Of a stretch of 64,000 nt of DNA, positions 1-64,000 are shown piece after piece (position 1 is the first letter of the stretch; the number at the start of each line of letters is the position of its first letter). The translations under genes and the position numbers were made by a program. The DNA is from Alphaproteobacteria bacterium (GTDB taxonomy: Bacteria; Pseudomonadota; Alphaproteobacteria; UBA7887), in the NCBI GenBank assembly GCA_965200095.1, contig OZ241350.1, forward strand, positions 694,853-758,852. The letters are read 5' to 3'. The notes beneath the pieces are model-generated. The model made no database searches. It had not been told where the DNA came from and was given only the letters and a program-made list of their open reading frames with translations.

Positions 1-379
1 GGATATACCAGAGCGGCGCGATTCCCGCTTTCGCCGCGCGCAGATCGATCGCGAAGGCGGCCGCGAAGCCGGCGACGAGCAGCGACACCCGCAAGAGCGG
101 GTGGACGGCGGCGAGCGAAACCCACGCCATCGCCAGCGGCGCCGCCCCGGCGAGATGCCAGACTCCGGCCGCGCCGCCCGCCGCCGCGAAACCCCACAGC
201 GCCGCGCCCGCGCAGGCGAGCATGAGCGCGGCGTAGTTGGTCAGGTGGAAGAACGCCGTCGCGCGCAACCAGTCCGGCCCCGCGGCGACGCAGACCGCGC
301 CGAGCGCGAACGGAACCGCCCCTGCCGCTCCCAGCCGCAGCGCCGCGCGCGGCAGGGGCGGCGCGGGCGCTCCGGTCAT
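1..379 (-). CDS. hypothetical integral membrane protein; gene runs off the 5' edge of the window, so only the N-terminal part is present
   Basis: Minus-strand translation from ATG (rc of 377-379) gives [29 protein letters not shown]..., a hydrophobic, Ala/Leu-rich polypeptide. ATGA overlap with the stop of the upstream phhB-like gene. Confidence 0.4.
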
Positions 380-675
380 CGGGCGGCGGCGCACAGGCTG
401 TCGAGGAACGCCGCGAGCTCGATGTCGCGAGAGGTGACGCCGCCCGCATCGTGGCTCGCCAGCGCGACATCGACGCGGTTGTAGACGTTGAACCATTCCG
501 GGTGGTGGTCCATGCGCTCGGCCTTGAGCGCGACGCGGCTCATCCAGCCGAAGGCGGCGTTGAAATCGGCGAAACGGTAGGTCTTGACGATGGCCTCGCG
601 GCCGTCGGCGACGGACCAGCCGTCGAGACCGGCGAGCGCTTTCGCCAGCGCGGCGGCGGTGAGTTTTTCGGACAT
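376..675 (-). CDS. phhB: pterin-4a-carbinolamine dehydratase
   Basis: 99-aa ORF. Motifs GWxxxDGRxAIxKxxxFxxFxxAxxFMxxVAxxAExxxHHPEWxNxYNxVxVxLxTH are characteristic of PCD/DCoH. Confidence 0.85.
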
Positions 676-815
676 GGCGCGTTCCTCGCGGTTGGGGACC
701 GGCGGTTCTCATTATGGCGACGGACATCCCCCCTGGGAGCGCCGGCGTCTCGCCGGCATCTGCGTCATTGCGCGCTTCGCGCGGGCCGGCGGGACGCCGG
801 CGCTCCCGGGCGGCC

Positions 816-2951
<2,136 letters not shown>

Positions 2952-2964
2952 GCCGTCCCCGCGT

Positions 2965-3471
2965 TCAGCCGCCGGAGTCGGGAGCGAACACGGTCGCGCG
3001 CTCGATCTCCTCGACGTTCTCCGGGCGCGGGAACGGCGCGGGCGCGGCCTCGCCGCGGACCCGCGGGCGGCCGACCGCTTCGAAGAAGTCCTCGAGGCCG
3101 CCGGGCGTCAGCATCCAGGTCATCTTCAGCTCGTCCGCGCCCTCGTTGACGATGCGGTGCGCGTTTCCGGGGCCGAGGAAGACCATGGCGCCGGGTTCGA
3201 CCCGGTGCGCGGCGCCGTTCACCTCGACGCGCCCGGTCCCGGCGAAGAAGAACAGGACCTCCGCCTCGCGCGCATGGGCGTGTTCGCGCACATGGCCGCC
3301 CGGGGCGATGGTCTGGACGCCCGCCGAGAACCCGCGCACGCCGGGGTTGTCGCGCGGCGACAATTTGACCTCGGCGTATCCGTTCGCCGGCACAGGCTGC
3401 CAGTAGCTGCGCCCGGCGTCCGCCCCGGAGACCACGACCGCACCGCGTTCGCCGCGTTCCTTTCCGTCCAT
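2965..3471 (-). CDS. cupin domain protein
   Basis: 168-aa product from the internal ATG. Cupin motifs G(x)5HxH...E and G...H: [21 protein letters not shown] and [14 protein letters not shown]. The ORF-track start at 3549 has no good context; ATG at 3471 chosen. Confidence 0.7.
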
Positions 3472-3540
3472 CGCCTTCTCCTTCCCCCGTCGGGCGCATG
3501 GTGGCGCAAGCCGCAGGCTCCGGCAACCGCCGGCGCGCGG
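3441..3540. repeat. left copy of an about 100-bp imperfect direct repeat (cupin 5' end plus upstream); right copy at 9404-9500
   Basis: Direct comparison: gccgcgttcctttccgtccatcgccttctccttcccccgtcgggcgcatggtggcgcaagccgc versus gccgcgttcctttccgttcatcgcttcctccctgtcgggcgtatggtggcgcaagccgc, about 85% identity. Confidence 0.5.
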
Positions 3541-3654
3541 GCGCCGCAACGCGCTGCAGTCGAGGAGGCCGCGCGCGGGGCAGTGGCGCGCCGGGGCGGG
3601 TGTCGCGACGCGCTACCCTCGGGATGTACTCCGGTCCGCACGGTAATTTCGAGC

Positions 3655-3714
3655 TTGACAAAAGGCGTCGCCCTCCCCACATGCTGGCCCAGCACCAAAC
3701 GGGAGGCCTGACCC
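3655..3714 (+). promoter_or_regulatory. putative promoter/RBS region of the Ubl-E2-JAB/E1 operon
   Basis: TTGACA at 3655-3660. Strong SD GGGAGG at 3701-3706, 8 nt before ATG 3715. No convincing -10 found. Confidence 0.25.
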
Positions 3715-4017
3715 ATGAGTGATGTTCCGGGCGGCGGCAAACGCGGGGCGGGGCCGGTGGCCACCGTAGGCGATGCAACGGAGAGTAACCGCGTGCAAAT
3801 CAAGGTGAACGGAGTCTCCGTCACGGTCACAGAGACCGTCTTGATACGCGAAATGCTGGAAGCGGCAAAAAACGAAGGTGCTATTGAAGGGTTGGTCAAA
3901 GAGTACGCCATTGAAAGGGTCAAGGAGGAAGGGGAAATCGGGATTGAGGAAATCATCACTGTGAAGGAGTTTGAGGAATTCTTGGCCGTGCCGACAGAAC
4001 CGACTCCGGTCGCATAG
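3715..4017 (+). CDS. small beta-grasp (ThiS/MoaD/ubiquitin-like) protein with acidic C-terminal extension (putative Ubl)
   Basis: 100 aa. The core IKVNGVSVTVTETVLIREML resembles the ThiS-type hxVNGxxhxhxxxxTlxxLL start of a beta-grasp. First gene of an operon with E2-like and JAB-E1 genes. Does not end in Gly-Gly, so processing would be needed. Confidence 0.4.
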   Translation: MSDVPGGGKRGAGPVATVGDATESNRVQIKVNGVSVTVTETVLIREMLEAAKNEGAIEGLVKEYAIERVKEEGEIGIEEIITVKEFEEFLAVPTEPTPVA

Positions 4018-4052
4018 CTAAATCGTAACTTCACGTGACCGGAGAAGGGTAC

Positions 4053-4439
4053 ATGAGCGTCGACGGTCGGATCGCCGGCGAATTGGAGGCTTTGGGTTAT
4101 CGACCCGAGATATTCGATGCCGAGACATCGGGCGGTCAACAGCGAGTCGTGACATTCCCATATCGCATAGGCGTCGGCCGATTCAAGGGCGAGATACGGA
4201 ATGTCGGTATTTCCACACAGTGCGAGGCGGTCGGATATCCTGAAACTCCGCCACACTGGATATTCATCAGCCCTCCGATAACCGATACGAAAGACGGCGG
4301 CCACCACGGAGTAAACAGCTTTGCCGGGAGAGAATGGGTCGCGTTGAGCCGCCCTCCGGGCGCATTTTGGGACAGAGTCCGGCACAAGGGTATGAGAGCG
4401 TATCTGGAGCATCTTTCCAGGGTCTGGTCCCGGATATGA
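4053..4439 (+). CDS. E2-like (UBC-fold) conjugating-enzyme candidate
   Basis: 128 aa from ATG 4053 (SD GAGAAGGG); the ORF-track GTG at 4035 has no RBS. A conserved Cys in ISTQCEAVGYPETPPHWIF and a hydrophobic core are compatible with a prokaryotic E2. Sits between the Ubl-like gene and the JAB-E1 fusion; stop overlaps the next start (ATGA). Confidence 0.45.
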   Translation: MSVDGRIAGELEALGYRPEIFDAETSGGQQRVVTFPYRIGVGRFKGEIRNVGISTQCEAVGYPETPPHWIFISPPITDTKDGGHHGVNSFAGREWVALSRPPGAFWDRVRHKGMRAYLEHLSRVWSRI

Positions 4440-5896
4440 GGCGGGCAGACTGGCATGAGGTCGTCCTGACATCGGAGGCCAACGACGCGGCATGCGACCA
4501 TCTCCTCCGGCACCACCGGCGTGGAGAATTGCAGGAAGACCTTTGCTTCGGCTTGTGGACTCCGAGCACCGGAGCGGAGCGGGAGACAGCCATCGTCACT
4601 GCCGTTTTGCCGCCCGCCAAGGGCGAACGAAGCCTGCATGGAAATGCGAGCTTCGAATCGCGCTACCTGACAAGGGTCGTCCGGGCGGCTATCAGGCGCG
4701 GTCAGGGTTTGGCGTTCATGCACAGCCATATGAGCGCCGGATGGCAAGGCATGAGCGCGACAGACGTCGAGGCGGAGAGGGATCGCATTGCGGACACCGC
4801 GAGAGCGACCGGCAAGCCGCTGGTCGGAATGACGGTGGGAACCGACGGCCATTGGAGCGCCAGGGTCTGGAAAGACGGGACGGCCGGCAAAACGAGGATA
4901 TGGTCCAGGAAGGTCAGGGTTCTGGAAAGGAGCCGGTTGCTGATTTGGGAGCGACCGGTATCAAGGAGTGCCGATCGTCGAAAACAGCGACGAACCGTCG
5001 ACAGTTGGGGAGAGGAACGACAGCGTCGCTTGGAAGCGTTGCGGATAGGCATTGTCGGCGTCGGCAGTGTAGGCAGCGTCGTAGCGGAAGGCCTCGCGCG
5101 AACGGGCTTACGCGAACTGGTGCTGATCGACCATGACGTTATAGAGCCGCATAATCTGGACCGTATGCTGAACACCAGTGCAAGGGATATCGGACGCTTC
5201 AAGACCGACGTTGCCGAGAAGGCGGCGCGACGAGCCAGCACCGCCGACGAAATCCGGATCGTAAATCATAGAAGAAGCATAAGAGATAAAACCGCATACG
5301 CGGCTGCGCGGGACTGCGACATTCTGGTAAGTTGCGTCGATAGTCCTGTAGCGCGAGATATCCTCAACAGAATATCCTACAGAGACGCCATTCCAGTTGT
5401 GGATGGCGGTGTGGAAGTACGAAAAGATCCGCAAAGCGGAAACATGAACGCCGCACGATGGAAATCGCATGTGGCGAACCCCTATACGGAATGCCTGAGA
5501 TGCAAAGGCCAGTACATATCGAGCGACGTGATGCTGGAGCTAGATGGATCATGGCGGAACCCCGACTACATCAAGGGGTCGGCAGGATCGGAGAAGGGGG
5601 CGGAGAACGTCTTTTGTCTGAGTTTATCGGCGGCGAGCGAGATGTTGAACATGACGTTGCGGATGCCGATCGCCGAAGAGTGGTGGCCAGAGCAGGAGGG
5701 TGTAGAACGTAACTTCGTAACCGGTAGGACCAAGAAGAGAATCGGCGGCTGTCATAAGAACTGCTCGGTAAGCCAGCAGAAGTGGGCGGGCGACGATGCG
5801 GGCGCGATTCTATATCTCCGCGACAGGGACGTCCGTCCGGGATTCGCCGTTCTGAATGGGGTTGCAAACATTTTCCGGCGGTTGGTAAGGCTATGA
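4436..5896 (+). CDS. JAB/MPN (JAMM) peptidase - E1-like (ThiF/MoeB) fusion protein
   Basis: N-terminal JAMM-like motif E...HSHMSAGWQGMSATD (HxH...S..D). Central Rossmann motif IGIVGVGSVGSVVAEGLARTGLRELVLIDHDVIEPHNLDRM, typical of E1/ThiF. CxxC (CLRCKG) downstream. ATGA overlaps at both ends (4436 and 5893). Confidence 0.8.
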   Translation: MRRADWHEVVLTSEANDAACDHLLRHHRRGELQEDLCFGLWTPSTGAERETAIVTAVLPPAKGERSLHGNASFESRYLTRVVRAAIRRGQGLAFMHSHMSAGWQGMSATDVEAERDRIADTARATGKPLVGMTVGTDGHWSARVWKDGTAGKTRIWSRKVRVLERSRLLIWERPVSRSADRRKQRRTVDSWGEERQRRLEALRIGIVGVGSVGSVVAEGLARTGLRELVLIDHDVIEPHNLDRMLNTSARDIGRFKTDVAEKAARRASTADEIRIVNHRRSIRDKTAYAAARDCDILVSCVDSPVARDILNRISYRDAIPVVDGGVEVRKDPQSGNMNAARWKSHVANPYTECLRCKGQYISSDVMLELDGSWRNPDYIKGSAGSEKGAENVFCLSLSAASEMLNMTLRMPIAEEWWPEQEGVERNFVTGRTKKRIGGCHKNCSVSQQKWAGDDAGAILYLRDRDVRPGFAVLNGVANIFRRLVRL

Positions 5897-6921
5897 TGAA
5901 AACAACAGACGAAAATTGGTGCGAGTTAATGGAGAAACTACATGACGTTAGCAAGCGCGTATCCAGGAGGCCGCTCTACATTGGGGAAATGCACGGCCTG
6001 CTACACGACAATTTGATTCTTTGCGCGCTGTTTCAGAACTTACCGGAAACAGGCGCTGGCTTGGTTCACTATACGTCATGGGAAAACGCACTGAACATGT
6101 TCAATGAATATGGTAACCCGGTAATGAGAATGTATAATTATGAGCAGTCTAATGACCCGGACGAGGGTAAAATCAAACCTAAAGAATGGGAAGAAGTGGA
6201 AAGAAACGTTGATCCGATTGACAAAAGTCAGAAAGATAACGACGGCAGGAAAAATGATTTCGAATACGACAGAAATACATACGGATGTTCGTTTTCTTCC
6301 GGTGGAAAGGGAGTCGAGGATGACCTGATGTACTGGAGGATGTACGGAAATAATGGGGAAGGATGTTCTTTGAAAATAACTCCCCCGAGTGCGCGCAAAC
6401 TAACGTCGCCGAGCACGCATAAACAAGATATATTAAGGGTGTGTTACCGTGACAAGGATTCCTCCGATAGGTGCGATCAGGAAGAGATTGAGGATGGAGA
6501 GATCGCCGTACGATTGCGCAAATTTTTCGCAGTCTGCACGGATATTGTCAGTAAAACTAACGGCAAATATCCGATTGAGGCAGAATTCATTGTAAGAAGA
6601 CTTCGCGAGATCGTTCGTGGATGTTATCACTTGGTCAAACATAAGAATTACGCAGTGGAGCGCGAGTGGCGCATGATTAAGGTTGCGCCGAATTCGGAAG
6701 CAATTCGATTCGATACGACGGGAGGAGGTCTGATTAGACGGTACATTGAGGGCCCTTGTCTGAAGGAAATTCTGAGTTCTGCTTCGGTCATAACGATAGG
6801 GCCAACCGTGCCCAACGGCGGTGCCGCGCGAGCCTATATTGAGTATCTGGCCAAGACAAAGCACGGAATACAGCATGTGGAAGTAAAAAATTCCAATCAA
6901 AACTATCGACGGCAATTGTAA
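5893..6921 (+). CDS. hypothetical protein, low-GC, possible effector or target of the Ubl system (DUF2971-like motif?)
   Basis: 342 aa from ATG 5893 (MMKTTDENW...), overlapping the E1 stop by ATGA. Visibly AT-rich compared with its neighbours. Motif LVHYTSWENALNMF...NDPDEG is reminiscent of the YxYTS...NDPxE signature of DUF2971; this is a weak recollection. Confidence 0.55.
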   Translation: MMKTTDENWCELMEKLHDVSKRVSRRPLYIGEMHGLLHDNLILCALFQNLPETGAGLVHYTSWENALNMFNEYGNPVMRMYNYEQSNDPDEGKIKPKEWEEVERNVDPIDKSQKDNDGRKNDFEYDRNTYGCSFSSGGKGVEDDLMYWRMYGNNGEGCSLKITPPSARKLTSPSTHKQDILRVCYRDKDSSDRCDQEEIEDGEIAVRLRKFFAVCTDIVSKTNGKYPIEAEFIVRRLREIVRGCYHLVKHKNYAVEREWRMIKVAPNSEAIRFDTTGGGLIRRYIEGPCLKEILSSASVITIGPTVPNGGAARAYIEYLAKTKHGIQHVEVKNSNQNYRRQL

Positions 6922-7010
6922 CGGTGCCGTCCTGAAACTTTTCTTGCACGGATGCTTGATGTCTGTCCAGCGGTTGTACGTTAGGGTGGTGGGTCGGCGC
7001 AATGATCGAT

Positions 7011-7865
7011 CTAGGCTCAGGACTCATAACCAGAATATGACGGTTGCGGCGATGCAGATGGCGCTGAAGAAGGTGTGCGCGCAGCGGTCGTATCGCGTGG
7101 CGATGCGTCGCCAGTCCTTGAGCCGACCGAACATGCGCTCAACGAGGTTGCGTTGCTTGTAAAGCCCGGCATCGCAGGCGACCGGCTTCTTGCGGTGCGC
7201 CCGTCCGGGGATGCAGGGGGCGATCCCGCGTCCCTCCAGGGCTTCGCGGAAGCGGTCGCTGTCGTAGCCCTTGTCGCCAATCGGGACATTCGCGTCCGGC
7301 GGCAAGGCGTTGAACATCATCGCGGCGCCGCGATGGTCGCTGACCTGCCCTTCGGTCAGCAGCATGATCGGGGGCTTGCCGTCGCCGTCGCAGACCGCGT
7401 GCAGTTTCGAGTTGAGGCCGCCCCGGGTGCGTCCGATACAGCGCGAAAGAGCCCCTTTTTTAGCAGACTGGCTGCGGTGCGGTGGGCCTTCAGATGGGTG
7501 GCGTCGATTATCACCGTCCCCGTTGCCCGGCCCTCCGCCGCCAGGGCCGCGAAGATGTGGTTGAACACGCCGGCCTCGCTCCACCGCACGAAGCGGTTGT
7601 AGAGGGTCTTGTGGGGACCGTATTCGGAGGGCGCGTGACGCCAGATGAGGCCGTATCGGATCACATGGATGATGCCGGAGATGACGCGCCGGTCATCGAC
7701 CCGGGGCACGCCGCGGACCTTGTTGGGCAGCAGCGGCCGGATGCGATCAAATTGGGTCTCGGAGAGCCAGAACTGGTGGTCGGACATGGTGCACCCCCTG
7801 TATCTGGTGGCAGCACACCACACATCCTAACCCAACGCAACCCCCTTTATGGGTCCTGAGCCTAG
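7011..7865 (-). mobile_element. IS5-family insertion sequence, copy 1 (IS427/IS1031-like subgroup)
   Basis: Terminal inverted repeats ggctcaggactcataa / ttatgggtcctgagcc, flanked by CTAG on both sides (4-bp TSD typical of IS5). Two overlapping transposase ORFs. Near-identical copies at 18075-18923 and 59834-60682. Confidence 0.85.
7024..7787 (-). CDS. IS5-family transposase OrfAB (programmed -1 frameshift at A6G within LLKKG)
   Basis: OrfA MSDHQFWLSETQFDRIRPLLP...HLKAHRTAASLLKKG and OrfB ...GDKGYDSDRFREALEGRGI...RNLVERMFGRLKDWRRIATRYDR (DDE) in overlapping frames. Confidence 0.8.
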
Positions 7866-7964
7866 GTACCAAACGAGTTGATCGCAACATTTGCAGGACG
7901 GCGCCCCGTCCCCTATGCTCCGCCATCGTCCGCTTCCCGGCGCGGGCTGCGAACGGAGACCGGC

Positions 7965-8708
7965 ATGGACCCGGACCTGGCAGGCTTCATCGGCCTTGCG
8001 GCATTGATGGTGACGCTCGTGGCGTGGCTGCGCGTCGACATGGGCGGACGCATGGACCGCCTCGACGAGCGCATGGGCCGCATCGAGACCACGCAGGCCG
8101 AGCACGGCGCGGCGCTGTCCGCGCACGGCGCAATGCTCTCCCAACAGGGCGAACGCCTGACGCGCATCGAGGCGACCCAGGCCGAACAGGGCGAACGCCT
8201 GACGCGCATTGAGGCGACCCAGGCCGAACAGGGCGAACGCCTGACGCGCATCGAGGCGACCCAGGCCGAACAGGGCGAACGCCTGACGCGCGTCGAGACG
8301 GCGCAAGCCGAACAGGGCGAGCGCCTGACGCGTATTGAGGCGACGCAAGCCGAACAGGGCGAACGCCTGACGCGCATCGAGACGACCCAGGCCGAACAGG
8401 GCGAACGCCTGACGCGCGTCGAGACGACCCAGGCCGAACAGGGCGAACGCCTGACGCGCGTTGAGATGGCGCAAGCCGAACAGGGCGAGCGCCTGATACG
8501 CATCGAGGCCGCGCAGAACGAGTTGCGCGAGCGTGTGGACGGAATGGACGCCGAACTGCGCGCCGAAATGCACGCCGCGCGCGCCGATCTGGCGCGCATC
8601 AACGAACGCATGGCGCGCACCGAAGGCACTGTGGCCGGGGCCCTCGGACGCCCCTTCCCCGAACTCATGACGCGCCCGGCCGACGCCGCAGCCGCAGCCG
8701 CCGAATAG
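7965..8708 (+). CDS. membrane-anchored coiled-coil protein with nine tandem 14-aa repeats (QAEQGERLTRIEAT)
   Basis: ATG 7965 (MDPDLAGFIGLAALMVTLVAWL = an N-terminal TM helix) followed by 9 x 42-bp in-frame repeats, then a coiled-coil tail. Function unknown. Confidence 0.6.
   Translation: MDPDLAGFIGLAALMVTLVAWLRVDMGGRMDRLDERMGRIETTQAEHGAALSAHGAMLSQQGERLTRIEATQAEQGERLTRIEATQAEQGERLTRIEATQAEQGERLTRVETAQAEQGERLTRIEATQAEQGERLTRIETTQAEQGERLTRVETTQAEQGERLTRVEMAQAEQGERLIRIEAAQNELRERVDGMDAELRAEMHAARADLARINERMARTEGTVAGALGRPFPELMTRPADAAAAAAE
8148..8526. repeat. 9 x 42-bp near-perfect tandem repeats, in frame within CDS 7965-8708
   Basis: Repeated unit ggcgaacgcctgacgcgcatcgaggcgacccaggccgaacag with few substitutions. 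Confidence 0.8.
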
Positions 8709-8817
8709 TCCCGCACCGCACGGAGGTCTCGTCGTCCGCAACATTGCGGGACGATGCGCCGTCCCCTATGCTCCGCCATCGTCCGCCCCGTCGCGCGGGC
8801 TACGAACGGAGGCCGAC

Positions 8818-9196
8818 ATGGACCCGGACCTGGCAGGCTTCATCGGCCTTGCGGCGTTGATGGTGACGCTCGTGGCGTGGCTGCGCATCGACATGAACGG
8901 GCGCATGGACCGTCTCGAGACCGCACAGGGCGAGCGCCTGACGCGCATCGAGGCGACGCTGTCCGAACACGGCGCAACGCTGTCGGCGCACGGCGAACGC
9001 CTGATACGCATCGAGGCCACACAGCACGAGTTGCGCGAGCGTATGGACGGACTGGACGCCGAACTGCACGCCGCGCGGGCCGACCTGTCGCGCATCAACG
9101 AACGCATGGCGCACCGAAGGCACAGTGGCCGGGGCCCTCGGACGCCCCTTCCCGGAACTCATGACGCGCCCCGCGGACGCCGCAGCCGCCGAATAG
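8818..9196 (+). pseudogene. second tandem copy of the coiled-coil gene, contracted to 1-2 repeats and with a 3' frameshift
   Basis: Upstream region and N-terminus (MDPDLAGFIGLAALMVTLVAWL) duplicated from 7890-8000. Only 1-2 repeat units. A 1-bp difference (atggcgcgcaccgaagg versus atggcgcaccgaagg) shifts the frame, so the conserved C-terminus (TEGTVAGALGRPFPELMTRPADAAAAE) falls out of frame. Confidence 0.45.
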
Positions 9197-9403
9197 TCCC
9201 GCGCGGGGTCTGCGCGATACCTGTCCGCGACCTGCGCCATCACGCCCTCGCCTTCGAAACAGCGCCGCGTGTCCGTGGGCCGGAGTCGTCGTCAGCCCTT
9301 GCAGGTAATAGAGCGAGAGCGGCGGGTTGATGAGGAAGCCGAGCACCCCGGCGCCGACCAGATTCCAGAACGCCGCCGCCAGGAAGAATATCAGCGGCAG
9401 GTG

Positions 9404-9500
9404 ATAGCGCCGCGTCCGCCGCGTTCCTTTCCGTTCATCGCTTCCTCCCTGTCGGGCGTATGGTGGCGCAAGCCGCGCGCCGCGGCAACGGGCCGGCGAC
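9404..9500. repeat. right copy of the about 100-bp imperfect direct repeat; contains a degenerate cupin start (MNGKERGGRGA... then stop)
   Basis: See 3441-3540. The minus strand encodes only 15 aa of a cupin-like N-terminus before a stop. Confidence 0.5.
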
Positions 9501-9896
9501 CCGCGTCACGACGATGAGCGTTACCCGGGGGAACGACCGCAAGGGCCCCGCAGCGTTGCGGCAAGGCGGGGAACTGCGCCGGACGCCCGCGGATGCGACG
9601 GCGCGCCGCCTCGAAACGGTTCTTGCGGGTCGAAACGGGAATCGCCGGCGACGGCCGGCGGTCCCTGTCGGCGGGTCCCGGCATCGGACCCCCGGATATG
9701 TCGCGTCGGCGCTCCCGGAGACGATCGCAGCCGGCCCGCCGCGCCTCGGCAAGGGCCGACCCTGTCCGGACACACGCGAGACACGGCGCGTCCGGGCCCT
9801 TATCCGTGGCCGGAAGCCCGCTTGCCGCCGGGACGGGCTGCGGGGAGCGGCGAACCGGCACGTTGATCGCCAGCTGCGCTCATGGTAGCGTAGGGC

Positions 9897-9962
9897 TACC
9901 TCTTCATCGGGGCCTCTTCATCGGGGCCTCTTCATCGGGGCCTCTTCATCGGGGCCTCTTCA
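9897..9962. repeat. 14-bp tandem repeat (cctcttcatcgggg) x about 4.6 in the leader/promoter of the autotransporter gene
   Basis: Seen directly: ctacctcttcatcgggg cctcttcatcgggg cctcttcatcgggg cctcttcatcgggg cctcttca. Ends 24 nt before ATG 9986; SD GAGGAAG at 9971-9977. Confidence 0.85.
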
Positions 9963-9985
9963 GATTTGTCGAGGAAGCCCCTTTC

Positions 9986-12900
9986 ATGCCGAGAATCGAC
10001 CTTGTCATCCGTCGCATCCGCCGCGGCGGTTTCGCGGCCGCGCTCCTTGCGTCGCTTCTTCCCGCGTCCGACGGGGCGCATGCGCAAGCGGCGGCCTGCA
10101 CGCCGACGCAAACGGTCAGCGCGCAGGCGGACGCGAACGGCGTCTACACCACCACGCTGACCTGCGCGGACACTTCCGCGGCGGCGGGGGCGGCGGACTA
10201 CCGGCAGCTCCACTACAACCATGGCGCCGCATACGGGACGAACCCGGCCGACCGCGACGCGAACCTCGCGAACAACAACGCTTACAATAACCTGGCCCTC
10301 ACGATCGGGCGCGGCGTGATATTCACCGCCGACGGCTACAACGACAACAGGCTCACGGTCACGGACGGCGCCATCCTCCTGTGGAACGCCGGCGCCAAGA
10401 CCGTAACCATGGAGGACGGCGCCGTCATCAAGCTCGAACGGACGCCGGCCTACTGGACAGCGACGGATCCGGACCGCCCGATGTCCGCGACGCCCCAATA
10501 CGACCCGGCATGGTACCCGACCTGGCGGCACGCCCTGGACAACCTCGTCGGCATCGGCGCCTATTCGTATACCGGCGCGGACGGCGACGCGGACATCACG
10601 ATCGGGCACCACGGCGTCATCGACATCGACATCGACATCGGCGGCACCTACGGGAAGAACGGGTATTACGACGCCAGCGCCGGCCGCGCCATCGATGTGC
10701 AGGTAAAGGACACCGGCGGCGCCTCCGCCGCGCGCGCCGACCTCGACGTTCTCATCGAGATGGGGGCCACCGGCGTCATCCGGCATGTCGAGGGCTCCGA
10801 CGGCCTGAGCGGCATCTACGTGGAGAACTTCAGCGAGGAGGGAGACATCAGGATCGACCTGGCCGAAGGCTCGCTGATCGACGTCTCCGAAGGGGGCGGC
10901 TACGGCGTCACGGCGCTGCTTCGCAGGGACGCCGCCAACAACAACGGCCAGCGAACCGGCGACCTCATCGTCAACGCAGCCGGAACGATCAGGGCGGCCG
11001 CGAGGAGCCGGGTGCAAAGCTTCCAGCACGGCTACGGCATTTTCGCCGACCAGGGCGGACACACCGGCCGGGTTCGCGTCGTCTCGTCGGGAACCATCGA
11101 GACCGTGCAGGGCCCCGCCATCGACGCGAGGGCATGGAGAAGCACCCAGACGCACCGCGACGACCCCGACACCGCGGAGATCGAAGGGCACATCGTCGAC
11201 GTAACGGCCGGGACGATGGAGACCCGGGGGACCACCGCCGTCTACGCCTCCACCGGCAGCGCCAACTCCCACATGACGGTCCGGGTGGCGGAGGGCGCCA
11301 CCGTCCGCGCCCAGGCGCTCACGGACGAGGACTATGCGAACGGCGCCCTCACGCAGGAAACCCTGGGGGCCGACGGAAGCCCATACATCATTTCCGGCAT
11401 CTACCGCTATCACGGATGGCGGAGAGTGGACGTGGAGCAGACGACCGACAGCGGCGCGACCGTGACGGTGAAGCGGCTGGAGCCGATCATTACCGGCATC
11501 GCGGTCCGCGATTTCTCGTCGAGTCCCAACGCCGACGGCTTGAGGGACCAGGTGCTCGTCGACGGGACTGTCGAAACGGTCGGCGGCAAGGCCGGCGTGG
11601 ACCCCGCCATCTGGCTGGAGAGCGGCGGGCTGGTTACCGTCGGGGCGAACGGGCGCGTCAGCGCGGACTCCGGCATTGCGATTTCGGGCGGGTGCTTCAC
11701 CGATTACCGCAAGGTCGATTTCGTCAACATAGATTCGCCGGTCGATTGCGACACGGCAGCGCCCCGCACCCTCGAGGTGAGGGTGGCCGGGACGGTCGAA
11801 GGCGACATCCGCGTGCTCGACGACGGCGTCCTGAATTTCAGGTCGATGGAAGGCGGGACGGTCGCGGGCACGGTGCACGACCCCGCCGGCCCGCTGACGG
11901 TGGCGGGCAGCGTCGGGCGTCTGCTTTACACCGACGGCGGCGCGGTGACGGTGACAGGCACGGGGCGCCTCACCGGCGTCGACGGCGTGGCGTTGCGCAG
12001 CGAGTCGGGCGATCTGAGCCTGACCGTTGCCGACAAGGGCGTGGTTACGGGCGATGTCCAGGCGCGCGGCGGCGGCCGGCTGATGCTGGATGTGAGGGAA
12101 GGCGGGACGATTTCGGGAACGGCGCACGACCCCGTTGGCCCGTTGACGGTGGCCGGCAGCATTGGACGCCTTCTCTACACGTCCGGCGGCGCGGTGACGG
12201 TGACGGGCACGGGGCGTCTCACCGGCGTCGACGGCGTGGCGTTGCGCAGCGAGTCGGGCGATCTGAGCCTGACCGTTGCCGGCATGGGCGTGGTTGCGGG
12301 CGATGTCCAGGCGCGCGGCGGCGGCAAACTGACGCTGGATGTGAGGGAAGGCGGGACGATTTCGGGAACGGCGCACGACCCCGTTGGCCCGTTGACGGTG
12401 GCCGGCAGCATCGGGCGTCTGCTTTACACCGACGGCGGCGCGGTGACGGTGACGGGCGCGGGGCGTCTCACCGGCGTCGACGGCGTGGCGTTGCGCAGCG
12501 AGTCGGGCGATCTGAGCCTGACGGTGGCCGGCATGGGCATGGTTACGGGCGATGTCCAGGCGCGCGGGGGCGGCCGGCTGACCCTGGACCTGAAGGAAGG
12601 CGGGACGATTTCGGGGACGGTGCACGACCCCGCCGGCCCGCTGACGGTGGCCGGGAGCATCGGGCGGGTGCTCTACAGTTCGGGCGGCGCGGTGACGGTG
12701 ACGGGCGCGGGGCGCCTCACCGGCGTCGATGGCGTGGCGTTGCGCAGCGAGTCGGGCGATTTGAGCCTGACCGTTGCCGACAAGGGCATGGTGACCGGCG
12801 ATGTCCGGGCGCGCGGGGGCGGCCGGTTGACCCTGGACCTGAAGGAAGGCGGGACGATTTCGGGGACGGTGCATGACCCCGTCGGCCCGCTGACGGTGGC

Positions 12901-14737
12901 GGGCAGCATTGGACGCCTCCTCTATGCCGACGGCGCCGCGGTAACGGTGACGGACACGGGGCGCCTCACCGGCGTGGATGGCGTGGCGCTGCGCAGCGAC
13001 GCCGGCGACATCGACCTGACGGTGGCCGGCCTGGCGACGGGCGACATCGACGCGCGCGGCGACGGCGACCTGACGGTCGCGGTGTCGGGGACGGTCGACG
13101 GCGACATTTTCGGGCGCGGCGCGGGCGAACACACAGTGACGGTGGCGCGCGGCGGCGCGGTAACCGGGACCGTGGACCTCGGCGCGAGCACTGTGACGAC
13201 GGACGGCGCCGTGGGGCGGGTTCGTTTCGAGCGCGGCGGCGCGGCGACGGTAGGTTCGACGGGCCGGATTTCCGGTATCGACGGCGTCGCGGTCGACAGC
13301 CGTTCGGGCGACCTGACGGTGACGGTGGCCGGCCTGGCGATGGGCGACATCGACGGGCGCGGCGGCGGCGACCTGACGGTCATGGTGTCGGGTAGGGTCG
13401 ACGGCGATGTCTTCGGACGCGAAGCCGGCGAACACGAGGTGACGGTGGCGCGCGGCGGCGCGATAACCGGGACCGTCGACCTTGCCGGCGACGGCGCTGT
13501 GACGGTGGAGGGCATGGCGGGGAGGATTGACTTCGAGCGCGACGGCGCCGTGACGGTGGGGCCGGAGGGCCGCATCTCCGGCAGAGACGGCGTGTCGATA
13601 GAGAGCCGTTCGGGCGCCCCGGCGGTGACCATCGTGGCGTCGGCGGGCGAGTCGCTGCGCGATGCGGTGGGGCGCGTCGGCGGGGCGATCGTCGCAGCCG
13701 AGGGCGAGCCTTCGGTGATGCTCGGCCGCGAGGGCGAGACGGGGTCGATAACGCTCGGCGGGCTCGGAACGGCGCGCTCGATCCCCGAAGGCGCCTACGA
13801 TGTGGGCGTGGTGCGCACGGCGTCGGGCGCGTTGCGCGCGGTGAGCCGGCTGGCGGCGCGCACCCGCGTCTACGAGGCTCTGCCGTCGCTGCTTCTGGGG
13901 ATGGAGCGCACGGCGTCGCACGCCGACCGTGCGGCGGCGCCCCGCGCGTCGGACGGGACGTGGGCGCGCGTCGATGCGTCGCGGGGGTCGTGGGAGGCGG
14001 CGAGTTCGGCCAATGCGGGGACCGGCTACGACCGTCGCGGTTTCTCGTTCCAGGCCGGCCTGGACGCGGTCCTGAGCGAGGAGACGCGCGCGGGTCTGTC
14101 GGTCCACTGGCGCCGGGCGACGGCGGAGGTGTCGCGCAACGGCGGCGAGATCGAGGCCCGGGGCGCGGGCGTGGGTCTGTCGGCAACATGGTCTCCGGGG
14201 CCGTTCTTCGTGGACGGCCAGGCGGCGGCGACGCTCTACGATGCGGACCTGAAATCGACGCTGCGCGGGAGGCTGAAGGACGATGTCGGGGCGCAGGGCC
14301 TTTCGGCGGCGCTGGAGGCGGGGCGCACGGTTCCCGTGGCCGAGGGCGTTACGGTGACGCCGCGGGCGCGGGTGGCCTGGTCGTCGCTGTCGCTTTCGGG
14401 CTTCGTCGACGACGCGGCGGGGGCGCGGGTGTCTCTGGACCGGGGCCGGAGTTTGACCGGTCGCGCCGGGGCGCTGGCGGAGCGCGTCCTGGGCGAAGGG
14501 GGCCGCATCTTCGGCTCGGTGGATGTGGAGCGCGAGTTCTCGGCGGAGACGCGGATGTCGGTCGCGGGGACATCGCTGGAGACGGCGGGCGAGGAGACGC
14601 GCTATATGGTCGGGGTCGGCGGCGAGCATGGCTGGGAGGATGGCCGCTTCGCGCTGCGCGGCGCGCTGGACTATGCGATGTCCGGCGGCGATGCGCGCGA
14701 CTACGGTGCCCGCGCCAGCCTCTCGATGCGCTTCTGA
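9986..14737 (+). CDS. autotransporter (type Va) adhesin-like protein with repetitive passenger domain
   Basis: ATG 9986 followed by signal peptide MPRIDLVIRRIRRGGFAAALLASLLPASDGAHAQAA. Gly/Thr/Val-rich beta-helix-like passenger. C-terminal roughly 270-aa autotransporter beta-barrel ending ...YGARASLSMRF (terminal aromatic). Confidence 0.85.
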   Translation: MPRIDLVIRRIRRGGFAAALLASLLPASDGAHAQAAACTPTQTVSAQADANGVYTTTLTCADTSAAAGAADYRQLHYNHGAAYGTNPADRDANLANNNAYNNLALTIGRGVIFTADGYNDNRLTVTDGAILLWNAGAKTVTMEDGAVIKLERTPAYWTATDPDRPMSATPQYDPAWYPTWRHALDNLVGIGAYSYTGADGDADITIGHHGVIDIDIDIGGTYGKNGYYDASAGRAIDVQVKDTGGASAARADLDVLIEMGATGVIRHVEGSDGLSGIYVENFSEEGDIRIDLAEGSLIDVSEGGGYGVTALLRRDAANNNGQRTGDLIVNAAGTIRAAARSRVQSFQHGYGIFADQGGHTGRVRVVSSGTIETVQGPAIDARAWRSTQTHRDDPDTAEIEGHIVDVTAGTMETRGTTAVYASTGSANSHMTVRVAEGATVRAQALTDEDYANGALTQETLGADGSPYIISGIYRYHGWRRVDVEQTTDSGATVTVKRLEPIITGIAVRDFSSSPNADGLRDQVLVDGTVETVGGKAGVDPAIWLESGGLVTVGANGRVSADSGIAISGGCFTDYRKVDFVNIDSPVDCDTAAPRTLEVRVAGTVEGDIRVLDDGVLNFRSMEGGTVAGTVHDPAGPLTVAGSVGRLLYTDGGAVTVTGTGRLTGVDGVALRSESGDLSLTVADKGVVTGDVQARGGGRLMLDVREGGTISGTAHDPVGPLTVAGSIGRLLYTSGGAVTVTGTGRLTGVDGVALRSESGDLSLTVAGMGVVAGDVQARGGGKLTLDVREGGTISGTAHDPVGPLTVAGSIGRLLYTDGGAVTVTGAGRLTGVDGVALRSESGDLSLTVAGMGMVTGDVQARGGGRLTLDLKEGGTISGTVHDPAGPLTVAGSIGRVLYSSGGAVTVTGAGRLTGVDGVALRSESGDLSLTVADKGMVTGDVRARGGGRLTLDLKEGGTISGTVHDPVGPLTVAGSIGRLLYADGAAVTVTDTGRLTGVDGVALRSDAGDIDLTVAGLATGDIDARGDGDLTVAVSGTVDGDIFGRGAGEHTVTVARGGAVTGTVDLGASTVTTDGAVGRVRFERGGAATVGSTGRISGIDGVAVDSRSGDLTVTVAGLAMGDIDGRGGGDLTVMVSGRVDGDVFGREAGEHEVTVARGGAITGTVDLAGDGAVTVEGMAGRIDFERDGAVTVGPEGRISGRDGVSIESRSGAPAVTIVASAGESLRDAVGRVGGAIVAAEGEPSVMLGREGETGSITLGGLGTARSIPEGAYDVGVVRTASGALRAVSRLAARTRVYEALPSLLLGMERTASHADRAAAPRASDGTWARVDASRGSWEAASSANAGTGYDRRGFSFQAGLDAVLSEETRAGLSVHWRRATAEVSRNGGEIEARGAGVGLSATWSPGPFFVDGQAAATLYDADLKSTLRGRLKDDVGAQGLSAALEAGRTVPVAEGVTVTPRARVAWSSLSLSGFVDDAAGARVSLDRGRSLTGRAGALAERVLGEGGRIFGSVDVEREFSAETRMSVAGTSLETAGEETRYMVGVGGEHGWEDGRFALRGALDYAMSGGDARDYGARASLSMRF
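11852..13030. repeat. 249-bp (83-aa) tandem repeats, about 4.7 copies, inside the autotransporter passenger domain
   Basis: Unit GGTISGTAHDPVGPLTVAGSIGRLLYTDGGAVTVTGTGRLTGVDGVALRSESGDLSLTVAGMGVVTGDVQARGGGRLTLDVRE starts at 11852, 12101, 12350, 12599 and 12848. Antisense ORFs of 237 nt recur every 249 nt. Confidence 0.8.
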
Positions 14738-14937
14738 CCGCCGCCGTTGCGTCATATCCGGGGTTTCGCGTCGGCCGGCGGGCGCGCCGACCGCCATGAC
14801 GGGAACCGGCGGCGCGAAAAGGTCGACGCGGCCTGCGGCGCCTGTTCGTCGGCGGCGCCATGACGGCGGTTCGCCACGCCGTTCGCCGAAGAACCGAAAG
14901 AGTATGAGAAGCCCGGGCTAATTCTCAACGTCTGCGC

Positions 14938-16188
14938 TTATAGCCGCGTCCGTCCAGGCCAGTACGCCGAGACATCGAATTCAAACAACTCTTTTTTTGA
15001 ATTACGCTTCCGAATGGCCCTGCATTTAATATTCTCAAATTCCAAACGTTCCAGCATCGCAGCGTATATCTGCTCTACGGGCAGTAACACGTCATAAAAT
15101 TTGGAATTCCCGACAATATAATGCAATTCGGCGCTGTCGTTCAACATTGGAATCAGTGAGTTGAAGTGCTTCCACATATCCTCGATATATTTCGCTACAT
15201 AGTTCGCCAATATCTTTCCACTCTTGTTATCGCTGCGCGCTATTCCGTCCAACGCGGTATCGATCATCGGATGTCCGAACGCCCCCGGCGGACGTTCCCA
15301 GTCCCCCAACCTGCTGGTTGCAATGCCCCATGTGCCGCCTATCGCCGACCAGTCCAGCTCGCCGGCATCCCGGCTATTTTGTAGAAAACCAAGCCAGTAC
15401 ATATACGGTCGCAGCTCACGGATATACGACATCCGGTTCGCATATGGCGGAGACGTAATCACCAGATCGAAAAACCCTTCCACGCACTTCGGTAACATTC
15501 TCGCGTCCCCGAATACGACGTGGCTCATTCCCTCCGGGCTTTCTTCCGCACCTCCCAATACGACTCGCACGTCTTCGCGAAATACGTCGCCCATATCGAT
15601 CTCGAACGGGATATACAATTGATCATCATACTTAAAGGACATCGACTGGTGGTTGAAGGCCGCGTTAGACAGTGCGATCAGAGTTCTGCAGAATGCCACC
15701 AGCAGCAGATCGCGTTCCGGAGATTTCGGTTCGCTCTCCACCTCAATGCCGGCCTTGAGTTTGCAAAGAAATTCCAAAGCATCCGGACGCCACCACCTCT
15801 CGATATTGCGAATAGGAGGGGCCGCCGCGGCGCCAACCGTTCCCCGCTTTACAACTCCGATGATCCGGTCGCATGCGCTGCGAACTGCGTCTATCGCGGC
15901 TCCAGTGTATCGTGTCGTCTTCGCCCGACCGAACCAAATCAGGAACGGATTGATATCCGTTGTCACCCCTTCGTGTCCATGATACGCAGCACTTAACGCT
16001 GTTGTCGCTGTTCCGCAGAATGGGTCCAAAACTCTTAACGGCTGCTCATGCCGCTCCGTCAATTCCTCGACCATCTTGACGGAGTATGCCGGTGTGAGCC
16101 GCAGCCAGCCATGACGCCCGATGTTCGTGTTGAACTTATGCGTGTAGTCGGCTCTCTGTCGCAGCTTTTCGCCATGAACCACGCTCAT
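14938..16188 (-). CDS. DNA methyltransferase (N6-adenine/N4-cytosine amino-MTase, SPPY motif)
   Basis: 416 aa. Motif I-like VLDPFCGTATTA near the N-terminus and motif IV LVITSPPYANR in the middle. Low GC. ATGA overlap with the downstream gene. Confidence 0.8.
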   Translation of the reverse strand: MSVVHGEKLRQRADYTHKFNTNIGRHGWLRLTPAYSVKMVEELTERHEQPLRVLDPFCGTATTALSAAYHGHEGVTTDINPFLIWFGRAKTTRYTGAAIDAVRSACDRIIGVVKRGTVGAAAAPPIRNIERWWRPDALEFLCKLKAGIEVESEPKSPERDLLLVAFCRTLIALSNAAFNHQSMSFKYDDQLYIPFEIDMGDVFREDVRVVLGGAEESPEGMSHVVFGDARMLPKCVEGFFDLVITSPPYANRMSYIRELRPYMYWLGFLQNSRDAGELDWSAIGGTWGIATSRLGDWERPPGAFGHPMIDTALDGIARSDNKSGKILANYVAKYIEDMWKHFNSLIPMLNDSAELHYIVGNSKFYDVLLPVEQIYAAMLERLEFENIKCRAIRKRNSKKELFEFDVSAYWPGRTRL

Positions 16189-16874
16189 GTCGCCTCCGGA
16201 GACAAAAGAACGTTCAGAACTGTATCTATTTCTTGACGGAGAATGGATCTGTTCCGCTCAAAAAACGCCGCCAAATCATATCCAACGACGTCGCGCATGA
16301 AATCATAGGTCGATATCGAGGGATCTCCCGCACCCATGACCCCGGTGATAACCGACCATTTTTCAGAGCGATATCGCATCAATATATCCCCGTCGATTTG
16401 CCCCGACAAAATCACGGCGCAAGGGAGGTAACCCTTCGTATAAGCTGTGGCTGCGTTTGCGATATCCGCATTCTGCCGCTTGGAATCTTTGCTCTTGTAT
16501 CCCTGTCGCACTTCAAAAACCGCGCCCGTCAACCCCTCTAGAACATCATCGTCAACGTCCAGCATCTTCGCGGAGTTACGCATCCATCGATGAAACGAAT
16601 TTCGCTTGTCGTTATCACCGATTCTTTCGAGAGGAACTCGGCCGTCCATATACAATGTCCGCTTCCGGCCGCTCGTCGATGTTACCCGATACGACCAAAT
16701 CACGTCTTTCTCAGACAGCCCCAGAAAATCTTTTATGGCGCGGCGAAAGACTTTTTCGCAGCCAATCCCGATCTGGCGATAAATGCTTGTCATTCCGCCC
16801 GCTGCCCTGTGGGCGGCGTACATCATGGGATTGTCCAGGCCGAACCAGCTGTAGAAAACGTCTTTTCGATACAT
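16185..16874 (-). CDS. putative type II restriction endonuclease (partner of the MTase)
   Basis: 229-aa low-GC ORF immediately upstream of the MTase, translationally coupled (ATGA), with a good SD (AGGAG). No recognisable family. Call rests on operon context and a possible PD-(D/E)xK-like DVDDDVLEGLTGAVFEVRQGYK. Confidence 0.45.
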   Translation of the reverse strand: MYRKDVFYSWFGLDNPMMYAAHRAAGGMTSIYRQIGIGCEKVFRRAIKDFLGLSEKDVIWSYRVTSTSGRKRTLYMDGRVPLERIGDNDKRNSFHRWMRNSAKMLDVDDDVLEGLTGAVFEVRQGYKSKDSKRQNADIANAATAYTKGYLPCAVILSGQIDGDILMRYRSEKWSVITGVMGAGDPSISTYDFMRDVVGYDLAAFFERNRSILRQEIDTVLNVLLSPEAT

Positions 16875-16889
16875 CTCCTGGAATTGGTT

Positions 16890-18072
16890 TAGTGTCCCGC
16901 TTCTGAAGTTCGCATGATAATGTGTGTGATTATGTGGCTTGTGTGGAGGTCATGGGATGGGGCGTCGTGCGGGTCGGCCGGTTGCGTCCGTGGTGTTGAG
17001 CGACGAAGAGCGGTCGTATCTTGAGCGCCGGGTTCGCGGTCGTCGCGTTGGGCGTGCGCTTGCGGAGCGTTGCCGCATCGTCCTGCGTTGCGCCGATGGT
17101 TTGACGAACAAGGCGGTTGCTGCGGAAGTCGGCGTGCATGAACACACTGTCGGCAAGTGGCGTCGTCGTTTCCTGAAGGATCGCGTTGAGGGGTTGTCGG
17201 ACGCACCGCGTTCGGGGCGTCCGCGCAGCATAGAAGACGCCCGGGTGGCCGAGGTTGTCCGGCGGACGCTCGACGCGTCGCCGGTCGACGCCACCCATTG
17301 GTCGATCCGCTCGATGGCCCGGGAAGTGGGGCTTTCCCCGGCGTCGGTGCAACGGATCTGGAAGGCGTTCGGTCTGCAACCGCACCGGTCGGAGACGTTC
17401 AAGCTTTCCGGCGACCCGCAGTTCGTGGACAAGGCGCCGACATTGTCGGCCTCTATCTGTCGCCGCCGGATCGCGCGCCGGTGCTCTGCGTCGACGAAAA
17501 GAGCCGGATACAGGCGCTCGACCGCACCCGGCCCGTCCTGCCCATGACGCCGGGCATGGCCGAGAGGCGAACCCACGACTATCGGCGCAACGGGACGACC
17601 TCGCTGTTCGCCGCCCTCGACATCGCCACCGGTTTCGTTATCGGCAAGTGCTACAGGCGTTATCGGTCCCGGGAGTTCCTCTCCTTCCTCAAGGAAATCG
17701 ACGCCCATGTTCCCGATGACCTCGATATTCACATCGTCATGGACAACTACGCCACCCACAAGACCGCAGCGGTGAAATCCTGGATGGCGCGGCGTCCGCG
17801 CTATCGTGTTCACTTCACGCCGACCTCGGCGTCCTGGATCAATCGGGTGGAACGCCGGTTCGCCGAACTGACGCGCAAGCAGCTGCAAAGGGGCGCGCAT
17901 AACTCGACGAAACAGCTTGAAGCGGATATCCGCTCTTTTATCGACAAGCACAACCGGAACCCCAAACCCTTCAGGTGGACGAAATCCGCCGACGACATCC
18001 TCGCATCCGTCAAGCGCTTCTGCCATCGCGTCGAGCATACCCTATGCCACGAACTTTAGAGGCAGGACACTA
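16890..18072 (+). mobile_element. IS630-family insertion sequence, copy A
   Basis: 22-bp terminal IRs tagtgtcccgcttctgaagttcgc / rc tagtgtcctgcctctaaagttcgt, flanked by TA. Transposase in two overlapping frames. Identical copy inverted at 60684-61867. Confidence 0.85.
16939..18059 (+). CDS. IS630-family transposase (two overlapping frames, frameshift or pseudogene)
   Basis: N-terminal HTH (VGVHEHTVGKWRRRF) and a C-terminal DDE domain (HIVMDNYATHK ... SWINRVERRF). Confidence 0.8.
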
Positions 18073-18074
18073 GC

Positions 18075-18923
18075 CCAGGACTCATAACCGGAATATGACG
18101 GTTGCGGCGATGCAGATGGCGCTGAAGAAGGTGTGCGCGCAGCGGTCGTATCGCGTGGCAATGCGTCGCCAGTCCTTGAGCCGACCGAACATGCGCTCGA
18201 CGAGGTTGCGTTGCCTGTAGAGCCCGGCGTCGCAGGCGACCGGCTTCTTGCGGTGCGCCCGCCCGGGGATGCAGGGGGCGATTCCCCGTCCCTCCAGGGC
18301 TTCGCGGAAGCGGTCGCTGTCGTAGCCCTTGTCGCCAATCGGGACATCGGCGTCCGGCGGCAAGGCGTTGAACATCATCGCGGCTCCGCGATGGTCGCTG
18401 ACCTGCCCTTCGGTCAGCAGCATGATCGGGGGCTTGCCGTCGCCGTCGCAGACCGCGTGCAGTTTCGAGTTGAGGCCGCCCCGGGTGCGTCCGATACAGC
18501 GCGAAAGAGCCCCTTTTTTAGCAGACTGGCTGCGGTGCGGTGCGCCTTCAGATGGGTGGCGTCGATTATCGCTGTCCCCGTCGCCCGGCCCTCCGCCGCC
18601 AGGGCCGCGAAGATGCGGTTGAAGACGCCGGCCTCGCTCCACCGCACGAAGCGGTTGTAGAGGGTCTTGTGGGGACCGTATTCGGAGGGCGCGTGACGCC
18701 GGATGAGGCCGTATCGGATCACGTGGATGATGCCGGAGATGACGCGCCGGTCATCGACCCGGGGCACGCCGCGGACCTTGTTGGGCAGCAGCGGCCGGAT
18801 GCGGTCGAATTGAGCCTCGGAGAGCCAGACTTGGTGGTCGGACATGGTGCACCCCCTGTATCTGGTGGCAGCACACCACATACCCCAACCCAACGCAACC
18901 CCCTTTATGGGTACTGAGCCTGG
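18075..18923 (-). mobile_element. IS5-family IS, copy 2 (abuts IS630 copy A)
   Basis: Same IRs and ORFs as copy 1; proteins about 99% identical to copy 3. Confidence 0.85.
18082..18845 (-). CDS. IS5-family transposase OrfAB (frameshifted)
   Basis: MSDHQVWLSEAQFDRIRPLLPNKVRG... / ...DKGYDSDRFREALEGRGIAPCIPGR... Confidence 0.8.
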
Positions 18924-19316
18924 TCGCCGAGCGTTGAAGATACGCCGCGAAATCGCGGAACGTTTTCGTCTTCTTGATATCGAGAAGACGGAAAGACTCG
19001 CTGAAGGAATTACGCCCTTCCAGCGTGCGGGTCACGAGTGCATGACCGAAGCGGCGTCCGACGCGCATCTTGAGAGTTGGATAGAAATTCCCGCCGCTCG
19101 GTCGCGGACGCGATCGCAACCGTTCAAGCTCGGCGTCGTATGCGATATGGAATTGCCGTTCGGTGAGATCTCCAACATCGTAAATGCGGCGCAAGATAAC
19201 CAGTGTGCTTACCTTGAAGCGCAGGGCGATTCAATGAAGCGATGGGCCATAGGGGGTGACAGGATTTTCGGGACGATATACAAGGTGTTGTGGGTTTGGT
19301 TTCGAGGGTGTCCAGG

Positions 19317-20481
19317 ATGTCGGCTTCCGAGGGTTCGGGCGAGAGTTTGTGGGATGTTTTGGGCGAGATACCGGATCGCCGCGGGGCGAAGGGGCGTCGG
19401 TATTCGTTGCGTTCGGTTCTGGTTCTGACGCTTGCGGCGATGCTTTCGGGGGCCAACGACCTGCGCGCGGTGTATCGCTGGGGCCGTCGGCTGCCGGAGG
19501 ATGCGTTGTCTGTTCTGGGTCTGTCGGATGCTCCGCGCCATGCGACGTATCGCTATTTTTTCAAGGCGCTGGATGTGGAGGCGGCGGAGCGTGTGCTGGG
19601 GTCGTGGGCTTGCGGCTGCGATGCTCCGGGTCATGTTGCTCTGGACGGCAAGCGCCTGCGGAGCAGCGCGCCGGCGGGTCACGACGGGCGCAAGGGGGTT
19701 CATCTTGTGTCGGCGTTTGCCGGTCGTCCGGGGGCTGTGATTGGGCAGTTGCGGGTTGCGCCGGAGGGCAACGAGGCGACGGCGGCTCTGGCGTTGCTCA
19801 AGCGTCTGCCTCTCAAGGGTGCGGTTGTGACCGGCGATGCGGCGTTTTGCCGGCGCGCCCTGTGCGAGGCGATCCGCGACGGGGGCGGCGACTATTTGTT
19901 CGCCGTCAAGGCGAACCGGCCGGGTTCGATGTCCGACATCGCCGTTTCCTTCGGCGATGCTTTTCCCCCCTGAGCTGAACGCGGCGCTGGGCGGCGCTTC
20001 GCCGCAGGCCCTCCTGGCCGCCCCGCCGCCCGACGTCGAATATGCCGAGACCGTGGAGAAGGGCCATAGCCGCATCGAGATGCGCCGCCTTGCGCTGTCG
20101 TGCGAGGTCGTGCCCCATCGGCCGGGTGCGGCCCGGGTCTGCCGCATCGAGCGGACCTGTGAGCGCGCCGGCAAGACCTCCCGCGCGGTTTCCTGGGCGG
20201 TGACGAGCCTGCCCCGGGCCCGCGCCGGCCCGGAAGAGCTGCTCGCTCTCGTCCGCGAGCACTGGGGCATCGAAAACCGCCTCCACTACCGCCGCGATGT
20301 CGCCTTGCGCGAGGATGCGAGCCGTATCCGCGCCGGCAACGCGCCGCAGGCGCTGGCGGCGTTGCGGAACACCATGCTGCGGCTTGTGCATTCCCTGCCG
20401 GGTCCGCTTGCCGCGATCCGCGAAGCCTTCGCGGAAGACCGTCCCCACGCCATCGCCACCGCAAAATACGGGGTTCTTTGA
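19317..20481 (+). pseudogene. ISAs1-family (H-repeat-associated) transposase, split into two frames
   Basis: N-terminal ESLWDVLGEIPDRRGAKGRRYSLRSVLVLTLAAMLSGANDLRAVYRWGR and C-terminal EHWGIENRLHYRRDVALREDASRIRAGNAP are ISAs1 hallmarks. The reading frame breaks around 19840-19970. Confidence 0.7.
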
Positions 20482-20489
20482 ATTGCCCT

Positions 20490-21361
20490 GCCTTGAAGCG
20501 CCGCGCCATGCGCTGGAGCTCGGCCTGCAAGTCCTCTCCCCCTCGATATTCGTCGCGCACGACCGAAAGCGGAGCGAGCAGCTCCGCCGCAACCCGGTTG
20601 CACCAGGATTCGATCTCGTCCGTCGGCGCAGAGTCGGGGCGGCTGTCGGAAAGCGCGGTCTCTCCGAGCCAGAGATGCGCGAGCTCGTGCGCCAGCGTGA
20701 ACATTTGCGCGGCCTTCGTGTCGGCGCCGTTGACGAAAACGAGGGGGGGGGGGGGGGCGAAATCGTCGGCCAGCGCAAACCCCCGGAACTCCTCTGGATC
20801 GAGCTTGCGGCGAGTGTGGCTGCCGACGATGCCGGACACCATGACCAGGACGCCGAGCTCGTCCGCCTGCTCGATGAAGCGGCGCAACGCCTCCGTCCAG
20901 GTCCGGAGGTCGCGCCATTCCTCCAGATCGAACCCGAGCGCCCTGCGCATCCGCGCCGCGACCGTTTCGACATCGTCCGTCAAGCGGGCCGAACCGACGA
21001 ACGGCAGCGGGTCTTCCCCCTCGGAGCGGGCGAACTCCCGGTACCAGTCCTGGCGCTGCTGGCAGAAATAGATCGTGTGGAGGAGGTTCAGGCTGGGCCG
21101 GCCGACCGGCGCGCCGCCGACGGTGCGGAAATCAGGGATCGGGAACGGTTCGTCGGGCGGCTCGGACGTGAAGAAATATCCGACTCCGGCGTGCACGGTC
21201 TTCGCGAATTTCTCGAGCTGTTTGAGGGTCGGGCGAACATCGCCGTTCTCCCACTCGCGGTATCTGGGGAATTTGCGGACCAGCGCGTCCACGCTTACCC
21301 CGGCGCGCTCGCGGCCCCAGCGCAGCATCTCCGGTTTGACATCGACGCGGAAGGTGGTCAT
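20490..21361 (-). CDS. HTH + ImmA/IrrE-family (M78) metallopeptidase-like protein; 3' end probably disrupted by ISAs1
   Basis: ATG 21361 (GGGGG SD). HExxH in FTLAHELAHLWLGE. The N-terminal region resembles the HTH of IrrE-like proteins. Open frame reads through into ISAs1 with no natural stop; a possible 3' remnant lies on the minus strand at 18924-19194. Confidence 0.5.
20743..20757. repeat. G15 homopolymeric tract inside the ImmA-like coding sequence (encodes APPPPL on the minus strand)
   Basis: Counted directly: gag + 15 g + cga. Confidence 0.9.
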
Positions 21362-21690
21362 CGCCGCCCCCATTTGCGGAAATGCCGCAGCACGTCCTCG
21401 AGCCGCGCGCCATAGTCCCACTTTTCGTGAAAGGTCTCGAAGATATGGACGAGCTGCGCTTCTTTCAAGCCGTAGAGGCGGGCGGCGACGGCGTCGAGTT
21501 CGTGGATCATGTCGTCTTTCTCGTCCGCCGCGAGGGGCCCGCAATCGACCCCGACGGCCCCGGCCCAGGCGGCGAAACGGTCGTCCGGGCAAGCGAGACG
21601 CCCGGCGAGCTCGACGACGCGCCGCCATGGGGCGTCGTCGCGCCCGGGACGGGGGATCGGGAAGCAGTTGAATATGAAGTATGAGACCTC
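21358..21690 (-). pseudogene. C-terminal fragment resembling the end of Eco57I/PglX-type methyltransferases (..LDAVAARLYGLKEAQLVHIFETF..)
   Basis: Only the last 60-110 aa look protein-like; upstream it runs into the hairpin-repeat cluster. The LYGLTxEEI-type terminal motif is known from Type IIG/BREX MTases (from memory). Confidence 0.3.
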
Positions 21691-22185
21691 TGCATAACCG
21701 GTTTCGCTTGCCGCAGGATCGTCTTCCCGCGTCTTTACAACGCTCCCGAACTCACCGGCAGAGCATAACGATGTATATCGAACAATACTTCCATTCCCGC
21801 GAAAGAGCGTGTGAAGAAATCGGACGGCTCTCATCGTGACGGACGGATCGCCGAAGTAACGGAATTGTAAAAACAATAACCACCGAATAGTACTTCGTCA
21901 TTCCCGCGAAAGCGGGAATCCGGAGGCGGCCGTCCGCTATATCGGCCCGTTTTTCTTACGGAAACGCCGCAAACAGATTCCCGCTTTCGCGGGAATGACG
22001 AGTATTTGTAAGGCCGTCCTATTTCTTCACATGCTGTTTCGCGAGAATTACCGAGGCAGGGGGCGGATGTTCCCAATTCCGTCACGCATCGTCATACGCC
22101 GACGGCGGGTTCGGAAACGTCGCGAAACGCCGGGAACACAATCCTGCTACAGGCGAAACGAGTTATGCAGAGGTCTCAAGTATGT
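21690..22185. repeat. cluster of REP/MITE-like hairpin repeats (core gtcattcccgcgaaagcgggaatc palindrome)
   Basis: Multiple direct and inverted copies of ttcccgcgaaagcgggaa hairpins and associated 60-100-bp modules. Homologous clusters at 41560-42750 and 61880-62545. Confidence 0.6.
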
Positions 22186-23617
22186 AACATTGGTTTCGAC
22201 GAACCGCCTCGCATACCAGTCGAGCGGTATCGAACAGAGAATTCCGAGCAGAAACGCCTCGTCTTTCTCATCGCCGCGCGGCCAAAGCAGATACGGCCCT
22301 TTGTGGGTGATGAATATCCCGGGCGGCACGAGACAGGCGATCACCGTTCGCGAGCCGAAGCCCTCGCTACATCTCGGAACGCGATCCTCGGCGCAAAGCA
22401 CGGCAAGGTGGACCTGTCACGCAGGTGCTCCCGGCGACGCGCGCGGCGAGCTCCTGCGCCTTCTGCTTCAGCGACCGCCGCCTGTAGGCGTCGTTGAAGC
22501 GGTAAGGCAGGAGGTCCCGGTCCTCGGCATAGGCGATGAACAACAGGCGGAACAGGACCGTCAGCGCCATCTCGTAAGCGCGCGCGAGTTCCCCGGGCGA
22601 CGGCGCGGCGAGGTTGCGCGCGGCGGCCATGCCCCGCGCCAGCGTGGGGACGACGCGGTCGTAGATCCGCTCCCGCAGGCGCTCGGCCAGACCGCCGGAG
22701 AAACGGCGGGAGTCCGCCAGTATCCGGTCGAGACTCCCGCCGGGCGTCAGGGCCTCCGCCGAGTAGAGCAGCCAGAGACAGGGCAGATGCTCGTCCGCCA
22801 GCAGCGGCGGCTGGCACTCGACCCAGGTCTCCGTGCGCCCGCGCCGGCCGACCCCCGCATCGACATCGGCGGCGTAGAGGCGCAAGCGGCTCCCCTGCGT
22901 GAGGAGCGCCCAGCGAAGGTTCTCGTCGTCGGCTTTCTTGAGCGCGTAAGAAACCGGCGACAGGCTGTTGAAACGCCGGTTCGCGGCTTCCGGCGATTCG
23001 TTCTCCCGCAGCATCACCGCCAGCGCGGCGCTGCGGTCGCCGGCGCGCAGCCGCCAGGTCAGGTTGTCGATCCGCTCGACCCGGAAGCCGAGCGCGGCCA
23101 GAAGCTCGCCGTCGCGCTTGCCGAGCGCGTTCGCCGCCTTGCGTTTGGCAGCCGCCCAGTCGTCGCGCCGCGGAACGCCATGCTGGAGTTCGTGCAGGGC
23201 GAGAAGCCCTTCGTTGGCGATCCCGGGCAAGGCGGTTTCCAGCGACGGCAGCGCCTGCGACAGGAAGCGCAGCGCCGCGTGCCGGTCGGGCTGACCGAGG
23301 GCCTCGCGGCACAGCCGTTCGACGCGATCCGCATCCATGCCGGTATGGACCGGCGGCGCTTCGCCGGCGGCGCCGCACAGCGCCGCGCCCCCGGAATGCA
23401 GCACGACCAGAAGAACGGGCGCCGGCCGGCCCTTGCGCCGGGCTTTCCATGCCTCCAGCAGCGCCGTCCGTCCGGGGGCCCGGGGAGCGCGGGCGACCGC
23501 GACCTCGAGCGCATTCGCGCCGGCGCCGAGGAACAGCCCCGCCGCCGCGAAGCCGCTCCCGGCCCGCGGCGACCAGTGCCGGGGCGCGAGATCGGCGAGG
23601 AATCCGCTTCCTTCCAT
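22147..23617 (-). pseudogene. remnant of a large Type IIG R-M / BREX PglX-like gene: about 400-aa N-terminal part plus out-of-frame TaqI_C-like fragment
   Basis: Frame A (23617 to 22367) ends ..LFRLLFIAYAEDRDLLPYRFNDAYRRRS, the helical linker motif preceding the MTase domain in Eco57I/MmeI/PglX-type proteins. A different frame at 22401 to 22147 encodes FLLGILCSIPLDWYARRF (TaqI_C-like). The entire MTase core is missing. Confidence 0.35.
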
Positions 23618-23824
23618 CGCGATGCGCTGTCCTGCAAAATGCGGGGCCGGTCGGCGCGCGACACGGACGGTCGTTCGAATCCTGTCGGCGGCGTCTTCTC
23701 GCACCGTTCTTTCGGAGACGCCACCCCTGCCGCTATCGTTCCCGGACGCAACGGCTTGCCGGGGGGCGGGCGGATTGCGTAGGGTGCGCGCCTTCGTGAG
23801 GTTTCGGCAAGGGAGGACGCGGCG

Positions 23825-24736
23825 ATGACCGGGTTCGAGCCGTTCGCGGGCGTGTTGCCGCCCGTCGTCACCCCGTTCGACGAAGATCTGGCGCCCGACC
23901 GCGCCGCCTTCGTCGCGCATTGCCGGCGGTTGCTCGAACAGGGCGCCGACGGACTCGCGGTGTTCGGCACCACCGGCGAGGCGAACTCGCTGTCGGCGGA
24001 CGAACGCATGGCGCTGCTGGACGCGCTGACGGAGGACGGCATCGACGCCGCCGCGCTGATGCCGGGGACGGGGTGCTGCGCGCTCCCCGACACGGTGCGG
24101 CTGACGCGCCATGCGCTCGACGCCGGTTGCGGCGGCGTGCTGACGTTGCCGCCGTTCTACTACAAGGGGGTGAGCGACGACGGGGTGTTCGCCAGCATCG
24201 CCGAACCGATCGAGCGTATCGGCGACGCGCGTTTGCGGGTCTATCTCTACCACATCCCGCCGATGGCCGGGGTCGGGTTTTCGCTCGATGTCGTGGGGCG
24301 CCTGATCGAAGCCTACCCGCAGACCGTCGTCGGGTTGAAGGACAGTTCGGGGGACTGGAGCAACACCGGGGCGCTGATCCGCGCGTTTCCGGGCTTCGCG
24401 GTGTTTTCCGGGTCGGAAGTTTTCCTGCTCGCGAATCTGCGCGCCGGCGGCGCCGGCTGCATCACCGCAACCGGCAATGTGAACCTCGCGAATATCCGCG
24501 GGCTCTACGCGCGCTGGCGGACGCCCGAAGCCGACGCCCTGCAAGCCGAAATCACCGCGTTGCGCGAAACCGTGCAGGCGCGGCCCATGATCCCGGCGCT
24601 CAAGGCGATTCTCGCGGCCCATACCGGCGCGCCGGGGTGGGCGCGGGTGCGGCCGCCGCTCGCAGCGCTGGACGCGGCCGCCGCGGCGGCGCTCGCCGGG
24701 GCGCTGGCCGCGCACGGTTTCGCTCTCGCCGCGTAA
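23825..24736 (+). CDS. dihydrodipicolinate synthase family lyase (DapA-like)
   Basis: 303 aa. FGTTGE motif, and YxxP...K-type class I aldolase fold residues. Confidence 0.85.
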   Translation: MTGFEPFAGVLPPVVTPFDEDLAPDRAAFVAHCRRLLEQGADGLAVFGTTGEANSLSADERMALLDALTEDGIDAAALMPGTGCCALPDTVRLTRHALDAGCGGVLTLPPFYYKGVSDDGVFASIAEPIERIGDARLRVYLYHIPPMAGVGFSLDVVGRLIEAYPQTVVGLKDSSGDWSNTGALIRAFPGFAVFSGSEVFLLANLRAGGAGCITATGNVNLANIRGLYARWRTPEADALQAEITALRETVQARPMIPALKAILAAHTGAPGWARVRPPLAALDAAAAAALAGALAAHGFALAA

Positions 24737-24761
24737 CGCCGGCGGCGCGCCGGACCCGGCG

Positions 24762-25280
24762 ATGGTCCTGTCCCTCGAGGCCGTGCGCGCGCTCGCGCCG
24801 CCGGGGCGCTATTTCGCGCTGGCGGGGCTTTGCTCCGCGGGAATGCTGGCGACGGCGCTGGGGTTCCAGTATCTCGGCGGCCTCGCGCCCTGCGAATTGT
24901 GTCACTGGCAGCGCGTCCCCTACGCGGCGGTCGTCGTGCTGGCGGCGGCCGGCCTGCTGCTGCGCGGGCGACTGTCGCCGGGGGCGACGACGGCGTTCGC
25001 AGCCGGGTGCGCGGCGCTGTTCTTCGCCGACGCCGCCATCGCCGGCTTCCATGTCGGGGTCGAACAGGGCTGGTGGGCCGGAACCTCGAGCTGCGCCGCC
25101 GCCGATGCGCCGGCGGACGATCTGGACGCGCTGCGCGACGCCGTGTTCGCCGCGCCCGCGGTCTTTTGCGACGCGGTGGCGTGGTCTTTCGCGGGGCTGT
25201 CCATGGCGGCGTGGAACGGCCTCGCGGCGCTGGCCCTGGGCGGCGCGTCGGCGGTTGTCGTCGCGGGGCGGCTGCGGTGA
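24762..25280 (+). CDS. dsbB: disulfide bond formation protein B
   Basis: 172 aa, four TM helices; CELCHWQR redox motif and a second Cys pair. Confidence 0.8.
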   Translation: MVLSLEAVRALAPPGRYFALAGLCSAGMLATALGFQYLGGLAPCELCHWQRVPYAAVVVLAAAGLLLRGRLSPGATTAFAAGCAALFFADAAIAGFHVGVEQGWWAGTSSCAAADAPADDLDALRDAVFAAPAVFCDAVAWSFAGLSMAAWNGLAALALGGASAVVVAGRLR

Positions 25281-25849
25281 GGCGGCGGCCGCTGCCGGGC
25301 GACCTTGCCGGCGCGGATCTGCGGGCGCGCGCGCTGCGCGTCGATCACGCCGGCGAGCTGGCGGCGGTGCGCATCCTTGAAGGCCAGCTCGCCGTGCTCG
25401 GCGACGCCCCGGCGGCGCCGCCGATCCGCGAGATGGCGGCGCAGGAACGGCGTCACCTGGAAACCTTCGAGCGCCTGGTCGCGCGCGACCGGGTGCGCCC
25501 GACGGTCCTGGCGCCGCTGTGGCATGCGGTCGGGTTCGCGCTCGGCGCCGCGTCCGCGCTCGCCGGTCCGCGCGCGGCGATGGCGTGCACAGCCGCCATC
25601 GAGGAAGCGATCGAGACGCATTACGCGCGTCAGATCGCGGCGCTGGAAGCGGACCCCGACGCCGACCGCGAGGACGGCGAAGACGGCGGGGAGCGGAGGC
25701 TGAGCGCGGTGCTGAGAGCGTTCCGGGACGACGAGATCGCCCATCGCGACGCCGCGCGGGCCCACGGCGCGGACGCTGCGCCGGCGCCGCTCGGAGCGCT
25801 GGTGCGCAGCGGCTGCCGCGCGGCGATCCGGCTCTCCGAACGGTTCTGA
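25277..25849 (+). CDS. coq7: demethoxyubiquinone hydroxylase (Coq7 family)
   Basis: GTG start overlapping the dsbB stop (GTGA). Motifs LRVDHAGELAAVRILEGQ and EExEHL-like diiron ligands (EEAIETHY, DDEIAHRD). Confidence 0.75.
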   Translation: MRRRPLPGDLAGADLRARALRVDHAGELAAVRILEGQLAVLGDAPAAPPIREMAAQERRHLETFERLVARDRVRPTVLAPLWHAVGFALGAASALAGPRAAMACTAAIEEAIETHYARQIAALEADPDADREDGEDGGERRLSAVLRAFRDDEIAHRDAARAHGADAAPAPLGALVRSGCRAAIRLSERF

Positions 25850-25865
25850 GCGGCGGGAGAGGCGC

Positions 25866-27866
25866 ATGACGGTTTCCGAACACGCGGACACGGTCGATCT
25901 GGCGGCGGCGGCGTCGCGGGCCGGCGGCGCGGTGTCGCCGGAGGCGCTCGGCGACTTCCTGCGCGGCGCGGCGGCGGCGCCCGAGGGGCCGGACCCGGAC
26001 GCCTGGATCGACCTTGTCGCGCCGGAGGCGGACGCGGCGCTGCGGGCCCGTCTGCGCCGCGCGCGCGAGGCGGCGCGGGCCGTCCCGGCGGCGGCGCCCG
26101 ACCGCGCCGCGAGGCTCGCCCGGCTGCGCGGCGAACTCGCCCGGCGCGGGCTCGACGGGTTCATGGTCCCGCGCGCCGACGAACATCAGGGCGAATGGGT
26201 CCCCCGGCGCGCCGACCGCCTCGCCTGGATCTGCGGCTTCACGGGGTCGGCGGGCGTGGCGGCGGTGCTGCGCGAACGCGCGGCGCTGTTCGTCGACGGA
26301 CGCTACACGCTACAGGCGGAAAGCGAAGCGGCGGAAGAATTCGAGCGGGCGGCGCCGGGCGACCTGCCGGATTGGCTGGCGTCCGCCCTCGGGGCCGGCG
26401 CGCGGCTCGGCTACGACCCGTGGCTGCACACCCGGCGCGGGCGGGAGACGCTCGAGGCCGCGTGCGAACGCGCCGGCGCGTCGCTGATTCCGGTCGGGGA
26501 CAACCCTCTGGATGCGGTGTGGGAGGACCGGCCGCCGCCGCCTATCGCCCCGGTCGTCGCGCATGAGGAGCGCCATGCGGGGCGGAGCGCCGCCGACAAG
26601 CGCGCCGCCTGCGCCGCGGAGCTGGCGCGCGAGGGGCTCGACGCCGCGGTGCTCACCCTGCCGGACTCGATCGCGTGGCTGCTCAACCTGCGCGGCGGCG
26701 ACGTGGCCTTCACGCCGCTGGCGCTGGCGTTCGCGGTCCTGCGCGTCGACGAGACGGTCGACCTGTTCATCGACCGGCGCAAATTGTCGCCGGGCGTGGC
26801 CGCGCATCTCGGCGCCGGCGTGCGCGCGCATGAGCCGGCGGCGTTCGAGGCGGCGCTGCGGGGGTTGCGCGGGCGCGTTGCGGCGGACCCCGACAGCGCC
26901 GCCGAACAGGTGTTCCGCGCGCTCGCGGCGGGGCGCGCCGAGGCGGTGGAAAGCGCCGACCCCTGCGTGCTCGCGAAAGCGGTGAAGAACGCCGTGGAGC
27001 TCGACGGCGCGCGCGCCGCCCATCGCCGCGACGGCGCGGCGCTGGCGCGGTTCCTGCGCTGGCTCGACGAGAACGCGCCGCGCGGCGGAGTCGACGAGAT
27101 CGCCGCCGCGGACCGTCTCGAGGCCGAGCGCCGCAAGGACGCGGATTTCCGCGGACCGAGTTTCCCGACCATCTCCGGCGCCGGGCCGAACGGCGCAATT
27201 GTCCACTACCGCGTGAGCGCGGAGAGCAACCGTCCCCTCGCGCCGGGGACGTTCTACCTGGTGGATTCGGGGGGGCAGTATCCGGACGGGACGACCGACG
27301 TAACCCGCACCGTGGCGGTCGGGACGGCGGACGCGGAAATGCGCGACCGCTTCACGCGCGTGTTGAAGGGGCATATCGCGCTGGCGCGGGCGCGGTTTCC
27401 CGCCGGCGCGACGGGGGCCCGACTCGACGCGCTGGCCCGCGCGGCGCTGTGGCGGGCGGGCCTCGACTATCGTCACGGGACCGGCCACGGGGTCGGCAGC
27501 TATCTCGGCGTGCATGAGGGGCCGCACGCCATTTCCCCCGCGGCGACGGACATAGCGCTGCGGCCGGGCATGATCGTCTCGAACGAACCCGGCTACTACA
27601 AGACCGGCGCGTGGGGGATTCGCATCGAGAACCTCGTCGCCGTCGTCGAAAGCGCGGAGGGCGAGGCGGGCGATTTCCTCGAATTCGAGACTCTGACGCT
27701 GGCGCCCATCGACCGCCGGGCCATCGACCTCTCCCTGCTGGAGGATGGGGAACGGCGATGGCTCGACACCTATCACGCGCGCGTTTTCGCGGCGCTCGCG
27801 CCGCTTCTCGACAGCGTCGACGCGGCCTGGCTGGAAGCGGCCTGCGCGCCGCTCGCCGCGGGTTGA
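25866..27866 (+). CDS. pepP: Xaa-Pro aminopeptidase (M24B, PepP family)
   Basis: 666 aa; HGTGHGVGSYLGVHEGP and the EPGYY pita-bread motifs. Confidence 0.85.
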   Translation: MTVSEHADTVDLAAAASRAGGAVSPEALGDFLRGAAAAPEGPDPDAWIDLVAPEADAALRARLRRAREAARAVPAAAPDRAARLARLRGELARRGLDGFMVPRADEHQGEWVPRRADRLAWICGFTGSAGVAAVLRERAALFVDGRYTLQAESEAAEEFERAAPGDLPDWLASALGAGARLGYDPWLHTRRGRETLEAACERAGASLIPVGDNPLDAVWEDRPPPPIAPVVAHEERHAGRSAADKRAACAAELAREGLDAAVLTLPDSIAWLLNLRGGDVAFTPLALAFAVLRVDETVDLFIDRRKLSPGVAAHLGAGVRAHEPAAFEAALRGLRGRVAADPDSAAEQVFRALAAGRAEAVESADPCVLAKAVKNAVELDGARAAHRRDGAALARFLRWLDENAPRGGVDEIAAADRLEAERRKDADFRGPSFPTISGAGPNGAIVHYRVSAESNRPLAPGTFYLVDSGGQYPDGTTDVTRTVAVGTADAEMRDRFTRVLKGHIALARARFPAGATGARLDALARAALWRAGLDYRHGTGHGVGSYLGVHEGPHAISPAATDIALRPGMIVSNEPGYYKTGAWGIRIENLVAVVESAEGEAGDFLEFETLTLAPIDRRAIDLSLLEDGERRWLDTYHARVFAALAPLLDSVDAAWLEAACAPLAAG

Positions 27867-27870
27867 GGAG

Positions 27871-28686
27871 TCAGTCGGCAGGGCCGGCCGAGTCGCGCAG
27901 CGCGGCGAGAAACTTCTCGATACGGGCGGCGTTGACGCCCACATCCGACCGGCCGACGCGGCTCTTGCTGCGCATGTCGACCTTCGAGCCGCCGGCCCGG
28001 GGGGCGATGCGGATGACGATGTCGTCCTTGAACTCGTAGAAGCGGCTGGTGTCGACGGCTTCGATCCGCAGGGCGGCGGGGTCGGCGGCGACGATCTCCC
28101 AGCCGCTGGCCTCGGCGAGGGCGAGCGCGTGTTCGAAGGTTTCCAGCGGCGGGGCGACGACGGCAAGCGGTCGGACGCCGGGATATCCGGCGCGCTGCTG
28201 CAACGCTGCTTCGGCGCCGGGGTGTCCGGGCGGATTGCTCGCGCCTTCGGCGCTGCGCCGCTCGAGCAGCGCCAGAAACGCCGGCGGGTCTTCCAGGTCG
28301 GTGGAGATGTCGTGGATGAAGGGGCTGGTGCGCACGGTGGCGTAGCGCTCGCCGATGAGGCCCGCGGCGGCGACCCCGGCGACAATGCCGACGAGGGAGA
28401 TAACCGCGCCGCGCCGCGCGCCGCCGGGGAGCGAGGCGCCGAGACCGATGAGGCCGACGACGACCGCGCCGGCCCCGGCCAGGGCGGCGTAGCGGCTGAG
28501 CGTCAACAGCGCGAAGCCATAGTCCCAGCGGCCCTCGCGATAGCCCCAGGCGGCGACCCACAGGGCCGCGAGCGCGGCGACGCCGGCGAGACAGGCGAGG
28601 GTTCCGAGAGCGGTCAGACGTTTCTCGCCGTGAATGCCGCTGGCCATGCTCGCCCTCCCGAATACGGCGGATGCGGAGTCGATCAT
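27871..28686 (-). CDS. DUF1499-like membrane protein
   Basis: Two N-terminal TM helices followed by a soluble domain. ATG 28686 chosen over the ORF-track start at 28719. Confidence 0.5.
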   Translation of the reverse strand: MIDSASAVFGRASMASGIHGEKRLTALGTLACLAGVAALAALWVAAWGYREGRWDYGFALLTLSRYAALAGAGAVVVGLIGLGASLPGGARRGAVISLVGIVAGVAAAGLIGERYATVRTSPFIHDISTDLEDPPAFLALLERRSAEGASNPPGHPGAEAALQQRAGYPGVRPLAVVAPPLETFEHALALAEASGWEIVAADPAALRIEAVDTSRFYEFKDDIVIRIAPRAGGSKVDMRSKSRVGRSDVGVNAARIEKFLAALRDSAGPAD

Positions 28687-28809
28687 GCGCGCGCCGCCGC
28701 GGGATTGCAATCGCCGCATCGACGGCGCATCGACAGTCCGTTGACAGGCTGGGCGCCGCGGCTATAGTCGCGGCTTGCGAAAGACGGGGGCGCGAAGCGC
28801 GGCGCAACG

Positions 28810-29151
28810 ATGTATGCAGTCGTGAAAACCGGTGGCAAGCAGTACCGGGTGTCGAGGAACGACGTGATCAAGGTCGAAACCCTCCCCGGCGCGGCCGGAG
28901 ACCGGGTGACGCTCGGCGACGTGCTCATGGTCGTGGACGGCGCAGAGGTGCGTATCGGCGCGCCCATGGTGGCCGGGGCGTCGGTGGCGGCGACCGTGCT
29001 CGAGCAGATGCGCGAGGACAAGATCGCCGTATTCAGGAAAATCAGGCGCAAGGGCCATCGCCGCAAGCGCGGACACCGCCAGGCGAAGACGGTGTTGCGC
29101 ATCGGCGATATCGACCCGGGCGAGTCGGGGAGCACGCGCGATGGCGCATAA
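28810..29151 (+). CDS. rplU: 50S ribosomal protein L21
   Basis: [14 protein letters not shown]... classic L21 N-terminus. Confidence 0.95.
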
Positions 29152-29422
29152 GAAAGCGGGCGGGAGTTCGCGCAACGGCCGCGATTCGGCGGGAAGGCGC
29201 CTCGGCGTCAAGAAATACGGCGGCGAGATCGTGATCCCGGGGAACATCATCGTGCGCCAGCGCGGCACGCGGTTCCACCCCGGAAGTCACGTGGGGATGG
29301 GCCGCGACCACACGCTGTTCGCGACCGCGCCGGGCCGGGTCGCCTTCCGCCGCGGGCGTCGGGGCCGCACCTACGTGTCGGTGGACGCCGCGGGCGCTGC
29401 CGCGGCGAACCCGGGCGGCTGA
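29141..29422 (+). CDS. rpmA: 50S ribosomal protein L27
   Basis: [29 protein letters not shown]... classic L27. Confidence 0.95.
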
Positions 29423-29480
29423 CCTCCCCTCCCGCTCCGCACGAGCGGGGCGGCGTCCGCGACGGGCGGGCGAAACGGCG

Positions 29481-30500
29481 ATGAGTTTTTTCGACGAAGC
29501 GGCGATCCTCGTGCGCTCGGGAGACGGCGGCAACGGTTGCGTCGCCTTCCGGCGCGAACGCCGCCGCCCGCGCGGCGGGCCGGCCGGCGGACGCGGCGGA
29601 CGCGGCGGCGACGTGATCGTCGAAGCGGCGGCCGGTCTCAACACGCTTCGCGGCTTCCGCTCCCGGCGCCATTTCAGGGCGCGCCGGGGCGGCGACGGCG
29701 AGGGTAACGACCGCGACGGCGCCGGCGCCGAAGCGCTGACGCTGCAAGTTCCCGCCGGGACGACGGTCCTCGATGAAGACGGCGCGGCCGTTGCGGACCT
29801 AGCGGCGGTGGGCGACCGCGCGGTGCTTGCCGAAGGCGGGCGCGGCGGGCGCGGCAACGCGGCGTTCAAGTCGCCGACGCGCCAGGCGCCGCGGGTCGCC
29901 GAAGAGGGCCAGCCGGGGGTGGAACGACGCCTGCGCCTGCGCCTGCGCCTGATCGCCGATGTGGGACTGGTGGGCCTTCCCAACGCCGGCAAGTCGACCT
30001 TTCTCGCCGCCGTCACCCGCGCGCGGCCGCGGATCGCCGACTACCCGTTCACGACGCTGGCGCCGCAACTCGGCGTCGCCGCCGCCAGCGACGGGGAGCT
30101 CGTGGTCGCGGATATTCCGGGTCTGATCGAGGGGGCGCACCGGGGCGCCGGCCTCGGCGACCGGTTCCTCGGCCATGTGGAGCGTTGCGCGGTCCTGTTG
30201 CACCTTGTCGACGCGACCGGCCCCGATGTCGGCGGCGCATGGCGCGCCGTGCGCCGGGAGCTCGCGGAATACGGCGCGGGACTCGCCGAAAAGCCGGCGC
30301 TCGTCGGTCTCAACAAGTGCGACGCCGCGGGCGGCGAGGCGCTGCGGCGGGCGCGGGCGGCGCTCGCGGCGGCGGGCGCGCCGGACGCGCGCGTCCTGTC
30401 CGGGGCGACCGGCGCCGGGGTCGCCGATGTCATGGCGGCGCTCGCCGCGGTCGCCGGGGCGGCGCGCGCGCCGGCGCCGGAGACGCCGTGGCGCCCGTGA
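29481..30500 (+). CDS. obg: GTPase Obg/CgtA
   Basis: Obg fold N-terminus ([24 protein letters not shown]) plus G-domain [25 protein letters not shown]. Confidence 0.95.
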
Positions 30501-31672
30501 CGCCCGCGACATCGACGCGAACGGCGGCGTTCGCCGACGCCCGGCGCGTCGTCGTCAAGGTCGGGTCGGCGCTGCTCAGCGACGGACGCGGCGGTTTGCA
30601 TCACGACTGGATCGCGTCGCTGGCGGACGATATCGCGGCGTTACGGCGGCGCGGCGTGCGCGTGCTGCTGGTGTCGTCGGGCGCGATCGCGGTGGGGCGG
30701 CGGCGCCTCGCCCCGGCGCGCCGGTCGCTGGCGCTGGAGGAAAAGCAGGCTTGCGCGGCGGTGGGGCAGATCCGCCTCGCCCACGCCTGGCAACAGGCCT
30801 TCGCGCGTCATGACGCGACGGTGGCGCAGCTCCTGCTGACTCCTCAGGATTCCGAAGACCGCCGCCGCTATCTCAACGCGCGCAACACCATCGACGCGCT
30901 GCTGCGCCTCGACGCGCTGCCGTTGATCAACGAAAACGACACCGTCGCGACCGAGGAGATCCGCTTCGGCGACAATGACCGGCTGGCGGCGCGGGTGGCG
31001 CAGATGGCGGGGGCCGATGTCCTCGTTCTGTTGTCGGACGTGGATGGCCTTTACACGGCGGACCCGCGCCGCGACCCGGAGGCGCGGCGCCTCGACGAGG
31101 TGCGCGCCGTCACCCCGGAGATCGCCGCCATGGCCGGCGGCAGTCCGACCGATACGGGTTCGGGCGGGATGATCACCAAGATCGAGGCGGCGCGGATCGC
31201 GTTGCGGGCGGGCTGTCACATGGCGATCGTCGAAGGCGCGCCGGCGCGCCCGCTGACGCGGCTGGAGGCGGGCGCGCCCTGCACCTGGTTCCGCGCCGAA
31301 GCGAGTCCGCTCACGGCGCGCAAGCAGTGGATCGCCGGCGGCCTGCGGCCGGCCGGCGCGCTGACGGTCGACGCCGGGGCCGCGCGCGCTCTGGCGGCGG
31401 GCAAGAGCCTGCTGCCGGCCGGGGTGACGGCCGCGGAAGGGGATTTCGGGCGCGGCGATCTGGTGGCGGTGCGCGATACGGACGCGAGGGAGATCGCGCG
31501 CGGGTTGTGCGCCTATGGCGGCGCGGACGCGCGCGCCATCCTGGGACGCAGAAGCGATGAAATCGAACGCCTCCTGGGCTATCGTGGCCGCGAGGAGATC
31601 ATCCACAGGGACGATCTGGTGCTGGCTGCGGGCCCGGCGCCGGCGGCGGACGCGGGAGGAGGAGAGCGATGA
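30497..31672 (+). CDS. proB: glutamate 5-kinase
   Basis: GTG start overlapping the obg stop. [10 protein letters not shown]..., NENDTV, and a PUA domain at the C-terminus. Confidence 0.9.
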
Positions 31673-32952
31673 GTCTGGCCGGCCAGATCGAGGCGCATCT
31701 GCTGCGCGAGAAGATGCGCGCGCTCGGCAAGGCGGCGCGCGCCGCGGCGGCGGCGCTGGCGAAACAGGAGTCCGAAGCGAAAAATGCGGCGCTGGCCGCG
31801 GCGGCGGCGGCGATCCGCAGCGACTCCGGCGCGATTCTCGACGCCAACGCGGCCGATATGGAGCGCGCGCGGGGGCGCGGCGTCAAGGGCGCGTTTCTCG
31901 ACCGGCTGGCCCTCGACGACGCGCGTCTGGAGGCGATGGCGCAGGGGCTGGATGCGGTAGCGGCGCTCCCCGACCCCGTCGGCGCCTGCATGGACGAATG
32001 GACGCGCCCGAACGGCCTCGCCATCCGCCGCGTGCGCGTGCCCCTGGGCGTCATCGGCGTGATCTACGAGTCGCGCCCCAATGTCACCGCGGATGCGGGC
32101 GCGCTGTGCCTCAAGTCGGGCAATGCGGCGATCCTGCGCGGCGGTTCCGAGAGTTTCGAGTCGTCGGCCGCGATCCATCGATGCCTCGTGCGGGGCCTGA
32201 AGGAAGCGGGCCTGCCCGAAGCCGCGATACAGCGCGTTTCGACGCGCGACCGCGCCGCGGTCGGGGAAATGCTGACGATGACCGACCATATCGACGTGGT
32301 GGTGCCGCGGGGCGGCAAGTCTCTGGTGGCGCGCGTCGCCGAAGAAAGCCGCGTGCCTGTGATCAAGCATCTCGACGGCATATGCCACGTCTATATCGAC
32401 CGCGCGGCGGATGCGGAGATGGCGGCCTCGGTCACCCTGAACGCGAAGATGCGGCGCACGGGGATCTGCGGCGCCGCGGAGACCGTCCTGGTGCACCGCG
32501 ACGCGGTCTCCGGAGTCCTCCCCGGCGTTCTCGACGGGCTGGTCGCCGCCGGTTGCGAAGTGCGCGGCGACGAGACCGTGCGCGGGGTCGACCCCCGCGC
32601 CGTCGCGGCGACCGCGCAGGACTGGGACACCGAATATCTCGACGCCATCGTTTCGGTGAAGGCGGTGGGCAGCCTCGACGAAGCCATCGCCCATGTGGAG
32701 GCGCACGGGTCGCATCATACCGACAGCATCGTCACCGAGGACCGCGCGGCGGCGGATCGGTTCCTGCGCGAGGTCGACAGCGGCATCGTGCTGCACAACG
32801 CCTCGACCCAATTCGCCGACGGGGGCGAGTTCGGCATGGGCGCCGAGATCGGCATTTCCACGGGCAAGCTCCATGCCCGCGGGCCGGTGGGGCTGGAACA
32901 ACTGACGAGCTACAAATATGTCGTGCGCGGCGCCGGCCAGACCCGCCCCTGA
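31669..32952 (+). CDS. proA: gamma-glutamyl phosphate reductase
   Basis: 427 aa; ATGA overlap with proB; catalytic Cys region [15 protein letters not shown]. Confidence 0.95.
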
Positions 32953-32986
32953 CCGGCGCCGCGACGTTCGCACAGGGAGGACCGCC

Positions 32987-34117
32987 ATGAACCGGCGACC
33001 GGTTTCGCTCCACGTTATCGCAGCGGCCGCGCTCGCCGCGCCGTTCTTCGCAGGGAGCGCGGCGGCGGCGGCCGACGAGGCGCCGCTCGACCGCCTCCGG
33101 CTGCCGCCGGGTTTCGCCATCGACCTCTACGCCGCCGACGTGCCCAACGCCCGGGCGATGGCGCTCGGCGACCGCGGCGCGCTGTTCGTCGGCTCGCGGG
33201 ACGCCGGGAAGGTCTACGCGCTGGTCGATAACGACGGCGACGGGCGCGCGGACGAAAGGTTCATCGTCGACGATCGCCTGAGGTCGCCGACCGGCGTGGC
33301 CTTCCGCGACGGCGCACTCTACGTCGCCGCGATCAGCCGTATCCTCCGCTACGACGCGATCGAAACGCGGCTCGACGACCCGCCCGAGCCGACGGTAGTG
33401 ACCGACTCGCTGCCGGGCGACCGCTGGCACGGCTGGAAATATCTCGCCTTCGGACCCGACGGGAAGCTCTACGTCCCCGTCGGCGCGCCGTGCAACGTCT
33501 GCGAGCGTCCCGACCCCTACGCCGCCATCCTGCGCCTGGACCCGGAGAGCGGCCGGCGCGAGGTCTTCGCCCGCGGCGTGCGCAATTCGGTCGGGTTCGA
33601 CTTTCATCCCGAGACCGGCGAATTGTGGTTCACCGACAACGGACGCGACTATCTCGGCGACGACGCGCCGCCTTGCGAGCTCAACCGCGCGCCGACGGCG
33701 GGGCTGCATTTCGGCTTCCCGTATTGCCACGCCGGGACCATCGTCGATCCCGAATACGGGGGGCGCGGCTGCGGCGAGTTCACGCCCCCCGCCCGGGCGC
33801 TGGGGCCGCACGTGGCGCCGCTCGGCATGGCGTTCTACGACGGCGCCGCGTTCCCGGAGGAATATCGCGGCGACGTGTTCATCGCCGAGCACGGGTCGTG
33901 GAACCGGAGCCGCAAGATCGGCTACCGGGTCACTCGCGTCCGCCTCGACGCGGCGGGGGACGCGGTCGAATACCTCCCCTTCGCGTCGGGGTGGCTGCAA
34001 GGCGAACGCAATTGGGGCCGCCCGGCGGACGTGCTGGTCATGCCCGACGGGGCGCTTCTCGTCTCCGACGACGACTTCGGGGCGATTTACCGCATCGTGT
34101 GGACCGGCGCCGGATAA
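32987..34117 (+). CDS. PQQ-dependent sugar dehydrogenase (soluble aldose/sorbosone dehydrogenase family), secreted
   Basis: SD GGGAGG. Signal peptide, beta-propeller motifs, HGWKYLAFGPDGKLYVPVG, DNGRDYLGDDAPPCELN. Confidence 0.8.
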   Translation: MNRRPVSLHVIAAAALAAPFFAGSAAAAADEAPLDRLRLPPGFAIDLYAADVPNARAMALGDRGALFVGSRDAGKVYALVDNDGDGRADERFIVDDRLRSPTGVAFRDGALYVAAISRILRYDAIETRLDDPPEPTVVTDSLPGDRWHGWKYLAFGPDGKLYVPVGAPCNVCERPDPYAAILRLDPESGRREVFARGVRNSVGFDFHPETGELWFTDNGRDYLGDDAPPCELNRAPTAGLHFGFPYCHAGTIVDPEYGGRGCGEFTPPARALGPHVAPLGMAFYDGAAFPEEYRGDVFIAEHGSWNRSRKIGYRVTRVRLDAAGDAVEYLPFASGWLQGERNWGRPADVLVMPDGALLVSDDDFGAIYRIVWTGAG

Positions 34118-34124
34118 CCGCGCG

Positions 34125-35780
34125 ATGCCCTGCGCAACCGTCGCCGGGACCGTTGCCGATGTCCTGAGCCAATACGGCGTTGCCCGGGTTTTCGGGGTTC
34201 CCGGCGGCGGTTCGAACCTCGAGATCATCGACGCCTGCGCGGTTCGCGGCATCGACTACGTGCTCGCGCATACTGAGACAGCGGCGGCGATCATGGCGGC
34301 GGTCACCGGCGAATTGATGGGCGCGCCGGGCGTCGTCGCGACGGGTCTGGGGCCGGGCGCGGCGGCCGCCGTGAACGGCGTCGCCTACGCCGCCCTCGAC
34401 CGGGCGCCGTTGCTGATCCTGACCGACTCCTACGACTCCCGCGTCCATGCCCATGTGACGCATCAGAAAATCGATCATCCGCGGCTGTTCGAGCCGCTGA
34501 CCAAGGCGGGCGGGCGGGCGACGGCGGACAACGTCGCGCCCCTGCTTCACGACCTGTTGCGCGCGGCGCTGACGCCGCCCTTCGGTCCCGTGCATTGCGA
34601 TCTTTCGGCGCCCGACGCGGCGGCGGCGGTTCGCGACGGCGCGTCCGCACCCGAACCGACGCCGGCGGCGCGCGGCGCGGAAATCGCGAAAGCCGACGCC
34701 GACGCCGCCCGGGCGCTTGTCGCCGGCGCCCGCCGACCGGCTATCGTCGCCGGCGCCCAGGCGCGGCGAGGCGGCGCGGAGGCGCTGGCGGCGCTCGCCG
34801 AGGCGCTCGCCTGTCCGGTGCTCACCACCTACAAGGCGAAAGGCGTCTATGCGGACGGCGCCGCGCGCCATGCGGGACTGTTCACCGGGGGTGCGGCGGA
34901 AGCGCCCTGGCTCGCCGAATGCGACCTGCTCATCCTGTTCGGGGTGGACCCGGTGGAGCTCGTCGCGTCGCCCTGGCCCTATGCGATGCCGGTCCTCGAA
35001 CTCGTCACGGCGACCGTGCGCCCGCACTATGCCGACATCGCGGTTTCGCTGGAGGGCGATCTCGCGGTGCTGGCGCGGGAGGCGGCCGGCGCCGCGCAAC
35101 CCGCGAACTGGCCGTTCGATCCGCGCCCCTTGCCCCTTCCGGAAGCGCCGGCGGCGGCCGGACGCCTGTCGCCGCAAGCGGTGGCGCGGGCGGCCGCTGC
35201 GGCGCTGCCGGACGCCCGGATCGCCGTCGACGCGGGCGCCCACATGCTGGCGCCCATGGGCGAGTGGCCCGCCCGCCGGGCCTTCGACGCGCAGATATCG
35301 AACGGCCTGTCGACGATGGGCTTCGCCTTGCCCGCCGCCATCGCCACCGCTCTCGCCGAGCCGGGACGGCGCGTCGTGGCGTTCACCGGCGACGGCGGCC
35401 TCGCCATGTGCCTGGGCGAGCTCGCCACCGCGGCGCGTCGCGCGCTGCCGATCGCGGTCGTCGTTTTCAACGACGCGCGCCTCGCGCTCATCGACGCCAA
35501 GCAGGAGCAGCGCGGCTTCGCGCCGCGCGGGATGCGCTATCCGGAGCTGGATTTCGCCACCGCGGCGCGGGGCCTCGGCTGCCGCGGGCTGCGCGCCCGC
35601 GACGCGAGCGAGCTGGAGGCGGCCCTCGCGGAAGCGCGCGACGCCGCCGGGCCGCTGCTGATCGACGCGCCGGTCGATCCGTCGGGCTACCGCGCGATGT
35701 TCGAAGCGGTGCGCGGCGCGCCCGCGGCGCGGGTCCGGGCGCCGGGGCCGGACGAAGGCGCGCGTCCTACAAGAGCTTGA
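34125..35780 (+). CDS. thiamine-pyrophosphate-dependent enzyme (acetolactate synthase large-subunit-like)
   Basis: 551 aa; N-terminal Pyr domain (VFGVPGGGSNLEIIDA), central domain, C-terminal TPP-binding GDGG...NDARLALI. Confidence 0.8.
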   Translation: MPCATVAGTVADVLSQYGVARVFGVPGGGSNLEIIDACAVRGIDYVLAHTETAAAIMAAVTGELMGAPGVVATGLGPGAAAAVNGVAYAALDRAPLLILTDSYDSRVHAHVTHQKIDHPRLFEPLTKAGGRATADNVAPLLHDLLRAALTPPFGPVHCDLSAPDAAAAVRDGASAPEPTPAARGAEIAKADADAARALVAGARRPAIVAGAQARRGGAEALAALAEALACPVLTTYKAKGVYADGAARHAGLFTGGAAEAPWLAECDLLILFGVDPVELVASPWPYAMPVLELVTATVRPHYADIAVSLEGDLAVLAREAAGAAQPANWPFDPRPLPLPEAPAAAGRLSPQAVARAAAAALPDARIAVDAGAHMLAPMGEWPARRAFDAQISNGLSTMGFALPAAIATALAEPGRRVVAFTGDGGLAMCLGELATAARRALPIAVVVFNDARLALIDAKQEQRGFAPRGMRYPELDFATAARGLGCRGLRARDASELEAALAEARDAAGPLLIDAPVDPSGYRAMFEAVRGAPAARVRAPGPDEGARPTRA

Positions 35781-36025
35781 CGGCGGCGACGATCAAGCCG
35801 CCAACCGCGACCATTCGTACGGTAAGGTGGGTTTCGAGCGCGGCGACATCGGCGCGCAGGGCGGCGCGCAAGGCTTCAAGGTCTGCTTTGGTGGCGAGCC
35901 CCGGCGTGTCCTTGACGGATCGCCCTTGCGACAGCTTCCGCCGGTTCCTTTCCGATCCCGGACGCTTCGAGGTCGCGCGCAACTGCGAGCGTATCGAAAT
36001 CGGCATCGCGTTCCGTGGCCTCCAT
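35767..36025 (-). pseudogene. small DUF1640-like gene split by a 1-nt frameshift (low confidence)
   Basis: N-terminus MEATERDADFDTLAVARDLEASGIGKEPAEAVARAIRQG in one frame; C-terminus ATKADLEALRAALRADVAALETHLTVRMVAVGGLIVAAVKLL (TM tail) in another. The frames meet around 35885-35900. Could be a sequencing error. Confidence 0.25.
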
Positions 36026-36349
36026 GCGGAGACAATGGCCCGGCGCGGGGTTGCCGACAAGCGCAGTAGCGTTCCGTATGGTGTCGTACGATATCGAGCG
36101 ATATCGGGTTCGCTCTTCCGAACCGGGGATGAAAATATGGGGGGATCGCGGCGCTGTCGCGAAGACCGCCATTGCTTCGGCGGATTGCGAATTTCAGGCG
36201 GCGAATGCGCGTTTCGGCGCTCGATTCCACGGCCGCGGCGCGGGGCCCCGGTTGTCGCGGCCTGCGCGCCCGCGACGCCGGCGCGGGTCCGACCGCCGGC
36301 GCCGGACAACGCACAGCGGACGAAAGACGGCTGACGCGAGGACGCGGAC

Positions 36350-38983
36350 ATGGAGCTCGACGTAATCCTGTTCGCTCTTTTCGGGCTGGTCGTTCTTCTC
36401 GTCGCTGCCGGCGCGCTTCTGGGGTGGGTGAGTTTCTTCCGCGTGGGCCGGCTGCGTGCGGCCCTGGCGCGCGCGAACGAGCGTCTGGCGCGCCTCGAGG
36501 GCGAGGCGACGGAGGCGCCGCCTCCCGTCCCGGCGACGGAAGCGCCTTCCGCCGGGCGCGCCGGCGTAACCGCGGCCGCGGCGGCCGCGCGTTACGAACA
36601 CGAACTCGCATCTTACTGGATGACGAGAATCGGCGCGGTGGCCCTCGCGCTCGCCGGGGTGTTCCTGGTGGGACATTCCATCGAGCGGGGCTGGCTCGGC
36701 CCGCCGACGCGCTGCGCTCTCGGCGCGGCCGGCGGCGTCGCTCTCCTTCTCGTCGGGGAGTGGCTGCGCCGCCGCGCGCGCGCCGCGCCGTCGACGGGGC
36801 CGGGCTCCGCCGCGGCGGCGCTGACCGCCGCGGGCGTGGCCGTGCTGTTCGTGACTCTCTACGCCGCGCACGCGCTTTACGGTCTGCTCCCCCCCGCGCC
36901 GGCTTTCGTTCTCCTGGGGGCGGTCGCCGCCGGCGCGGGGGCGCTGGCCCTGTTGCACGGCCCGTTCATCGCCCTGCTCGGCGTCGTCGGCGGCTATCTG
37001 GCGCCGGCGCTCGTCGATGTCGACGCCGCGCCCTCGGCGCCGGCGCTGTTCGGGTTCCTTGCCGTTCTCAACGGCGCCGCAATGTGGATCCTGCGCTATC
37101 GCCCCTGGTGGAGCGTCGGGTTCCCGGCCCTCGCAGGCGCCGGGTTGTGGCCGGCGCTGTGGCTGGCGACCGCGTGGAGTCCCTGCGACGCGCCCGCCGT
37201 CGGCGCCTATCTCGCCGTCTCCCTTGCCCTGACGCTCTATCTGCCGGCGCAGGCGCGGGGAGAGCGCCGGTTCGGCGGACGGTTCGCCCTCGCCGATGCG
37301 TTGCCCTGGGCGGCCGTGGCGCTGTTCGCGCCCCTGACCTTCGCCCTGGTCCGCGTGGACGGCTACGGCGCGGCGTCGCTCGCCGCCCTGGCCGCGGTCT
37401 GCCTCGTCTGTATGGATGCGGGGCGGCGGCGCGGCGGACCCGGAGACCTCGCGGGGGCGGCGGCGGCGGCGCTCGTCCTCGTCCTCGCCGCCGTCTTTCA
37501 CATCGGGAGCGTGACCGACGCGGCGGGAAACGCCCTCGGCGTCGACGGCTGGCGCTACGACCTCGGGCTCCGCCCCGTGGCGCCGGCGCTGGAGCCGTTC
37601 CTCGCGTTCTCGGGGGCGTTTGCCGCCCTGTTCGCGGGGTTCGGCTATTGGAGCCTGTGGCGGGCGCGCCGGCCCTGGCTGTGGGCGGGGCTTTCGGCCG
37701 CGGCGCCGCCGGCGTTGCTCGCCGTCGCGTTCTGGCGGGTCCGCGGGTTCGAGGGCGATCTTTCCTGGGCGGCGGTCGCGGTCGGCGTCGCCGCGCTCGG
37801 CGCCGCGGCGGCGGAAAGAACGGCGCGCCGTCGCGAACGGCCCGGCATGGAGGGCGCGCTGGCCGCTTACGCCGCGGGGGCGGCGGCGGCGCTCGGCCTG
37901 GCGATGGCGTTGTCGCTGCAACAGGCCTGGCTGACGGCGGCGCTGTCGCTCCAGGTCGCCGCGCTGGCGGCGATCCATGACCGCCTGCCGCTGGCGGGCC
38001 TCCGCCTCGCCGCACTGGCGGCGGCCGCCGCCGTCATCGTCCGTCTGGCCTTCAACCTCTACGTTTTCGACTACGCCGCAACCGCGGCGGCGGGGTTCGC
38101 CTGGACGCTTTACGGCTGCGGGATCCCGGCGCTGGCCTTCCTGTGGGCGGCGCGGCGCTTCGGCAAAAGGCCGCGCGATGCGCTCGTCCCCGTGCTGGAG
38201 GCCGGCGCGCTTGCCTTCATCGCACTGCTGGCGGCGCTGCCGTTTTACGGATGGGCGGCGCCCGGTTCGGATTTCGGCGAACGGAGCGTGCGGATCGCGG
38301 TCTGGCTGGCCGCCGCCTGGGGCCTCTGCCGCGGCGCCGGCGACGCCGGCGGCGGTCCGGCGGGCGTCGGCTGGCGGGTTCTCGGCGGCGTCGCCCTGGC
38401 GGAAGTCGTCGCGGCGCAGATGTTGTTCGCCAGCCCGCTGTTGCACGCGGTCGATGTCGGCGACCGGCCGGTCCTCAACCTCCTGCTCCTCGCCTATGGC
38501 GTTCCGGCGGCGGCGGGCCTCGCCTTCCTGCGCCTGGCCGACGCGCGCGGCGACCTCCCGACGGCGCGCGTGGCGGGCGTCATGGCGCTGGCGCTCGTCC
38601 TGCACTGGCTGACTCTGGAAACGCGCCGCGCCTTCCACGGCGGGGTGCTCGCGGGAGACGGCGCGCCGGCCCTTCCGGGCGCGGCCGAGTGGTACGCCTA
38701 TTCGCTGCTCTGGCTCGTCTGCGCCGGGGTTCTGCTCGGGTTCGGGCTGTGGCGCGGCAACGCGGCGTTGCGTCAGGCGGCGCTGGTGCTGGTGGCGTTC
38801 ACCGCGGTCAAACTTTTCCTGTTCGACATGCGGACGCTCGACGGGCTGTGGCGCGTGGCGTCGTTTCTCGGCCTGGGAGCGTCGCTGGTCGCCATCGCCG
38901 GGCTCTATCGGCGCTTCGTCCTGCCGCCGCCGGTTCCGCCCCCCGCCGACCCGCGCGGGACGCAGGAGGCGGCGTCCTCGTGA
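36350..38983 (+). CDS. large polytopic membrane protein (DUF2339-like)
   Basis: 877 aa; N-terminal coiled coil followed by more than 20 predicted TM helices rich in Ala/Leu/Gly. Confidence 0.7.
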   Translation: MELDVILFALFGLVVLLVAAGALLGWVSFFRVGRLRAALARANERLARLEGEATEAPPPVPATEAPSAGRAGVTAAAAAARYEHELASYWMTRIGAVALALAGVFLVGHSIERGWLGPPTRCALGAAGGVALLLVGEWLRRRARAAPSTGPGSAAAALTAAGVAVLFVTLYAAHALYGLLPPAPAFVLLGAVAAGAGALALLHGPFIALLGVVGGYLAPALVDVDAAPSAPALFGFLAVLNGAAMWILRYRPWWSVGFPALAGAGLWPALWLATAWSPCDAPAVGAYLAVSLALTLYLPAQARGERRFGGRFALADALPWAAVALFAPLTFALVRVDGYGAASLAALAAVCLVCMDAGRRRGGPGDLAGAAAAALVLVLAAVFHIGSVTDAAGNALGVDGWRYDLGLRPVAPALEPFLAFSGAFAALFAGFGYWSLWRARRPWLWAGLSAAAPPALLAVAFWRVRGFEGDLSWAAVAVGVAALGAAAAERTARRRERPGMEGALAAYAAGAAAALGLAMALSLQQAWLTAALSLQVAALAAIHDRLPLAGLRLAALAAAAAVIVRLAFNLYVFDYAATAAAGFAWTLYGCGIPALAFLWAARRFGKRPRDALVPVLEAGALAFIALLAALPFYGWAAPGSDFGERSVRIAVWLAAAWGLCRGAGDAGGGPAGVGWRVLGGVALAEVVAAQMLFASPLLHAVDVGDRPVLNLLLLAYGVPAAAGLAFLRLADARGDLPTARVAGVMALALVLHWLTLETRRAFHGGVLAGDGAPALPGAAEWYAYSLLWLVCAGVLLGFGLWRGNAALRQAALVLVAFTAVKLFLFDMRTLDGLWRVASFLGLGASLVAIAGLYRRFVLPPPVPPPADPRGTQEAASS

Positions 38984-38999
38984 CCGCGCGCGGGCGGCG

Positions 39000-39935
39000 T
39001 CACGCCGCGGCGCGGTTCAGCCCGGCGACCGCGGGCAGCACTTCGTCGATCAGCCTGCGGGTCTGGTCCGTGATGTCATCGTCGCCGGCGCCGATGGGGC
39101 GGAGGATGAATTTGGAGACTCCGGCGGCGACGTAAGCATGGATGCGGTCCATGATCGCGGCGGCGCCGCCGCAGACGATGGCGCGCGCCGGGTCGCGGCC
39201 GAGACGCTCGCGATAGGCTTTGGCGGTTTGCGCCACCGGTTCGTCGTCCCATGCGCCGAAGCGGAAGGCGAAGGCGGCGCCGTAATGGTCCTCGGGGATG
39301 CGCCGCCCGCGCTCGCGCGCGGCGCTGCGGATGGCGGCGACGACGCGCGCCGTCTCGTCCGGGGTCTCGAACGCGCCTTGCCATCCGGTGCCGAACCGCG
39401 CGGTGCGGCGGATGGCGGCGTCGCTGGACCCGCCGAGCCACAGGGGCATGGTTTTCTGCACCGGCCGGGGCGAGATCGAGGCGCCCCGGTAGCGGAAGAA
39501 CGCGCCTTCGAAATCCACCGACTCTTCGGACCACAGGCGGGAGATTATCTCCAGCCCCTCGTCGGTGCGCCGGCCGCGGCCTCCGGTGTCCCGCCCGGTG
39601 GCTTTCCAGTCGGGCGCGCGGGCCGTGCCGATGCCGAAGGCCGGCAGCATCCGTCCGCCGCTCAACACGTCGACAGTGGCGCATTGCTTGGCCAGAAGCA
39701 GCGGATCCCGCAGCGCGACCGAAGCGACGTTCATGCCGAATTTGAGCCGCCGCGTCGCGCCGGCGAGCGCCGCCAGCGCGGTCATACATTCAAGCACGGG
39801 GTGGCGAGACACCAGCCGGTCGGTTTGCCACAGCGAGTCGACCCCGCGGTCTTCGCAGAGCGCCACCCAGCGCCGCCATGCGGCGGCGCCGGAAAAGGGG
39901 AAATCCGCAAGCCCCAGACCGACCGCTACGGTCAC
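39000..39935 (-). CDS. LLM-class (luciferase-like) flavin/F420-dependent oxidoreductase
   Basis: 311 aa; TIM-barrel LLM motifs (GLGLADFP..., LWLGGSSDAAIRR). Confidence 0.8.
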   Translation of the reverse strand: MTVAVGLGLADFPFSGAAAWRRWVALCEDRGVDSLWQTDRLVSRHPVLECMTALAALAGATRRLKFGMNVASVALRDPLLLAKQCATVDVLSGGRMLPAFGIGTARAPDWKATGRDTGGRGRRTDEGLEIISRLWSEESVDFEGAFFRYRGASISPRPVQKTMPLWLGGSSDAAIRRTARFGTGWQGAFETPDETARVVAAIRSAARERGRRIPEDHYGAAFAFRFGAWDDEPVAQTAKAYRERLGRDPARAIVCGGAAAIMDRIHAYVAAGVSKFILRPIGAGDDDITDQTRRLIDEVLPAVAGLNRAAA

Positions 39936-40530
39936 GCGCGCCTCCCGGGTTCCACGACTGGAAAGCGCACCCTAACACGGTCGCCCGGCCGGCGCGCCCC
40001 GGCTTTCGCCGCCGGGAGGCCGCCGGTCAGCCGTTGGGGCGCGACCAGCCGTGCCAGGCTTGTCCCGGCCTCCCCCGCGACGGCGGCTGCGGGTCGGCGC
40101 CGAGTCCGAAGCCGCCGGACACCTTTTCGAGTTCCGAGTCGCCGATTTCGGACGACGCGCGAGGGGCTTTTTCGGACGTCTCTTCCTGCGGCTTCCGCTG
40201 CTTCGATTCGCTCATGACCCGGTATCCTCTTCTTCGTTGCTTGCGTCTTATCGCACGAACGGCGCGAAAAGTCAACGCTTCGGCGGGCCTCGACGCGAAT
40301 CGCGCGGTCATGGACTTCGGCGATGTCGGCGCGCAATCCCGCCGACCCGGCTTCGATCCCGGCCATACGTAGCGCGGATCGGCGATGTCCGCGCGCGGCG
40401 GCCCGGAACGGCGAATACCCCTTTACGCCGCAGCCGGCGACGGGCATAATCCGCTCATGATCCAGGTCCGGTCGGCAAACTGCCGGAGCGACCGCGACGC
40501 CATGCGCCGCTGCGGCAACCGTGTGACGGC

Positions 40531-41406
40531 GTGAGGGCGCGGGCGAAACTGTTCCGCGCCGCGGGAAGAGGCGGCGCCGCGGACGTAAGAGCCGCGCTCA
40601 GAGCGGGCGCGAACCCGAACGCACGCCTCGACTCCGGTGTGACGCCGCTTCACGCGGCGGCGATGCAGAACGACAACCCGGCGGTTGTCGAGGCGCTGCT
40701 CGAGGGCGGCGCCGACCCGAACGCGCGCTCCGAAAGCGGCTGGACGCCGCTTCATGGAGCCGCGGCGAAGAACGCGAATCCCGCGGTCGTCGCAGCGCTG
40801 GCCGAAGCGGGGGCCGACCCGAACGCATCCTTCGAAGGCGGCTGGACGCCGCTTCATGCGGCGGTGATGAGAAACGGCGAGCCGATGATCGTGACGGCGC
40901 TGCTCAAGGCCGGGGCCGACCCGAACGCGCGCTCCGAAAACGGCTGGACGCCGCTTCATGCGGCGGTGGTGGAGAACTGCGCCCTCCCCATCATCGTCGC
41001 GTTGCTCGAATATGGCGCGAATCCGAACGCAGACGCCAAACACGGCTGGACGCCGGTTCATGCGGCGGCGGCGGAACACGCGGACCCGGAGGTCGTCTCG
41101 GCGCTGCTGGAAGCCGGCGCCGACCCGGACGTTCGGTCCGAGCAGGACGCGACGCCGGTTCATGCGGCGTCGTGGAACGACAATGCGGCGGTTGTCTCGG
41201 CGCTGCTCGAAGGCGGCGGCGACCCGAACGCACGCGCCGAGTCGGGCCTGACGCCGCTTCACGTGGCGGCGGGAAAGAACCGCAATCCGGCGGTGGCGAT
41301 GGCGCTGATTAAAGCCGGCGCCGACCCGGCGGCCCGCGACGAAGACGGCAACCTGCCCTTCGCCCCCCGCTCGCGCGACCGGAAACCGTCCGCTCGAAAA
41401 AAATAG
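40531..41406 (+). CDS. ankyrin-repeat protein (8 repeats)
   Basis: Repeated GxTPLHxAAxxNxNPAVVxALLxAGADPNAR units. Apparent GTG start; no ATG upstream in frame. Confidence 0.8.
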   Translation: MRARAKLFRAAGRGGAADVRAALRAGANPNARLDSGVTPLHAAAMQNDNPAVVEALLEGGADPNARSESGWTPLHGAAAKNANPAVVAALAEAGADPNASFEGGWTPLHAAVMRNGEPMIVTALLKAGADPNARSENGWTPLHAAVVENCALPIIVALLEYGANPNADAKHGWTPVHAAAAEHADPEVVSALLEAGADPDVRSEQDATPVHAASWNDNAAVVSALLEGGGDPNARAESGLTPLHVAAGKNRNPAVAMALIKAGADPAARDEDGNLPFAPRSRDRKPSARKK

Positions 41407-41559
41407 AGATGCCGATCGGCGCACGAACGGAATCCGGTTCGGGCAACGCCGCGGGACGGCGGGCGCGCGCCTTTCTCGTTTCGCCGCGAAACTCGTGAAC
41501 TGCGATAACCGCCGCGCGCCGGGCGGCCGACAAGGGCGGATACCGGATGAGCCCCCTTC

Positions 41560-42750
41560 GCCGTCATGGTCCGCCGGCGGCTGTCGTTTCGATACCGTGA
41601 GATCTCTGCATAACTCGTTTCGCCTGTGGCAGAATCGCGTTCCCGGCGCTTTGCGACGTTTCCGAACCCGCCGTCGGCGTATGACGATGCGTGACGGAAT
41701 TGGGAACATCTGCCCCCTGCCCCGGTAATTCCCGCGAAAGAGCATGTGAAGAAATCGAACAGCGTTACAAACACTCGTCATTCCCGCGAAAGCGGGAATC
41801 TCTTTGCGGCGTTTCCGTAAGAAAAACCGCGCCGATATTGCGGACGGCCGCCTCCGGATTCCCGCTTTCGCGGGAATGACGAAGAGTAGAGGCGTCTCGC
41901 GACTTTTTCACGCCCGCCTTCGAGCGCGTAGAGAAGTCCAACGTCTCTCACTGCGATGGTCGGAGCACCGGAAAAACGGCGCCGTGGGAGACGACAACCC
42001 TCCGGCAATACTTCGTCATTCCCGCTTTCCAGCTTGTGAAGAAATCGCGCGCCTCTCATCGTGACGGACGGATCGCCGAGGCGCCGGTATTGCAAAAGAA
42101 AATACCCATCGAATAATACTTCGTCGTTCCCGCGAAAGAGCGTGTGAAAAAATCGCGCAGATTTACAAATACTCGTCATTCCCGCGAAAGCGGGAATCCG
42201 TTGCGGCGTTTCCGTAAGAAAAACCGCGCCGATATTGCGGACGGCCGCCTCTGGATTCCCGCTTTCGCGGGAATGACAAAGTATTATTCGGTGGGTATTT
42301 TCTTTTGCAATACCGACACCTCGGCGATCCGTCCGTCACGATGAGATCCGCCCGATTTCTTCACATGCTCGAAAGCGGGAATCCAGAACGGCCGCCCGAA
42401 AGACTCGCCGGTGTTTTTCTTGCGGAAACGCCGCAACAGATTCCCGCTTTCGCGGGAATGACGAGTATTTATACGGCTGTCCGATTTCTTCACATGCTCT
42501 TTCGCGGGAAGGGCGAAGTATTATTCGGCGGTCTTGTCTTTACAATACCGATACTTCGGCGGTCCGTCCGTCACGATGAGAGCCGTCCGATTTCTTCACG
42601 CGCTCTTTCGCGGGAAAGAGAGAAGGCGGATTTTCGCAATTCCATCGGGCATCGTTATGCTCCGCCGGTGAGTTCGGGAGCGTCGCAAAACCGCGGAACC
42701 GCGATCCTGCCGCAGGCGAAACCGGTTATGCAGAGGTCTCACCGTGCGTT
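41560..42750. repeat. second cluster of REP/MITE-like hairpin repeats
   Basis: At least five copies of gtcattcccgcgaaagcgggaatc...gattcccgctttcgcgggaatgac units and associated modules. Confidence 0.6.
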
Positions 42751-42855
42751 CTCGCTTGACATCGGCGGTGAACTCGGCGAAAGAGCGCTGCGCCGTGGAT
42801 GATTCGGACGCGGCAGGAACGTGAGAAACCGCATCGCGCCTCCGGGAGCGCGCCT

Positions 42856-43212
42856 ATGACGCAAGCCGAACGCGAGGCGGCGGCTCGACGGGCTCGTTAT
42901 GTGGGCAGCCCCGAGCACAAGAACGCCAGGTGGTGGGGCGGATTGCCTGAGGCGGGAGCCCGGGGGCCAAGGCTCACCACCATTTGTCGCATGACCTCCG
43001 ACAAGGACAGACGGACGGCGACGGCCTGGTTGAGACAGGCCATTCGTTCCGGACAATACAAATTCGTGCGCGGAGACCTGGATTTCCCCAAACATGTCTG
43101 GTACAGGGATGAAACCGGCAAGGTATGGTGCGGTAGATGCATCAATCGCGAGTTGGGCACGTATAAGGGTTGGCCCATAGAGGAGGCGGAGCGGCATGGA
43201 ATTTTCGATTGA
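42856..43212 (+). CDS. hypothetical small protein (118 aa)
   Basis: ATG 42856. The product carries a Cys/His-rich segment GKVWCGRCINRELG. Overlaps the next ORF by 17 nt. Confidence 0.4.
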   Translation: MTQAEREAAARRARYVGSPEHKNARWWGGLPEAGARGPRLTTICRMTSDKDRRTATAWLRQAIRSGQYKFVRGDLDFPKHVWYRDETGKVWCGRCINRELGTYKGWPIEEAERHGIFD

Positions 43213-44449
43213 CTGGGAAGGCGGCGATCGGAGCTCCGACGATATTGACCTGCTTGCCGCCGGCGCATTGCGCGTTGTTGTCGACCGGGCAAACGTTTGC
43301 GAGTTTCGCGAAGCTTGGGACGGCAAGGCCGGGGAAGCGCTTCCGGTTTCGATCTACCCTCTCGCCGAGGGGGTCGCGATGGACTGGTGGCGCCTGTTCG
43401 GGGGCCGCGACGCGCAATTCCGCGCCGCCGTGCATCGCGGCGGTTACGCGATGCCGGACATCCGCCTGGAGTTCGACGGCGTCGGGTTCGAGGTCGCGTG
43501 TCAGCCCTGTCGCTATGAGAACCCGCCGGTATATTTTCCGAACGGCGCTGCGGAACGTCTGGAGCGGAAGGACGCCGAACGCGCCCTGGGCGCGTTTCTC
43601 ACCGGCGTCATCGGCCGGCTCAAAGAGCGCGGAGTCCGGGATTCGGGGCTGCAACAACAGTGGCGCCTCGTGCAGGCGTCGCGCGAGGACCCGGAGGAAA
43701 CGGCGCTTTGCGAAGCGGCGGGAGCGCTCGGCCTGGACGCCTACGACATGTCGGACGCCGACGCGGCGTTCATTGAGGACAGCCGCGCGCTGTTCGACGG
43801 GGAGGCGCTGGCGGAATTCCTCTCGGGCCTGCGGCGCGGCCGCTGGCGAAAGGCGGCGGTGGAGTCGATACGGGGCCTGGAAAGCCGCCCCCGTTACAAG
43901 TCCCGACTACCGGGGATCGAGAGTCTGCGGGCCGCCGCGCCCGGCGACTCCGGAGCCCAAAAGCGGAAACCCTGGGAGCCCGGTTACCGATGGGCGCGCG
44001 AGGCGCGACGGATGCTCGACGCTCCCCAGAGCGAACGCTTCCGGTCGGTTACCGTCCTGGCGCGGCGCCTAGGCGCGACGGGTTTCAAGCTTGCGCCGCT
44101 GGCGCCCGGGGTCAGCGCGCTCGTGGAGACTGTCGATGACGAAGCCCGCGTTCATTTGCGCCGGTTGGAAAACCGACCCGCCAGGCTGTTCGCCTTCGCC
44201 CGCGCGATCGGCGATGCGGTCGCGAATCCCCCGACCCGCCGGTCGGCGGTGAACTCTCTCCACCGTGCGTCGCGCCAGGCCTGCGGGCGCGCGTTCGCGG
44301 CGGAGTTTCTGGCGCCCATCGACGAAATTCTCTCCATGCGCAATGACGGCCTGGATACCGACGCCGTGGCGGACGAATTCGGGGTCTCCGCCGAACTGGT
44401 GGAGCAGCAGGAGGAAAACGCCGACCGTATCCGCGAGGCCTGCGCGTAA
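43196..44449 (+). CDS. hypothetical protein (417 aa)
   Basis: ATG 43196; continuous high-GC coding frame; no recognisable motifs. Confidence 0.5.
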   Translation: MEFSIDWEGGDRSSDDIDLLAAGALRVVVDRANVCEFREAWDGKAGEALPVSIYPLAEGVAMDWWRLFGGRDAQFRAAVHRGGYAMPDIRLEFDGVGFEVACQPCRYENPPVYFPNGAAERLERKDAERALGAFLTGVIGRLKERGVRDSGLQQQWRLVQASREDPEETALCEAAGALGLDAYDMSDADAAFIEDSRALFDGEALAEFLSGLRRGRWRKAAVESIRGLESRPRYKSRLPGIESLRAAAPGDSGAQKRKPWEPGYRWAREARRMLDAPQSERFRSVTVLARRLGATGFKLAPLAPGVSALVETVDDEARVHLRRLENRPARLFAFARAIGDAVANPPTRRSAVNSLHRASRQACGRAFAAEFLAPIDEILSMRNDGLDTDAVADEFGVSAELVEQQEENADRIREACA

Positions 44450-44462
44450 CCGCCCGCGCCGA

Positions 44463-45374
44463 TCAGCGGCCCAGGGCGCGCGGGTCGAGAGCGTCCTGAA
44501 GGCCGTCGCCGAGGAAATTGAAGGCGATCACGGTCGTGAAAATGGCGAGCCCCGGCCATACGGCGAGAAGAGGCGCCTCGTAGATCGTCTCCTGGGCGTT
44601 GGTCAGCATGTTGCCCCAACTGGCGACCGGCGGCTGGATACCGAGACCGAGAAAACTCAGGACCGATTCCAGAAGCACGATATTGCCCACCGAAAGCGTG
44701 GTCGCCACGACGATGGGCGAAACGGCGTTGGGCAGGATATGGCGGAACATCACCCGCGCGCCCGACGCGCCCTGGGATTTCGCCGCCAGCACGAAGTCGC
44801 GCTCGCGCAGGCTCAGCGCCGCGCCGCGCACCAGCCGCGCCACCGTCGTCCACCCCACCAGCGCGACGATGGCGACGATGCGCCAGACCCCGGCCTCCGG
44901 CGCCGCCGCGAGCTCCGCCGGCACGCCGAGTTTCTCCAGGTCCGCCGCCGCGAGCACGATCAGCAGCGGCAACAGCGGCAGGGCGATAACCGTATCGGTC
45001 AAGCGCATCAGCAGGGCGTCCGGCCAGCCACCGTAATAGCCCGCGGCGAGGCCGATGACGGCGCCGATAACCGCCGCGATCAGGGCCGTGGACAACCCCA
45101 CCAGCAACGACACGCGCCCGCCGTAAAGCAGCCGCAGCGCCACGTCGCGCCCCAATTCGTCGGTGCCGAGCGGGTGCGCCGCCGAGGGCGGGGCGTAACG
45201 CGCCAGGAGGTCCACTTCGTTGGGGTCCAGCGCCAGCCACGCCGCGATCAGCGGCGCCCCGGCCGCGGCCAGCGACAGAACGGCCAGCACTGCGGCGCTC
45301 GCCAGCGCCATGCGGTGTTCAAGGAAACGCTCGAATGTCAGGCGGATCGGCGACCGCCGGCGCGGCGCGCTCAC
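44463..45374 (-). CDS. peptide/nickel ABC transporter permease (DppC/OppC-like)
   Basis: GTG start overlapping the upstream stop; EAA-like motif region and six TM helices. Confidence 0.8.
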   Translation of the reverse strand: MSAPRRRSPIRLTFERFLEHRMALASAAVLAVLSLAAAGAPLIAAWLALDPNEVDLLARYAPPSAAHPLGTDELGRDVALRLLYGGRVSLLVGLSTALIAAVIGAVIGLAAGYYGGWPDALLMRLTDTVIALPLLPLLIVLAAADLEKLGVPAELAAAPEAGVWRIVAIVALVGWTTVARLVRGAALSLRERDFVLAAKSQGASGARVMFRHILPNAVSPIVVATTLSVGNIVLLESVLSFLGLGIQPPVASWGNMLTNAQETIYEAPLLAVWPGLAIFTTVIAFNFLGDGLQDALDPRALGR

Positions 45375-46336
45375 CGGTAACTCACCCGCGGGTCGAGCCA
45401 CGCATAGCAGAGGTCGGCGAGGAGGTTGCCGAACAGCACCAGCGCCGTGGCGAACAGCAGACTCACCAGCGCCATGTTGTAGTCGTTGCCGATGATCGAG
45501 TCGTAGATCAGCTTCCCCATGCCGAGCCAGCCGAACATGGTCTCGGTGATGAGCGCGCCCGAGAACAGCGTCCCGAAGCCGAGCGCGAGCACCGTCGTCA
45601 CCGGGATCATCGCGTTGCGCAAGGCGTGGCGGAAGACGACGCGCCAGCGCCCGGCCCCCTTCGCCCGCGCGGTGCGCACATAGTCCTGCCGCAGCGCTTC
45701 CATGGTCGCGGCGCGCACGAAGCGCGTCAGCCCGCCGACGGTCGCCGCGCTCAGCGCCGCCACGGGGAGGACGATATAGCGCGCGCGCTCCCACAGCGTC
45801 GGCGCGCCGTCGCCCGTGTCGAGACCGCCCATGCCGCCCGCCGGCAGCCAGCCGAGCTCCACCGAGAACAGCATGATCAGCAACAATGCGAGCCAGAAGG
45901 CGGGCACCGAAATCCCCGCCAGCGCCACGAAATTGACCGCGTAATCGGCGGGCGAATAGGGCTTCAGCGCCGACGCCACGCCGATGGGGATTGCCAGCGC
46001 CAGCGAGACCAGCAGGGTCAGCCCCATCAGCGCCAGCGTGTTCCACAGGCGCGGCGCGAGGATTTCCAGCACCGGGCGGTTGTGGATGCGCGAATAGCCG
46101 AAATCGCCCCGGACCGCCGCCGCGAGCCAGTTGCCGTAGCGTTCCGGCAGCGGCTTGTCGAGACCGTAGAGCGCCTTCAGCCGCGCCGCGTCCTGCGGCG
46201 TCAGATGGGGGTCGGACTGCACCATGACATCGATGGGGTCGCCCGGCATCGCCGCCATCAGCCCGTAGACGACGAACGACATCAAAGCGACGACGAGGAG
46301 CGACTCGACGAGCCGCCCGGCGGCGTAGCGCGTCAC
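45371..46336 (-). CDS. peptide ABC transporter permease (DppB/OppB-like)
   Basis: N-terminus VTRYAAGRLVESLLVVALMSFVVY (typical of DppB), GTG start. Confidence 0.8.
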   Translation of the reverse strand: MTRYAAGRLVESLLVVALMSFVVYGLMAAMPGDPIDVMVQSDPHLTPQDAARLKALYGLDKPLPERYGNWLAAAVRGDFGYSRIHNRPVLEILAPRLWNTLALMGLTLLVSLALAIPIGVASALKPYSPADYAVNFVALAGISVPAFWLALLLIMLFSVELGWLPAGGMGGLDTGDGAPTLWERARYIVLPVAALSAATVGGLTRFVRAATMEALRQDYVRTARAKGAGRWRVVFRHALRNAMIPVTTVLALGFGTLFSGALITETMFGWLGMGKLIYDSIIGNDYNMALVSLLFATALVLFGNLLADLCYAWLDPRVSYR

Positions 46337-46340
46337 GGGA

Positions 46341-47309
46341 TCAGGGCGCTTCCGGGCGGTGGCAGGCCACCGCGTGCTCCGGGCCGACCGCTTCGAGCGT
46401 CGGGACGCGGACGCGGCACTCCGGCCCCGCCTTCGGGCAGCGCGGGTGGAACGCGCAGCCGGGCGGCGGCGCCAGCGCGCTGGGCGGCTCCCCCGCCGGC
46501 GCGCGCCGGTCGCGCGCCCGCCGCGGGCGCCCCGGTTCGGGCGCGGCGGCGCGCAACGCCGCCGTGTAGGGATGGCGCGGCGAGGCGAAAAGCGAACGGC
46601 GGTCGGCAAGCTCGACGATGCGCCCCAGATACATCACCGCGACCCGGTCGGCGACGAAATCCACCGCCGCCAGGTCGTGGCTCACGAACAGCCAGGCGAG
46701 GCCGCGTTCGGCGCGCAGGTCCAGCAGCAGGTTCAGCACCTGACTGCGGATGGAGACATCGAGCGCGGACACCGGTTCGTCGGCGACGATGGCCGCCGGC
46801 TCGAGGGCGAGGGCGCGGGCGATCCCGATGCGCTGGCGCTGGCCGCCGGAGAATTCGTGCGGGTAGCGGTCGGCCCAGGCGGCGTCGAGGCCCACGGCGG
46901 CGAACAGCGCCGCGGCCCTGTCGCGGCGTTCGCGGCGCGAACCGACGCGGTGGATGCGCAGCGGCTCCTCGACGATGGCGCCCGCGGTCATGCGCGGGTC
47001 CAGCGAGGCGAAGGGGTCCTGGAACACCATCTGCACCGCCCGCCGGGCGCGGCGACGCACTTTCTTCCGTTTCAGCGGTTCGCCGCGGAAGCGCACGCTC
47101 CCCGCAGTGGCGGGGTAGAGGCCCGCGAGCACCCGCCCCAGCGTCGTCTTGCCGCAGCCGCTCTCGCCGATCAGTCCCAGCGTCTCGCCGGGACGCAGTT
47201 CGAGGTCGACGCCGTTCACCGCATGGACGGTGCGACGGCGCGCGAACAAGCCGCCGCCGAGGCTGAAATGCTTGACCAGGCCGGCGCCTTCGAGGAGGGG
47301 AGGCGGCAC
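46341..47309 (-). CDS. peptide ABC transporter ATP-binding protein (DppF/OppF-like)
   Basis: Walker A GESGCGKTT, signature LSGGQRQR, Walker B IVADEP. Confidence 0.85.
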   Translation of the reverse strand: MPPPLLEGAGLVKHFSLGGGLFARRRTVHAVNGVDLELRPGETLGLIGESGCGKTTLGRVLAGLYPATAGSVRFRGEPLKRKKVRRRARRAVQMVFQDPFASLDPRMTAGAIVEEPLRIHRVGSRRERRDRAAALFAAVGLDAAWADRYPHEFSGGQRQRIGIARALALEPAAIVADEPVSALDVSIRSQVLNLLLDLRAERGLAWLFVSHDLAAVDFVADRVAVMYLGRIVELADRRSLFASPRHPYTAALRAAAPEPGRPRRARDRRAPAGEPPSALAPPPGCAFHPRCPKAGPECRVRVPTLEAVGPEHAVACHRPEAP

Positions 47310-47312
47310 GGC

Positions 47313-48290
47313 TTACGCGCGCGGACAGGCGACGGCGCGCCCGCCGTCCAGCGTCTCCAGCGGTGGCGGCGGCGCGCGCCGGCAATCGGCGACGGCCCGC
47401 GGGCAGCGGTCGGCGAAGGCGCAGCCCGGCGGCAACGCCGCGAGGTCGGGGACGTTGCCGGGAATCGCCGGCAGGCGCGCCGGGTTGCGCCCCAACCGGG
47501 GCAGGGTCGCCAGCAACCCGGCCGTATAGGGGTGCCGCGGCGACTCCAGAACCGCGCGCACGGGGCCGCGTTCGACGATGCGGCCGGCATACATGACGGC
47601 GATGTCGTCGGCGACCTCGGAAACCGCGCCCAGGTCGTGGCTGATGAACAGCATGGCCATGCCGCGGTCGCGCCCGAGACCGGCGAGGAGTTCGAGTATC
47701 TGCGCCTGCACGGTGACATCGAGCGCCGTGGTGGGTTCGTCGGCGATGAGCAGCGCCGGGTCGCCGGCCAGCGCCATCGCCACGGCGGCGCGCTGGCGCA
47801 TCCCTCCCGACAGGCGGTGGGGATAGTCGCGCGCCCGCCGCGCCGCATCGGGAACGCCCACGCGGTCGAGGAGCGCCGCCGCCGCGTCCCGCGCGGCGCG
47901 CCGCCCCGCCCCGCCGTGCACGAGTTGCGTTTCGGCGATCTGGTCGCCGATGCGCTGCACCGGGTTGAGCGCGGTCATCGGCTCCTGGAAGACCATCGCC
48001 ATGCGGCGCCCCCGCACCCGCCGCATGGCGGCTTCGGACAGCCCCTCCAGCGACTCGCCGAGCAGCGAGACGCGCCCGCGCGTCACCCGTCCGGGCGGGT
48101 CGATCAGCCCCATCGCCGCGAGCGCCGTCGCGGTCTTGCCGCAGCCGCTCTCGCCGACGAGGCCGAGGGTTCGCCCGGCGACGATGGAGAACGAGACGCC
48201 GTCGACCGCCCGGACCGCGCCGTCGCGCAGCGCGAAGGAAACCGCCAGGTCGCGAACCTCGAACACCGGCGCGGCGCCCGCCGGGCTCAC
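47313..48290 (-). CDS. peptide ABC transporter ATP-binding protein (DppD/OppD-like)
   Basis: GTG start overlapping the SBP stop; GESGCGKT, LSGGMRQR, LIADEPTTALD. Confidence 0.85.
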   Translation of the reverse strand: MSPAGAAPVFEVRDLAVSFALRDGAVRAVDGVSFSIVAGRTLGLVGESGCGKTATALAAMGLIDPPGRVTRGRVSLLGESLEGLSEAAMRRVRGRRMAMVFQEPMTALNPVQRIGDQIAETQLVHGGAGRRAARDAAAALLDRVGVPDAARRARDYPHRLSGGMRQRAAVAMALAGDPALLIADEPTTALDVTVQAQILELLAGLGRDRGMAMLFISHDLGAVSEVADDIAVMYAGRIVERGPVRAVLESPRHPYTAGLLATLPRLGRNPARLPAIPGNVPDLAALPPGCAFADRCPRAVADCRRAPPPPLETLDGGRAVACPRA

Positions 48291-49939
48291 TCCGCGGCGC
48301 GCCACTCCTCGATCCACATCGTCGTCGTCACGTCGTGCCCCGTCGGGCGCACGCCTTCGAGCCAGTGGGGGAACATGTAGGGTTCGGCGCGGAAGAACAG
48401 CGGCAGCGCCGGCAGGTCGGTGGCGTAGAGAGTCTGGAGTTCGGCCCACAAAGGCAGCCTCGCCTCCGGGTCGAGCTCGCGTTCGATGGCGTCGATCAGT
48501 TCGTCCATGCGTTCGCTGCGGTAGCCGGGGAAGTTCTGCCCCGACCAGCCGTTTTCGGCAGTGGGGATCTGGTCCGACTTGAGGGTGGAGACGGGCGCGG
48601 TTTCCGGCGTGCTCAACCAGGCGTACATCGACAATCCGTCATTGGCGCGCTTCGTCACCGTCTCGCCGAAGAACACCCGCGCGGGTTCGTTGCGGATGAG
48701 CGTCCGCACGCCGACATTCGCCCACTGGCTTTGCAGCACCTGCTGGACGAGTTCGCGCGACTTGTTGCCGGTTGTGGTCATCAGGGTCAGGGTGAGCGGC
48801 TCGCCGGCGGGGTTGCGCCGCACGCCGTCGCCGCCGTCGGTCCATCCCGCGTCGTCGAGCAGCGCCCGGGCGCGCTCCGGGTCGTGGGCATAGACGGGGA
48901 CCTGCTCGCTATAGGCGCGGTCCAGGGGGTTGACGTTCGAATGCGCGACCGGCTGGTGGCCGCCGAACAGCCGCTCCGTGAGCTGCTCGCGGTCGAGCGC
49001 ATGCATCAGCGCCTGGCGCACGCGCCGGTCGGCCAGACGGGGGTTGTCGAGGTTTACGTCGATGTGCTCGTAGATGAGGCCCGGCCTGTAGAGGGCGCGG
49101 AAGCGGTCGCCGTGGCGCCGTTCGAACGACATCGCCTGTTCGACCGTGAAGCCCAGCACCCCGGCGACATAGTCGATCTCGCCCGACAACAGGTTCGCCT
49201 CGAGCGCGGCGGTGTTTTCGATGGTGCGCACGACGACGCGGTCGAAGGCCGGCGGCTCGCCGAACCAGGTGGGGTTGCGTTCGAGAACGACATGCGCGCC
49301 CGAGGCGACTTCGGCGACCCGGTAGGGGCCGAACCAGAGGCCGGGGTTGGTGGGGTCGATGTTGTAGAGCGTGCGATGGCGGTATTCCGCCGGGTCGGCG
49401 AAGGCCGCTTCCTCCAGGTGGCGGGGGAGCAGCATCGACGAATAGTCGTTGTAGCGGTAGGTCACGCGGTCGATATGGACGGTGAAGGTCTTGTCGTCGA
49501 CGATGTCGATGGCGAGGGTGCGCCGGAAGCCCTCGCTGCCGGCGAAGCCCGACAGTTCGTGGCGCCCGACTTCCCAGGTGAAAACCGCGTCGTGGGCGGT
49601 GACCGGCGTTCCGTCCCCCCAGGTCGCCTCGGGGTGAATATCGTAGGTTACGGCGATTCCGGTCCCGCCGTCGGGCAGCGTTTCGCGCACTGCGAGGCCG
49701 TTTTCGATGGTCGGCAGGCGCGAGCACAACATGCAGACGAGTCGCCAGTCCGGGTCCCAGGTCGTGACCGGCCGCATGGCGGCGGCGATCACGTAGAACT
49801 TCGCCGTCATCGAGTCGATATGCGGGTGCAGGGTGGACGGGAACTGCGTCACCCCGATGGTAAGCGTATCCCGCGCCGCGGCGGGCGCCGCCATCATGAC
49901 GGCGAGGAGGCAGGCGAATGCGCGGGCGGTGGGTTTCAT
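48287..49939 (-). CDS. ABC transporter substrate-binding protein, family 5 (peptide/nickel)
   Basis: 550 aa; signal peptide MKPTARAFACLLAVMMAAPAAA. Confidence 0.85.
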   Translation of the reverse strand: MKPTARAFACLLAVMMAAPAAARDTLTIGVTQFPSTLHPHIDSMTAKFYVIAAAMRPVTTWDPDWRLVCMLCSRLPTIENGLAVRETLPDGGTGIAVTYDIHPEATWGDGTPVTAHDAVFTWEVGRHELSGFAGSEGFRRTLAIDIVDDKTFTVHIDRVTYRYNDYSSMLLPRHLEEAAFADPAEYRHRTLYNIDPTNPGLWFGPYRVAEVASGAHVVLERNPTWFGEPPAFDRVVVRTIENTAALEANLLSGEIDYVAGVLGFTVEQAMSFERRHGDRFRALYRPGLIYEHIDVNLDNPRLADRRVRQALMHALDREQLTERLFGGHQPVAHSNVNPLDRAYSEQVPVYAHDPERARALLDDAGWTDGGDGVRRNPAGEPLTLTLMTTTGNKSRELVQQVLQSQWANVGVRTLIRNEPARVFFGETVTKRANDGLSMYAWLSTPETAPVSTLKSDQIPTAENGWSGQNFPGYRSERMDELIDAIERELDPEARLPLWAELQTLYATDLPALPLFFRAEPYMFPHWLEGVRPTGHDVTTTMWIEEWRAAE

Positions 49940-50070
49940 CGGCAGGTTCCCTTCGTCATCGGTGTGAAATAGATACGGTGGGGAGCTACGAATTGCGAGT
50001 CGGGCAGCATTCTACCGGCAACACCCATAACGCCATCGAACGGCTTTCCGCAGCGGCTCGCCGCCATTGC

Positions 50071-52374
50071 TCAGTCCGAAATATTTCTACAACGCTGTAT
50101 AACGGCATCCTCGTTTGCACTTGGAGCCATCAAAATTCGTCCAACCCTCTTCTTATGACTGCGACATGGCCGCCATATGGTGTTTCTTCTCGACTTATCT
50201 GGAAGCACAAAACCTTCCGACTGAAGAGACTGCAACACACGAGGAACCAGCCGTCGCGCGCGACTGTCCAATCCTCTATACAAGGCATTCTCCCTGCGCC
50301 CCGACCCGGTTTGCATGTATAGCTTTCTCAATATGGTTAGGCACACCCGAATCCCCAAAGGAAGATCAAGCGCTAGCATCTGAGATATAGTATCCGTCGC
50401 TTTATTGAATTTGCCGATTTCGCATTTGGCGTCAAATTTCTCGGCAGGAAGATCCAATCTGGATACGGGACCTTCCATTTCATCGATCATGCATTCTTCA
50501 AAAGATGGCATTCTAGCGATATCGACATCCGACTCAATCTCCACACGGGAGAAAAAACAGTCGGCATACCGCAATTTTGACAAATTAGACCTAGAATCTC
50601 CAAATTCAAGATCAGCTATGAAAAGGCCGCTCAGTTTTATATCTTTCTGGATGCTGCAATCATTCTCCAGCATCAACCTTGCTATATCTGACGCCATGTA
50701 ATTGGCGCCACACTTATACGCCTCCGCAAGTGCTGTATTAATCTTACCCTCTCCAAAACCTTCGGCCTTCACCTTACGAGAGGCCACACCGATACCAAGA
50801 GGGCCCATTGAACTCTCGATATCCTCCAAAACGGACAGCGGGAAATTGAATGGATCATGTATAAACGTCAGAAGATCTCCGGATCTACACGCATCGGCAA
50901 AAGACTCATCAATGAAAGTCCGAGAATTTTCCTCCTCGCGATCAACACCAAGACCCGGGAGGCGCTGAAGGAGAACTAAGCCTCGCTCGTCCGGACTGTA
51001 TCCGCAGACACTCTTAAACGCCTGAATCACCGAATCCTGACTAATCGATCCAAGTCCCATGTGCGAGGATCGGGCTTTTGTTGCTAGGCGTTCAAGAATT
51101 TTCCTCACCGTGCTTCCATCAATTCCTGCCTCGATCTCCGCCTCGCGATCTGCAATGCTATCCAATAGAGTATCCCAGCCATCTTCTGGACTCTTGGGGC
51201 TATCCGTAGATTCTTTATCAAGAAAAACATTCAAAAACCCTTTAGCGGCTAAGTATCCCACAAGCAACGGCCTAGTGGGAAGCCAAGACGGAACCGATCC
51301 GACAAGTCCCACACGCCTTAGGTATGTGCCAATTTGATCATCGGTAAATTCAGTGAGAGATAGTTCGATAGACTCCTGTGAGAGGCCAAGAGACTCGTGT
51401 CTCTCGCCGGAATTATCAAAAAAATGAGCTCGCCCCGCAATTAATAATCCGGATCCTTTGGGATGCTCGCGAACTAGACGTCGAACTGCTTCCATCGCCC
51501 GATAGCGATTGTCTCGAAGATTATGCCATGATCCCTGAATGGGGATCGTAGAAATCTCATCAAAACCATCTATCAACAGGTGAACATATCCAGCCCGCCA
51601 TGCTCGGACGAGATGAGATGGCTGATCAAAGCCAATCGATGTCGCATGTCTTATAATAACTTCTGCACTGTCCCGCTGTCCGTAATGATCTCGAAGGTTG
51701 AGATAGACGGGGAATTTATGCGTCATACCTCTCAAATGATCTTCCTTAAATCTGTAGTACATTTCCCGAAGTGTCATGCTCTTGCCAGCACCATAATCCC
51801 CCAAGAGAACCACGGTTTTCCCCTCAGAGATCGCGGATCGGAGTTTGCTTCGGGGGAATGCTTCCTTAGACTTTATGTCCAACAAATCAATCGGAACGTA
51901 TTTGATATCTGCGCCATTTACGCTGTGCTTTCCGGTCGCCGGATCACGAACACTGCCAAAGGAGTATGCGTCTCTTGTGCTGAGATAGCCTCTTGAATTT
52001 ATGAGCCGCGATTGAAATTGCGAGAACGATAATGTATTTATATCTTGGCGATATTTTTCCGCGACTTTGCGCTGATCGGCGGTGGGTTCGTCAAGTGTGA
52101 TAAACCACCCTTTGACCGCACGGTCACTACTTTTCCTCCGACGGCGCTGCACCAATTTGGATATCTTCGATATGTCATGTAGCGCCTTATCTTTTTTTCG
52201 AGATGTCGTTGCTTCAACTATATGAATGCAATCTTCCGTTTCGAATATACCGTCCGTTTCTCGCCCATCCACCATCGCGGCACCAAAAAATTCAGCGCTT
52301 GGCCATAGTGATCTAGCGATACGTCGAACCTCATGTTCGAAATTTTCGCCCTCATATCCGATTCCGTTTGCCAT
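50071..52374 (-). CDS. NACHT-family STAND NTPase with N-terminal PD-(D/E)xK-like nuclease domain (bacterial NLR-like, candidate antiphage protein)
   Basis: Low-GC gene. N-terminal TDGIFETEDCIHIVEATTSRKKDK (D...ExK). Walker A TVVLLGDYGAGKSMTL. NACHT Walker B signature VHLLIDGFDE. Long C-terminal helical/repeat region. ATG 52374 has an AGAGGG SD; alternative start at 52518. Confidence 0.7.
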   Translation of the reverse strand: MANGIGYEGENFEHEVRRIARSLWPSAEFFGAAMVDGRETDGIFETEDCIHIVEATTSRKKDKALHDISKISKLVQRRRRKSSDRAVKGWFITLDEPTADQRKVAEKYRQDINTLSFSQFQSRLINSRGYLSTRDAYSFGSVRDPATGKHSVNGADIKYVPIDLLDIKSKEAFPRSKLRSAISEGKTVVLLGDYGAGKSMTLREMYYRFKEDHLRGMTHKFPVYLNLRDHYGQRDSAEVIIRHATSIGFDQPSHLVRAWRAGYVHLLIDGFDEISTIPIQGSWHNLRDNRYRAMEAVRRLVREHPKGSGLLIAGRAHFFDNSGERHESLGLSQESIELSLTEFTDDQIGTYLRRVGLVGSVPSWLPTRPLLVGYLAAKGFLNVFLDKESTDSPKSPEDGWDTLLDSIADREAEIEAGIDGSTVRKILERLATKARSSHMGLGSISQDSVIQAFKSVCGYSPDERGLVLLQRLPGLGVDREEENSRTFIDESFADACRSGDLLTFIHDPFNFPLSVLEDIESSMGPLGIGVASRKVKAEGFGEGKINTALAEAYKCGANYMASDIARLMLENDCSIQKDIKLSGLFIADLEFGDSRSNLSKLRYADCFFSRVEIESDVDIARMPSFEECMIDEMEGPVSRLDLPAEKFDAKCEIGKFNKATDTISQMLALDLPLGIRVCLTILRKLYMQTGSGRRENALYRGLDSRARRLVPRVLQSLQSEGFVLPDKSRRNTIWRPCRSHKKRVGRILMAPSANEDAVIQRCRNISD

Positions 52375-52582
52375 TTTGCCCTCTACATTCGCAACATGAT
52401 GCGGGCGCAGTGCCACTCCGGCATGCGCCGTGATGGTAGAGAGGCTTTTGCGTGCCGCATTTCGGATGTACGCATGCCAATCTGGGGCTGTCTCGGTTGA
52501 TATCAGGCATTGGAGCACATCCTCGCATCTTGGTCAACCCTCTTTCGCGCGTGCGCCCGGAATTCAGGGCTGCGACCATGCG

Positions 52583-53539
52583 CTATCGCCGCGCCGTCGG
52601 CAACTCCGCGAGCGCAGCCGCCACGTCGGGCACGTTAAGGCGGGCGAGCGGCGAACGGCGGAGGACGCGGACGGCAGGGCCGCGGGGCGCGCTGAGGGCA
52701 GGGTTGGAAGCCGCGCCGAACAACGCAACCGTCGGGCAGCCGCAGACGGCGATGATGTGTGTCGGGCCCGTGTCGTTGCCGACTGCGCAGTGCGCGCTGC
52801 GGGCGAGAGCCGCAACCTGACCGAGGGACGTGCGGCCGCACAGGTCGATCGCCTCCGGAGCGGCGGCGGCGATTCGCGCGAGCGCGCGGCCCTCCGGCGC
52901 GGCGCCGATCAGGACAGGCGAAGTCCCCTCACGGGCGAGCGCCCGCGCCAGCGCGGCATAGTGCTCAGCTGGCCAGCGCTTCGCCGGATGGCGCCGAGAA
53001 CAGCCGGGAATCAGAAGCGCGAAACGCTCGGGCAGACGGAAATGGGAGGTCTCGCCGTCAAGCCACGAAAGACCCGGCGGCGGTGTTTCCGGGATTCCCG
53101 CCATGGCGAGCTGCTCGGCCTGGCGGTCGAGGGTGTGCATGGAGTTACGGCCCGGGTTGGCGTGAGGATGCGAGCAGCCGGCGGCGATGCCCGACCATTC
53201 GGGCGTGCGACCCGGCGGAAACAGGCGGAAATACCGCGCGGAGCGGCGCGAGGTCTGGAGATCGTACACGCGGTCGAATCCCCCCCCCCCCCCCCCCCCC
53301 GCGAGGCGTCGGCGCAGCGCGCGCCAGGCGAAGACCCGCCAGCGCCCCGGACGGTCGTCGATCCACACATCGTCGAACCAGCCGCAGCGCCGCCCCAGAG
53401 CTGCGAACAGCGGCCCGGTCAACAGCACGATATGCGCCGCCGGATGGTGCGCGCGGATGGCGGCGAAAGGCCCGGTCGCCTGCACCCAATCGCCGAGCGC
53501 GCCCAGTTTGATGACGAGAATGCGCTCGGCGGTCTTCAT
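52583..53539 (-). CDS. ADP-heptose:LPS heptosyltransferase (GT9, RfaC/RfaF family)
   Basis: N-terminus MKTAERILVIKLGALGD and C-terminus AVGNDTGPTHIIAVCGCPTVALFG are GT9 hallmarks. Confidence 0.8.
   Translation of the reverse strand: MKTAERILVIKLGALGDWVQATGPFAAIRAHHPAAHIVLLTGPLFAALGRRCGWFDDVWIDDRPGRWRVFAWRALRRRLAGGGGGGGFDRVYDLQTSRRSARYFRLFPPGRTPEWSGIAAGCSHPHANPGRNSMHTLDRQAEQLAMAGIPETPPPGLSWLDGETSHFRLPERFALLIPGCSRRHPAKRWPAEHYAALARALAREGTSPVLIGAAPEGRALARIAAAAPEAIDLCGRTSLGQVAALARSAHCAVGNDTGPTHIIAVCGCPTVALFGAASNPALSAPRGPAVRVLRRSPLARLNVPDVAAALAELPTARR
53280..53300. repeat. C21 (G21 on coding strand) homopolymeric tract inside the heptosyltransferase CDS, encoding Gly7
   Basis: Counted directly: gaatc + 21 c + gcgagg; in frame (RRLAGGGGGGGFDRV). 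Confidence 0.9.
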
Positions 53540-53556
53540 CGCAGGGCGGGAGCGCA

Positions 53557-54876
53557 TCAGAGCGGGAGGGTCATGCGGGCGCGGAGGCCGCCGAAGGGGG
53601 AAGCGGCGAGCTGGATGTCGCCGCCATGGTTGCGCACCGCGTCGCGGGCGATGGAAAGGCCGAGGCCGACGCCGCCGGTGTCGGGGTTGCGCGCCGCGTC
53701 GAGACGGAAAAAGGGCTTGAAAACCTCCTCGCGGCTCGCTTCGGGGACCCCCGGGCCGTCGTCGTCGAGGGTGAGCGCCAGCGCGCCGCCCTCGCGCGCG
53801 ACGGTCAGCTGCGCCCGGCGCCCGTAGCGCAGCGCGTTGTCGATGAGGTTGACGAGCGCGCGCTTGACGGCGCCGGCGCGCAGGGTCGGACGCAGGCCGG
53901 GCGCGCGGTTGACGAGCGCCAGCGCCGCGCCGCGCCGGCGCGCGCCGGCCAGCGCCGAGTCGATCAGCGCGTCCAGATCGGTCTCCGCCGCGGTCTCGCC
54001 GCCCTCGCCGCGGGCGAAGGCCAGATAGCCCTCGATCATGCGCTCCATGTCGCCGACATCGGCCCGCAGCTCGCGCGCCGCCTCTTCGTCCGCGATCATT
54101 TCGATCTGCAACTTCATGCGGGTCAGCGGCGTTCGCAGGTCGTGGCTCACGCCGGCGAGCATTTCCGTGCGCTGCGAAATGTGCCGCTGGATGCGTTCGC
54201 GCATTTGCAGGAAGGCGCGCGCCGCCTGCCGCGCCTCGCGCGCGCCGCGCGGCTTGAAGTCCGCCGCCGGGATGCCCTTGCCGAAACTCTCCGCCGCGCG
54301 CGCCAGACCGATGATCGGCGCGACCTGCCCGCGCAGGAAATAGACCGCCGCCGCCAGCAGCACCAGCGATGTCCCCGCCATCCAGCCGATGAACACGTAA
54401 ACCGTCGAGCTGAACAGGCGCTTGCGCGGCGTCGCCGCCTCCAAAACGCCCGACGGCAATTCGACGGAAATGAACACCGTGCCCGGTTCGCGGCGCGTGT
54501 CGAAACGGACGGGGCGGTGGATAAGTTCCGGCAGCACCCGCGCCAGGGTCCAGTCGACGGGGCCGAAATGCGGGTGTGCCGGCGGTCCGTCCGCCAGCCG
54601 CGCGCCCGGACGGAAGACGGCGTCGATTTTGAGGCTCCGCCGCGCCCGGTCGATCAGCCAGAGCGGGTCCACCGCGGCGCCCCGCGCCGCCACGGCGTCG
54701 GCCAGCACCGCGATGTCGCCGGCGACCGACTGCGCGAGCCGGCGACCCACATCCTCCCAGAGGCGGTCGTAGAAGACGAAGGCGGACACCGCCTGCACGA
54801 CCGCCAGCGGGACCACGACGATGAGCAGCGACCGCCCGAACAGTCCGCGCGGCAGGAAGGCGCGCGGACCTTTCAC
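53557..54876 (-). CDS. sensor histidine kinase (EnvZ/PhoQ-type, two TM helices)
   Basis: GTG start with GGGGAGG SD. H-box GVSHDLRTPL; N, G1, G2 boxes (DDGPGVP, GGVGLGLSI). Confidence 0.85.
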   Translation of the reverse strand: MKGPRAFLPRGLFGRSLLIVVVPLAVVQAVSAFVFYDRLWEDVGRRLAQSVAGDIAVLADAVAARGAAVDPLWLIDRARRSLKIDAVFRPGARLADGPPAHPHFGPVDWTLARVLPELIHRPVRFDTRREPGTVFISVELPSGVLEAATPRKRLFSSTVYVFIGWMAGTSLVLLAAAVYFLRGQVAPIIGLARAAESFGKGIPAADFKPRGAREARQAARAFLQMRERIQRHISQRTEMLAGVSHDLRTPLTRMKLQIEMIADEEAARELRADVGDMERMIEGYLAFARGEGGETAAETDLDALIDSALAGARRRGAALALVNRAPGLRPTLRAGAVKRALVNLIDNALRYGRRAQLTVAREGGALALTLDDDGPGVPEASREEVFKPFFRLDAARNPDTGGVGLGLSIARDAVRNHGGDIQLAASPFGGLRARMTLPL

Positions 54877-54915
54877 CGCTCGCCTCCCCGCGCCCGCCGG
54901 CGGCGGTCGCCGCGG

Positions 54916-55629
54916 TCACTGCGCGGCGCGCAGGACATATCCGGTGCCGCGCACCGTGGCGATGCAGCCCGGCGCGCGCGGGTCGGGTTCGATTTTGCGC
55001 CGCAGGCGGGCGACGCCGACATCGATCGAACGCTCGGCGACGCCGGTCTCGGCGCTCAGGGCGGCGCGCGTCACCGCTTCTCCCGCCCGTGCGGCGAGGG
55101 CGCGCAACAATCCCGTCTCGGTGACGCCGAGCGCCACCTCGGCGCCGTCGCGCGTCAGGCGCCCGCTAGCCGGGTCGAAGACGAAGGCGCCGAACCGCAC
55201 GCGCCGCCCCGGCCGGTCGCGGCCCGAGCGTCGCAGGATGGCGCGCAGCCGCAACGCCAGTTCGCGCGGCTCGAAGGGCTTGGCGAGATAGTCGTCGACG
55301 CCGCTTTCCAGTCCGGCGACGCGCTCGTCGGGCGCGTCCATCGCGCTCAGCATGAGGATCGGCAGGTCGCCGTCGCGGCGCAGCGAGCGGGCGAAGCGCG
55401 TGCCCGTCTCCCCCGGCATCATCACGTCGAGGACCATGACATCGAAGGCGAGGCTTGCGAGCCGGGCGCGCGCATCGGCGGCCGAGGACGCGGTCGCCAC
55501 CAGGAAGCCGTTGTCGCCGAGATAGCGGCTCAGCAGCCGCCGCAGCCTCGCGTCGTCGTCGACGACGAGGACGTGCGGGCGCGCCTCGGGGGGAAGCGCC
55601 CCGGGCGGCGCGGTTGCGGGCGCCGCCAC
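54916..55629 (-). CDS. OmpR-family response regulator
   Basis: Receiver (VLVVDDD...LDVMMPGETG) plus a winged-helix C-terminus (...IATVRGTGYVL). Start inferred as GTG 55629; uncertain. Confidence 0.75.
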   Translation of the reverse strand: MAAPATAPPGALPPEARPHVLVVDDDARLRRLLSRYLGDNGFLVATASSAADARARLASLAFDVMVLDVMMPGETGTRFARSLRRDGDLPILMLSAMDAPDERVAGLESGVDDYLAKPFEPRELALRLRAILRRSGRDRPGRRVRFGAFVFDPASGRLTRDGAEVALGVTETGLLRALAARAGEAVTRAALSAETGVAERSIDVGVARLRRKIEPDPRAPGCIATVRGTGYVLRAAQ

Positions 55630-55637
55630 GGCGCGGC

Positions 55638-56129
55638 TCAGGCCGCCCGCCGCGCGGCGAAGCGGGCGCGGTCCTCGTCGGCGATCAGCCCGAGCAGGAC
55701 GCCGGCGAACCCCTCGACCGCCTGGCCGCCGGCGGCGCGGTAGGCGCGGGCGAGGCGCCGGCGCAGAACCAGCGACAGCCGGCGCTCGAGTTCGCGCCCC
55801 TTGTCGGTGAGGGTCAGCAGGCGCTGGCGCCGATCCGCCGACCCGCGCGCCTGGACGATATGGCCCGTGCGCACGAGCGTCGCCACCGCGCGGCCCAGAC
55901 TCTGCTTGGTGATCTTGAGGATGCCGAGCAGCCGGGCGATGGAGACGCCCGGGTTGCGGGCGACGAACCACAGCACCCGGTGATGGGCGCGGCCGAGGCC
56001 GAGGGGGCCGAGAACGCCGTCGCACTCGGCGATGAAGTCGCGGCCGGCGAAGAACAGCAACTCCATGCCGCGGTCGAGCTCGCGGTCGCGCAGGAACAGC
56101 GGGCTGGCGGGGGATTTCACGTCGCTCAT
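55638..56129 (-). CDS. MarR-family transcriptional regulator
   Basis: 163 aa; winged HTH HHRVLWFVARNPGVSIARLLGILKITKQSLGRAVATLVRTGHI. Confidence 0.8.
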   Translation of the reverse strand: MSDVKSPASPLFLRDRELDRGMELLFFAGRDFIAECDGVLGPLGLGRAHHRVLWFVARNPGVSIARLLGILKITKQSLGRAVATLVRTGHIVQARGSADRRQRLLTLTDKGRELERRLSLVLRRRLARAYRAAGGQAVEGFAGVLLGLIADEDRARFAARRAA

Positions 56130-56213
56130 GGCGGCGAGTAAAGCGCCGCGGCGCTGGCCAGCGCAAGCCCCCTCTGCTAGCCTGCGCCGCCGCGGCGGGA
56201 GAAAGGGATCTTT

Positions 56214-57096
56214 ATGCTCGACTTCGAAAATCGCGACGGCTGGATCTGGATGGACGGCGCTTTCACGCCCTGGCGCGACGCGAAACTGCACGTGCTGACC
56301 CACGGCCTTCACTACGCCTCCAGCGTCTTCGAGGGCGAGCGCGTCTACAGCGGCGCGATCTTCCGTCTCACCGAGCACACCGAGCGTCTGTTCGAATCGG
56401 CGCGCCAGCTCGGTTTCGCGATCCCCTGGACCGTCGCGGAGATCGACGCCGCCTGCCGGGAAGTCTGCCGCCGCAACGGCATCGAGGACGGCTATGTGCG
56501 CCCCGTCGCCTGGCGCGGCACCGAGATGATGGGGGTCTCGGCGCAGAAGAACGCCATCCACGTAGCGATCGCCGCCTGGCAATGGCCCTCCTATTTCGAC
56601 CCCGACGCGCGGTCGAAGGGGATTTCCCTCGCCTGGTCGAAATGGCGCCGGCCCGACCCGGCGACCATCCCCGCCAAAGCCAAGGCCGCCGGCCTCTACA
56701 TGATCTGCACGCTCGCCAAACACGACGCCGAGGCCGAAGGCTGTCACGACGCGCTCATGCTCGACTGGCGGGGCCGCCTCGCCGAGGCCACCGGCGCCAA
56801 TATCTTCCTCGCCATCGACGGCAAGCTGCATACCCCCGTCCCCGACTGTTTCCTCGACGGCATCACCCGGCGCTGCGTCATCGGTCTGGCGGAGAAGCGC
56901 GGCATCGAGGTGATCGAGCGGGTCATCATGCCCTCGGAACTCGAGCGCGCCGACGAAGTGTTCCTCACCGGCACAGCGGCGGAGGTCACGCCCGTGGGGC
57001 GGATCGGCGACCTGCATTTCCAGCCGGGAACCCTCTGTCGCCGGATGATCGAAGACTTCACGGCGCTGACGCAAGCCGAGAGCGCGGGGCCGGCGC

Positions 57097-57116
<20 letters not shown>
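56214..57116 (+). CDS. ilvE: branched-chain amino acid aminotransferase (class IV)
   Basis: 300 aa; N-terminus [43 protein letters not shown] is typical of IlvE. Confidence 0.9.
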
Positions 57117-59775
<2,659 letters not shown>

Positions 59776-59833
59776 GGCGCGCCGGGGGCCGGAAACCGGG
59801 CGCCCGAACCGGCGTATCTTCAACGCTCGGCGA

Positions 59834-60682
59834 CCAGGCTCAGTACCCATAAAGGGGGTTGCGTTGGGTTGGGGTATGTGGTGTGCTGCCACCAGATACA
59901 GGGGGTGCACCATGTCCGACCACCAAGTCTGGCTCTCCGAGGCTCAATTCGACCGCATCCGGCCGCTGCTGCCCAACAAGGTCCGCGGCGTGCCCCGGGT
60001 CGATGACCGGCGCGTCATCTCCGGCATCATCCACGTGATCCGATACGGCCTCATCCGGCGTCACGCGCCCTCCGAATACGGTCCCCACAAGACCCTCTAC
60101 AACCGCTTCGTGCGGTGGAGCGAGGCCGGCGTCTTCAACCGCATCTTCGCGGCCCTGGCGGCGGAGGGCCGGGCGACGGGGACAGCGATAATCGACGCCA
60201 CCCATCTGAAGGCGCACCGCACCGCAGCCAGTCTGCTAAAAAAGGGGCTCTTTCGCGCTGTATCGGACGCACCCGGGGCGGCCTCAACTCGAAACTGCAC
60301 GCGGTCTGCGACGGCGACGGCAAGCCCCCGATCATGCTGTTGACCGAAGGGCAGGTCAGCGACCATCGCGGAGCCGCGATGATGTTCAATGTCTTGCCGC
60401 CGGACGCCGATGTCCCGATTGGCGACAAGGGCTACGACAGCGACCGCTTCCGCGAAGCCCTGGAGGGACGGGGAATCGCCCCCTGCATCCCCGGGCGGGC
60501 GCACCGCAAGAAGCCGGTCGCCTGCGACGCCGGGCTCTACAGGCAACGCAACCTCGTCGAGCGCATGTTCGGTCGGCTCAAGGACTGGCGACGCATTGCC
60601 ACGCGATACGACCGCTGCGCGCACACCTTCTTCAGCGCCATCTGCATCGCCGCAACCGTCATATTCCGGTTATGAGTCCTGG
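59834..60682 (+). mobile_element. IS5-family IS, copy 3
   Basis: Near-identical to copy 2. A 23-bp flank (tcgccgagcgttgaagatacgcc) is also shared with copy 2, in inverted orientation. Confidence 0.85.
59912..60675 (+). CDS. IS5-family transposase OrfAB (frameshifted)
   Basis: OrfA identical to copy 2; OrfB differs by one residue (A to V). Confidence 0.8.
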
Positions 60683-60683
60683 G

Positions 60684-61867
60684 CTAGTGTCCTGCCTCTA
60701 AAGTTCGTGGCATAGGGTATGCTCGACGCGATGGCAGAAGCGCTTGACGGATGCGAGGATGTCGTCGGCGGATTTCGTCCACCTGAAGGGTTTGGGGTTC
60801 CGGTTGTGCTTGTCGATAAAAGAGCGGATATCCGCTTCAAGCTGTTTCGTCGAGTTATGCGCGCCCCTTTGCAGCTGCTTGCGCGTCAGTTCGGCGAACC
60901 GGCGTTCCACCCGATTGATCCAGGACGCCGAGGTCGGCGTGAAGTGAACACGATAGCGCGGACGCCGCGCCATCCAGGATTTCACCGCTGCGGTCTTGTG
61001 GGTGGCGTAGTTGTCCATGACGATGTGAATATCGAGGTCATCGGGAACATGGGCGTCGATTTCCTTGAGGAAGGAGAGGAACTCCCGGGACCGATAACGC
61101 CTGTAGCACTTGCCGATAACGAAACCGGTGGCGATGTCGAGGGCGGCGAACAGCGAGGTCGTCCCGTTGCGCCGATAGTCGTGGGTTCGCCTCTCGGCCA
61201 TGCCCGGCGTCATGGGCAGGACGGGCCGGGTGCGGTCGAGCGCCTGTATCCGGCTCTTTTCGTCGACGCAGAGCACCGGCGCGCGATCCGGCGGCGACAG
61301 ATAGAGGCCGACAATGTCGGCGCCTTGTCCACGAACTGCGGGTCGCCGGAAAGCTTGAACGTCTCCGACCGGTGCGGTTGCAGACCGAACGCCTTCCAGA
61401 TCCGTTGCACCGACGCCGGGGAAAGCCCCACTTCCCGGGCCATCGAGCGGATCGACCAATGGGTGGCGTCGACCGGCGACGCGTCGAGCGTCCGCCGGAC
61501 AACCTCGGCCACCCGGGCGTCTTCTATGCTGCGCGGACGCCCCGAACGCGGCGCGTCCGACAACCCCTCAACGCGATCCTTCAGGAAGCGACGACGCCAC
61601 TTGCCGACCGTGTGTTCATGCACGCCGACTTCCGCAGCAACCGCCTTGTTCGTCAAACCATCGGCGCAACGCAGGACGATGCGGCAACGCTCCGCAAGCG
61701 CACGCCCAACGCGACGACCGCGAACCCGGCGCTCAAGATACGACCGCTCTTCGTCGCTCAACACCACGGACGCAACCGGCCGACCCGCACGACGCCCCAT
61801 CCCATGACCTCCACACAAGCCACATAATCACACACATTATCATGCGAACTTCAGAAGCGGGACACTA
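60684..61867 (-). mobile_element. IS630-family IS, copy B (inverted relative to copy A)
   Basis: Same IRs and the same encoded proteins as copy A. Confidence 0.85.
60698..61818 (-). CDS. IS630-family transposase (two frames)
   Basis: Identical in sequence to 16939-18059. Confidence 0.8.
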
Positions 61868-61879
61868 GGCACCGAATCG

Positions 61880-62545
61880 CGCGAACAAACAGGGATAAGA
61901 CCTCTGTATAACTCGTTTCGCCTGTGGCAGGATCGCGTTCCCAGCGTTTTGCGATGTTTCCGAACCTGCCGTCGGCGTATGACGATGCGTGACGGAATTG
62001 GGAACATCCGCCCCCTGCCTCGGTAATTCCGGCGAAAGAGCATGTGAAGAAATCGAGAGACGCTACTACTCTTCGTCATTCCCGCGAAAGCGGGAATCTG
62101 CTTGCGGCGTTTTCCGTAAGAACACCGGGCCGATATTGCGGACGGCCGCCTCCGGATTCCCGCTTTCGAGCGTGTGAAGAAATCGGACGGCCCCCACAAT
62201 GACGTCTGGAGAACCGGAGAATTGGCGTTGTGAAAGTCAACAGCCCGCCCACAATACTTCGTCATTCCCGCGAAAGCGAGAATCCGGAAGCGACCGTCCG
62301 CAATGTCGGATCGGTTTTCCTTGCGGAAACGCCGCAACAGATTCCCGCTTTCGCGGGAATGACGAAGAGTAATAGCGTCTCTCGGTTTCTTCACGCGCTC
62401 TTTTGCGGGAAAGAGAGAAGGCGGATTTTCGCAATCTCATCGGGCATCGTTATGCTCCGCCGGTGAGTTCGGGAGCGTCGCAAAACCGCGGAACCGCGAT
62501 CCTGCCGCAAGCGAAACCGGTTATGCAGAGGTCTCAGGGATACTT
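61880..62545. repeat. third cluster of REP/MITE-like hairpin repeats
   Basis: The same ttcccgcgaaagcgggaa hairpins and the tail modules cgcatcgtcatacgccgacgg...gttatgcagaggtctca also found at 22081-22180 and 42640-42740. Confidence 0.6.
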
Positions 62546-62939
62546 GCCGGAGTCGACGTTATGCGATGTTTCACAGGGCCCCTGAAACCCCGCTAAACAG
62601 GGCGCGCCGCAGGCGCCGCCTCCCATGTCCCGAATTCCCCGCGTTCCGGCGCCGAACCGGACCTTCGCGCGCATGAGAAAACGCCATTCCGGTGCGGCGC
62701 TCGCCTTCGCGGCGCGGTTTGACGAACGCGGGCGGAACGTTGTAGGAAGCGGGTAACGGCCGTTGCGAGCGGCCGCTACCCGTGCCTTGAGAAGGCGCAC
62801 GGCGACCCCGAGATGCAGTCGGAGTCACCACATGCAGCATACCGGCAAGACCGCAACACGGGGCGCGCCATGGACCGGCGCGCGCTCGCCTTCCCGGGCG
62901 CGCGGGCGCGGTTGTCGTTTGACCGCAGGGGGAACCGGA

Positions 62940-63371
62940 ATGGCGAAAGGCAAAGCGCACGCGCTGGCGGCGCTGGCGGCGCTGACGGCCGTCGGGTGCA
63001 CGGGGAGCGCGGACGACATCGCGCGGCTGCGGGGCTGCGCGGGCGGTTCGATCGGGGCGCTGGAGGCAACGCAGGCGGAATATCCGGATTTCCGGGCGGC
63101 CGACGTCGATCACGCACTTGGCTACGCGCGAGAGGTACACGGCGACGCGCGCGGCTGGCTGGCGACGTGGGTGCTTTCGGATCGCACGTGGGAGATGGAC
63201 GCCGGCAAGGGGGCAGCGTTGTGGTGCGATCTGGCGGATGCTCATGCGGACGCGCTGGCGGCGTTGCGCGCCGCGGACCGGCCGGGCGCCCGAAGCGCCG
63301 AGCGGCAGTCGCGGTTGTTGTTCCAGACGATCAACCTTCACTGCGGTTTGTGTTGGGGCGCTACGCCATGA
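62940..63371 (+). CDS. hypothetical lipoprotein
   Basis: ATG 62940: MAKGKAHALAALAALTAVGCTGS (lipobox LTAVGC). Confidence 0.4.
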   Translation: MAKGKAHALAALAALTAVGCTGSADDIARLRGCAGGSIGALEATQAEYPDFRAADVDHALGYAREVHGDARGWLATWVLSDRTWEMDAGKGAALWCDLADAHADALAALRAADRPGARSAERQSRLLFQTINLHCGLCWGATP

Positions 63372-64000
63372 CGGACGGCGGCGCGGGCGGCGGGCGCAAG
63401 CCGAAGGCGGAACTCTCGGATCGCCATGCGGCGATCACGGACAAGGCGGGCGAGGCGGCGCGGCGCGGTTGGGCGCGCCAATCGAAGGCGGGGCATTGTT
63501 CCGTTCCGGCGGCCGAGTCGTATCTCGAAGCCGGGCGCCTGTTGCAGGCACTGGTGCGCGAATGTTCGCGCGGCGAACTCATGCTGGCGCACCGCCGCGC
63601 CGGAATGTCGACGGAGCGGGCGTCGCACCTTCGGAAGCTGGCGGAAACCTGTCCTGACGCGCGAGATCGCTACCTCGACTTCAACGAGCAAGATCGCCGA
63701 CGAAGCGCGCGCGCCATGACGGACGGCGGCTCGGCGCGCGTCGAACCCGCGCATATCGCGGACGCGGCGCGCGGGATCGGCGACGAAATGGGCAAGATCG
63801 CTCTCGCGTGCTTCTTCGGGCGTCCGCTCGTTGCGCCGGATACCGCGGGGCCGACCATCGCCGAGCGGGCGGCGGTGGCAATCTCCGACGCCATGGGCGC
63901 CATCGCCGACGATGCGCGCTCGCCCGCGGACACCATGGCGCAGACGGCGCACGCCATCGACGACGCCATGAAGGAGATCGCCGACGAAGCGCACCCGCCT
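63368..64000 (+). CDS. hypothetical protein, gene runs off the 3' edge of the window (N-terminal 211 aa present)
   Basis: ATG 63368 overlapping the upstream stop (ATGA); open to the window end. Internal repeat: MTDGGAGGGRK... and ...AMTDGGSARVEP.... Confidence 0.4.
   Translation, partial: MTDGGAGGGRKPKAELSDRHAAITDKAGEAARRGWARQSKAGHCSVPAAESYLEAGRLLQALVRECSRGELMLAHRRAGMSTERASHLRKLAETCPDARDRYLDFNEQDRRRSARAMTDGGSARVEPAHIADAARGIGDEMGKIALACFFGRPLVAPDTAGPTIAERAAVAISDAMGAIADDARSPADTMAQTAHAIDDAMKEIADEAHPP

Follow-up and report, generated by a model that had tools for sequence, protein, structure and literature searches.

A Ubl operon cassette between diverged copies of a cupin gene 5' end: possible footprint of a single-crossover insertion in an alphaproteobacterium

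Results

Genes of the cupin locus

The 64-kb stretch of alphaproteobacterial DNA analyzed here (hereafter the window) carries near its beginning an intact cupin gene encoding 168 aa (2965..3471, minus strand; Pfam Cupin_2, 3e-14), the product of which is 95% identical to protein P0001. Downstream on the same strand lie uvrB (816-2951) and pcd (376-675), and the cupin-uvrB synteny is conserved in the related loci L006-9, while the upstream neighbors of the cupin gene are different in every lineage. In the window, this upstream side is occupied by an accessory block of about 6 kb comprising a Ubl operon, an IS5-family element, two coiled-coil genes and a norB/COX1-like fragment, beyond which a conserved flank (9490..9934) leads to an autotransporter gene (9986-14737, plus strand). 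An earlier note on this DNA had listed the operon, the IS5 copy and the duplicated coiled-coil genes correctly; the 157-nt norB/COX1 fragment is an addition to that list. Another accessory block, at 14.7-23.8 kb, contains restriction-modification genes as well as IS elements. Exact-sequence look-ups of window proteins, among them the cupin with two alternative starts and the Ubl, returned nothing on record, and the cupin relatives found in a scan of genome contigs were all distant (61-71% where the match was full-length) and had no neighbors in common with the window.

A diverged direct repeat of the cupin 5' end

The accessory block is bounded by two copies of the cupin 5' region, both on the minus strand. 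The first, C1 (3440..3527), heads the intact gene and spans its codons 1-11 together with about 55 nt upstream of the start. The second, C2 (9407..9489), is a dead cupin 5' stub that translates as MNGKERGGRGAITCR followed by a stop, much as the earlier note had read it, and that is out of frame with the adjoining norB/COX1 fragment. Aligned in the same orientation, the two copies give 69 matches, 14 mismatches and one 5-nt indel; the imperfect direct repeat previously put at about 100 bp and 85% identity is real, with an identity of ~83-85% in this alignment, and is shorter than thought, at about 85-88 nt. The copies share identical runs of 17 and 18 nt, and direct repeats with a shared identical core are a feature of the attL/attR type.

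Other repeat families occur in this GC-rich genome, a setting that might favor chance similarity or a dispersed repeat or regulatory-motif family. We consider this explanation very improbable: two sub-patterns of 25-26 nt occur exactly twice each in the window at three or fewer mismatches, with 0 expected in shuffles, a profile of the whole unit finds only two copies in the 64 kb, the repeat spans 11 codons of a gene, and an Rfam scan gave no family match. Across 17 related loci, the same profile detects one unit per cupin locus plus one in L013, and in the relatives examined the unit is always at a cupin 5' end or beside a Ubl cassette. A REP/MITE-like dispersed family, the alternative that the earlier note had itself named, is ruled out by the copy number, two in the window with none at unrelated sites. 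A scan of JGI metagenomes for the unit core returned a single chance match inside an unrelated gene, with no true match to the unit in JGI metagenome and viral contigs, and neither the cassette nor the unit was matched in plasmid and viral collections. Because scans for tRNAs and for promoters and terminators gave nothing informative, we do not call the unit a promoter. Each copy is about as distant from the other as from orthologs in other lineages; a recent tandem duplication in place is ruled out by this and by the 15-17% divergence of the copies.

A portable Ubl cassette and later additions

The C1 unit is followed by a GC-rich spacer (3528..3650; 77% GC), which is weakly similar to the intergenic region upstream of cupin in L009 (z 2.8, p ~0.02), and then by a low-GC cassette of 3.3 kb (3651..6935, plus strand; 54.5% GC). 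Its four genes encode a Ubl (3715-4017), an E2-like protein (4053-4439), a DUB/E1 fusion (4436-5896) and a DUF2971 protein (5893-6921; Pfam DUF2971, 1e-7), all on the plus strand. The fusion protein contains an E1 adenylation domain (ThiF, 2e-33), for which the best solved relative is Citrobacter BubCD (PDB match, 1.2e-20), and a putative JAMM-like HSHx8Sx2D motif was spotted by eye in its N-terminal part. PADLOC matched the cassette to its E1-E2 and BilD models. The Ubl and E2-like proteins had no profile (Pfam, PADLOC) or PDB match and are putative assignments by size and position only. The small Ubl gene, E2-sized gene and E1-domain fusion resemble Bub/Bil operons (Citrobacter BubCD, 9ea4; 10.1101/2023.09.04.556158), which differ in that the present cassette has DUF2971 as a conserved fourth gene. 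The cassette is of defense type, with a putative anti-phage role. It recurs in L013-L017 at 76-81% nucleotide identity in five different contexts, and segment 3651-6935 is the portable unit.

The remainder of the block has a different history. The IS5-family element (7015..7861, minus strand; Pfam DDE_Tnp_1_2 and DUF4096), whose ends were defined by alignment with a second copy at 18073, is bordered on both sides by CTAG (7011-7014 and 7862-7865), and this target duplication marks it as a later simple insertion. An IS5-bounded composite transposon is ruled out, as the sole IS is internal with its own intact CTAG duplication and the borders are cupin units. Next come two tandem coiled-coil genes with 42-nt repeats (7878..9249, plus strand; 7878-8708, and 8818 to ~9200, frameshifted), absent from every related locus examined. 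The norB/COX1-like internal fragment RYHLPLIFFLAAAFWNLVGAGVLGFLINPPLSLYYLQGLTTTPAHGHAALF (9250..9406, minus strand) adjoins the cupin stub in a different frame; it matches Pfam COX1 positions 304-352 (E 3.6e-8), just under the family cut-off, as expected for a fragment, and no other COX1 pieces were found in the window. Like the coiled-coil genes, the norB scrap is peculiar to the source genome of the window. The segment is therefore a composite rather than one element, with IS5, coiled-coil genes and norB scrap as later additions.

The stub marks the native upstream context of the cupin gene

The most informative relative is L017, a 3.5-kb metagenome contig from sample ERZ23496018 for which misassembly is possible. 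It carries the same 3.3-kb Ubl-E2-DUB/E1-DUF2971 cassette together with a longer cupin 5' stub, in the order cassette end, 29 nt, antisense cupin codons ~57 to 22, repeat unit, and 445 nt homologous to window 9490-9934. The flank match (L017 3076-3551) has 85.9% identity over 502 aligned positions and runs on through the unit into cupin codons ~22-57, giving a duplicated homology that reaches ~codon 57 and measures about 255 nt in all. Because this flank is contiguous with unit and cupin codons in L017, C2 and its flank represent the native upstream context of cupin. Window and L017 agree in the order and orientation of flank, unit, stub and cassette end.

These comparisons support the view that the DNA between the repeats is an insertion between the cupin gene and its former upstream neighbor, and that the duplication kept one intact cupin copy and left one dead 5' stub. 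The earlier note had proposed an insertion and had suggested related genomes as the place to seek the empty site. Its proposal gains from the L017 flank, which runs directly into unit and cupin. An empty site did not turn up: different genes precede cupin in the nearest relatives, L006-8 and L009, and in the autotransporter relatives L011 and L012 the similarity to the window is confined to coding sequence from 10037 onward. A tblastx search of the relatives' upstream genes against the window gave GC-driven noise only.

The relatives also mark the region upstream of cupin as variable. In L006-8, homology with the window ends at 3532, and these loci form with L014, from sample ERZ23496367, a population in which alternative cassettes lie between the same borders, with a 35-nt scar of the Ubl promoter. 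L009, which has no cassette, carries a 109-nt duplicate from the 3' part of its own cupin gene patched together with a 116-nt copy of another local sequence. In L015 and L016 the cassette is present without the repeat unit, and L015 has two integrase genes within ~5 kb of it. A tblastn check ruled out that the L013 unit runs on into the remains of a cupin gene. One could suppose that no single event made the structure, the stub being debris of a defense-gene hotspot that is remodeled time and again, with cassettes swapped by double crossovers in flanking core genes and with illegitimate joins that pick up short filler pieces, and the repeat being incidental. The L009 patchwork, the alternative cassettes and scar, the lineage-specific neighbors, the norB scrap fused out of frame to the stub and the restriction-modification block further along the window all speak for such a history. 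It would not predict the order and orientation common to window and L017, nor the match of unit type to context that is described below, and we regard it as a lesser possibility, though one to be taken seriously.

Reciprocal mosaic units

The identical 17-nt core of the two copies, GCGGCTTGCGCCACCAT, separates a segment A from a segment B. Inside this core C1 and C2 switch, in opposite senses, between a 'native' unit type, that of L006-8, and a 'cassette-linked' type, that of L013, which makes them reciprocal mosaics. C1 combines a cassette-linked segment A (a') with a native segment B (b), and C2 a native segment A (a) with a cassette-linked segment B (b'). Over the 12 nt that precede the core, C2 is identical to L006 (12/12) and C1 nearly so to L013 (11/12), against 8/12 each for C1 with L006 and C2 with L013. 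After the core, C2 and L013 have A after CCAT, the same 6-nt deletion and GAAC for GGAC, while C1 has the states of L006-9. Each combination has its own context: (a,b) in L006-8 heads an intact cupin gene; (a',b') in L013, which is chromosomal, lies beside a Ubl promoter with no cupin; (a,b') in C2 lies beside the native flank with the stub; and (a',b) in C1 lies beside spacer and Ubl operon with the intact cupin gene. The L017 unit is mixed, with an a-type segment A, one L013-like core base and a b-type first site of segment B.

Informative sites are few, ~3 to one side of the core and 3-4 to the other, and segregation as clean as this has a chance of ~0.06-0.1. The four types are proof that a recombination took place at some point in the past of these units, not necessarily the present insertion. 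The segment-A type is not strictly linked to the cassette, because in L006-8 a native (a) segment adjoins the 35-nt Ubl-promoter scar.

Search for a recombinase

The earlier note had called the arrangement typical of site-specific genomic islands while observing that no integrase is present. The observation holds: across every ORF between the repeats, Pfam and PADLOC detected no integrase and only the IS5 DDE transposase, and none was found among the ~45 window ORFs scanned, a subset of the total. The classification fares worse, as nothing shows integrase-mediated recombination; neither integrase nor tRNA was found in scans of the window, and the L017 homology to ~codon 57 has the look of a homologous insertion-duplication.

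A decayed island of the CIME type would nevertheless account for part of the data, the repeats being attL and attR from an attP x attB reaction upstream of cupin by a tyrosine or serine integrase since lost or unlinked. The apparent crossover inside a 17-nt identical core would fit, the L013 unit (a',b') has the composition predicted for attP, although that copy is chromosomal, and one and the same edge, (G)TTGCC, ends the homology of C1 with L006-8, C2, L013 and L014, four comparisons in all. CIMEs are decayed ICEs or IMEs that keep attL and attR and have lost integration and transfer genes (PMC5704250), so that integrase-less elements retaining att sites are described, and the two integrase genes near the L015 cassette add to the case. 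Against it stand the failure to find an integrase in the segment or among the other window ORFs scanned, the L015 and L016 cassettes without a unit, which place the unit outside the usual mobile vehicle of the cassette, the L017 homology of ~255 nt, long for an att site, and the lack of an inverted-repeat core structure by eye; the (G)TTGCC edge may be the mere limit of a conserved upstream region. The present segment resembles a CIME in being an accessory stretch that lies between repeats, here putative att sites, and in lacking a recombinase of its own. It differs in that no helper element with a cognate integrase was found in the 64-kb window, and in that the target is neither a tRNA nor a gene 3' end. 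On balance we think such an island unlikely.

Discussion

Proposed integration by a single crossover

The reading that we favor, by a little more than an even judgment, is that imported DNA entered by a Campbell-type single crossover and left the segment as its footprint. What came in was probably a circularized chunk of a relative's chromosome, integrated by homology; we infer both the circular intermediate and the use of host homologous recombination in place of an integrase. The donor would have been a relative with the Ubl-E2-DUB/E1-DUF2971 cassette directly upstream of cupin, an arrangement seen in L013 and L014 and, as a scar, in L006-8. A contiguous piece of its chromosome, running from the cassette through the spacer and the region upstream of cupin into the first tens of codons of that gene, would have become circular. 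A single reciprocal exchange between this circle and the resident cupin 5' region would then have brought it into the lineage; in the window genome we place the exchange in the 17-nt core. Such a crossover would double the homologous stretch: the copy on the autotransporter side, beside the old flank, would stop where the fragment stops and be dead (C2), while the copy adjoining the rest of the gene would leave cupin intact (C1). Afterwards the stub would have been trimmed to 11 codons and fused to the norB scrap, the two coiled-coil genes would have arrived, and IS5 would have inserted.

Several observations agree with a Campbell insertion. One copy is complete and the other truncated, with the truncated copy adjoining the original upstream flank, and the junction of cassette end and cupin codon 57 in L017 is the one expected from a circularized donor of the form cassette-spacer-unit-cupin(1-57). 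The reciprocal mosaic and the context of each unit type are as such an insertion would predict, within the few informative sites, and the want of an integrase or tRNA in the window scans agrees with it too, as does the spacer beside C1, with its resemblance to the native, cassette-free region upstream of cupin in L009. As for the working cupin gene, imported sequence appears to be limited to about 12 nt of the unit plus the adjoining spacer, the imported 5' coding end lying in the dead stub. Against this reading, neither an empty site nor a circular junction was seen, the native segment A beside the L006-8 scar and the mixed L017 unit fit it less well, and a crossover in a 17-nt identical run within an 85%-identical stretch is inefficient. 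In addition, an old duplication in place could explain the 15-17% divergence of the repeats if the architecture predates the split of window and L017, whose flanks are ~14% diverged.

Relation to known systems

Integration of a suicide plasmid, in which a single crossover of circular DNA carrying a 5' gene fragment produces an insertion-duplication, is the closest laboratory parallel. As in that process, direct repeats of the homologous stretch flank the insert, and a complete gene copy is accompanied by a 3'-truncated one beside the original upstream flank; the repeats, too, would be hybrids of incoming and resident alleles. Unlike a suicide plasmid, the event would be natural, the 'vector' being a chunk of a relative's chromosome with a defense-type cassette, and the homology is short (85-255 nt) and only ~85% identical, with a circular form that is presumed.

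SXT/R391 elements offer a second parallel: they insert at the 5' end of prfC, supply a replacement upstream or 5' part, and carry their own integrase next to att as well as transfer genes. In both cases the 5' end of a conserved gene is hit and the gene stays intact, with imperfect flanking repeats and an identical core of ~17 nt; at the cupin segment, unlike in SXT/R391, no integrase or transfer genes were found, and the duplicated homology is longer. The structure is thus of a known kind, an ordinary though well-resolved genomic-island footprint.

A bolder proposal is that the ~85-nt cupin-5' unit is a docking site at which an unlinked, trans-acting recombinase inserts, excises and swaps integrase-less defense cassettes beside uvrB-cupin across the clade. 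It would explain the common (G)TTGCC edge in four lineages and the crossover in one 17-nt core, and would amount to an integron-like platform for whole defense operons, Bub-type and others; we hold it to be quite improbable.

Implications

For annotation, the C2 stub is best treated as a pseudogene fragment, 3651-6935 as the true portable unit, and the region upstream of uvrB-cupin as a variable hotspot. If a Campbell-type insertion is the correct reading, the locus would be a natural example of a defense-type operon moving between related chromosomes with no recombinase found in the operon. The operon would carry a piece of its old neighbor, the cupin 5' region, as insertion homology, so that the host gene survives and a diagnostic stub remains. 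Should this hold more widely, integrase-less islands and the direction of their transfer could be recognized from short, diverged duplicates of the starts of core genes.

The duplicated start of the cupin gene

The earlier note had described a direct repeat of the start of a cupin gene, and the homology of the two stretches is upheld here, with best limits at 3440-3527 (C1) and 9407-9489 (C2) in direct orientation. The repeat is real: the shared block aligns with 69 matches, 14 mismatches and one 5-nt indel, and two conserved sub-patterns of this unit occur exactly twice each in the 64-kb window with three mismatches allowed, against 0 expected in shuffled sequence. A profile made from seven versions of the unit recovered no additional copies, either in the window or among the loci fetched. 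A dispersed repeat family, which the note had named as a refuting outcome, is effectively excluded by this count of two copies in the window and no others in the fetched loci; as an account of the likeness, such a family or chance is highly improbable. An IS-composite unit was also considered and rejected.

C1 comprises the first 11 codons of the intact cupin gene (2965-3471, minus strand, 168 aa, Pfam Cupin_2) together with the roughly 55 nt that precede them. C2 encodes MNGKERGGRGAITCR and then a stop, as the first reading of the sequence had it; absent from that reading is the out-of-frame junction of this stub with 157 nt from the interior of a norB/COX1-like gene (9250-9406; Pfam COX1 positions 304-352). 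On its outer side, C2 is followed by a flank (9490-9934) leading to an autotransporter gene (9986-14737).

A composite segment with a portable cassette

The DNA between the copies had been read as one insertion of about 5.9 kb. An insertion between the cupin gene and its former neighbor is indeed what the repeat marks, but the segment is composite, and its portable part is smaller. From C1 towards C2 it consists of a GC-rich spacer (3528-3650, 77% GC), a low-GC, four-gene cassette (3651-6935, 54.5% GC compared with about 70% for the genome), an IS5-family element (7015-7861), two tandem coiled-coil genes with 42-nt repeats (7878-9200) and the norB fragment. The spacer resembles the intergenic region upstream of the cupin gene in a cassette-free relative, L009 (z 2.8), which is in keeping with its derivation from an ordinary part of a relative's chromosome. 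The IS5-family element has CTAG on both sides and is therefore a later simple insertion into once-continuous DNA. The coiled-coil genes are built from 14-aa repeats (RIEATQAEQGERLT), the second copy being shortened and frameshifted; no homologues were found in any fetched locus, and similarity is limited to a weak match to XhlA/DUF16.

Of the four cassette genes (3715-6921), the first two code for proteins of Ubl size (100 aa) and E2 size (128 aa), the third for a fusion protein of 486 aa and the last for a DUF2971 protein. At its C-terminal end the fusion carries a ThiF/E1 domain (Pfam 2e-33) whose closest solved structure is Citrobacter BubCD (E 1.2e-20). Judged by this fusion only, the cargo is a putative Bub/Bil-type ubiquitination-like operon, in which the Ubl and E2 assignments are positional and putative. 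DUF2971 as a fixed fourth gene of such an operon, behind the putative DUB/E1 fusion, is possibly worth attention.

The four-gene cassette has a wide distribution, to judge from the 283 homologues of its E1 at E below 1e-10 (best, 86% identity), and it occurs in five different genomic contexts at 76-87% nucleotide identity (window; L013-L017). In L015 it has two integrase genes no more than about 5 kb away, in L016 it lies in a defense island, and in L014 it stands beside the same methyltransferase and amidohydrolase genes as are found in L006 (97% nucleotide identity). In L013 it adjoins an AAA_21 operon, and a few kilobases off, about 4 kb beyond the cassette on the other side, is a Cas13a gene (16584-19880; Pfam Cas13a_endoribonuclease), so that this locus looks like a multi-system defense island. 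An ankyrin-repeat gene with 102-nt tandem repeats (window 40531-41406) has a homologous repeat gene directly beside the cassette in L015 (13044-14159). Cassette copies are homologous from the Ubl promoter region, or from a point shortly ahead of the start codon, through to some 10 nt beyond the stop codon of the DUF2971 gene, limits that define a portable unit of about 3.3 kb rather than the whole 5.9 kb.

Other features of the window

Further accessory genes lie to the right of the autotransporter gene, in a second block (14.7-23.8 kb) that contains a low-GC type II restriction-modification pair (14938-16874; PADLOC REase_II 2e-71), IS630, IS5, an IS4-like element (19290-20481), an IrrE/M78-XRE protein gene (19892-21628) and type IIG remnants. 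The remnants are two separated pieces (21358-21876 and about 22400-23460; profile positions 57-404 and 1266-1372) and suggest that the enzyme gene was disrupted or lost an internal stretch. Two pairs of IS630 and IS5 (16890-18920 and about 59830-61869) stand in inverted orientation on either side of about 41 kb that is largely occupied by housekeeping genes, and each IS630 shares 95% identity with a copy in L013; these pairs could drive inversion, and such an event may be why synteny with relatives has been lost. Among core genes, an 815-aa ORF with a NACHT domain (50071-52518; Pfam 5e-12) may encode a bacterial NLR-type defense protein. A short MITE/REP-like repeat family around the hairpin TTCCCGCGAAAGCGGGAATC forms three clusters about 20 kb apart (21.8-22.2, 41.6-42.7 and 61.9-62.5 kb). 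A palindromic element of ~100 nt between pcd and uvrB (702-809) is also present in the otherwise unrelated L013 (16382-16494), in both orientations at 77-88% identity.

The cupin locus in relatives

In three related loci (L006-8) the cupin protein has 95% amino acid identity to that of the window, the cupin-uvrB region is 90-93% identical in nucleotides, and homology ends at 3532, a few nucleotides beyond the outer edge of C1. Upstream of cupin lie genes for 142-aa and 119-aa proteins and, further upstream in L006, the longest contig, methyltransferase, amidohydrolase, FtsJ and NDK genes, 0 of which occur in the window. L009, a 1.86-Mb contig whose cupin protein is 84% identical, keeps the order pcd-uvrB-cupin, with the end of a methylmalonyl-CoA mutase gene about 90 nt upstream of cupin. 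In relatives of the autotransporter (L011, L012) likeness is restricted to the coding region from 10037 onward. The empty site proposed as a check, with cupin beside the autotransporter gene, was found in none of the relatives compared.

L006 (3791-4766) and L014 (1-4130) carry alternative cassettes with the same borders in one population (97% nucleotide identity in the flanking methyltransferase gene), namely the 119-aa and 142-aa genes versus a 227-aa gene and the Bub-type cassette. L014 then departs at GT|TGCC into 51 nt of unmatched sequence before the contig end. L009 18401-18650 is a patchwork of a 109-nt copy of the 3' part of its own cupin gene (98%) and a 116-nt copy of L009 14933-15048 (92%), adjoining a long GTCCACGGGGCCC tandem repeat; in this clade, to judge from such sequences, short local fragments are copied into intergenic DNA.

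Three loci tie the cassette to the unit. In L013 the unit recurs in a 65-nt version, oriented like C1 and separated by about 40 nt from the Ubl promoter, with no cupin gene after it. The unit in L006-8 is adjoined on its upstream side by 35 nt that agree exactly with the Ubl-promoter edge of the L014 cassette, and this match, in the cassette-free version of that population, is thus a scar of a cassette once present there. In L017 the order is E2, E1, DUF2971, 29 nt and antisense cupin codons from about 57 to 22, followed by a 70-nt deletion, the upstream part of the unit and 445 nt matching window 9490-9934 at 86%. This last layout is the most telling of the three: by it, the flank outside C2 is the native neighbor of the cupin 5' region. 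The order of flank, unit, cupin stub and cassette end is common to two lineages, with the longer stub in L017.

A mosaic repeat and the origin of the insertion

When units are aligned on the cupin strand and divided at the 17-nt core GCGGCTTGCGCCACCAT, which C1, C2 and L006-8 share unchanged, the repeats appear as hybrids. Over the 12 nt that precede the core, C2 matches L006 at 12/12 positions and C1 matches L013 at 11/12, while both crosswise comparisons (C1 with L006, C2 with L013) give 8/12. Downstream, C2 and L013 have in common an A after CCAT, the loss of the same 6 nt ahead of the start codon and GAAC for GGAC, and C1 has the states of L006-9. With a and b for native and a' and b' for cassette-linked segments, all four combinations appear to exist, each in a fitting context: (a,b) heads the intact cupin gene in L006-8, (a',b') stands beside the Ubl promoter without cupin in L013, (a,b') is C2 beside the native flank with the stub, and (a',b) is C1, which adjoins the spacer and Ubl operon and heads the intact gene. 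They are related as attB and attP are to attL and attR. The pattern rests on about three informative sites upstream and three or four downstream, with a chance of clean segregation of roughly 0.06-0.1. The mosaic proves one recombination somewhere in the units' history, not necessarily the insertion seen in the window.

The likeliest origin of C1 and C2, which we consider somewhat probable, is insertion-duplication at the 5' end of cupin, in the manner of classical single-crossover events. A donor genome would have had the cassette directly upstream of cupin, and a contiguous piece, made up of the cassette, the spacer, the unit and about 57 codons from the start of cupin, would have circularized; the joint of cassette end and codon 57 in L017 would be the circularization junction. 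One reciprocal crossover with the resident cupin 5' region would have duplicated the homologous stretch, leaving cupin intact behind C1 and a dead stub beside the old flank. In the window the stub would later have been trimmed to 11 codons and patched with the norB scrap, the coiled-coil genes added and the IS5 element inserted.

This route requires no integrase, and none was found in the about 45 window ORFs scanned, in agreement with the earlier note; nor was any tRNA or Rfam family found in the window. Judged by the integrase, the segment falls outside the integrative-island families, and the site-specific mechanism once suggested for it is not demonstrated. A decayed integrase-type island resembling the CIME-type islands used for comparison (PMC5704250) would account for the identical core and for homology ending, in each of four comparisons, at one and the same (G)TTGCC edge, but we regard it as unlikely given the lack of a recombinase among the ORFs scanned, the cassette copies without the unit (L015, L016) and the long duplicated homology in L017. 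That the unit serves as a docking site for an unlinked recombinase shuffling defense cassettes is more doubtful still. Alternatively, the repeat could be incidental debris in a hotspot remodeled by cassette swapping and filler-DNA joins, as the norB scrap, the L009 patchwork and the alternative cassettes of the L006-8/L014 population would suggest; this explanation, which predicts neither the reciprocal mosaic nor the architecture common to the window and L017, is possible but not favored.

SXT-like elements insert at the 5' end of a gene and keep that gene working. The insert in the window is alike in both respects, and the insertion at the cupin gene is a fresh instance of an already known kind of event.

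Follow-up and report, generated by a model that had tools for sequence, protein, structure and literature searches.

Organization of the cassette

The 64,000-nt stretch of alphaproteobacterial DNA analysed here (hereafter the window, with positions counted from its first letter) carries at 3715-6921 a cassette of four co-directional, translationally coupled ORFs on the + strand. In order, these encode a 100-residue ubiquitin-like protein or Ubl (g1, 3715-4017), a 128-residue E2-like protein with a UBC fold (g2, 4053-4439), a 486-residue protein combining JAB/JAMM and E1/ThiF domains (g3, 4436-5896), and a 342-residue DUF2971 protein (g4, 5893-6921). The first two genes are split by a TAG codon at 4015-4017 and a frame change between them; g2 begins with an ATG at 4053 placed just after a ribosome-binding site, GGAGAAGGG, with a GTG at 4035 as the alternative start. 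The other two junctions are ATGA overlaps (g2/g3, ...GGATATGAGGC at 4436-4439; g3/g4, ...GCTATGATGAA at 5893-5896). The starts given for g1-g4 are favored over those of longer ORFs, since they are shared by the orthologues, which also retain the four-nucleotide overlaps.

The GC content of the genes is 0.56 (g1), 0.57 (g2), 0.59 (g3) and 0.46 (g4) as against 0.71 in both flanks, the cassette forming a low-GC island of 46-59% within surroundings of ~71%. The intergenic region upstream of g1 (3550-3714, + strand), which separates it from a divergent cupin gene, presumably contains the promoter and the GGGAGG ribosome-binding site, a consensus scan of the same interval finding no sigma-70-like site. 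Apart from the cupin gene, the neighbors of the cassette in the window are uvrB and an IS element. Neither a CD-NTase nor a metabolic partner was seen among them, nor was there any sign of a CapW/BrxR or CapH/CapP regulator adjoining the cassette. Thus far the preliminary description of the locus, made from the sequence alone, stands: the four coupled genes, the two ATGA overlaps, a fourth gene of the lowest GC content and a Ubl/E2-like/JAB-E1 conjugation operon lacking a CBASS cyclase or metabolic partner are all borne out.

The ubiquitin-like protein

The g1 protein consists of a Gly/Pro-rich N-terminus of ~25 residues followed by one predicted Multi_ubiq-type β-grasp domain. While g1 itself has no match to the Pfam Multi_ubiq model (PF14452), the profile of its family reaches the protein P0214 (E = 3.7e-8), which in turn matches Multi_ubiq at 1.3e-7, above the cut-off; further, 5 of 25 members of the g1 family match this model at E <= 0.01. 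The AF2 model of g1 is of low confidence (pLDDT 47.8). On the basis of these profile links, g1 is likely to be a member of the Multi_ubiq-type Ubl family.

Inspection of the C-terminus, which in g1 reads ...FLAVPTEPTPVA-stop, shows that a terminal ...T-x-V-A is invariant in 13/13 close homologues, and that the stop codon directly follows it in eight of the nine orthologues from genome loci. The invariant terminal residue is hence an alanine and not a glycine, with serine in its place in two distant loci (L023 and L024), and Ala100 (nt 4012-4014, + strand) is the predicted conjugated residue. Since the stop directly follows the invariant motif, the g1 protein of the window is read as already mature and in need of no processing. 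It had been proposed that the lack of a GG terminus implies processing by the JAB domain, a proposal at odds with the position of the stop codon in most orthologues. Tails beyond the alanine are seen on the Ubls of L004, L018, P0206, P0223 and P0225, and these fit a JAB cleavage after Ala. An in-frame, BubAB-like fusion of the Ubl to the E2 is found only in L007 and P0208.

The JAB-E1 fusion protein

The N-terminal JAB/JAMM metallopeptidase domain of g3 (4436-4960, + strand, about residues 1-175) contains an HxH...D motif (HSHMSAGWQGMSATD, nt 4721-4765, + strand). No Pfam JAB model matches g3 at E <= 0.1; the five residues of the predicted catalytic set (E34, H96, H98, S107 and D110) do not vary among 40 homologues or in distant relatives, and the domain aligns with the peptidase domain of BubCD, HSH on HSH. 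The C-terminal E1/ThiF adenylation domain (4961-5896, + strand) matches Pfam ThiF at 1.8e-33 and displays the Rossmann motif IGIVGVGSVGSVV...LIDHDVIEPHNLDRM, a Gly-rich loop (GVGSVGS), an NLDR signature, a CLRC motif (C353/C356, nt 5492-5503, + strand) and a crossover-loop tyrosine, Tyr378 (nt 5567-5569, + strand); every JAMM, Rossmann and CxxC motif noted earlier is indeed present. The best match of g3 among solved structures is BubCD (9ea4), with a phmmer E of 1e-20 and a profile E of 2.6e-27, and it spans both domains. This fusion, with its extra AT-rich partner, had been regarded as an architecture not hitherto described; the fusion is, however, the defining feature of class 6e of Iyer, Burroughs and Aravind (PMC1779556) and is found in BubCD of Type I Bub (10.1101/2024.11.21.623953).

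The E1 cysteines had been suggested as the catalytic target. Together with C439/C443, C353/C356 form a C-x2-C...C-x3-C set, which we take to be a zinc site of the MoeB/ThiF type; the most likely role of the CxxC is a structural one, of the zinc type seen in those enzymes. Of the other residues in this region, Y360 and C395 are not invariant, with Ser, Asn, Pro or Ala standing for C395 in relatives, whereas Y378 is invariant in 40 homologues as well as in distant relatives. The crossover loop lies beyond the alignment of g3 to the Citrobacter BubCD, which ends at residue 331; comparison by hhalign with a DUF6527-linked Bradyrhizobium JAB-E1 (99.7% probability) aligns NPDY378I with QDP-YL, and the equivalence of Tyr378 with the Bub crossover tyrosine is therefore drawn from this one Bradyrhizobium relative and not from Citrobacter Y370. 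The conservation of Tyr378 and this alignment favor oxyester over thioester chemistry.

The top NCBIfam matches of the Rossmann core are ThiF and MoeB models, as would be expected of a MoeB/ThiF-MoaD/ThiS-type sulfur-carrier system with a metabolic role. However, the scores fall far under the cut-offs (79.5 versus 275 and 66.9 versus 449), g1 lacks a GG terminus, and JAB and UBC-fold partners are present. Moreover, the cassette is a low-GC island with a scattered distribution over phyla, and no moa, moe, thi or rhodanese family was matched among the flanking genes scanned at 14 related loci. A metabolic identity of the MoeB/MoeZ type, which the preliminary description had itself named as a refuting outcome, is effectively refuted by these observations.

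The E2-like protein

The AF2 model of g2 (pLDDT 89.8) adopts the UBC fold, although the protein shows only a weak match to Pfam Prok-E2_E (E = 0.07) and no detectable sequence similarity to BubB-type E2s. Its invariant residues include H68, S99, R100, W106 and D107. The S99-R100 pair is invariant in 41 sequences and persists in the diverged and actinobacterial relatives. Ser99 (nt 4347-4349, + strand) lies 29 residues from the C-terminus, as does BubB S333, and seven residues before the conserved tryptophan. Its invariance and position suggest that it is the nucleophile.

The g2 protein had been characterized as a cysteine-containing E2, and Cys57 is in fact conserved in at least 90% of the close family. 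This, the presence of a CxxC in the E1, and matches of the PADLOC E1-E2 and BilD models to the Rossmann core could be taken in favor of a thioester cascade of the usual kind, resembling Bil or Cap2 and running through Cys57 and an E1 cysteine. Against this, Cys57 is situated before the YPxxPPHW strand and not at the UBC catalytic position, and it is a glycine or absent in the diverged subfamily (L012, L013) and in the relatives from Rhodococcus and M. avium. Likewise, the E1 cysteines belong to the zinc-type set or, in the case of C395, vary among relatives. The PADLOC matches cover only residues ~180-370 of g3, with that to BilD being weak (1.5e-7), and no PADLOC match to BilA, BilB or BilC was obtained in the cassette. 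Such a cascade is therefore hard to credit.

The DUF2971 protein

The g4 protein had been described as a partner with no known enzymatic domain. It matches the Pfam model DUF2971 (PF11185) with 33.4 bits, well over the gathering cut-off of 22, as do 10/10 of its orthologues when searched with the same model. Its invariant motif residues (+ strand) fall in H59-Y60-T (nt 6067-), NDPDEG, WRMY151G and E256-R-E258-WR (nt 6658-6666), of which H59, Y151 and E256-x-E258 would correspond to the His, Tyr and ExE of motifs I, II and III in the ADP-ribosyltransferases (ARTs). A profile search of g4 against solved structures gave no match. DUF2971 has been placed in the ART superfamily (PMC12522546, PMC11381338), as a DarT-like family (PMC12522546), and a single-gene DUF2971 system from Lactococcus plasmids, Aristaios, acts in abortive-infection defense (PMC11381338). 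Hence, g4 is predicted to be an ART-like, DarT-like protein of the HYE clade, an assignment taken from these two papers only. Among the four genes of the cassette, g4 is the fastest evolving. A tblastn search with a single DUF6527 query found nothing credible for this family (BubE) in the window or the related loci.

Distribution and genomic setting

The four genes occur together in 14/14 related loci (nine from genomes, three from metagenomes and two of a diverged subfamily) with unrelated flanks, in hosts that span four bacterial phyla and include Gamma- and Alphaproteobacteria, Vicinamibacterales and Longimicrobiales. The gene order is that of the window in all nine genome and all three metagenome loci. 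In both loci of the diverged subfamily the g4 homologue, recovered with an hhalign probability of 99.3%, is convergent, one copy being cut by a contig end. This recurrence in 9/9, 3/3 and 2/2 loci places the four-gene grouping far beyond chance. GC content is below that of the flanks in the window and in 8/9 genome loci.

Most related loci adjoin restriction-modification, toxin-antitoxin, TIR, SIR2 or BREX genes. The neighbors of the relatives, mostly defense or mobile genes, comprise type I and type III restriction-modification systems, ThsB-TIR, SIR2, PglZ, a DUF1156 methylase, PIN, MazE and transposases, with metabolic neighbors at some loci (L003 and L016). This setting points to an anti-phage or conflict function.

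The same data bear on whether g4 is part of the system at all. It might be an independent defense or toxin gene beside an autonomous three-gene Ubl core, which would, for instance, tag phage proteins as Bil does. Consistent with this, distant Ubl-E2-JAB/E1 cores lack DUF2971 (the Rhodococcus and M. avium plasmids, L021, L023 and L024), the GC content of g4 is distinctly below that of g1-g3, and Aristaios is a DUF2971 protein acting alone (PMC11381338). However, g4 lies directly after or overlaps g3 in 14/14 loci from several phyla while all other neighbors change, and the ATGA overlap implies co-translation. On balance, we regard independence of g4 as quite unlikely, though the link to DUF2971 could be specific to this subfamily.

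Relationship to known systems

It was not until 2024 that the Bub pathways were defined, from operons gathered through their DUF6527 gene; they employ oxyester chemistry via a tyrosine in the E1 (Y370 in Citrobacter) and a serine in the E2 (10.1101/2024.11.21.623953). The Type I Bub operon (6E.1) consists of BubAB, BubCD and BubE, and it was stated that "all Bub operons possess bubE" (10.1101/2024.11.21.623953). Because that survey was collected via DUF6527, relatives without this gene would have been invisible to it.

The cassette shares with Type I Bub a JAB/JAMM-E1 fusion with a single adenylation domain and intact JAMM site, an E1 with an invariant crossover tyrosine and no conserved crossover cysteine, a UBC-fold E2 that is structurally closest to BubB and has an invariant serine and no conserved catalytic cysteine, a likely Multi_ubiq-type Ubl with an F-x-A-V-P motif, Ubl-E2 fusions in some relatives and a defense-island context. 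The differences are as follows: sequence similarity of g1 and g2 to BubA and BubB is not detectable; the Ubl and E2 are separate genes in the window as opposed to the BubAB fusion; the Ubl ends in alanine (TxVA) where Bub has a conserved glycine exposed by JAB cleavage; the E2 has an L/H-S-R motif and the invariant H68 where Type I BubB has Ser-x-His plus Asp; and a DUF2971 ART-like protein stands in place of the serine protease DUF6527/BubE.

Class 6e, as delineated in 2006, couples a (poly)Ubl, a cysteine-less E2/RWD-like protein, a JAB-E1 and a Zn protein "Y", with solo-Ubl and unfused variants and a sporadic, mobile distribution (PMC1779556). The cassette has three of these four components and a comparable distribution; however, it lacks the C-x3-C...H-x2-C zinc protein (now DUF6527), and DUF2971 is unmentioned in that account (PMC1779556). 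With Aristaios, g4 shares the DUF2971 domain and its H/Y/ExE residues, a likeness by domain family; unlike that stand-alone gene, g4 is translationally coupled to the Ubl, E2 and JAB-E1. The Bil-type and Cap2/Cap3-type affinities put forward previously are looser than the likeness to Bub. Bil has a separate JAB (BilC), a BilD E1 with IAD-AAD-CYS organization and a cysteine E2, whereas here the JAB is fused to an E1 with a single adenylation domain. In Type II CBASS the JAB is separate, while E2 and E1 are fused in Cap2, the protein that conjugates the CD-NTase; in the cassette the E2 is a gene of its own and no cyclase was found among the neighbors. Together, the comparisons suggest that the cassette is probably a horizontally mobile, four-gene, Bub-like (class 6e-like) Ubl conjugation system in which a DUF2971 ART-like protein replaces DUF6527. 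To our reading of the literature, no prior description of the Ubl/E2/JAB-E1 plus DUF2971 combination was found.

Proposed mechanism and implications

In such a Bub-like system, g1 would be made already mature, ending at Ala100, as the conserved stop position indicates, and the E1 domain of g3, which has the ATP-binding motifs, would adenylate the Ala100 carboxylate. Tyr378 might then accept the Ubl as an oxyester, as suggested by the alignment with a Bub-type E1 and the lack of a conserved non-zinc cysteine. From there the Ubl would be passed to Ser99 of g2, the putative nucleophile, and on to lysines of targets. Where relatives carry C-terminal tails or a fused E2, the JAB domain of g3 could trim these off, and it probably also reverses conjugation. 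Finally, and this is the weakest step, g4 might serve as the output or effector, with the conjugation state coupled to a DarT-like ART toxin that aborts phage infection.

Alternatively, DUF2971 could act inside the Ubl pathway as an adaptor or E3-like factor, as a BubE replacement, or by ADP-ribosylating the Ubl, the E2 or a target to gate conjugation. The g4 gene occupies the exact BubE slot after the JAB-E1, with translational coupling, and the linkage is kept despite the changed gene orientation in the diverged locus L012. ARTs acting on ubiquitin are known, namely SidE and CteC, and provide a precedent. However, g4 shows no homology to DUF6527 in the single-query search, a JAB peptidase is already there for deconjugation, and the fact that a single-gene DUF2971 system works alone favors an autonomous effector (PMC11381338). 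A role within the pathway hence appears unlikely, although it deserves some weight. A more radical possibility is that the oxyester Ubl cascade and DUF2971 share a substrate: the ART would mark DNA or protein of phage or host with ADP-ribose, onto which the Ser-E2 could then esterify the Ala-ended Ubl, or the ART could ADP-ribosylate the Ubl itself. The product would be the bacterial equivalent of the eukaryotic DELTEX/PARP ubiquitin-ADP-ribose hybrid marks. Specific support for this idea lies only in how strictly the genes are linked and in the non-thioester chemistry, and we consider it highly improbable.

The cassette represents a sister lineage of Bub that shares the unusual cysteine-free E1/E2 logic, with three differences, namely an Ala-ended Ubl, a different E2 active-site motif, and a predicted ADP-ribosyltransferase replacing the deconjugating protease. 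If the Bub-like reading with g4 as effector is correct, the E1 chemistry would extend to a C-terminal Ala or Ser, and a compact four-gene system (3.3 kb) with an obvious candidate output enzyme would be available to probe what a bacterial Ubl cascade controls. It would also constitute a new defense-system type for annotation pipelines, PADLOC and NCBIfam at present recognizing only the ThiF core.

Among the cores lacking DUF2971, those of the actinobacterial plasmids (Rhodococcus pNAPH, WP_193904017-019) resemble the cassette in their split Ubl ending in ...PVA/...DVA, their H-S-R E2 and their P-x-Y-I JAB-E1. They differ in showing 35-41% identity to it and in having other neighbors (DUF6308 and a sigma factor). 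The Rhodococcus pNAPH genes are annotated as [quoted passage not shown].

Organization and composition of the cassette

The cassette comprises four forward-strand genes at 3715-6921: g1 (3715-4017, 100 aa) codes for a ubiquitin-like protein (Ubl), g2 (4053-4439, 128 aa, with a possible alternative GTG start at 4035) for an E2-like protein, g3 (4436-5896, 486 aa) for a fusion of a JAB metallopeptidase to an E1, and g4 (5893-6921, 342 aa) for a DUF2971 protein. The ATGA overlaps reported in the preliminary description are indeed present in the sequence, at 4436 and 5893, and every motif quoted there was recovered in the translated genes. The cassette is a compositional island in the window, the GC content of g1 to g4 being 0.56, 0.57, 0.59 and 0.46 as against 0.71 in the flanks on either side. 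To one side of it are uvrB and a cupin gene, and to the other is an IS5/IS427-type insertion sequence (7011-7865) with 19-nt terminal inverted repeats. This element lies 90 bp downstream of the stop codon that closes the cassette, and its two transposase ORFs, DUF4096 and DDE_Tnp_1_2, overlap in the manner typical of programmed frameshifting. No direct repeats bounding the island were found flanking the cassette, and a promoter and terminator scan performed no better than on shuffled sequence.

Conservation and genomic setting

A protein search with g3 recovered 288 matches at E <= 1e-5, the best 120 of which share 59-86% identity with it and are nearly all full length. The order g1-g2-g3-g4, with identical 4-nt overlaps, is kept in nine genome loci from Gamma- and Alphaproteobacteria, Vicinamibacterales and Longimicrobiales, and the arrangement is found again in three metagenome loci. 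Identity to the window genes declines from g2 (62-78%) through g3 (59-74%) and g1 (47-70%) to g4 (35-46%). A diverged subfamily (loci L012 and L013) retains all four genes, with g4 in convergent orientation; its E2 is about 48% identical, and its g4, compared by hhalign with the g4 alignment, gives a probability of 99.3% (E 2.6e-20).

The flanking genes differ from locus to locus, and many are defence or mobile genes: transposases, PIN and MazE toxin-antitoxin genes, a DUF1156 methylase, AAA-ATPase_like/PDDEXK_9, an N6_N4 methylase with HNH, type I and type III restriction-modification genes, SIR2, ThsB-TIR and PglZ. At two loci (L003 and L016) the neighbours are metabolic. We infer by reasoning that the cassette may have a role in defence. 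As no relatives came out of the phage database or the viral contigs, the cassette is judged not to be a phage-borne module. At L012 (1-5217) the diverged cassette is inserted between the type I restriction-modification genes HsdS and HsdR, and the upstream genes match ThsB-TIR, Nmad2, MazG_C and UDG, with a weak HEPN-like match as well; these surroundings are a dense defence island.

The JAB-E1 fusion

In the Pfam scan g3 matched ThiF alone (1.8e-33). Its scores against the NCBIfam ThiF and MoeB equivalogs are far below the family cut-offs, and the metabolic MoeB/ThiF reading is accordingly rejected. The closest solved relative of g3 is the Citrobacter protein BubCD (9ea4) of the bacterial Ubl pathway Bub (E 1e-20 with the single sequence, 2.6e-27 with the profile), the alignment spanning the JAMM domain, HSH upon HSH, and the Rossmann core, and ending at residue 331. 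Equivalent searches of solved-structure sequences with the g1, g2 and g4 profiles returned chance matches only.

Across 40 homologues of g3 the JAMM residues E34, H96, H98, S107 and D110, the nucleotide-binding motifs, and C353, C356, C439, C443, Y360 and Y378 are all invariant. The CxxC...CxxxC set is presumably a structural zinc site, by analogy with MoeB/ThiF. When the set is widened to the diverged subfamily and to two relatives from actinobacterial plasmids, Y360 and C439 drop out, while Y378 stays invariant in a (D/N)P-x-Y-(I/V) motif; the position of C395 is occupied in relatives by Ser, Asn, Pro or Ala. Further, g3 aligns with a JAB-E1 from a Bradyrhizobium plasmid (hhalign probability 99.7%), which is taken to be Bub-type because its operon includes an annotated DUF6527 gene, and here NPDY378I falls opposite QDP-YL in the crossover region. 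BubCD is without a crossover cysteine, and conjugation requires its invariant Y370 (Ye et al., 10.1101/2024.11.21.623953). On account of its invariance, its pairing with the Bub-type crossover tyrosine and this requirement in BubCD, Y378 is likely to be the E1 nucleophile of g3.

The E2-like protein

Searches of Pfam, NCBIfam, PADLOC and PHROGs with g2 yielded nothing beyond a sub-threshold Pfam match to Prok-E2_E (E 0.07), and its AF2 model, from an alignment of 41 sequences, is confident (pLDDT 89.8). Throughout the close family S99, R100 and H68 never vary, and the conservation of C57 is at least 90%; L012, L013, Rhodococcus and M. avium lack the cysteine and keep the (L/H)-S-R and PPHW motifs. 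From S99 to the C-terminus there are 29 residues, identical to the distance from S333 of BubB (362 minus 333), and S99 precedes a conserved Trp by 7 residues, as compared with 6 in a BubB-type E2. The corresponding spacing from the catalytic Cys in UbcH5 is 8. The invariance of S99 where C57 is lost, together with its BubB-like distance from the C-terminus and its spacing to the Trp, makes S99 the probable nucleophile of g2. Type I BubB has an S-x-H plus Asp environment, whereas g2 has S-R plus His68, the equivalence of the latter coming from a weak alignment; hhalign comparisons of the g1 and g2 profiles with single Bub-type sequences were not significant. We infer, again by reasoning, that the cassette would operate by oxyester chemistry.

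The ubiquitin-like protein and its C-terminus

No family match to g1 was obtained in Pfam, NCBIfam, PADLOC or PHROGs, and its AF2 model, built from a 13-sequence alignment, is unreliable (pLDDT 47.8). A common pattern runs through every one of the 13 close homologues and through 8 of the 9 orthologues from the genome loci: after an N-terminus that is variable and Gly/Pro-rich comes a conserved stretch of some 75 aa, (Q)IKVNG...L..A...GAIEG...Y.IERV..EGE......V.E.EEFLAVP.G.T.VA, with the stop codon right behind the Ala. In a profile search covering 1.84 billion representative proteins, no more than 28 were recovered; the more distant ones (80-130 aa) have KVNG...F(I/L)(A/T)(V/I)P..PT.VA-stop in common. 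One distant member scores above the cut-off for Pfam Multi_ubiq (1.3e-7), 5 of 25 members reach E <= 0.01, and NCBI labels the proteins in the corresponding position on plasmids of Rhodococcus and Bradyrhizobium 'multiubiquitin domain-containing protein'.

The Rhodococcus equivalent ends in ...APVA, and the DUF6527-type Bradyrhizobium Ubl in ...FFAVPPATFG-HGTY, i.e., a Gly plus a tail. In L007 and P0208 the Ubl is fused in frame to the E2, as in BubAB, with ...VA where the two join, and tails of 2-9 residues stand behind the VA in L004, L018, P0206, P0223 and P0225. These sequences point to cleavage after the Ala by the JAB domain in the relatives with fusions or tails; the window copy of g1 needs no processing. 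In two more distant JAB-E1 cores, L023 (3381-3647) and L024 (566-811), the Ubls have a C-terminal Ser (...RGPTPTS). The Ala- and Ser-ended versions thus indicate that the carrier uses a small non-Gly terminal residue; in the cassette the Ala would presumably be adenylated. An Ala terminus is also possible in the CD-NTases conjugated by Cap2.

The DUF2971 protein

Both g4 and all ten of its orthologues score above the Pfam gathering score for DUF2971. The invariant elements are H59-Y60-T, R79-M-Y, N87-D-P-x-E-G, S-F-S, W148-R-x-Y151-G, G-x-G-C-S, E256-x-E258-(W/Y)-R and T-x-G-P. One paper assigns DUF2971 to the HYE clade of ADP-ribosyltransferases (ARTs), nearest to DarT and AbiGi, and reports an ExE motif and a motif-II Tyr that is strictly conserved (PMC12522546). 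A second describes the single-gene DUF2971 system Aristaios as an anti-phage defence acting by abortive infection, the AlphaFold model of which is ART-like (PMC11381338). From this literature g4 is predicted to be an ART. None of the published mentions of DUF2971 that were found ties it to Ubl machinery, and tblastn with a DUF6527 protein brought up no credible homologue from either the window or the related loci.

Exchangeable partners and classification

DUF2971 is fixed in two subfamilies, that of the window being one. Distant Ubl-E2-JAB/E1 cores have other partners: DUF6527 and a TCAD9/APH kinase-like protein in Bradyrhizobium, DUF6308 in Rhodococcus, at L023 an HD-domain protein of 572 aa encoded convergently behind the E1, and a sigma factor and an ATPase in M. 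avium. The core therefore behaves as a portable module with a swappable fourth component. The operon of Bradyrhizobium sp. 62B plasmid p1 (L019, 2874-6969) is of the DUF6527 (Bub) type, with a separate Ubl ending in ...ATFG-HGTY, an E2 ORF at about 3112-3492 that is missing from the PLSDB gene table, and an additional gene, for a TCAD9/APH kinase-like protein of 529 aa, placed between that for the JAB-E1 and that for DUF6527; such an organization is unlike the Bub schemes published for Types I and II.

The identity of the cassette machinery is well supported. The conjugation core matches class 6e of Iyer 2006, and the cassette would work in the manner of Type I Bub, but it is without three defining features of the latter, namely the BubAB fusion, the C-terminal Gly and BubE/DUF6527; a fourth, the S-x-H/Asp active site of the E2, is equivocal. 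The likeness to Bil and Cap2/Cap3 proposed in the preliminary description is looser than that to Bub: identity with these systems is rejected on the PADLOC search, and a Bil/Cap2 thioester reading on the loss of C57 and the variability of C395 in relatives.

Repeats downstream of the cassette

The paralogous ORFs at 7878-8708 and 8818-9330 have similar N-termini. The former contains 8.7 copies of a 42-nt repeat (8143-8509) encoding 14-aa units EQGERLTRIEATQA, and its product is probably a coiled-coil protein with a variable repeat number. A giant autotransporter-like ORF (9593-14737, 1714 aa) has 4.6 copies of a 249-nt repeat (83-aa units) in its passenger region at 11848-12999. Just upstream of its likely signal-peptide start (MPRIDLVIRR...) lies a perfect 14-nt tandem repeat, CCTCTTCATCGGGG, in 4.6 copies (9899-9962); as its period is not divisible by 3, this repeat is a candidate slipped-strand phase-variation switch.

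Follow-up and report, generated by a model that had tools for sequence, protein, structure and literature searches.

The last gene of a four-gene operon (gene 4) in the 64-kb stretch of DNA analysed here, hereafter the window, holds the invariable fourth place in a bacterial Ubl conjugation cassette that has not been catalogued so far and is found in anti-phage defence islands (Table 1). Its product, a DUF2971-family protein, is predicted to be, and probably is, the toxic effector of that cassette, and on balance we favour the more specific reading that it is a dedicated fourth component and NAD+-using toxic effector of a Bub-like anti-phage cassette. The original prediction had proposed an effector or a conjugation target; effector is the better supported of these two roles because of the predicted ADP-ribosyltransferase (ART)-type fold and the residues that go with it, the defence islands, the precedent of Aristaios and the presence of an Abi_2 protein at the same position in Rhodococcus.

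Table 1. Features of the cassette and its neighbour, in window coordinates
Feature	Position	Strand	Description
Ubl-like gene (gene 1)	3715..4017	+	100 aa; disordered N-terminus, single putative beta-grasp with IKVNG, ends AVPTEPTPVA
BubB-like E2 (gene 2)	4053..4439	+	128 aa; without conserved cysteine; S99-R100, K112 and H120 invariant
JAB/JAMM peptidase-E1 (ThiF) fusion (gene 3)	4436..5896	+	486 aa; BubCD-like; ATGA start overlaps E2 stop
DUF2971-family gene (gene 4)	5893..6921	+	Predicted ADP-ribosyltransferase fold; 342 aa (341 aa from ATG 5896)
IS5-family insertion sequence (neighbour, outside the system)	7011..7865	-	90 bp downstream of gene 4

Results

Judged by its homologues, gene 4 is a genuine and conserved coding gene. 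Full-length homologues at E<=1e-3 numbered 165, the best non-self match being 2e-151, and an ORF check confirmed that the stop codon ends at 6921. Both the gene call in public records (P0001, 341 aa) and the alignment of homologues favour a start at 5896 over 5893. The TGA of the JAB-E1 gene (5894-5896) is overlapped by 4 nt by the ATG at 5893 and by 1 nt by the ATG at 5896, so the overlap with the E1 stop that had been described holds for both; since either start codon overlaps that stop, translational coupling of gene 4 to JAB-E1 would be implied whichever is used. Its description as the terminal gene of a Ubl-E2-JAB/E1 operon is borne out by this coupled start and by its occurrence in the same place in all full cassettes.

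Those full cassettes, the one in the window and 16 others from Pseudomonadota, Acidobacteriota and Gemmatimonadota, shared gene order and the 4-nt overlap without exception (17/17), and gene 4 was never absent from its place beside the E1, E2 and JAB genes, where the original prediction had suggested looking for it and where its absence would have counted against that prediction. Three loci picked from the E1 side, ignoring DUF2971, all proved to be full cassettes with gene 4 (3/3). Gene 4 is the fastest evolving member (mean identity 0.42 vs 0.68-0.69 for E1 and E2), and identity matrices of E1 and DUF2971 were correlated (r=0.82, Mantel 0/2000); the gene is obligately linked to the operon and co-diverges with E1. 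Two members of a sister clade (P0258 and P0261) keep the association between DUF2971 and cassette but in convergent orientation. Only the cassette clade has the N-terminal helical module (residues 1-46); matches in the sister clade begin near residue 50. A related core, carried by a plasmid of Rhodococcus, has an Abi_2 protein (Pfam 7e-53) at the gene 4 position, and by analogy this position may be an effector slot. One genome holding a full cassette also has an orphan Ubl+DUF2971 pair without E1 and E2 (L006/L016). Around the loci of relatives the neighbours included DUF1156/DUF499, SIR2/nSTAND, Cas13a, HEPN, GmrSD, toxin-antitoxin (TA) pairs and transposases, a defence-island setting. The cassette in this window lies between uvrB/cupin genes and the insertion sequence, with no obvious defence island. 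The cassette clade was absent from the plasmid collection (PLSDB), which held one distant DUF2971 only; a scan of metagenome contigs gave distant DUF2971 relatives only, a scan of viral contigs gave none, and a phage collection searched with DarT likewise gave none.

The JAB-E1 fusion matched Pfam ThiF at 2.2e-33, and its best match among PDB sequences was Citrobacter BubCD (9ea4, E=1.2e-20), with MoeB at 5e-10. The alignment with 9ea4 covers the JAMM HxH...S..D motif, and the JAMM residues E34, H96, H98, S107 and D110 are invariant, as are the zinc site C353/C356 and C439/C443 and both Y360 and Y378; residues 357-438 hold no invariant Cys. The C-terminal third of E1, compared with the PDB in search of an equivalent of BubCD Y370, gave no alignment. 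The E2 has the features of a BubB-type protein, no conserved Cys and an invariant Ser. Profiles of E2 and Ubl run against PDB sequences matched neither BubB nor BubA, and comparison by hhalign with the canonical pair of locus L026 was weak for both (E2/Prok-E2_E probability 41%, Ubl/Multi_ubiq 7%). The C-terminal Ala of the Ubl, in place of Gly, is invariant in 14/14 orthologues. Pfam Multi_ubiq matched the Ubl weakly, in 3/14 orthologues (best E 0.021), and profile comparisons with E. coli ThiS and with a multiubiquitin protein were not significant. Gene 1 is a putative Ubl, assigned mainly from genomic context. A natural Ubl-E2 fusion (L010) and tails beyond the "VA" in three loci (L005, L011 and L033) provide evidence, together with the weak Multi_ubiq matches, that a Ubl of putative fold may be processed.

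The resemblance of the gene 4 product to DUF2971, earlier suspected from a short segment, is confirmed by a match to Pfam PF11185 at 33.4 bits (gathering cut-off 22) spanning residues 148-261 of the protein and, in the model, positions 2-89 out of 89; at E<=1 this model was matched by 42/42 clade members tested. The family comprises 2265 representative clusters at E<=1e-3, and at E<=1e-10 the sister DUF2971 clusters number 578. The HYTS and NDPxEG motifs lie N-terminal to the PF11185 model, yet they are invariant in the cassette clade and conserved 95-100% in 110 more distant representatives. The protein begins with a three-helix module (residues 5-46) and has a beta core as well as a large helical insert (195-245); the core contains H59-Y60-T61, N87-D88-P89-x-E91-G92, S133-F134, W148/Y151, K249 and E256-x-E258-x-R260. 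Across the clade and the 110 distant representatives H59, Y60, T61, R79, NDPxEG, S133, F134, W148, Y151, K249, E256, E258 and R260 vary hardly or not at all. By strand, H59-Y-T falls on 56-62 and Y130/S133 on 129-137, followed by W148/Y151 and by E256-x-E258 where strand 258-264 begins; ART motifs I (H/R), II (Y or S-x-S) and III (E or ExE) are therefore present in order on successive core strands, an assignment by sequence and strand order, and their residues are 96-100% conserved in the distant representatives. The protein is accordingly predicted to have an ART-type (DarT/Tpt1-like) core with an intact H...Y...ExE set, and the earlier statement that it has no catalytic motif does not stand, this invariant set being typical of ART-like enzymes. 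A Cys-protease reading through C132 was dropped since C132 is not conserved across the DUF2971 family.

Further searches bear on this prediction, and those against the PDB and DarT count against it. A Foldseek search of the PDB with the DUF2971 model gave no match at E<0.3, the clade HMM profile run against PDB sequences found no ART, its matches being coiled-coil noise due to the helical insert, and Pfam scans of the 42 clade members matched no ART family. Neither the clade alone nor the clade with 110 sister representatives aligned significantly by hhalign with DarT or a four-sequence DarT alignment; motif I (LVH[YF]TS) alone was aligned (E 0.03-0.04). NCBIfam gave nothing for genes 1, 2 and 4, PADLOC only weak PDC-S31 matches (E 0.003-0.008), and PHROGs a single family of unknown function (phrog_1762, 6e-7). 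Homology to a housekeeping enzyme, which would have spoken against the original prediction, was not found. We know of no DUF2971 protein for which ADP-ribose transfer has been shown biochemically.

At 0.459, the GC content of gene 4 is the lowest of all 1029-bp windows across the 64 kb (mean outside the island 0.688, sd 0.067; z = -3.4). The low-GC island is the entire four-gene cassette, about 3600-7010, with genes 1-3 at 0.56-0.59, and its right edge is marked by the IS5-family element, which has 19-nt terminal inverted repeats (7011-7029 / 7847-7865, 95% complementary) and an ORF at 7024-7584 matching DDE_Tnp_1_2 (1.5e-18) and DDE_Tnp_1 (1e-14) in a Pfam scan. The further drop of gene 4 below genes 1-3, in both GC and GC3, recurred in 11/11 loci measured, so its low GC is a family-wide trait and does not show a separate foreign origin.

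Discussion

Most probably the gene 4 product is the NAD+-using toxic arm of an abortive-infection-type anti-phage module, which the Ubl/E2/JAB-E1 machinery would switch or restrain. The four-gene cassettes, at all loci, contained no macrodomain or ADP-ribosylhydrolase (ARH) gene that could be an antitoxin, and it is from this that we infer a switching or restraining role for the Ubl machinery. The switching step may be covalent attachment or removal of Ubl, either on the effector or on a factor that controls it. NAD+ chemistry, substrate, toxicity and direction of regulation are likewise what we infer for this protein. It is rather doubtful that a Ubl machine with no need of catalytic cysteines directly controls an ART toxin by Ubl attachment or removal, or that the ART ADP-ribosylates the Ubl or its conjugates. 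If either were true, Ubl/ADP-ribose crosstalk would for the first time underlie a bacterial immune system; to our knowledge the pairing has otherwise been described in eukaryotic PARP-DTX biology and for Legionella SidE effectors.

An alternative explanation could be that the DUF2971 protein is mainly a cis-encoded substrate, with Ubl placed on a lysine such as K249 or with its own C-terminus activated in a Cap2-like manner, any enzymatic activity being secondary or absent. Tight operon linkage and co-divergence with E1 would fit, as would the orphan Ubl+DUF2971 pair and the conserved C-terminal S334...Y338-R339 followed by variable tails, and type II CBASS, Pycsar and MBL systems, which conjugate their own enzyme, offer a precedent (PMC11601596). 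We nevertheless consider it unlikely: about 25 residues of ART-like pattern are conserved far beyond the cassette clade, which argues for catalysis rather than modification only, and the invariant C-terminal Ala of the Ubl is a better fit for E1. Conjugation at the C-terminus of the DUF2971 protein was dropped, as its S...YR motif occurs throughout the family and has Arg as its last residue, which is unlikely to be adenylated. Modification of the effector in cis is also compatible with our main model as its regulatory step.

It is quite improbable, in our estimate, that the ART-like enzyme instead ADP-ribosylates the Ubl, E2, E1 or Ubl-marked targets, in crosstalk comparable to SidE, CteC and PARP9-DTX3L. 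This would be in keeping with the persistence of a Ubl+DUF2971 pair without E1 and E2, and the clade-specific N-terminal helical module (1-46) would suit docking to a partner from the cassette. Ubiquitin is a known target of ARTs, SidE acting at Arg42 and CteC at Thr66. We regard as very improbable a direct replacement for BubE, that is, a hydrolase or deconjugase working through H59 with S133 or C158 and not by ART chemistry, although H59, S133 and C158 are conserved 96-98% in the 110 distant representatives and gene 4 sits in the operon slot of BubE, which cleaves Ubl conjugates via a Ser-His dyad (PMC11601596). Finally, that gene 4 is unrelated, recently acquired AT-rich cargo lying beside the operon by chance can hardly be credited: no other kilobase of the window has so low a GC content, and an insertion sequence lies close downstream, but the same gene occurs at the same position with an ATGA-type overlap in 17 full cassettes from three bacterial groups, co-diverges with E1 and shows the same GC and GC3 dip in every locus measured, and the foreign origin once read from its AT-richness is thereby refuted.

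The preferred reading, of an effector gated by Ubl machinery, has several implications. First, the exchange of a protease for a toxin-type enzyme gives bacterial Ubl conjugation an output that can be read as toxicity, NAD+ turnover or phage defence, so that what this conjugation regulates becomes testable in the DUF2971 variant. Secondly, the class is widened to VA-ending Ubls, E2s that lack a conserved cysteine, and JAB-E1 cores with DUF2971, Abi_2 or other fourth genes. This points to a design in modules, "Ubl core plus interchangeable effector", that would escape the DUF6527-based catalogue. The large uncharacterised DUF2971 family also gains a defined regulatory partner in one clade.

Among known systems, type II CBASS, Pycsar and 6A-MBL, regulated by Cap2/Cap3, resemble the cassette in placing an E1/E2/JAB module beside an immune enzyme that it modulates. 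They have no free Ubl and conjugate the enzyme's own C-terminus, whereas the cassette has a Ubl; their E2-E1 fusion is Atg7-like and uses cysteine, unlike the E2 here, and the enzymes they modulate are not ARTs but nucleotide cyclases or MBL proteins. DarT of DarTG is partnered by the macrodomain antitoxin DarG, for which the cassette has no counterpart, and differs from the gene 4 product in the large helical inserts of the latter, the profile similarity of the two being not significant. Aristaios, an anti-phage DUF2971 protein of 316 aa from a lactococcal plasmid (PMC11381338), acts by abortive infection, is likewise predicted to fold as an ART and is similar in size to the gene 4 product, the two being compared by description rather than sequence. 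Aristaios is a single-gene system, whereas the gene 4 product is always coupled to Ubl/E2/JAB-E1 and has its clade-specific N-terminal module.

BilABCD, the frame in which the operon was originally placed, shares a Ubl with E2, JAB and E1 and an anti-phage setting. Its JAB is a separate protein and its multidomain E1 (IAD-AAD-CYS) has a catalytic Cys, in contrast to the JAB fused here to a single-adenylation-domain E1, and its Cys-containing E2 and Gly-terminal ISG15-like Ubl were not seen in the cassette; the PADLOC BilD match of JAB-E1 was only 1.7e-7 and limited to the ThiF core. The machinery resembles Bub/6E (BubCD, BubB) and not BilABCD, and that frame is given up in view of the BubCD/BubB-like partners. 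In type I Bub (6E.1/DUF6527; BubAB, BubCD, BubE) conjugation itself is proven and the biological role of the operons is not established, and DUF6527/BubE is stated for all Bub operons and is the basis of the published catalogue (PMC11601596). DUF6527 was not found in the cassette, in the nearby window ORFs scanned or among the Pfam-annotated genes looked up around the loci. The Bub Ubl ends in Gly, whereas the single small Ubl domain of the cassette ends in Ala; Ubl and E2 are here usually separate genes, unlike in Bub, and both are too divergent for a sequence match to BubA or BubB. The JAB-E1 fusion is homologous to BubCD, and in the slot that canonical operons give to the DUF6527 protease BubE the cassette carries its DUF2971 ART-like gene.

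Results

Gene 4, the last gene of the four-gene cassette, is certainly coding as judged by sequence comparison, because 165 homologues were recovered at E<=1e-3, nearly all of them full length and 35–70% identical. Its reading frame is as first described, with an ATG overlapping the E1 stop (TGA, 5894-5896), although public gene calls (P0001, the gene 4 product at 341 aa, 100% identical) and homologue alignment favor a second ATG at 5896 with a 1-base overlap. Either overlap implies translational coupling to the upstream gene.

Genes and elements of the window, with coordinates
Feature	Position	Strand	Comment
uvrB + cupin genes	816-2951	-	immediately upstream of island
Ubl-like gene (gene 1)	3715-4017	+	weak Multi_ubiq matches only
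E2 gene (gene 2)	4053-4439	+	BubB-like E2
JAB-E1 fusion gene (gene 3)	4436-5896	+	ThiF 2e-33
DUF2971 gene (gene 4)	5893-6921	+	ORF, 342 aa
IS5-family insertion sequence	7011-7865		19-nt terminal inverted repeats; 90 bp past DUF2971 stop
Autotransporter gene	9593-14737	+	1714 aa; downstream of island
NACHT NTPase-domain gene	50071-52518	-	815 aa; Pfam 5e-12

A resemblance to DUF2971, originally proposed from YTS and NDPxE-like motifs, was upheld by Pfam (PF11185; score 33.4 bits, threshold 22), and 42/42 aligned members of the cassette clade, the DUF2971 branch tied to the cassette, have the same match. The motifs hold up: the clade alignment shows no variation at H59-Y60-T61 or N87-D88-P89-x-E91-G92, and both are 95–100% conserved in 110 more distant DUF2971 sequences (50%-identity representatives), as are R79, S133-F134, W148, Y151, G152, C158, Y185, K249, E256, E258, R260, and G303-P304. 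An exhaustive profile search returned 2265 cluster representatives at E<=1e-3; only about 20 of them scored above 280 bits, which makes the cassette clade a minor offshoot of a large family. In the AlphaFold model, which has high confidence (pLDDT 87.5), three N-terminal helices form one module alongside a beta core, and residues 195-245 are a long helical insert. One homologue, P0244 (575 aa), joins an N-terminal JAB/ThiF truncated inside the adenylation domain to a C-terminal DUF2971 from about its residue 75, and probably arose by deletion or as an assembly chimera, not as a designed fusion.

The gene 4 family was found beside E1/E2/JAB genes elsewhere, as the original prediction had suggested checking. 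The window's gene order and overlap recur in 10 of 11 close genome matches (Alpha- and Gammaproteobacteria, Vicinamibacterales, Longimicrobiales); the four-gene arrangement also occurs in the homologous loci L017, L026, and L029, and in all three loci picked from the E1 side, blind to DUF2971. E1 and DUF2971 diverge in step, their pairwise identities correlating at r=0.82 (reached by 0/2000 permutations), with DUF2971 evolving fastest (mean identity 0.42, versus 0.56 for Ubl and 0.68–0.69 for E1 and E2). Genes for two more distant, sister-clade proteins (P0258 and P0261, ~28% identical) are convergent with a homologous E1-E2-Ubl(...VA) set and overlap its 3′ end; in L033 and L038 such 3′ ends overlap by 20–32 nt. 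That the association outlasts rearrangement is strong evidence that DUF2971 is functionally linked to E1-E2-Ubl. The sole exception among the close matches (L006 = L016, 9338-11023) has an orphan intact Ubl-like gene (100 aa, ...NIA) and an intact DUF2971 gene without E1 and E2, flanked by a metallo-beta-lactamase-fold gene and recA; this Paracoccaceae genome also holds a full cassette (L003).

The low GC of gene 4 is genuine, its value of 0.459 being the minimum among all 1029-bp segments of the 64 kb (mean outside the island 0.688, sd 0.067), but its reading as a mark of the gene's own foreign origin did not hold. The whole cassette is a low-GC island, and gene 4 fell below genes 1–3 in GC (by 4–17 points) and GC3 (by 4–31 points) in 11/11 loci (the window, L001-L005, and L007-L011; host GC 42–68%), indicating a trait of the gene family rather than separate acquisition. 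One speculative cause is that a toxin gene favors low-expression codons. A second sharp low-GC island (GC 0.47–0.50 versus ~0.70) consists of the one NACHT gene, a possible NLR-type bacterial defence gene.

The operon was originally framed as Bil-like but is instead Bub-like. By far the best PDB sequence match of JAB-E1 was Citrobacter BubCD (E 1.2e-20, versus ~5e-10 for MoeB), in an alignment spanning the JAMM motif. In the 12 orthologues compared, neither the JAMM residues nor a CxxC...CxxxC zinc site varies, and the crossover region has invariant Y360 and Y378 and no invariant cysteine. BubCD uses a tyrosine oxyester (PMC11601596), and JAB-E1 may, from its sequence, share the reported pattern of a conserved Tyr without an invariant crossover Cys. 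The E2 (model pLDDT 89.9, confident) has invariant S99-R100, K112, and H120 and no invariant cysteine, C57 being Gly or Lys in divergent members. The Ubl ends in ...AVPxGxTxVA with an invariant terminal Ala; tails of 4–9 residues beyond ...VA in L005, L011, and L033 give the look expected of a JAB-processed Ubl and suggest cleavage after Ala. A single reading frame in L010 (7660-8346) joins Ubl to E2, resembling BubAB.

The cassette has surroundings characteristic of defence or mobile islands. In four loci (L026, L029, L031, L032) a DUF1156 gene lies on one side of it and DUF499/DUF7680/PDDEXK_9 genes on the other, together a predicted restriction-like system into which the cassette has repeatedly been inserted; further neighbors include SIR2/nSTAND, Cas13a, HEPN, GmrSD, AAA_15/21, reverse transcriptase, and toxin-antitoxin genes. 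L026 also has a canonical Multi_ubiq + Prok-E2_E + Prok-JAB/ThiF operon ~6 kb away, L026 and L029 a DprA-like/LDcluster4 gene directly upstream of Ubl, and L017 a HigB gene and a 403-aa gene directly upstream. In the window, the 3.4-kb island is bounded by the uvrB/cupin genes and the IS5-family element, and with the autotransporter gene downstream the cassette adjoins housekeeping genes in this genome. A 20-nt imperfect inverted pair (6923-6942, 7886-7905) brackets the IS5-family element.

Discussion

A published analysis places DUF2971 among ADP-ribosyltransferases (ARTs), its nearest relatives being DarT, AbiGi, and Tox-ART-HYD1, and describes a conserved Tyr, an ExE motif, and helical inserts of large size (PMC12522546). 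Independently, Aristaios (DUF2971), a single-gene abortive-infection system, was assigned an ART-like predicted fold (PMC11381338). Prediction of gene 4 as an ART-like enzyme is well motivated but unproven, because sequence-only tests gave no significant similarity of the family to ARTs and Foldseek with the model against PDB returned nothing at E<0.3; the literature found holds no biochemical characterisation of any DUF2971 protein.

Operon linkage, divergence in parallel with E1, an intact enzyme-like residue set, and Bub-type partners are shown. The DUF2971 protein is, on balance, probably an NAD+-dependent effector of an abortive-infection-type module that the Ubl/E2/JAB-E1 machinery would control; we infer its chemistry, substrate, toxicity, and sign of regulation. 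No macrodomain or ADP-ribosylhydrolase antitoxin is present among the cassette genes, so the natural candidate for a regulator is the conjugation module. It is possible, though unlikely, that the protein is mainly a conjugation substrate, which is compatible with the effector model as its regulatory step. Somewhat less likely still is ADP-ribosylation of the Ubl or conjugation machinery by this protein. The DUF2971 gene takes the position of BubE, and a BubE-like deconjugase is improbable. Unrelated cargo is effectively refuted.

The 3′ position of the favored effector looks like an interchangeable output module, because distant cores on actinobacterial plasmids (L034, Rhodococcus pRWAY01; L035, Clavibacter pCCa; L036, M. 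avium pP7a; E1 35–41% identical) keep a VA-ending Ubl, small E2, and JAB-E1 with other genes downstream: an Abi_2 protein next in L034 (Pfam 7e-53), and a sigma factor, a 336-aa hypothetical protein, and an AAA ATPase in L036. Divergently upstream of the core, L034 and L035 have a long HigA-type antitoxin and a small gene, which L034 annotates as RelE/ParE toxin and L035 as hypothetical.

Full-text literature search found no mention of DUF2971 in a ubiquitin-like context, nor does the four-gene arrangement appear in the accessible part of the 2006 survey of 6a-6e operons; the cassette thus appears undescribed within the literature searched. Published descriptions define Bub operons by DUF6527, the Bub catalogue was compiled from operons containing it, and every Bub operon is said to encode BubE (DUF6527) (PMC11601596). 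It was not found in the cassette or among the nearby window ORFs scanned. Bub operons themselves are already known; what appears new is a Bub-like core that, in place of BubE, has a predicted ART-like DUF2971 protein as its fourth gene.

Follow-up and report, generated by a model that had tools for sequence, protein, structure and literature searches.

What is a perfect tandem repeat with a 14-bp unit doing immediately in front of an autotransporter gene, and could changes in its copy number alter what the cell displays on its surface? The question is raised by a short array in the window, the term by which we refer to the whole 64,000-nt stretch of DNA analysed here. The answer towards which we lean, with rather more confidence than doubt, is that the array is a hypermutable minisatellite situated in a transcribed 5' leader, where it probably tunes the expression of the surface autotransporter. 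The argument turns on the following features of the window:

9863..9891, forward strand: putative sigma70-type promoter, read by eye (-35 TTGATC at 9863-9868, 17-nt spacer, TG at 9883-9884, -10 TAGCGT at 9886-9891)
9899..9962, forward strand: tandem array of period 14, 4.6 copies, 100 % matches and no indels, consensus CCTCTTCATCGGGG (Tandem Repeats Finder, TRF)
9951..9981, forward strand: predicted RBS-sequestering hairpin, in which the last GGGG and the partial unit (GGGGCCTCTTCA) pair with GAGGAAGCCCC; the 12-bp stem appears in the MFE and centroid structures and covers GAGGA
9971..9977, forward strand: Shine-Dalgarno-like GAGGAAG, read from the sequence, 8 nt before the ATG
9986..14737, forward strand: classical (type Va) autotransporter gene encoding 1583 aa, identified from its translation, Pfam, GC3 periodicity and orthologues that are 65-69 % identical
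11848..12999, forward strand: in-frame 249-bp (83-aa) repeat present 4.6 times in the passenger domain (TRF, 89 % matches; peptide blocks visible in the translation)

Four full units (9899-9954) and a partial one, CCTCTTCA (9955-9962), make up the array. The sequence 3' of it reads GATTTGTC-GAGGAAG-CCCCTTTC-ATG, with 23 nt between the end of the array and the ATG at 9986. The first-pass annotation had reported the same unit, copy number and end at 9962, all of which hold, while the start that it gave, 9897, is 2 nt early compared with the 9899 returned by TRF. Shuffling gave a chance expectation for the 14-mer of 0.63 occurrences per 64 kb at up to 2 mismatches; the window contains four exact copies, all of them in the array and placed head to tail, which is far beyond chance. 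One hallmark of SSR contingency loci is a perfect tandem repeat located in a promoter, a leader or the 5' part of a coding region, and the window array is such a repeat.

The gene that follows had been read as an autotransporter, and this was borne out by a PF03797 beta-domain at residues 1326-1558 (E = 1.1e-32), which provides the C-terminal 12-strand beta-barrel translocator of the type Va class. The N-terminus, MPRIDLVIRRIRRGGFAAALLASLLPASDGAHA, resembles a signal peptide when the translation is read by eye, with a basic n-region, a hydrophobic core and AHA-Q. That the genes concerned encode surface or host-interaction determinants is indicated by PF03797 here and by TbpB_B_D lipoproteins at the sister loci described below, one of them with an adjacent Slam gene. 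Through the 249-bp repeat of the passenger domain, too, the autotransporter gene might vary in length. Look-ups of the exact protein for three window proteins (the autotransporter from 9986, the same from 9593, and the ORF 8818-9330) found none on record.

Relatives of the passenger domain comprised 11 proteins, the best of them 69 % identical. The orthologue loci include two from complete Alphaproteobacteria MAG chromosomes, L001 (OZ241738.1) and L002 (OZ241357.1), and five more from ENA metagenome assemblies. Their 5' tracts are given below; the exact homopolymer lengths are unreliable because several of the assemblies have only 3.6-8x long-read coverage, but the presence of the tracts, unlike their lengths, is not in doubt:

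L001: G18 at 3931-3948, ending 1 nt before the start codon
L002: G6, ending 1 nt before the start codon
L003: G47 at 3953-3999, ending 1 nt before the start codon
L004: no tract
L012: C14 at about 2899-2912, 89 nt upstream of the start
L013: G13 just before 3001, ending 1 nt before the start codon
L014: G22 just before 3001, ending 1 nt before the start codon

A repeat tract thus lies no more than 100 nt from the start in 6/7 orthologues, as it does in the window gene. L001 also has an ATG farther upstream whose frame continues through the G18 tract into the signal peptide. L002 carries, at the position equivalent to that of the window array, GGGGCCTCTTCAC repeated 27.3 times, 100 % perfect over 355 bp. 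This array ends in ...cctcttcGATTTGaCGAacGAGGgtcccgATG / ...cctcttcGATTTGaCGA..., compared with cctcttcaGATTTGtCGA... in the window and, judging from the two sequences side by side, clearly occupies the same junction. An ATG right after the 13-bp array of L002 (3894-4018) is in frame, via 42 codons and the G6, with the MKTSIRS... signal peptide, and the leader cassette of this locus may have been placed upstream of an older 5' end of the poly-G type.

The unit is also found well beyond this gene. A motif scan for GGGGCCTCTTCA-N(1-2)-GGGGCCTCTTCA over JGI/NCBI metagenome contigs matched seven contigs, five of which share one architecture: sigma70-like hexamers, 7-14 nt, the array, a short junction, an RBS and an ATG. 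The RBS in this arrangement is purine-rich and then C-rich (GGAGGGAGGCCCC, GGGAGGGAGGCTCC or GGGGAGGAGGCTCC). Membership of the remaining two is doubtful: L008 has CCTCTTCAGCGGGG three times at a contig end with no SD-ATG nearby, and L010 has 2 units in low-G+C flanks. The genes downstream of the array were identified as follows:

L005: TbpB_B_D lipoprotein
L006: DUF4189 secreted protein
L009: TbpB_B_D lipoprotein
L011: 970-aa lipoprotein of the TbpB_B_D kind, with a weaker Pfam hit

In L018, a close relative of L009, a Slam gene (PF04575) comes after the lipoprotein gene; Slam is the expected partner of surface-exposed lipoproteins. The gene classes that follow the module are thus autotransporters, Slam-type TbpB-like lipoproteins and one DUF4189 protein. 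Promoter-leader modules with the unit GGGGCCTCTTCA plus 1-2 nt therefore appear to form a family 5' of surface- and secreted-protein genes in sponge-associated bacteria. Two TbpB-like loci that are 54-55 % identical to L011 (L016 and L017) have no array, so that the cassette does not invariably accompany this protein family. The metagenomes LXNI and MKWU were obtained from the sponges Sarcotragus foetidus and Aplysina aerophoba (PMC5099237). A protein identical to that of L009 is annotated in a MAG labelled Gemmatimonadetes; spread across phyla is only a possibility, because the binning of the 5.6-kb contig may be wrong. Scanning viral contigs for the unit produced no match, Rfam at a permissive threshold returned chance-level hits only, and a full-text literature search for the unit sequence retrieved only unrelated eukaryotic matches, none in a bacterial context.

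The flanks of the sister loci are rich in transposases and recombinases, as are those of the window array, where an IS4/IS5-family transposase, whose DUF4096 and DDE parts fall, in this order, in two overlapping ORFs (7024-7823, minus strand), lies about 2 kb upstream. A fragment that reads by eye like the N-terminus of a similar transposase is found just upstream of the orthologue in L003. Between the transposase and the array, the ORF 7878-8708 (plus strand) contains a 42-bp in-frame repeat (8143-8509, 8.7 copies) encoding the 14-aa unit QGERLTRIEATQAE. Its product is a small membrane-anchored coiled-coil-like protein with weak DUF16 and XhlA matches, and a shorter, apparently frameshifted paralogue (8818-9330) follows it directly. 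Directly 3' of the autotransporter gene there is a low-G+C stretch (14900-16200, 42-55 %) with a DNA-methyltransferase-like ORF, and an ankyrin-repeat protein is encoded at 40531-41406 (102-bp period; Ank_2, E = 2.7e-74). Ankyrin-repeat proteins and low-G+C methyltransferase stretches are typical of sponge-symbiont genomes and islands. Two long homopolymers are present elsewhere in the window. C21 at 53280-53300 (G21 on the coding strand) falls within an intact ORF of 778 aa (52583-54919, minus strand), shortly before the Glyco_transf_9 heptosyltransferase domain at residues 545-748, a layout that would be classic for a frameshift-type phase-variable LPS-core gene. G15 at 20743-20757 (C15 on the coding strand) falls within an intact ORF of 578 aa (19892-21628, minus strand), where a Peptidase_M78/IrrE-like domain begins, and makes this ORF another candidate frameshift switch.

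Is the array transcribed, and if so, is it translated? The promoter read by eye would place the start of transcription near A9898, one base 5' of the array. A consensus promoter scan called no promoter in the window, and the window promoter, with its -10 TAGCGT, is weak when taken alone; it gains weight from the alignment of the sister loci. Hexamers were found at matching positions 5' of the array in L002, L009, L006, L007 and L011, and in six loci the promoter-like hexamers end 7-14 nt 5' of the first unit. The promoter of L002 (TTGACG/18/TAAAGT) is called by the consensus scanner. That of L009 (TTGACA-17-TATAAG) received no call in the same scan, because TATAAG breaks the position-6 rule of the scanner. 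Provided that the eye-read promoter is real, the array is probably a transcribed 5' leader.

GC content by codon phase is flat (0.63-0.80) across 9300-10049; strong periodicity (about 0.9 / 0.6 / 0.5) sets in only at about 10050. We therefore consider the array to be non-coding, despite a stop-free frame that extends back to an ATG at 9593. Together with the hexamers at 9863-9891 and the SD at 9971-9977, this flat GC phase agrees with the earlier suggestion that the repeat sits between a plausible promoter and the RBS in non-coding DNA. The stop-free frame, which runs from 9593 through the array into the gene, could also be taken to indicate a frameshift switch, in which translation from ATG 9593 would proceed through the array and 14-bp steps would shift the autotransporter frame; the in-frame ATGs of L002 (through G6) and L001 (an upstream ATG, through G18) could be cited to the same effect. 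Stop-free frames are common at 70 % G+C, however, coding periodicity is absent from 9300-9985, the RBS and an ATG directly followed by a signal peptide come after the array, and the arrays of the sister loci directly follow a promoter. A frameshift switch operating through this array thus appears extremely improbable, and the class of intragenic frameshift SSRs was rejected for the window on account of the missing coding periodicity and the position of the RBS and ATG. The class of promoter-spacer SSRs was rejected as well: a -35/-10 spacer measures 16-18 bp, whereas the array measures 64 bp here and 355 bp in L002, and it lies downstream of the inferred -10. SSRs located between -35 and -10 are represented by fim, opc and porA.

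Length differences between close relatives were observed directly at two sister loci. L011 (JGI) and L015 (ENA) show 100 % identity across the 597 bp on the upstream side of the array and the 4476 bp on its downstream side (5073 bp), and their sole difference is a 39-bp, 3-unit indel in the array, which leaves 5 units in the former and 2 in the latter. L009 and L018, which share 99.886 % identity across 3495 bp (4 SNPs), contain 7 vs at least 9 units, the count for L018 being a lower bound as its contig starts inside the array. Assembly collapse is unlikely, because both arrays are shorter than typical reads. At these two loci, arrays of the GGGGCCTCTTCA-type unit alter their length faster than point mutations accumulate. 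The window array very probably belongs to this hypervariable family of leader repeats, and with only 4.6 copies it may itself be fairly stable.

How could the number of units in a leader influence expression? The unit is complementary to the flank of the RBS. The predicted pairing arms in the window are GGGGCCUCUUC:GAGGAAGCCCC, and the duplex between the window unit and the SD flank was computed at -18.2 kcal/mol, compared with -8.1 +/- 2.7 for shuffled flanks (p = 0.004). Across the six complete loci the duplex ranged from -15.5 to -22.1 kcal/mol, vs about -8 to -10.5 with shuffled flanks, with p <= 0.004 in 5/6 loci and 0.029 in L002. In all six, the last unit is complementary to the RBS flank over 11-12 bp. 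RNAalifold on the six loci produced an 11-bp consensus helix in which the substitutions are mostly G-C to G-U and one pair is changed on both sides; this conservation is not independent evidence, because the six loci probably share ancestry. The complementarity of the unit to the RBS is in itself a solid fact of the sequence.

The folding of the leader as a whole is ordinary. Adjacent-unit self-pairing was no better than that of permuted units (z = -0.2 to -1.2), and the leader MFE did not stand out from dinucleotide shuffles (z = -1.17 and -0.47). A special self-complementarity of the unit was rejected on these grounds, since permuted units fold about as well and the leader z-scores are ordinary. 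A G-quadruplex was also considered and rejected: four G4 runs with 10-nt loops are present, yet the structure is unfavoured in G4-aware folding.

Unexceptional global RNA folding, and the location of the loci in transposase-rich regions, would suit a selectively neutral minisatellite that mutates by slippage, travels as a passenger on a mobile promoter fragment and leaves expression unaffected. Such a neutral passenger would not be expected to maintain an identical order of -10 hexamer, array and SD in every complete locus, nor to be restricted to genes for secreted and surface proteins. It also fits poorly with the significant RBS complementarity and with the orthologous autotransporters that independently carry other 5' repeat tracts. 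We consider neutrality quite unlikely.

The near invariance of the unit suggests another alternative. The unit hardly changes across unrelated genes and across contigs of 58-70 % G+C, its variation being concentrated in 1-2 nt (CAC, CATC, CAGC), which is what one would expect of a recognition motif. The units might then be recognised by a factor acting in trans, such as a small RNA or a regulator that binds DNA or RNA, with the copy number setting the amount bound and the RBS complementarity being secondary; an idea of this kind has been put forward for the TAACTGA leader repeats of Beggiatoaceae (PMC4679880). This remains unlikely in our view, since no conserved regulator gene is found beside the loci, whose flanks contain transposases, recombinases and helicases that differ from one locus to another, since Rfam has no match, and since the significant complementarity to the RBS flank would be left unexplained.

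Copy number could also act on transcription or its elongation, if a two-unit hairpin followed by a U-rich run formed a terminator or attenuator, or if long arrays impeded RNA polymerase. In L002, the last two units and TTCGATTT were flagged as terminator-like by a scanner, the window has a similar tail, UUCAGAUUUGU, and the hmw transcript level of Haemophilus influenzae drops with more repeats (PMC12721329). Yet the window and L009 gave no terminator-like call, the tails of L005, L006, L009 and L011 are not U-rich, and G4-aware folding does not favour a G-quadruplex. Taken together, these observations make an attenuator, or an obstacle to the polymerase, very unlikely.

We thus return to an array that would act as a leader RNA on the translation of the autotransporter. 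According to this proposal, 14-bp units would be gained and lost by replication slippage, and transcription from about 9898 would turn the array into an RNA leader. The last unit would pair with GAGGAAGCCCC and hide the RBS, while neighbouring units would pair weakly with one another by G-U wobble, so that the number of units would set the ease with which the RBS opens. The result would be a heritable but reversible change in autotransporter translation, mRNA stability or both. The first-pass annotation had proposed a slipped-strand phase-variation arrangement in which copy number alters the spacing between promoter and RBS. It was right in kind, but spacing as such is not the likely lever. 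Leader-RNA structure, as modelled by folding, is the more likely one, given that the repeat probably forms part of the transcript and that its units show complementarity to the RBS.

The weak pairing between neighbouring units leads to a further prediction. GGGGCCUC is quasi-self-complementary through G-U pairs; neighbouring units can pair through it, and consequently the computed cost of opening the RBS-to-AUG region alternates with the number of units. For the window, even unit numbers give a predicted cost of about 6.7 kcal/mol and odd ones a cost of about 13.6; in silico, L002, L005 and L009 show a comparable alternation, L006 and L011 a weak one. One may thus imagine a parity switch, in which even numbers of units would pair among themselves and leave the RBS free, an odd number would leave one unit to sequester the RBS, and slippage by one unit would toggle translation. 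This switch, derived from folding models, is only a hypothesis, and the persistence of the predicted RBS hairpin in the MFE structure of the window at the actual n = 4 counts against it. In its widest form, it is tempting to speculate that GGGGCCTCTTCA(N1-2) marks a portable cassette consisting of a promoter, an anti-Shine-Dalgarno minisatellite and an RBS hairpin, which would probably be shared horizontally among sponge-symbiont lineages (Alphaproteobacteria and the Gemmatimonadetes-labelled bin), be attached to several classes of surface-protein genes, and work as a parity switch. We regard this combined proposal as doubtful; if true, it would add a new RNA-level logic to phase variation and would be the first contingency-locus system reported from sponge symbionts.

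To our knowledge, almost all known cases in which repeats switch surface proteins come from a few human pathogens, and the units involved nearly always measure 1-7 nt. Here, a 13-14 nt unit recurs, conserved in sequence, before autotransporters and Slam-type lipoproteins in uncultured bacteria of marine sponges. If the array controls expression, the surface of sponge symbionts would change stochastically, perhaps as a defence against recognition by phage or host. The complementarity of the unit to the RBS offers a simple and testable RNA mechanism, near that recently shown for the hmw leader, and metagenomes can readily be searched with the motif for candidate contingency genes.

By analogy, the closest system in logic is the 5'-UTR heptamer of H. 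influenzae hmw1A/hmw2A (PMC12721329; PMC8262952; PMC2424069). There, the (ATCTTTC)n tract is part of the transcribed 5' UTR, where it base-pairs with a G-rich region; RNase III processes it, and expression is inversely related to copy number (PMC12721329). Both systems have a pyrimidine-rich tandem repeat upstream of a large secreted adhesin gene. In both, the repeat is a leader (shown for hmw, inferred here) whose units pair with a downstream purine- or G-rich stretch (predicted here), and copy number differs among close relatives (here at the sister loci). The element of the window is an analogue of the hmw type and not a member of it by sequence, its unit being CCTCTTCATCGGGG and not ATCTTTC. 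Its unit of 13-14 nt is unrelated in sequence and has a G4 block of its own, and its predicted partner is the RBS itself, bound over 11-12 bp by one unit, whereas hmw forms a 10-repeat hairpin with a separate G-rich arm. Further differences are that HMW is a two-partner-secretion protein and not an autotransporter, and that the host here is an uncultured high-G+C alphaproteobacterium.

The remaining parallels are looser. The G(n) and AGAT(n) repeats of Moraxella catarrhalis uspA1 and uspA2 are likewise non-coding and upstream of autotransporter-family adhesin genes; they lie 29-132 bp upstream and give graded expression, with an effect measured at the mRNA level (PMC7302503). The poly-G tracts of L001, L003, L013 and L014 resemble that of uspA1. 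Unlike the present case, the UspA proteins are trimeric autotransporters, the units have 1 or 4 nt, and no RBS complementarity is described there. The TAAA repeat of Neisseria meningitidis nadA (PMC2791445) also precedes an adhesin gene and modulates expression without a change of frame, but it lies upstream of the promoter and shifts the spacing of NadR and other distal promoter elements, whereas the window array is downstream of the inferred -10. The TAACTGA repeats of marine Beggiatoaceae, Cyanobacteria and Bacteroidetes, for which a post-transcriptional role was proposed (PMC4679880), share with our element the use of one short unit, in tandem, just upstream of many start codons and in distant lineages. 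They differ in being a heptamer without gene-function bias, for which neither copy-number polymorphism between near-identical loci nor RBS complementarity is reported. As judged by sequence, the window element is thus not a member of the hmw, uspA, nadA or TAACTGA systems; it is distinguished from them by the 13-14 nt length of its unit, by the RBS as predicted pairing partner, by its reuse across gene classes and by its hosts.

What the first reader, a model, noticed from the sequence alone, without database searches (positions are those of the whole stretch)
14938..16891. Low-GC type II R-M pair with IS630 inserted 16 bp upstream of the endonuclease start
The REase and MTase genes are translationally coupled (ATGA) and markedly AT-richer than the neighbours. 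The MTase has motif I (DPFCGTATT) before motif IV (SPPY), which is not the common beta-class order. The left IR of IS630 copy A begins 16 bp upstream of the REase ATG. That insertion displaces the native promoter and may silence the R-M or drive it from an IS outward promoter.
Basis: partly seen in the sequence, partly recalled or inferred. Interest (0 to 1): 0.55.

Follow-up and report, generated by a model that had tools for sequence, protein, structure and literature searches.

The report
Restriction gene beheaded by IS630
This is a horizontally acquired restriction-modification gene pair whose restriction gene has lost its first 36-37 codons and its promoter to a mobile-element insertion, leaving only the methylase gene intact, which is a common way such systems are disarmed.

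Summary
The two minus-strand ORFs, their ATGA overlap, the low GC (0.50-0.57 against 0.67-0.77 in the flanks), the motif I-before-motif IV order in the methyltransferase and the adjacent IS630-family element are all real.

The central reading is wrong. The ATG at 16874 is not the endonuclease start. Homologues are almost all 271 aa, while the window ORF has 229 aa. A 97%-identical intact copy in metagenome contigs aligns with the window only as far as the IS630 terminus. The element sits at the TA of the Leu37 codon, inside the coding sequence.

The first 36 codons, the ribosome-binding site and the promoter are absent from the whole 64 kb. The far end of IS630 abuts an IS5-family element, so a second rearrangement followed the insertion.

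The 416-aa methyltransferase is full length and keeps every invariant residue. It has its own Shine-Dalgarno sequence, but I found no promoter conserved across the family.

Best reading: a recently disarmed type II R-M cassette, with a dead endonuclease and a stranded, possibly still active, solitary alpha-class methyltransferase. This is an ordinary event.

The cassette family is widespread (more than 15 phyla, R-M synteny in 83 of 83 loci). Its endonuclease has no Pfam or NCBIfam family and no sequence-detectable solved structure.

The parts
14938..16188 (-). Intact 416-aa DNA amino-methyltransferase gene (stop included). Motif I DPFCGTATT is at aa 55-63 and motif IV SPPY at aa 246-249, with about 180 aa between them (alpha-class order).
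   Evidence: ORF. Homologues are 411-416 aa, the best being P0121 (98% identity, 416 aa). All invariant columns of alignment A2 are retained. PADLOC MTase_II PDLC03389 matches at 1.6e-20 over residues 16-399. The alignment to the beta-class structure 2zie is permuted.
16185..16889 (-). Remnant of the restriction endonuclease gene: codons 38-271 plus the stop codon. The longest ORF left starts at internal Met43 (ATG 16874-16872, 229 aa).
   Evidence: PADLOC REase_II PDLC03512 matches at 2.2e-71, but only to profile positions 47-273 of 276. Homologues are 271 aa. tblastn with P0001 matches residues 36-271 only. DNA is 97.4-97.5% identical to L001-L003 up to the IS terminus.
16890..16891 (.). TA target dinucleotide at the IS630 end. 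It is also positions 2-3 of the Leu37 codon (CTA) of the endonuclease gene, so it marks the break point.
   Evidence: The intact copy L001 reads GATTGACGC-TA-AACCAATTCCAGGAGATG. The window reads GCGGGACAC-TA-AACCAATTCCAGGAGATG. The IS630/Tc1/mariner group inserts at TA and duplicates it (PMC8533490).
16892..18070 (+). IS630-family insertion sequence, 1179 bp. Terminal inverted repeats are at 16892-16912 and 18050-18070. The transposase is split into two frames (16939-17547 and 17298-18059), which is a frameshift or programmed frameshift. It is transcribed away from the R-M genes.
   Evidence: Pfam HTH_29/HTH_32 and DDE_3. NCBIfam NF033545 IS630 matches profile positions 1-129 and 126-299. Ends and TA flanks were read directly.
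18073..18920 (-). IS5-family element directly abutting the far end of IS630 (only the TA at 18071-18072 lies between them). It occupies the place where the 5' part of the endonuclease gene should be.
   Evidence: NCBIfam NF033580 IS5 and Pfam DUF4096 and DDE_Tnp_1_2. A third copy, 96% identical, lies at about 7014-7862 with TA flanks.
14889..14937 (-). Non-coding tail of the acquired cassette, downstream of the MTase stop codon. Homology to the intact cassette in other genomes ends here.
   Evidence: blastn of L002 and L003 against the window aligns 16896-14889 at 97.4%. The flanks beyond that are unrelated.
16193..16197 (-). GGAGG Shine-Dalgarno sequence 4 nt upstream of the MTase ATG. MTase translation therefore need not depend on translation of the endonuclease remnant.
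   Evidence: Read directly from the sequence.
16381..16409 (-). The only sigma-70-like site upstream of the MTase on its strand (TTGTCG-17-TATATT, 9 of 12 matches). It lies inside the endonuclease remnant and is a candidate fortuitous MTase promoter. It is not conserved in the family.
   Evidence: The same position scores in only 2 of 83 related loci. Any hit in the 300 nt upstream of the MTase start occurs in 10 of 83 loci, against 6 of 83 in a control interval.
59810..61867 (-). Second, inverted, 100%-identical copy of the IS630 + IS5 + 27-nt flank block. It lies just downstream of alaS and shows that this block was duplicated recently.
   Evidence: the repeat finder pair I1: 2058 nt, 100% complementary. 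Sequence read. alaS identified.

Best explanation
A low-GC type II restriction-modification cassette of about 2.0 kb or more (endonuclease gene, then methyltransferase gene, overlapping by ATGA) was acquired horizontally by a bacterium with about 70% GC. An IS630-family element then inserted at the TA of codon Leu37 of the endonuclease gene. The 5' 108 nt of that gene, its ribosome-binding site and the operon promoter are no longer next to it. Instead, the other end of the IS630 abuts an IS5-family element.

The simplest history, which is inferred, is an IS630 insertion followed by a deletion. The deletion could arise by recombination between two directly oriented IS630 copies, or as an IS630-mediated adjacent deletion.

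Consequence, also inferred: the endonuclease is null. What remains can encode at most a protein lacking residues 1-42. That missing segment is conserved across the family, and the remnant has no promoter and a Shine-Dalgarno-like AGGAG with no spacer before the ATG.

The methyltransferase gene is intact and has its own Shine-Dalgarno sequence, so the locus is now a solitary alpha-class amino-methyltransferase gene. I rate the chance that it is still transcribed at about 0.45-0.5, because the family shows no conserved internal promoter and only one non-conserved sigma-70-like site lies upstream of it.

The event is recent. The two IS630-IS5 blocks are 100% identical, and neither the remnant nor the methyltransferase gene has acquired a frameshift or stop codon.
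For: - Length: the top 120 of 4276 homologues are almost all 271 aa, against 229 aa here. The PADLOC REase_II profile is matched only from position 47.
- Break point: P0001 reads ...GLTLNQFQEMYRKD, and the window encodes (L)NQFQE in frame upstream of its ATG.
- DNA identity of 97.4-97.5% to three contigs with intact cassettes stops exactly at the IS630 terminus and its TA.
- No trace of residues 1-35 anywhere in the 64 kb.
- The N-terminal 36 residues are present in 94% of aligned family members and are about as conserved as the rest of the protein (top-residue frequency 0.56 against 0.64). Pro24 and Gly27 are nearly invariant. The AlphaFold model places a confident helix at residues 3-21.
- In nearly all 83 related loci the match begins within the first 7 residues, and the MTase gene follows within 0-36 nt in all of them.
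- The MTase is intact: 416 aa, 98% identical to P0121, all invariant residues present.
- IS630 family identity and TA flanks.
- IS5 abuts the far end of IS630, and the block is exactly duplicated.
- No outward promoter-like site in the IS.
- Foreign origin: the GC contrast, and the same cassette at a different chromosomal site in L002 and L003.
Against: - No expression, methylation or cleavage data exist, so loss of endonuclease function is inferred from sequence only.
- The remnant ORF is undamaged (7 non-synonymous and 14 synonymous codon differences from L002). An active truncated protein is therefore not formally excluded.
- The missing 5' part could survive elsewhere in the genome, outside the window. 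That would make the second event a translocation or inversion rather than a deletion.
- The promoter scan is a crude consensus match. It did not even detect the transposase promoters, so absence of a hit is weak evidence.
Confidence: 0.85

Rival explanations
1. One reading: the R-M pair is intact, and IS630 sits 16 bp upstream of the endonuclease start codon. It would silence the operon or drive it from an outward IS promoter.
For: An ATG at 16874 is preceded by AGGAG, and a 229-aa ORF is open. The IS terminus is 17 nt away.
Against: - Homologues are 271 aa, and the reading frame and homology continue upstream of that ATG to the IS end.
- AGGAG has no spacer before the ATG and encodes Gln41-Glu42 of the intact protein.
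- No outward promoter-like site was found.
- The transposase gene points away from the R-M genes.
Confidence: 0.03
2. The truncated endonuclease (lacking residues 1-42, starting at Met43) is still made and active. The locus would then remain a working, if re-wired, R-M system.
For: - The remnant ORF is intact.
- The putative catalytic residues lie downstream of the break (Asp119, Glu163, Lys169).
- The MTase is intact, as a live endonuclease would require.
Against: - Loss of a conserved N-terminal helix and the YKPKFGxG loop.
- No promoter and poor Shine-Dalgarno geometry.
- MTase intactness is equally explained by the recency of the event (100%-identical IS copies).
Confidence: 0.05
3. The whole cassette is now transcriptionally dead. 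With the operon promoter gone, the MTase is not expressed either, and it is intact only because too little time has passed for it to decay.
For: - The family has no conserved internal promoter: 2 of 83 loci score at the window's site, and any hit occurs in 10 of 83 loci against 6 of 83 in a control interval.
- The R and M genes overlap or nearly touch in all loci, which implies co-transcription.
- Two terminator-like hairpins on the minus strand inside IS630 would oppose read-through.
- The IS copies are identical, so the event is recent.
Against: - A 9-of-12 sigma-70-like site lies about 190 nt upstream of the MTase start in this copy.
- The MTase has its own GGAGG.
- AT-rich foreign DNA in a high-GC host often carries spurious promoters (general knowledge, not tested here).
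Confidence: 0.4
4. The 5' part of the endonuclease gene was not deleted. It was moved by recombination between IS630 or IS5 copies, or mis-joined in assembly across the 2-kb exact repeat. It would then lie outside the window next to another IS630 right end.
For: Two 100%-identical 2058-nt inverted IS blocks lie in the window, along with a third IS5 copy, which gives ample substrate for inversion or translocation. One block carries 27 nt of extra flank, so it did not arise by simple transposition.
Against: - Neither flank of the second block encodes endonuclease residues 1-36.
- The predicted 5'-junction sequence was not found in JGI metagenome contigs, although the window's own junction was not found there either.
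- The window is contiguous through both repeat copies, which argues against a collapsed short-read assembly.
Confidence: 0.25

Closest known systems
Type II restriction endonuclease family behind PADLOC model PDLC03512 (REase_II)
   Same: Strong full-domain match (2.2e-71, 238 bits) over residues 2-224. The gene is always followed by a DNA MTase gene.
   Different: The window copy lacks the part matching profile positions 1-46. No member with a known recognition sequence could be identified with the tools here. The family has no Pfam or NCBIfam model, and source databases name its members 'hypothetical protein'.
PD-(D/E)XK restriction enzymes of the EcoRII-C / Ecl18kI / PspGI / AgeI group, and the Card1 and Can2 nuclease domains
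   Same: These are the best Foldseek hits for the high-confidence model of the full-length homologue (pLDDT 91.6). The model has an alpha/beta core, with conserved Asp119 on one strand and Glu163-x-Arg165...Lys169 on the next strand.
   Different: The similarity is weak (E 0.03-0.2, TM 0.33-0.37, no hit at E <= 0.001). Sequence and profile searches of the PDB find nothing. Assignment to this fold is likely but not shown, and no inference about specificity is justified.
Amino-methyltransferases of Pfam N6_N4_Mtase (PF01555), e.g. T. thermophilus TTHA0409 (2zie) and M.RsrI (1eg2), which are beta-class
   Same: The same motif I (DPFxGTxTT) and motif IV ((S/D)PPY) sequences align with these structures.
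   Different: The order is circularly permuted relative to them. Motif I is at residue 55 and motif IV at residue 246, with about 180 aa between, which is the alpha-class layout. From my own knowledge, SPPY is more typical of N4-cytosine than N6-adenine enzymes, but the target base was not testable. Foldseek returned only generic class I methyltransferases.
Solitary ('orphan') methyltransferases derived from R-M systems by loss of the endonuclease gene
   Same: An intact MTase gene sits next to a disrupted cognate endonuclease gene. Loss of R before M is the order tolerated by the host (established knowledge of R-M addiction). Loci L081 and L083 show broken endonuclease matches in other genomes.
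   Different: Here the disruption is very recent and its mechanism is visible (IS630 at a TA in codon 37). There is no evidence of conservation or a regulatory role for the MTase in this host.
IS630 family (IS630/Tc1/mariner)
   Same: An HTH plus DDE_3 transposase matches NF033545, with 21-bp terminal inverted repeats and TA flanks on both sides.
   Different: The nearest plasmid-borne relatives are only about 72% identical in DNA (Bradyrhizobium and Rhizobium). The TA flanks here do not bracket a simple insertion, because the two sides are unrelated sequences.

Membership tests
Type II restriction-modification system | A DNA methyltransferase with an AdoMet-binding motif I and a catalytic (D/N/S)PP(Y/F) motif IV | tested here: met
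   DPFCGTATT at aa 55-63 and SPPY at aa 246-249. PADLOC MTase_II models match down to 1.6e-20. Pfam N6_N4_Mtase and UPF0020 match weakly at motif I.
Type II restriction-modification system | An adjacent gene belonging to a recognised restriction endonuclease family | tested here: met
   PADLOC REase_II PDLC03512 matches at 2.2e-71. R-M adjacency holds in 83 of 83 related loci.
Type II restriction-modification system | A complete endonuclease coding sequence with its own start codon and expression signals | tested here: not met
   Codons 1-37, the ribosome-binding site and the promoter are replaced by IS630. Nothing matching residues 1-35 is present in the window.
Type II restriction-modification system | Sequence-specific cleavage, and protection by cognate methylation | not testable with these tools
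   This needs a methylome and biochemical assays.
Alpha-class amino-methyltransferase (N6A/N4C) | AdoMet-binding region (motifs X, I-III) at the N-terminus, then a long target-recognition insert, then the catalytic region (motifs IV-VIII) | tested here: met
   Motif I is at residue 55 and motif IV at residue 246. The alignment to beta-class 2zie is permuted: query 52-92 aligns with chain 238-278, and query 220-250 with chain 20-51. Motifs other than I and IV were not mapped individually.
Alpha-class amino-methyltransferase (N6A/N4C) | Identity of the methylated base (N4-cytosine or N6-adenine) | not testable with these tools
   The SPPY motif only hints at N4-cytosine, and that rests on my own knowledge. 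Foldseek was uninformative.
PD-(D/E)XK nuclease fold | An alpha/beta core with Asp on strand 2 and (D/E)xK on strand 3, and structural similarity to solved members | tested here: inconclusive
   The confident model (pLDDT 91.6) has conserved Asp119 and Glu163-Val-Arg165 on consecutive strands. The top Foldseek hits are PD-(D/E)XK nucleases, but all have E >= 0.028 and TM <= 0.37.
IS630 family insertion sequence | IS630-type HTH plus DDE transposase | tested here: met
   NF033545 matches at 4.8e-29 (positions 1-129) and 2.5e-46 (positions 126-299). Pfam DDE_3 matches at 6.6e-20.
IS630 family insertion sequence | Terminal inverted repeats, and insertion at TA with TA on both flanks | tested here: met
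   GTGTCCCGCTTCTGAAGTTCG and GTGTCCTGCCTCTAAAGTTCG match at 18 of 21 positions (my count). TA lies at 16890-16891 and 18071-18072. The TA rule is taken from PMC8533490.
Solitary (orphan) DNA methyltransferase | An intact MTase gene without a functional cognate endonuclease gene | tested here: met
   at the sequence level only.
Solitary (orphan) DNA methyltransferase | The MTase is expressed and methylates the genome | not testable with these tools
   Only one non-conserved sigma-70-like site was found.

The most novel reading that the evidence does not exclude
The cassette may belong to an as-yet uncharacterised type II specificity. Its 271-aa endonuclease has no Pfam or NCBIfam family and no sequence-detectable solved relative. 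It is nevertheless unusually conserved for a restriction enzyme (56-79% identity) across more than 15 bacterial phyla and one archaeal genome (a Nitrosopumilus MAG). It is always coupled to an alpha-class SPPY methyltransferase. In this host, the freshly stranded methyltransferase could persist as a new solitary epigenetic enzyme expressed from a fortuitous promoter.
Probability: 0.12. Interest if true: 0.4.

Novelty: new member of a known kind. Interest (0 to 1): 0.2.

Why it matters
- It corrects an annotation trap. An internal Met preceded by a chance AGGAG, right next to an IS end, looks like an intact gene with a displaced promoter but is actually a beheaded gene.
- It shows, with the break point resolved to the base, the standard route by which an R-M system is disarmed (R lost, M kept) and a solitary methyltransferase is born.
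- The locus lies in an IS-rich stretch where a neighbouring IrrE/M78-type gene has also been broken.
- It has little wider significance unless the methyltransferase proves active, or the widespread but unannotated endonuclease family proves to have a new specificity.

Tried and rejected
- **Missing 5' part in the window.** tblastn with the full-length homologue and with its first 43 residues found nothing above chance.
- **Composite-transposon model.** If the two inverted IS blocks (16890..61867) had inserted as one unit into the endonuclease gene, the missing 5' part should lie beyond 61867. It does not.
- **Junction searches in JGI metagenome contigs.** I searched for the predicted endonuclease-5'/IS630 junction and for the window's own junction. 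Both gave 0 hits.
- **Sequence relatives of the endonuclease.** Pfam, NCBIfam and PDB searches by single sequence and by profile found none.
- **MTase model against the PDB with Foldseek.** Only generic class I methyltransferases came back (NNMT, PNMT, TrmN). This says nothing about N4 versus N6.
- **Plasmid and phage collections.** No homologue of the endonuclease was found, so no carrier element was identified.
- **Codon 37 as a recurrent IS hot spot.** Several cluster representatives start at residues 33-38. The one I checked (P0245) is a contig-edge fragment, so I dropped the idea.
- **Relaxed selection on the remnant.** There are too few differences to tell: 14 synonymous and 7 non-synonymous in the remnant, against 18 and 8 in the MTase.
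- **Conserved internal MTase promoter.** The window's candidate site is not conserved (2 of 83 loci).
- **Outward or read-through promoter from the IS elements.** No promoter-like site was found. Two terminator-like hairpins on the relevant strand were seen, which is no more than chance expectation.
- **Host identification via the IS DNA.** This gave only about 72% matches to Bradyrhizobium and Rhizobium plasmids. The window's genome is not among the GTDB representatives searched.
Full report
**What is at the coordinates.** Two ORFs lie on the minus strand, 16874..16185 (229 aa) and 16188..14938 (416 aa). They overlap by ATGA, with the ATG at 16188-16186 and the TGA at 16187-16185. GC is 0.50-0.575 in 400-nt windows over 14800-16999. 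It is 0.67-0.77 in the autotransporter gene to the left and 0.59-0.69 in the insertion sequences to the right. The 416-aa protein has DPFCGTATT at residues 55-63 and SPPY at 246-249. An IS630-family element occupies 16892-18070. It carries Pfam HTH_29, HTH_32 and DDE_3 domains, and matches NCBIfam NF033545 in two frames, profile positions 1-129 and 126-299. Its terminal inverted repeats, GTGTCCCGCTTCTGAAGTTCG and GTGTCCTGCCTCTAAAGTTCG, match at 18 of 21 positions by my count, and TA lies on each side. The descriptive part of the finding is therefore correct.

**What is wrong with it.** The ATG at 16874 is not the start of the endonuclease gene.
- A database search with the 229-aa ORF returned 4276 homologues, and the top 120 are almost all 271 aa.
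- The closest, P0001 (97% identity), reads MSARDDEYLQIVLDAVRRCARYKPKFGRGSKADGLTLNQFQEMYRKD... The window ATG is its Met43.
- The window still encodes NQFQE in frame upstream of that ATG.
- tblastn of P0001 against the window matches residues 36-271 only. Nothing elsewhere in the 64 kb resembles residues 1-35.
- At the DNA level, the contig carrying P0001 (L001) and two further contigs with intact cassettes (L002, L003) are 97.4-97.5% identical to the window from 14889 up to the IS terminus. Identity stops there. The intact copy reads ...GGATTGACGC-TA-AACCAATTCCAGGAGATG and the window reads ...GCGGGACAC-TA-AACCAATTCCAGGAGATG.
- The element therefore sits at the TA of the CTA codon for Leu37. 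TA is the target that the IS630/Tc1/mariner group recognises and duplicates (PMC8533490).
- The AGGAG that looks like a ribosome-binding site abuts the ATG with no spacer. In the intact gene it simply encodes Gln41-Glu42.
- In frame, a TGA at 16952-16950 inside the IS closes the frame. There is no alternative start codon before Met43 (read).

**Is the upstream ORF really a restriction enzyme gene?**
- It matches PADLOC model PDLC03512 (REase_II) at 2.2e-71, but only from profile position 47 onward, which independently flags the truncation.
- It has no Pfam or NCBIfam family and no sequence relative among solved structures, by single sequence or by profile.
- An AlphaFold model of the full-length homologue, built from a 43-sequence alignment, is confident (pLDDT 91.6, pTM 0.88). 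It shows an alpha/beta core.
- The best Foldseek hits are PD-(D/E)XK nucleases (Card1, EcoRII catalytic domain, Ecl18kI, PspGI, AgeI, Can2, Kpn2I). They are weak, with E 0.03-0.8 and TM no higher than 0.37.
- Conserved Asp119 and Glu163-Val-Arg165...Lys169 lie on consecutive strands. This fits that fold, but the assignment stays inconclusive.
- The strongest functional argument is context. In all 83 related loci the gene is followed within 0-36 nt by a homologue of the 416-aa methyltransferase. These loci come from more than 15 phyla or major lineages, including Rhodothermales, Chloroflexota, Nitrospirota, Acidobacteriota, Spirochaetia, heliobacteria, Planctomycetes, many Proteobacteria and a Nitrosopumilus MAG.

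**Does the missing part matter?**
- Residues 1-36 are present in 94% of aligned family members.
- They are about as conserved as the rest of the protein (mean top-residue frequency 0.56 against 0.64). Pro24 and Gly27 are nearly invariant, in a YKPKFGxG motif.
- The model places a 19-residue helix at 3-21, followed by this loop.
- In nearly all 83 loci the match to the endonuclease starts within the first 7 residues.
- I infer that a product lacking residues 1-42 is inactive. That product would also have no promoter and poor translation signals. This is inference, not measurement.

**The methyltransferase.**
- It is full length (416 aa; homologues 411-416 aa; 98% identical to P0121) and keeps every invariant residue of a 27-sequence alignment.
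- Motif I and motif IV align to beta-class N6/N4 methyltransferase structures (2zie, 1eg2) in circularly permuted order. About 180 residues separate the two motifs.
- Whether the enzyme makes N4-methylcytosine or N6-methyladenine could not be decided. From my own knowledge, SPPY favours N4-cytosine. The structure search returned only generic class I methyltransferases.
- The gene has its own GGAGG 4 nt before the ATG.
- Transcription is the weak point. The only sigma-70-like site on its strand is TTGTCG-17-TATATT at 16409-16381, inside the endonuclease remnant. That site is not conserved: 2 of 83 loci score at that position. Any hit in the 300 nt upstream of the MTase start occurs in 10 of 83 loci, against 6 of 83 in a control interval.
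- No promoter-like site faces outward from IS630, and the transposase reads away from the R-M genes. Two terminator-like hairpins on the minus strand inside IS630 would oppose read-through, although their number is within chance expectation.
- I therefore put methyltransferase expression at roughly even odds.

**History.** The far end of IS630 (TA at 18071-18072) abuts an IS5-family element (18073-18920), not the 5' part of the endonuclease gene. A plain insertion cannot give this arrangement, so a second event is required. The simplest is a deletion, either between two directly oriented IS630 copies or as an adjacent deletion from the IS630 end. That deletion removed the gene's 5' end, the promoter and an unknown length of DNA. 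The IS630 + IS5 block, plus 27 further nucleotides, recurs at 59810-61867. That copy is inverted and 100% identical over 2058 nt, and it lies just after alaS. Three observations point to recent events:
- the exact identity of the two blocks;
- the absence of stops or frameshifts in the remnant;
- the unremarkable substitution pattern (14 synonymous and 7 non-synonymous codon differences from L002 in the remnant, against 18 and 8 in the methyltransferase).

Neither flank of the second block carries the missing segment. Exact-match searches of JGI metagenome contigs for either junction found nothing.

**Foreign origin.** Apart from the GC contrast, the same cassette (97.4% DNA identity over 2008 bp) lies at a different chromosomal site in L002 and L003. 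There it sits between a class I methyltransferase gene and an IalB-type gene, and its flanks have 70-80% GC. Homology to the window ends 49 nt past the methyltransferase stop codon, at 14889. No homologue of the endonuclease was found on catalogued plasmids or phages.

**Comparison with known systems and verdict.**
- The locus works like, and descends from, a type II R-M system. As it stands it fails one defining feature of that class, a complete endonuclease gene, so it should be filed as an R-M remnant or solitary methyltransferase locus.
- IS disruption of the R gene with retention of M is the expected, host-tolerated order of loss, and it is a well-known origin of orphan methyltransferases. 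Loci L081 and L083 show broken endonuclease matches in other genomes, with the methyltransferase match complete in L081 and cut short in L083.
- The finding is real but ordinary, and its central interpretive claim is mistaken.
- What remains mildly interesting is the cassette family itself. It is very widely distributed and unusually conserved for a restriction enzyme. Its endonuclease is named 'hypothetical protein' by the sources and has no curated family or close solved structure.

Noticed in passing
window 16890-18947 and 59810-61867: A 2058-nt block is repeated at 100% identity in inverted orientation 40.9 kb apart. It comprises IS630, IS5 and 27 nt beyond the IS5 end. Because non-IS flank is included, one copy arose from the other by segmental copying or recombination, not simple transposition. 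The direction is unresolved. The second copy lies about 35 nt after alaS (57097-59775).
   Followed up: partly
window 18948-21628 (minus strand), with 19290-20481 (plus strand): An IrrE/Peptidase_M78-type gene with an HExxH motif and an XRE-like N-terminus is interrupted by an ISAs1-family element, whose own transposase is split between two frames. Its 3' end runs into the IS5 element. A second accessory gene in this stretch has thus been broken by insertion sequences.
   Followed up: partly
window 50071-52518 (minus strand): An 815-aa NACHT-domain NTPase (Pfam NACHT, 5.4e-12) sits in a sharply low-GC island (0.48 against about 0.70). It may be a horizontally acquired STAND-type defence gene.
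   Followed up: no
window 4334-6921 and about 7014-7862: A low-GC (0.56-0.58) pair of genes, ThiF-family E1-like (520 aa) and DUF2971 (379 aa), lies immediately next to a third IS5-family copy. That copy is 96% identical to the other two and has TA flanks within CTAG.
   Followed up: no
window about 21870-22180, 41600-42740 and 61900-62540: Families of short dispersed repeats, direct and inverted, contain the unit tcgtcattcccgcgaaagcgggaatc. They look like REP-type intergenic repeats.
   Followed up: no
window 8014-8575 and 11845-13487: There is a 42-nt tandem array of about 10 or more copies, and there are 249-nt and 303-nt tandem repeats inside the 1714-aa autotransporter gene (9593-14737). 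The autotransporter gene converges on the R-M cassette.
   Followed up: no
loci L004-L083 (related genomes): The R-M pair occurs at 56-79% endonuclease identity in more than 15 phyla plus a Nitrosopumilus MAG. By their names, several appear to be sponge-associated MAGs (Poriferihabitaceae, Entotheonella). Cultured carriers include Thiocystis violacea DSM 207 and Bradyrhizobium viridifuturi SEMIA 690. In loci L081-L083 the endonuclease and/or methyltransferase matches are broken.
   Followed up: partly
L002 9189-11251 and L003 3155-5217: Intact cassettes 97.4% identical to the window copy sit between a class I methyltransferase gene and an IalB-family gene, near argG and rlmN, in a high-GC metagenomic bacterium. 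About 400 nt of non-coding DNA lies upstream of the endonuclease gene and presumably holds the native promoter.
   Followed up: partly
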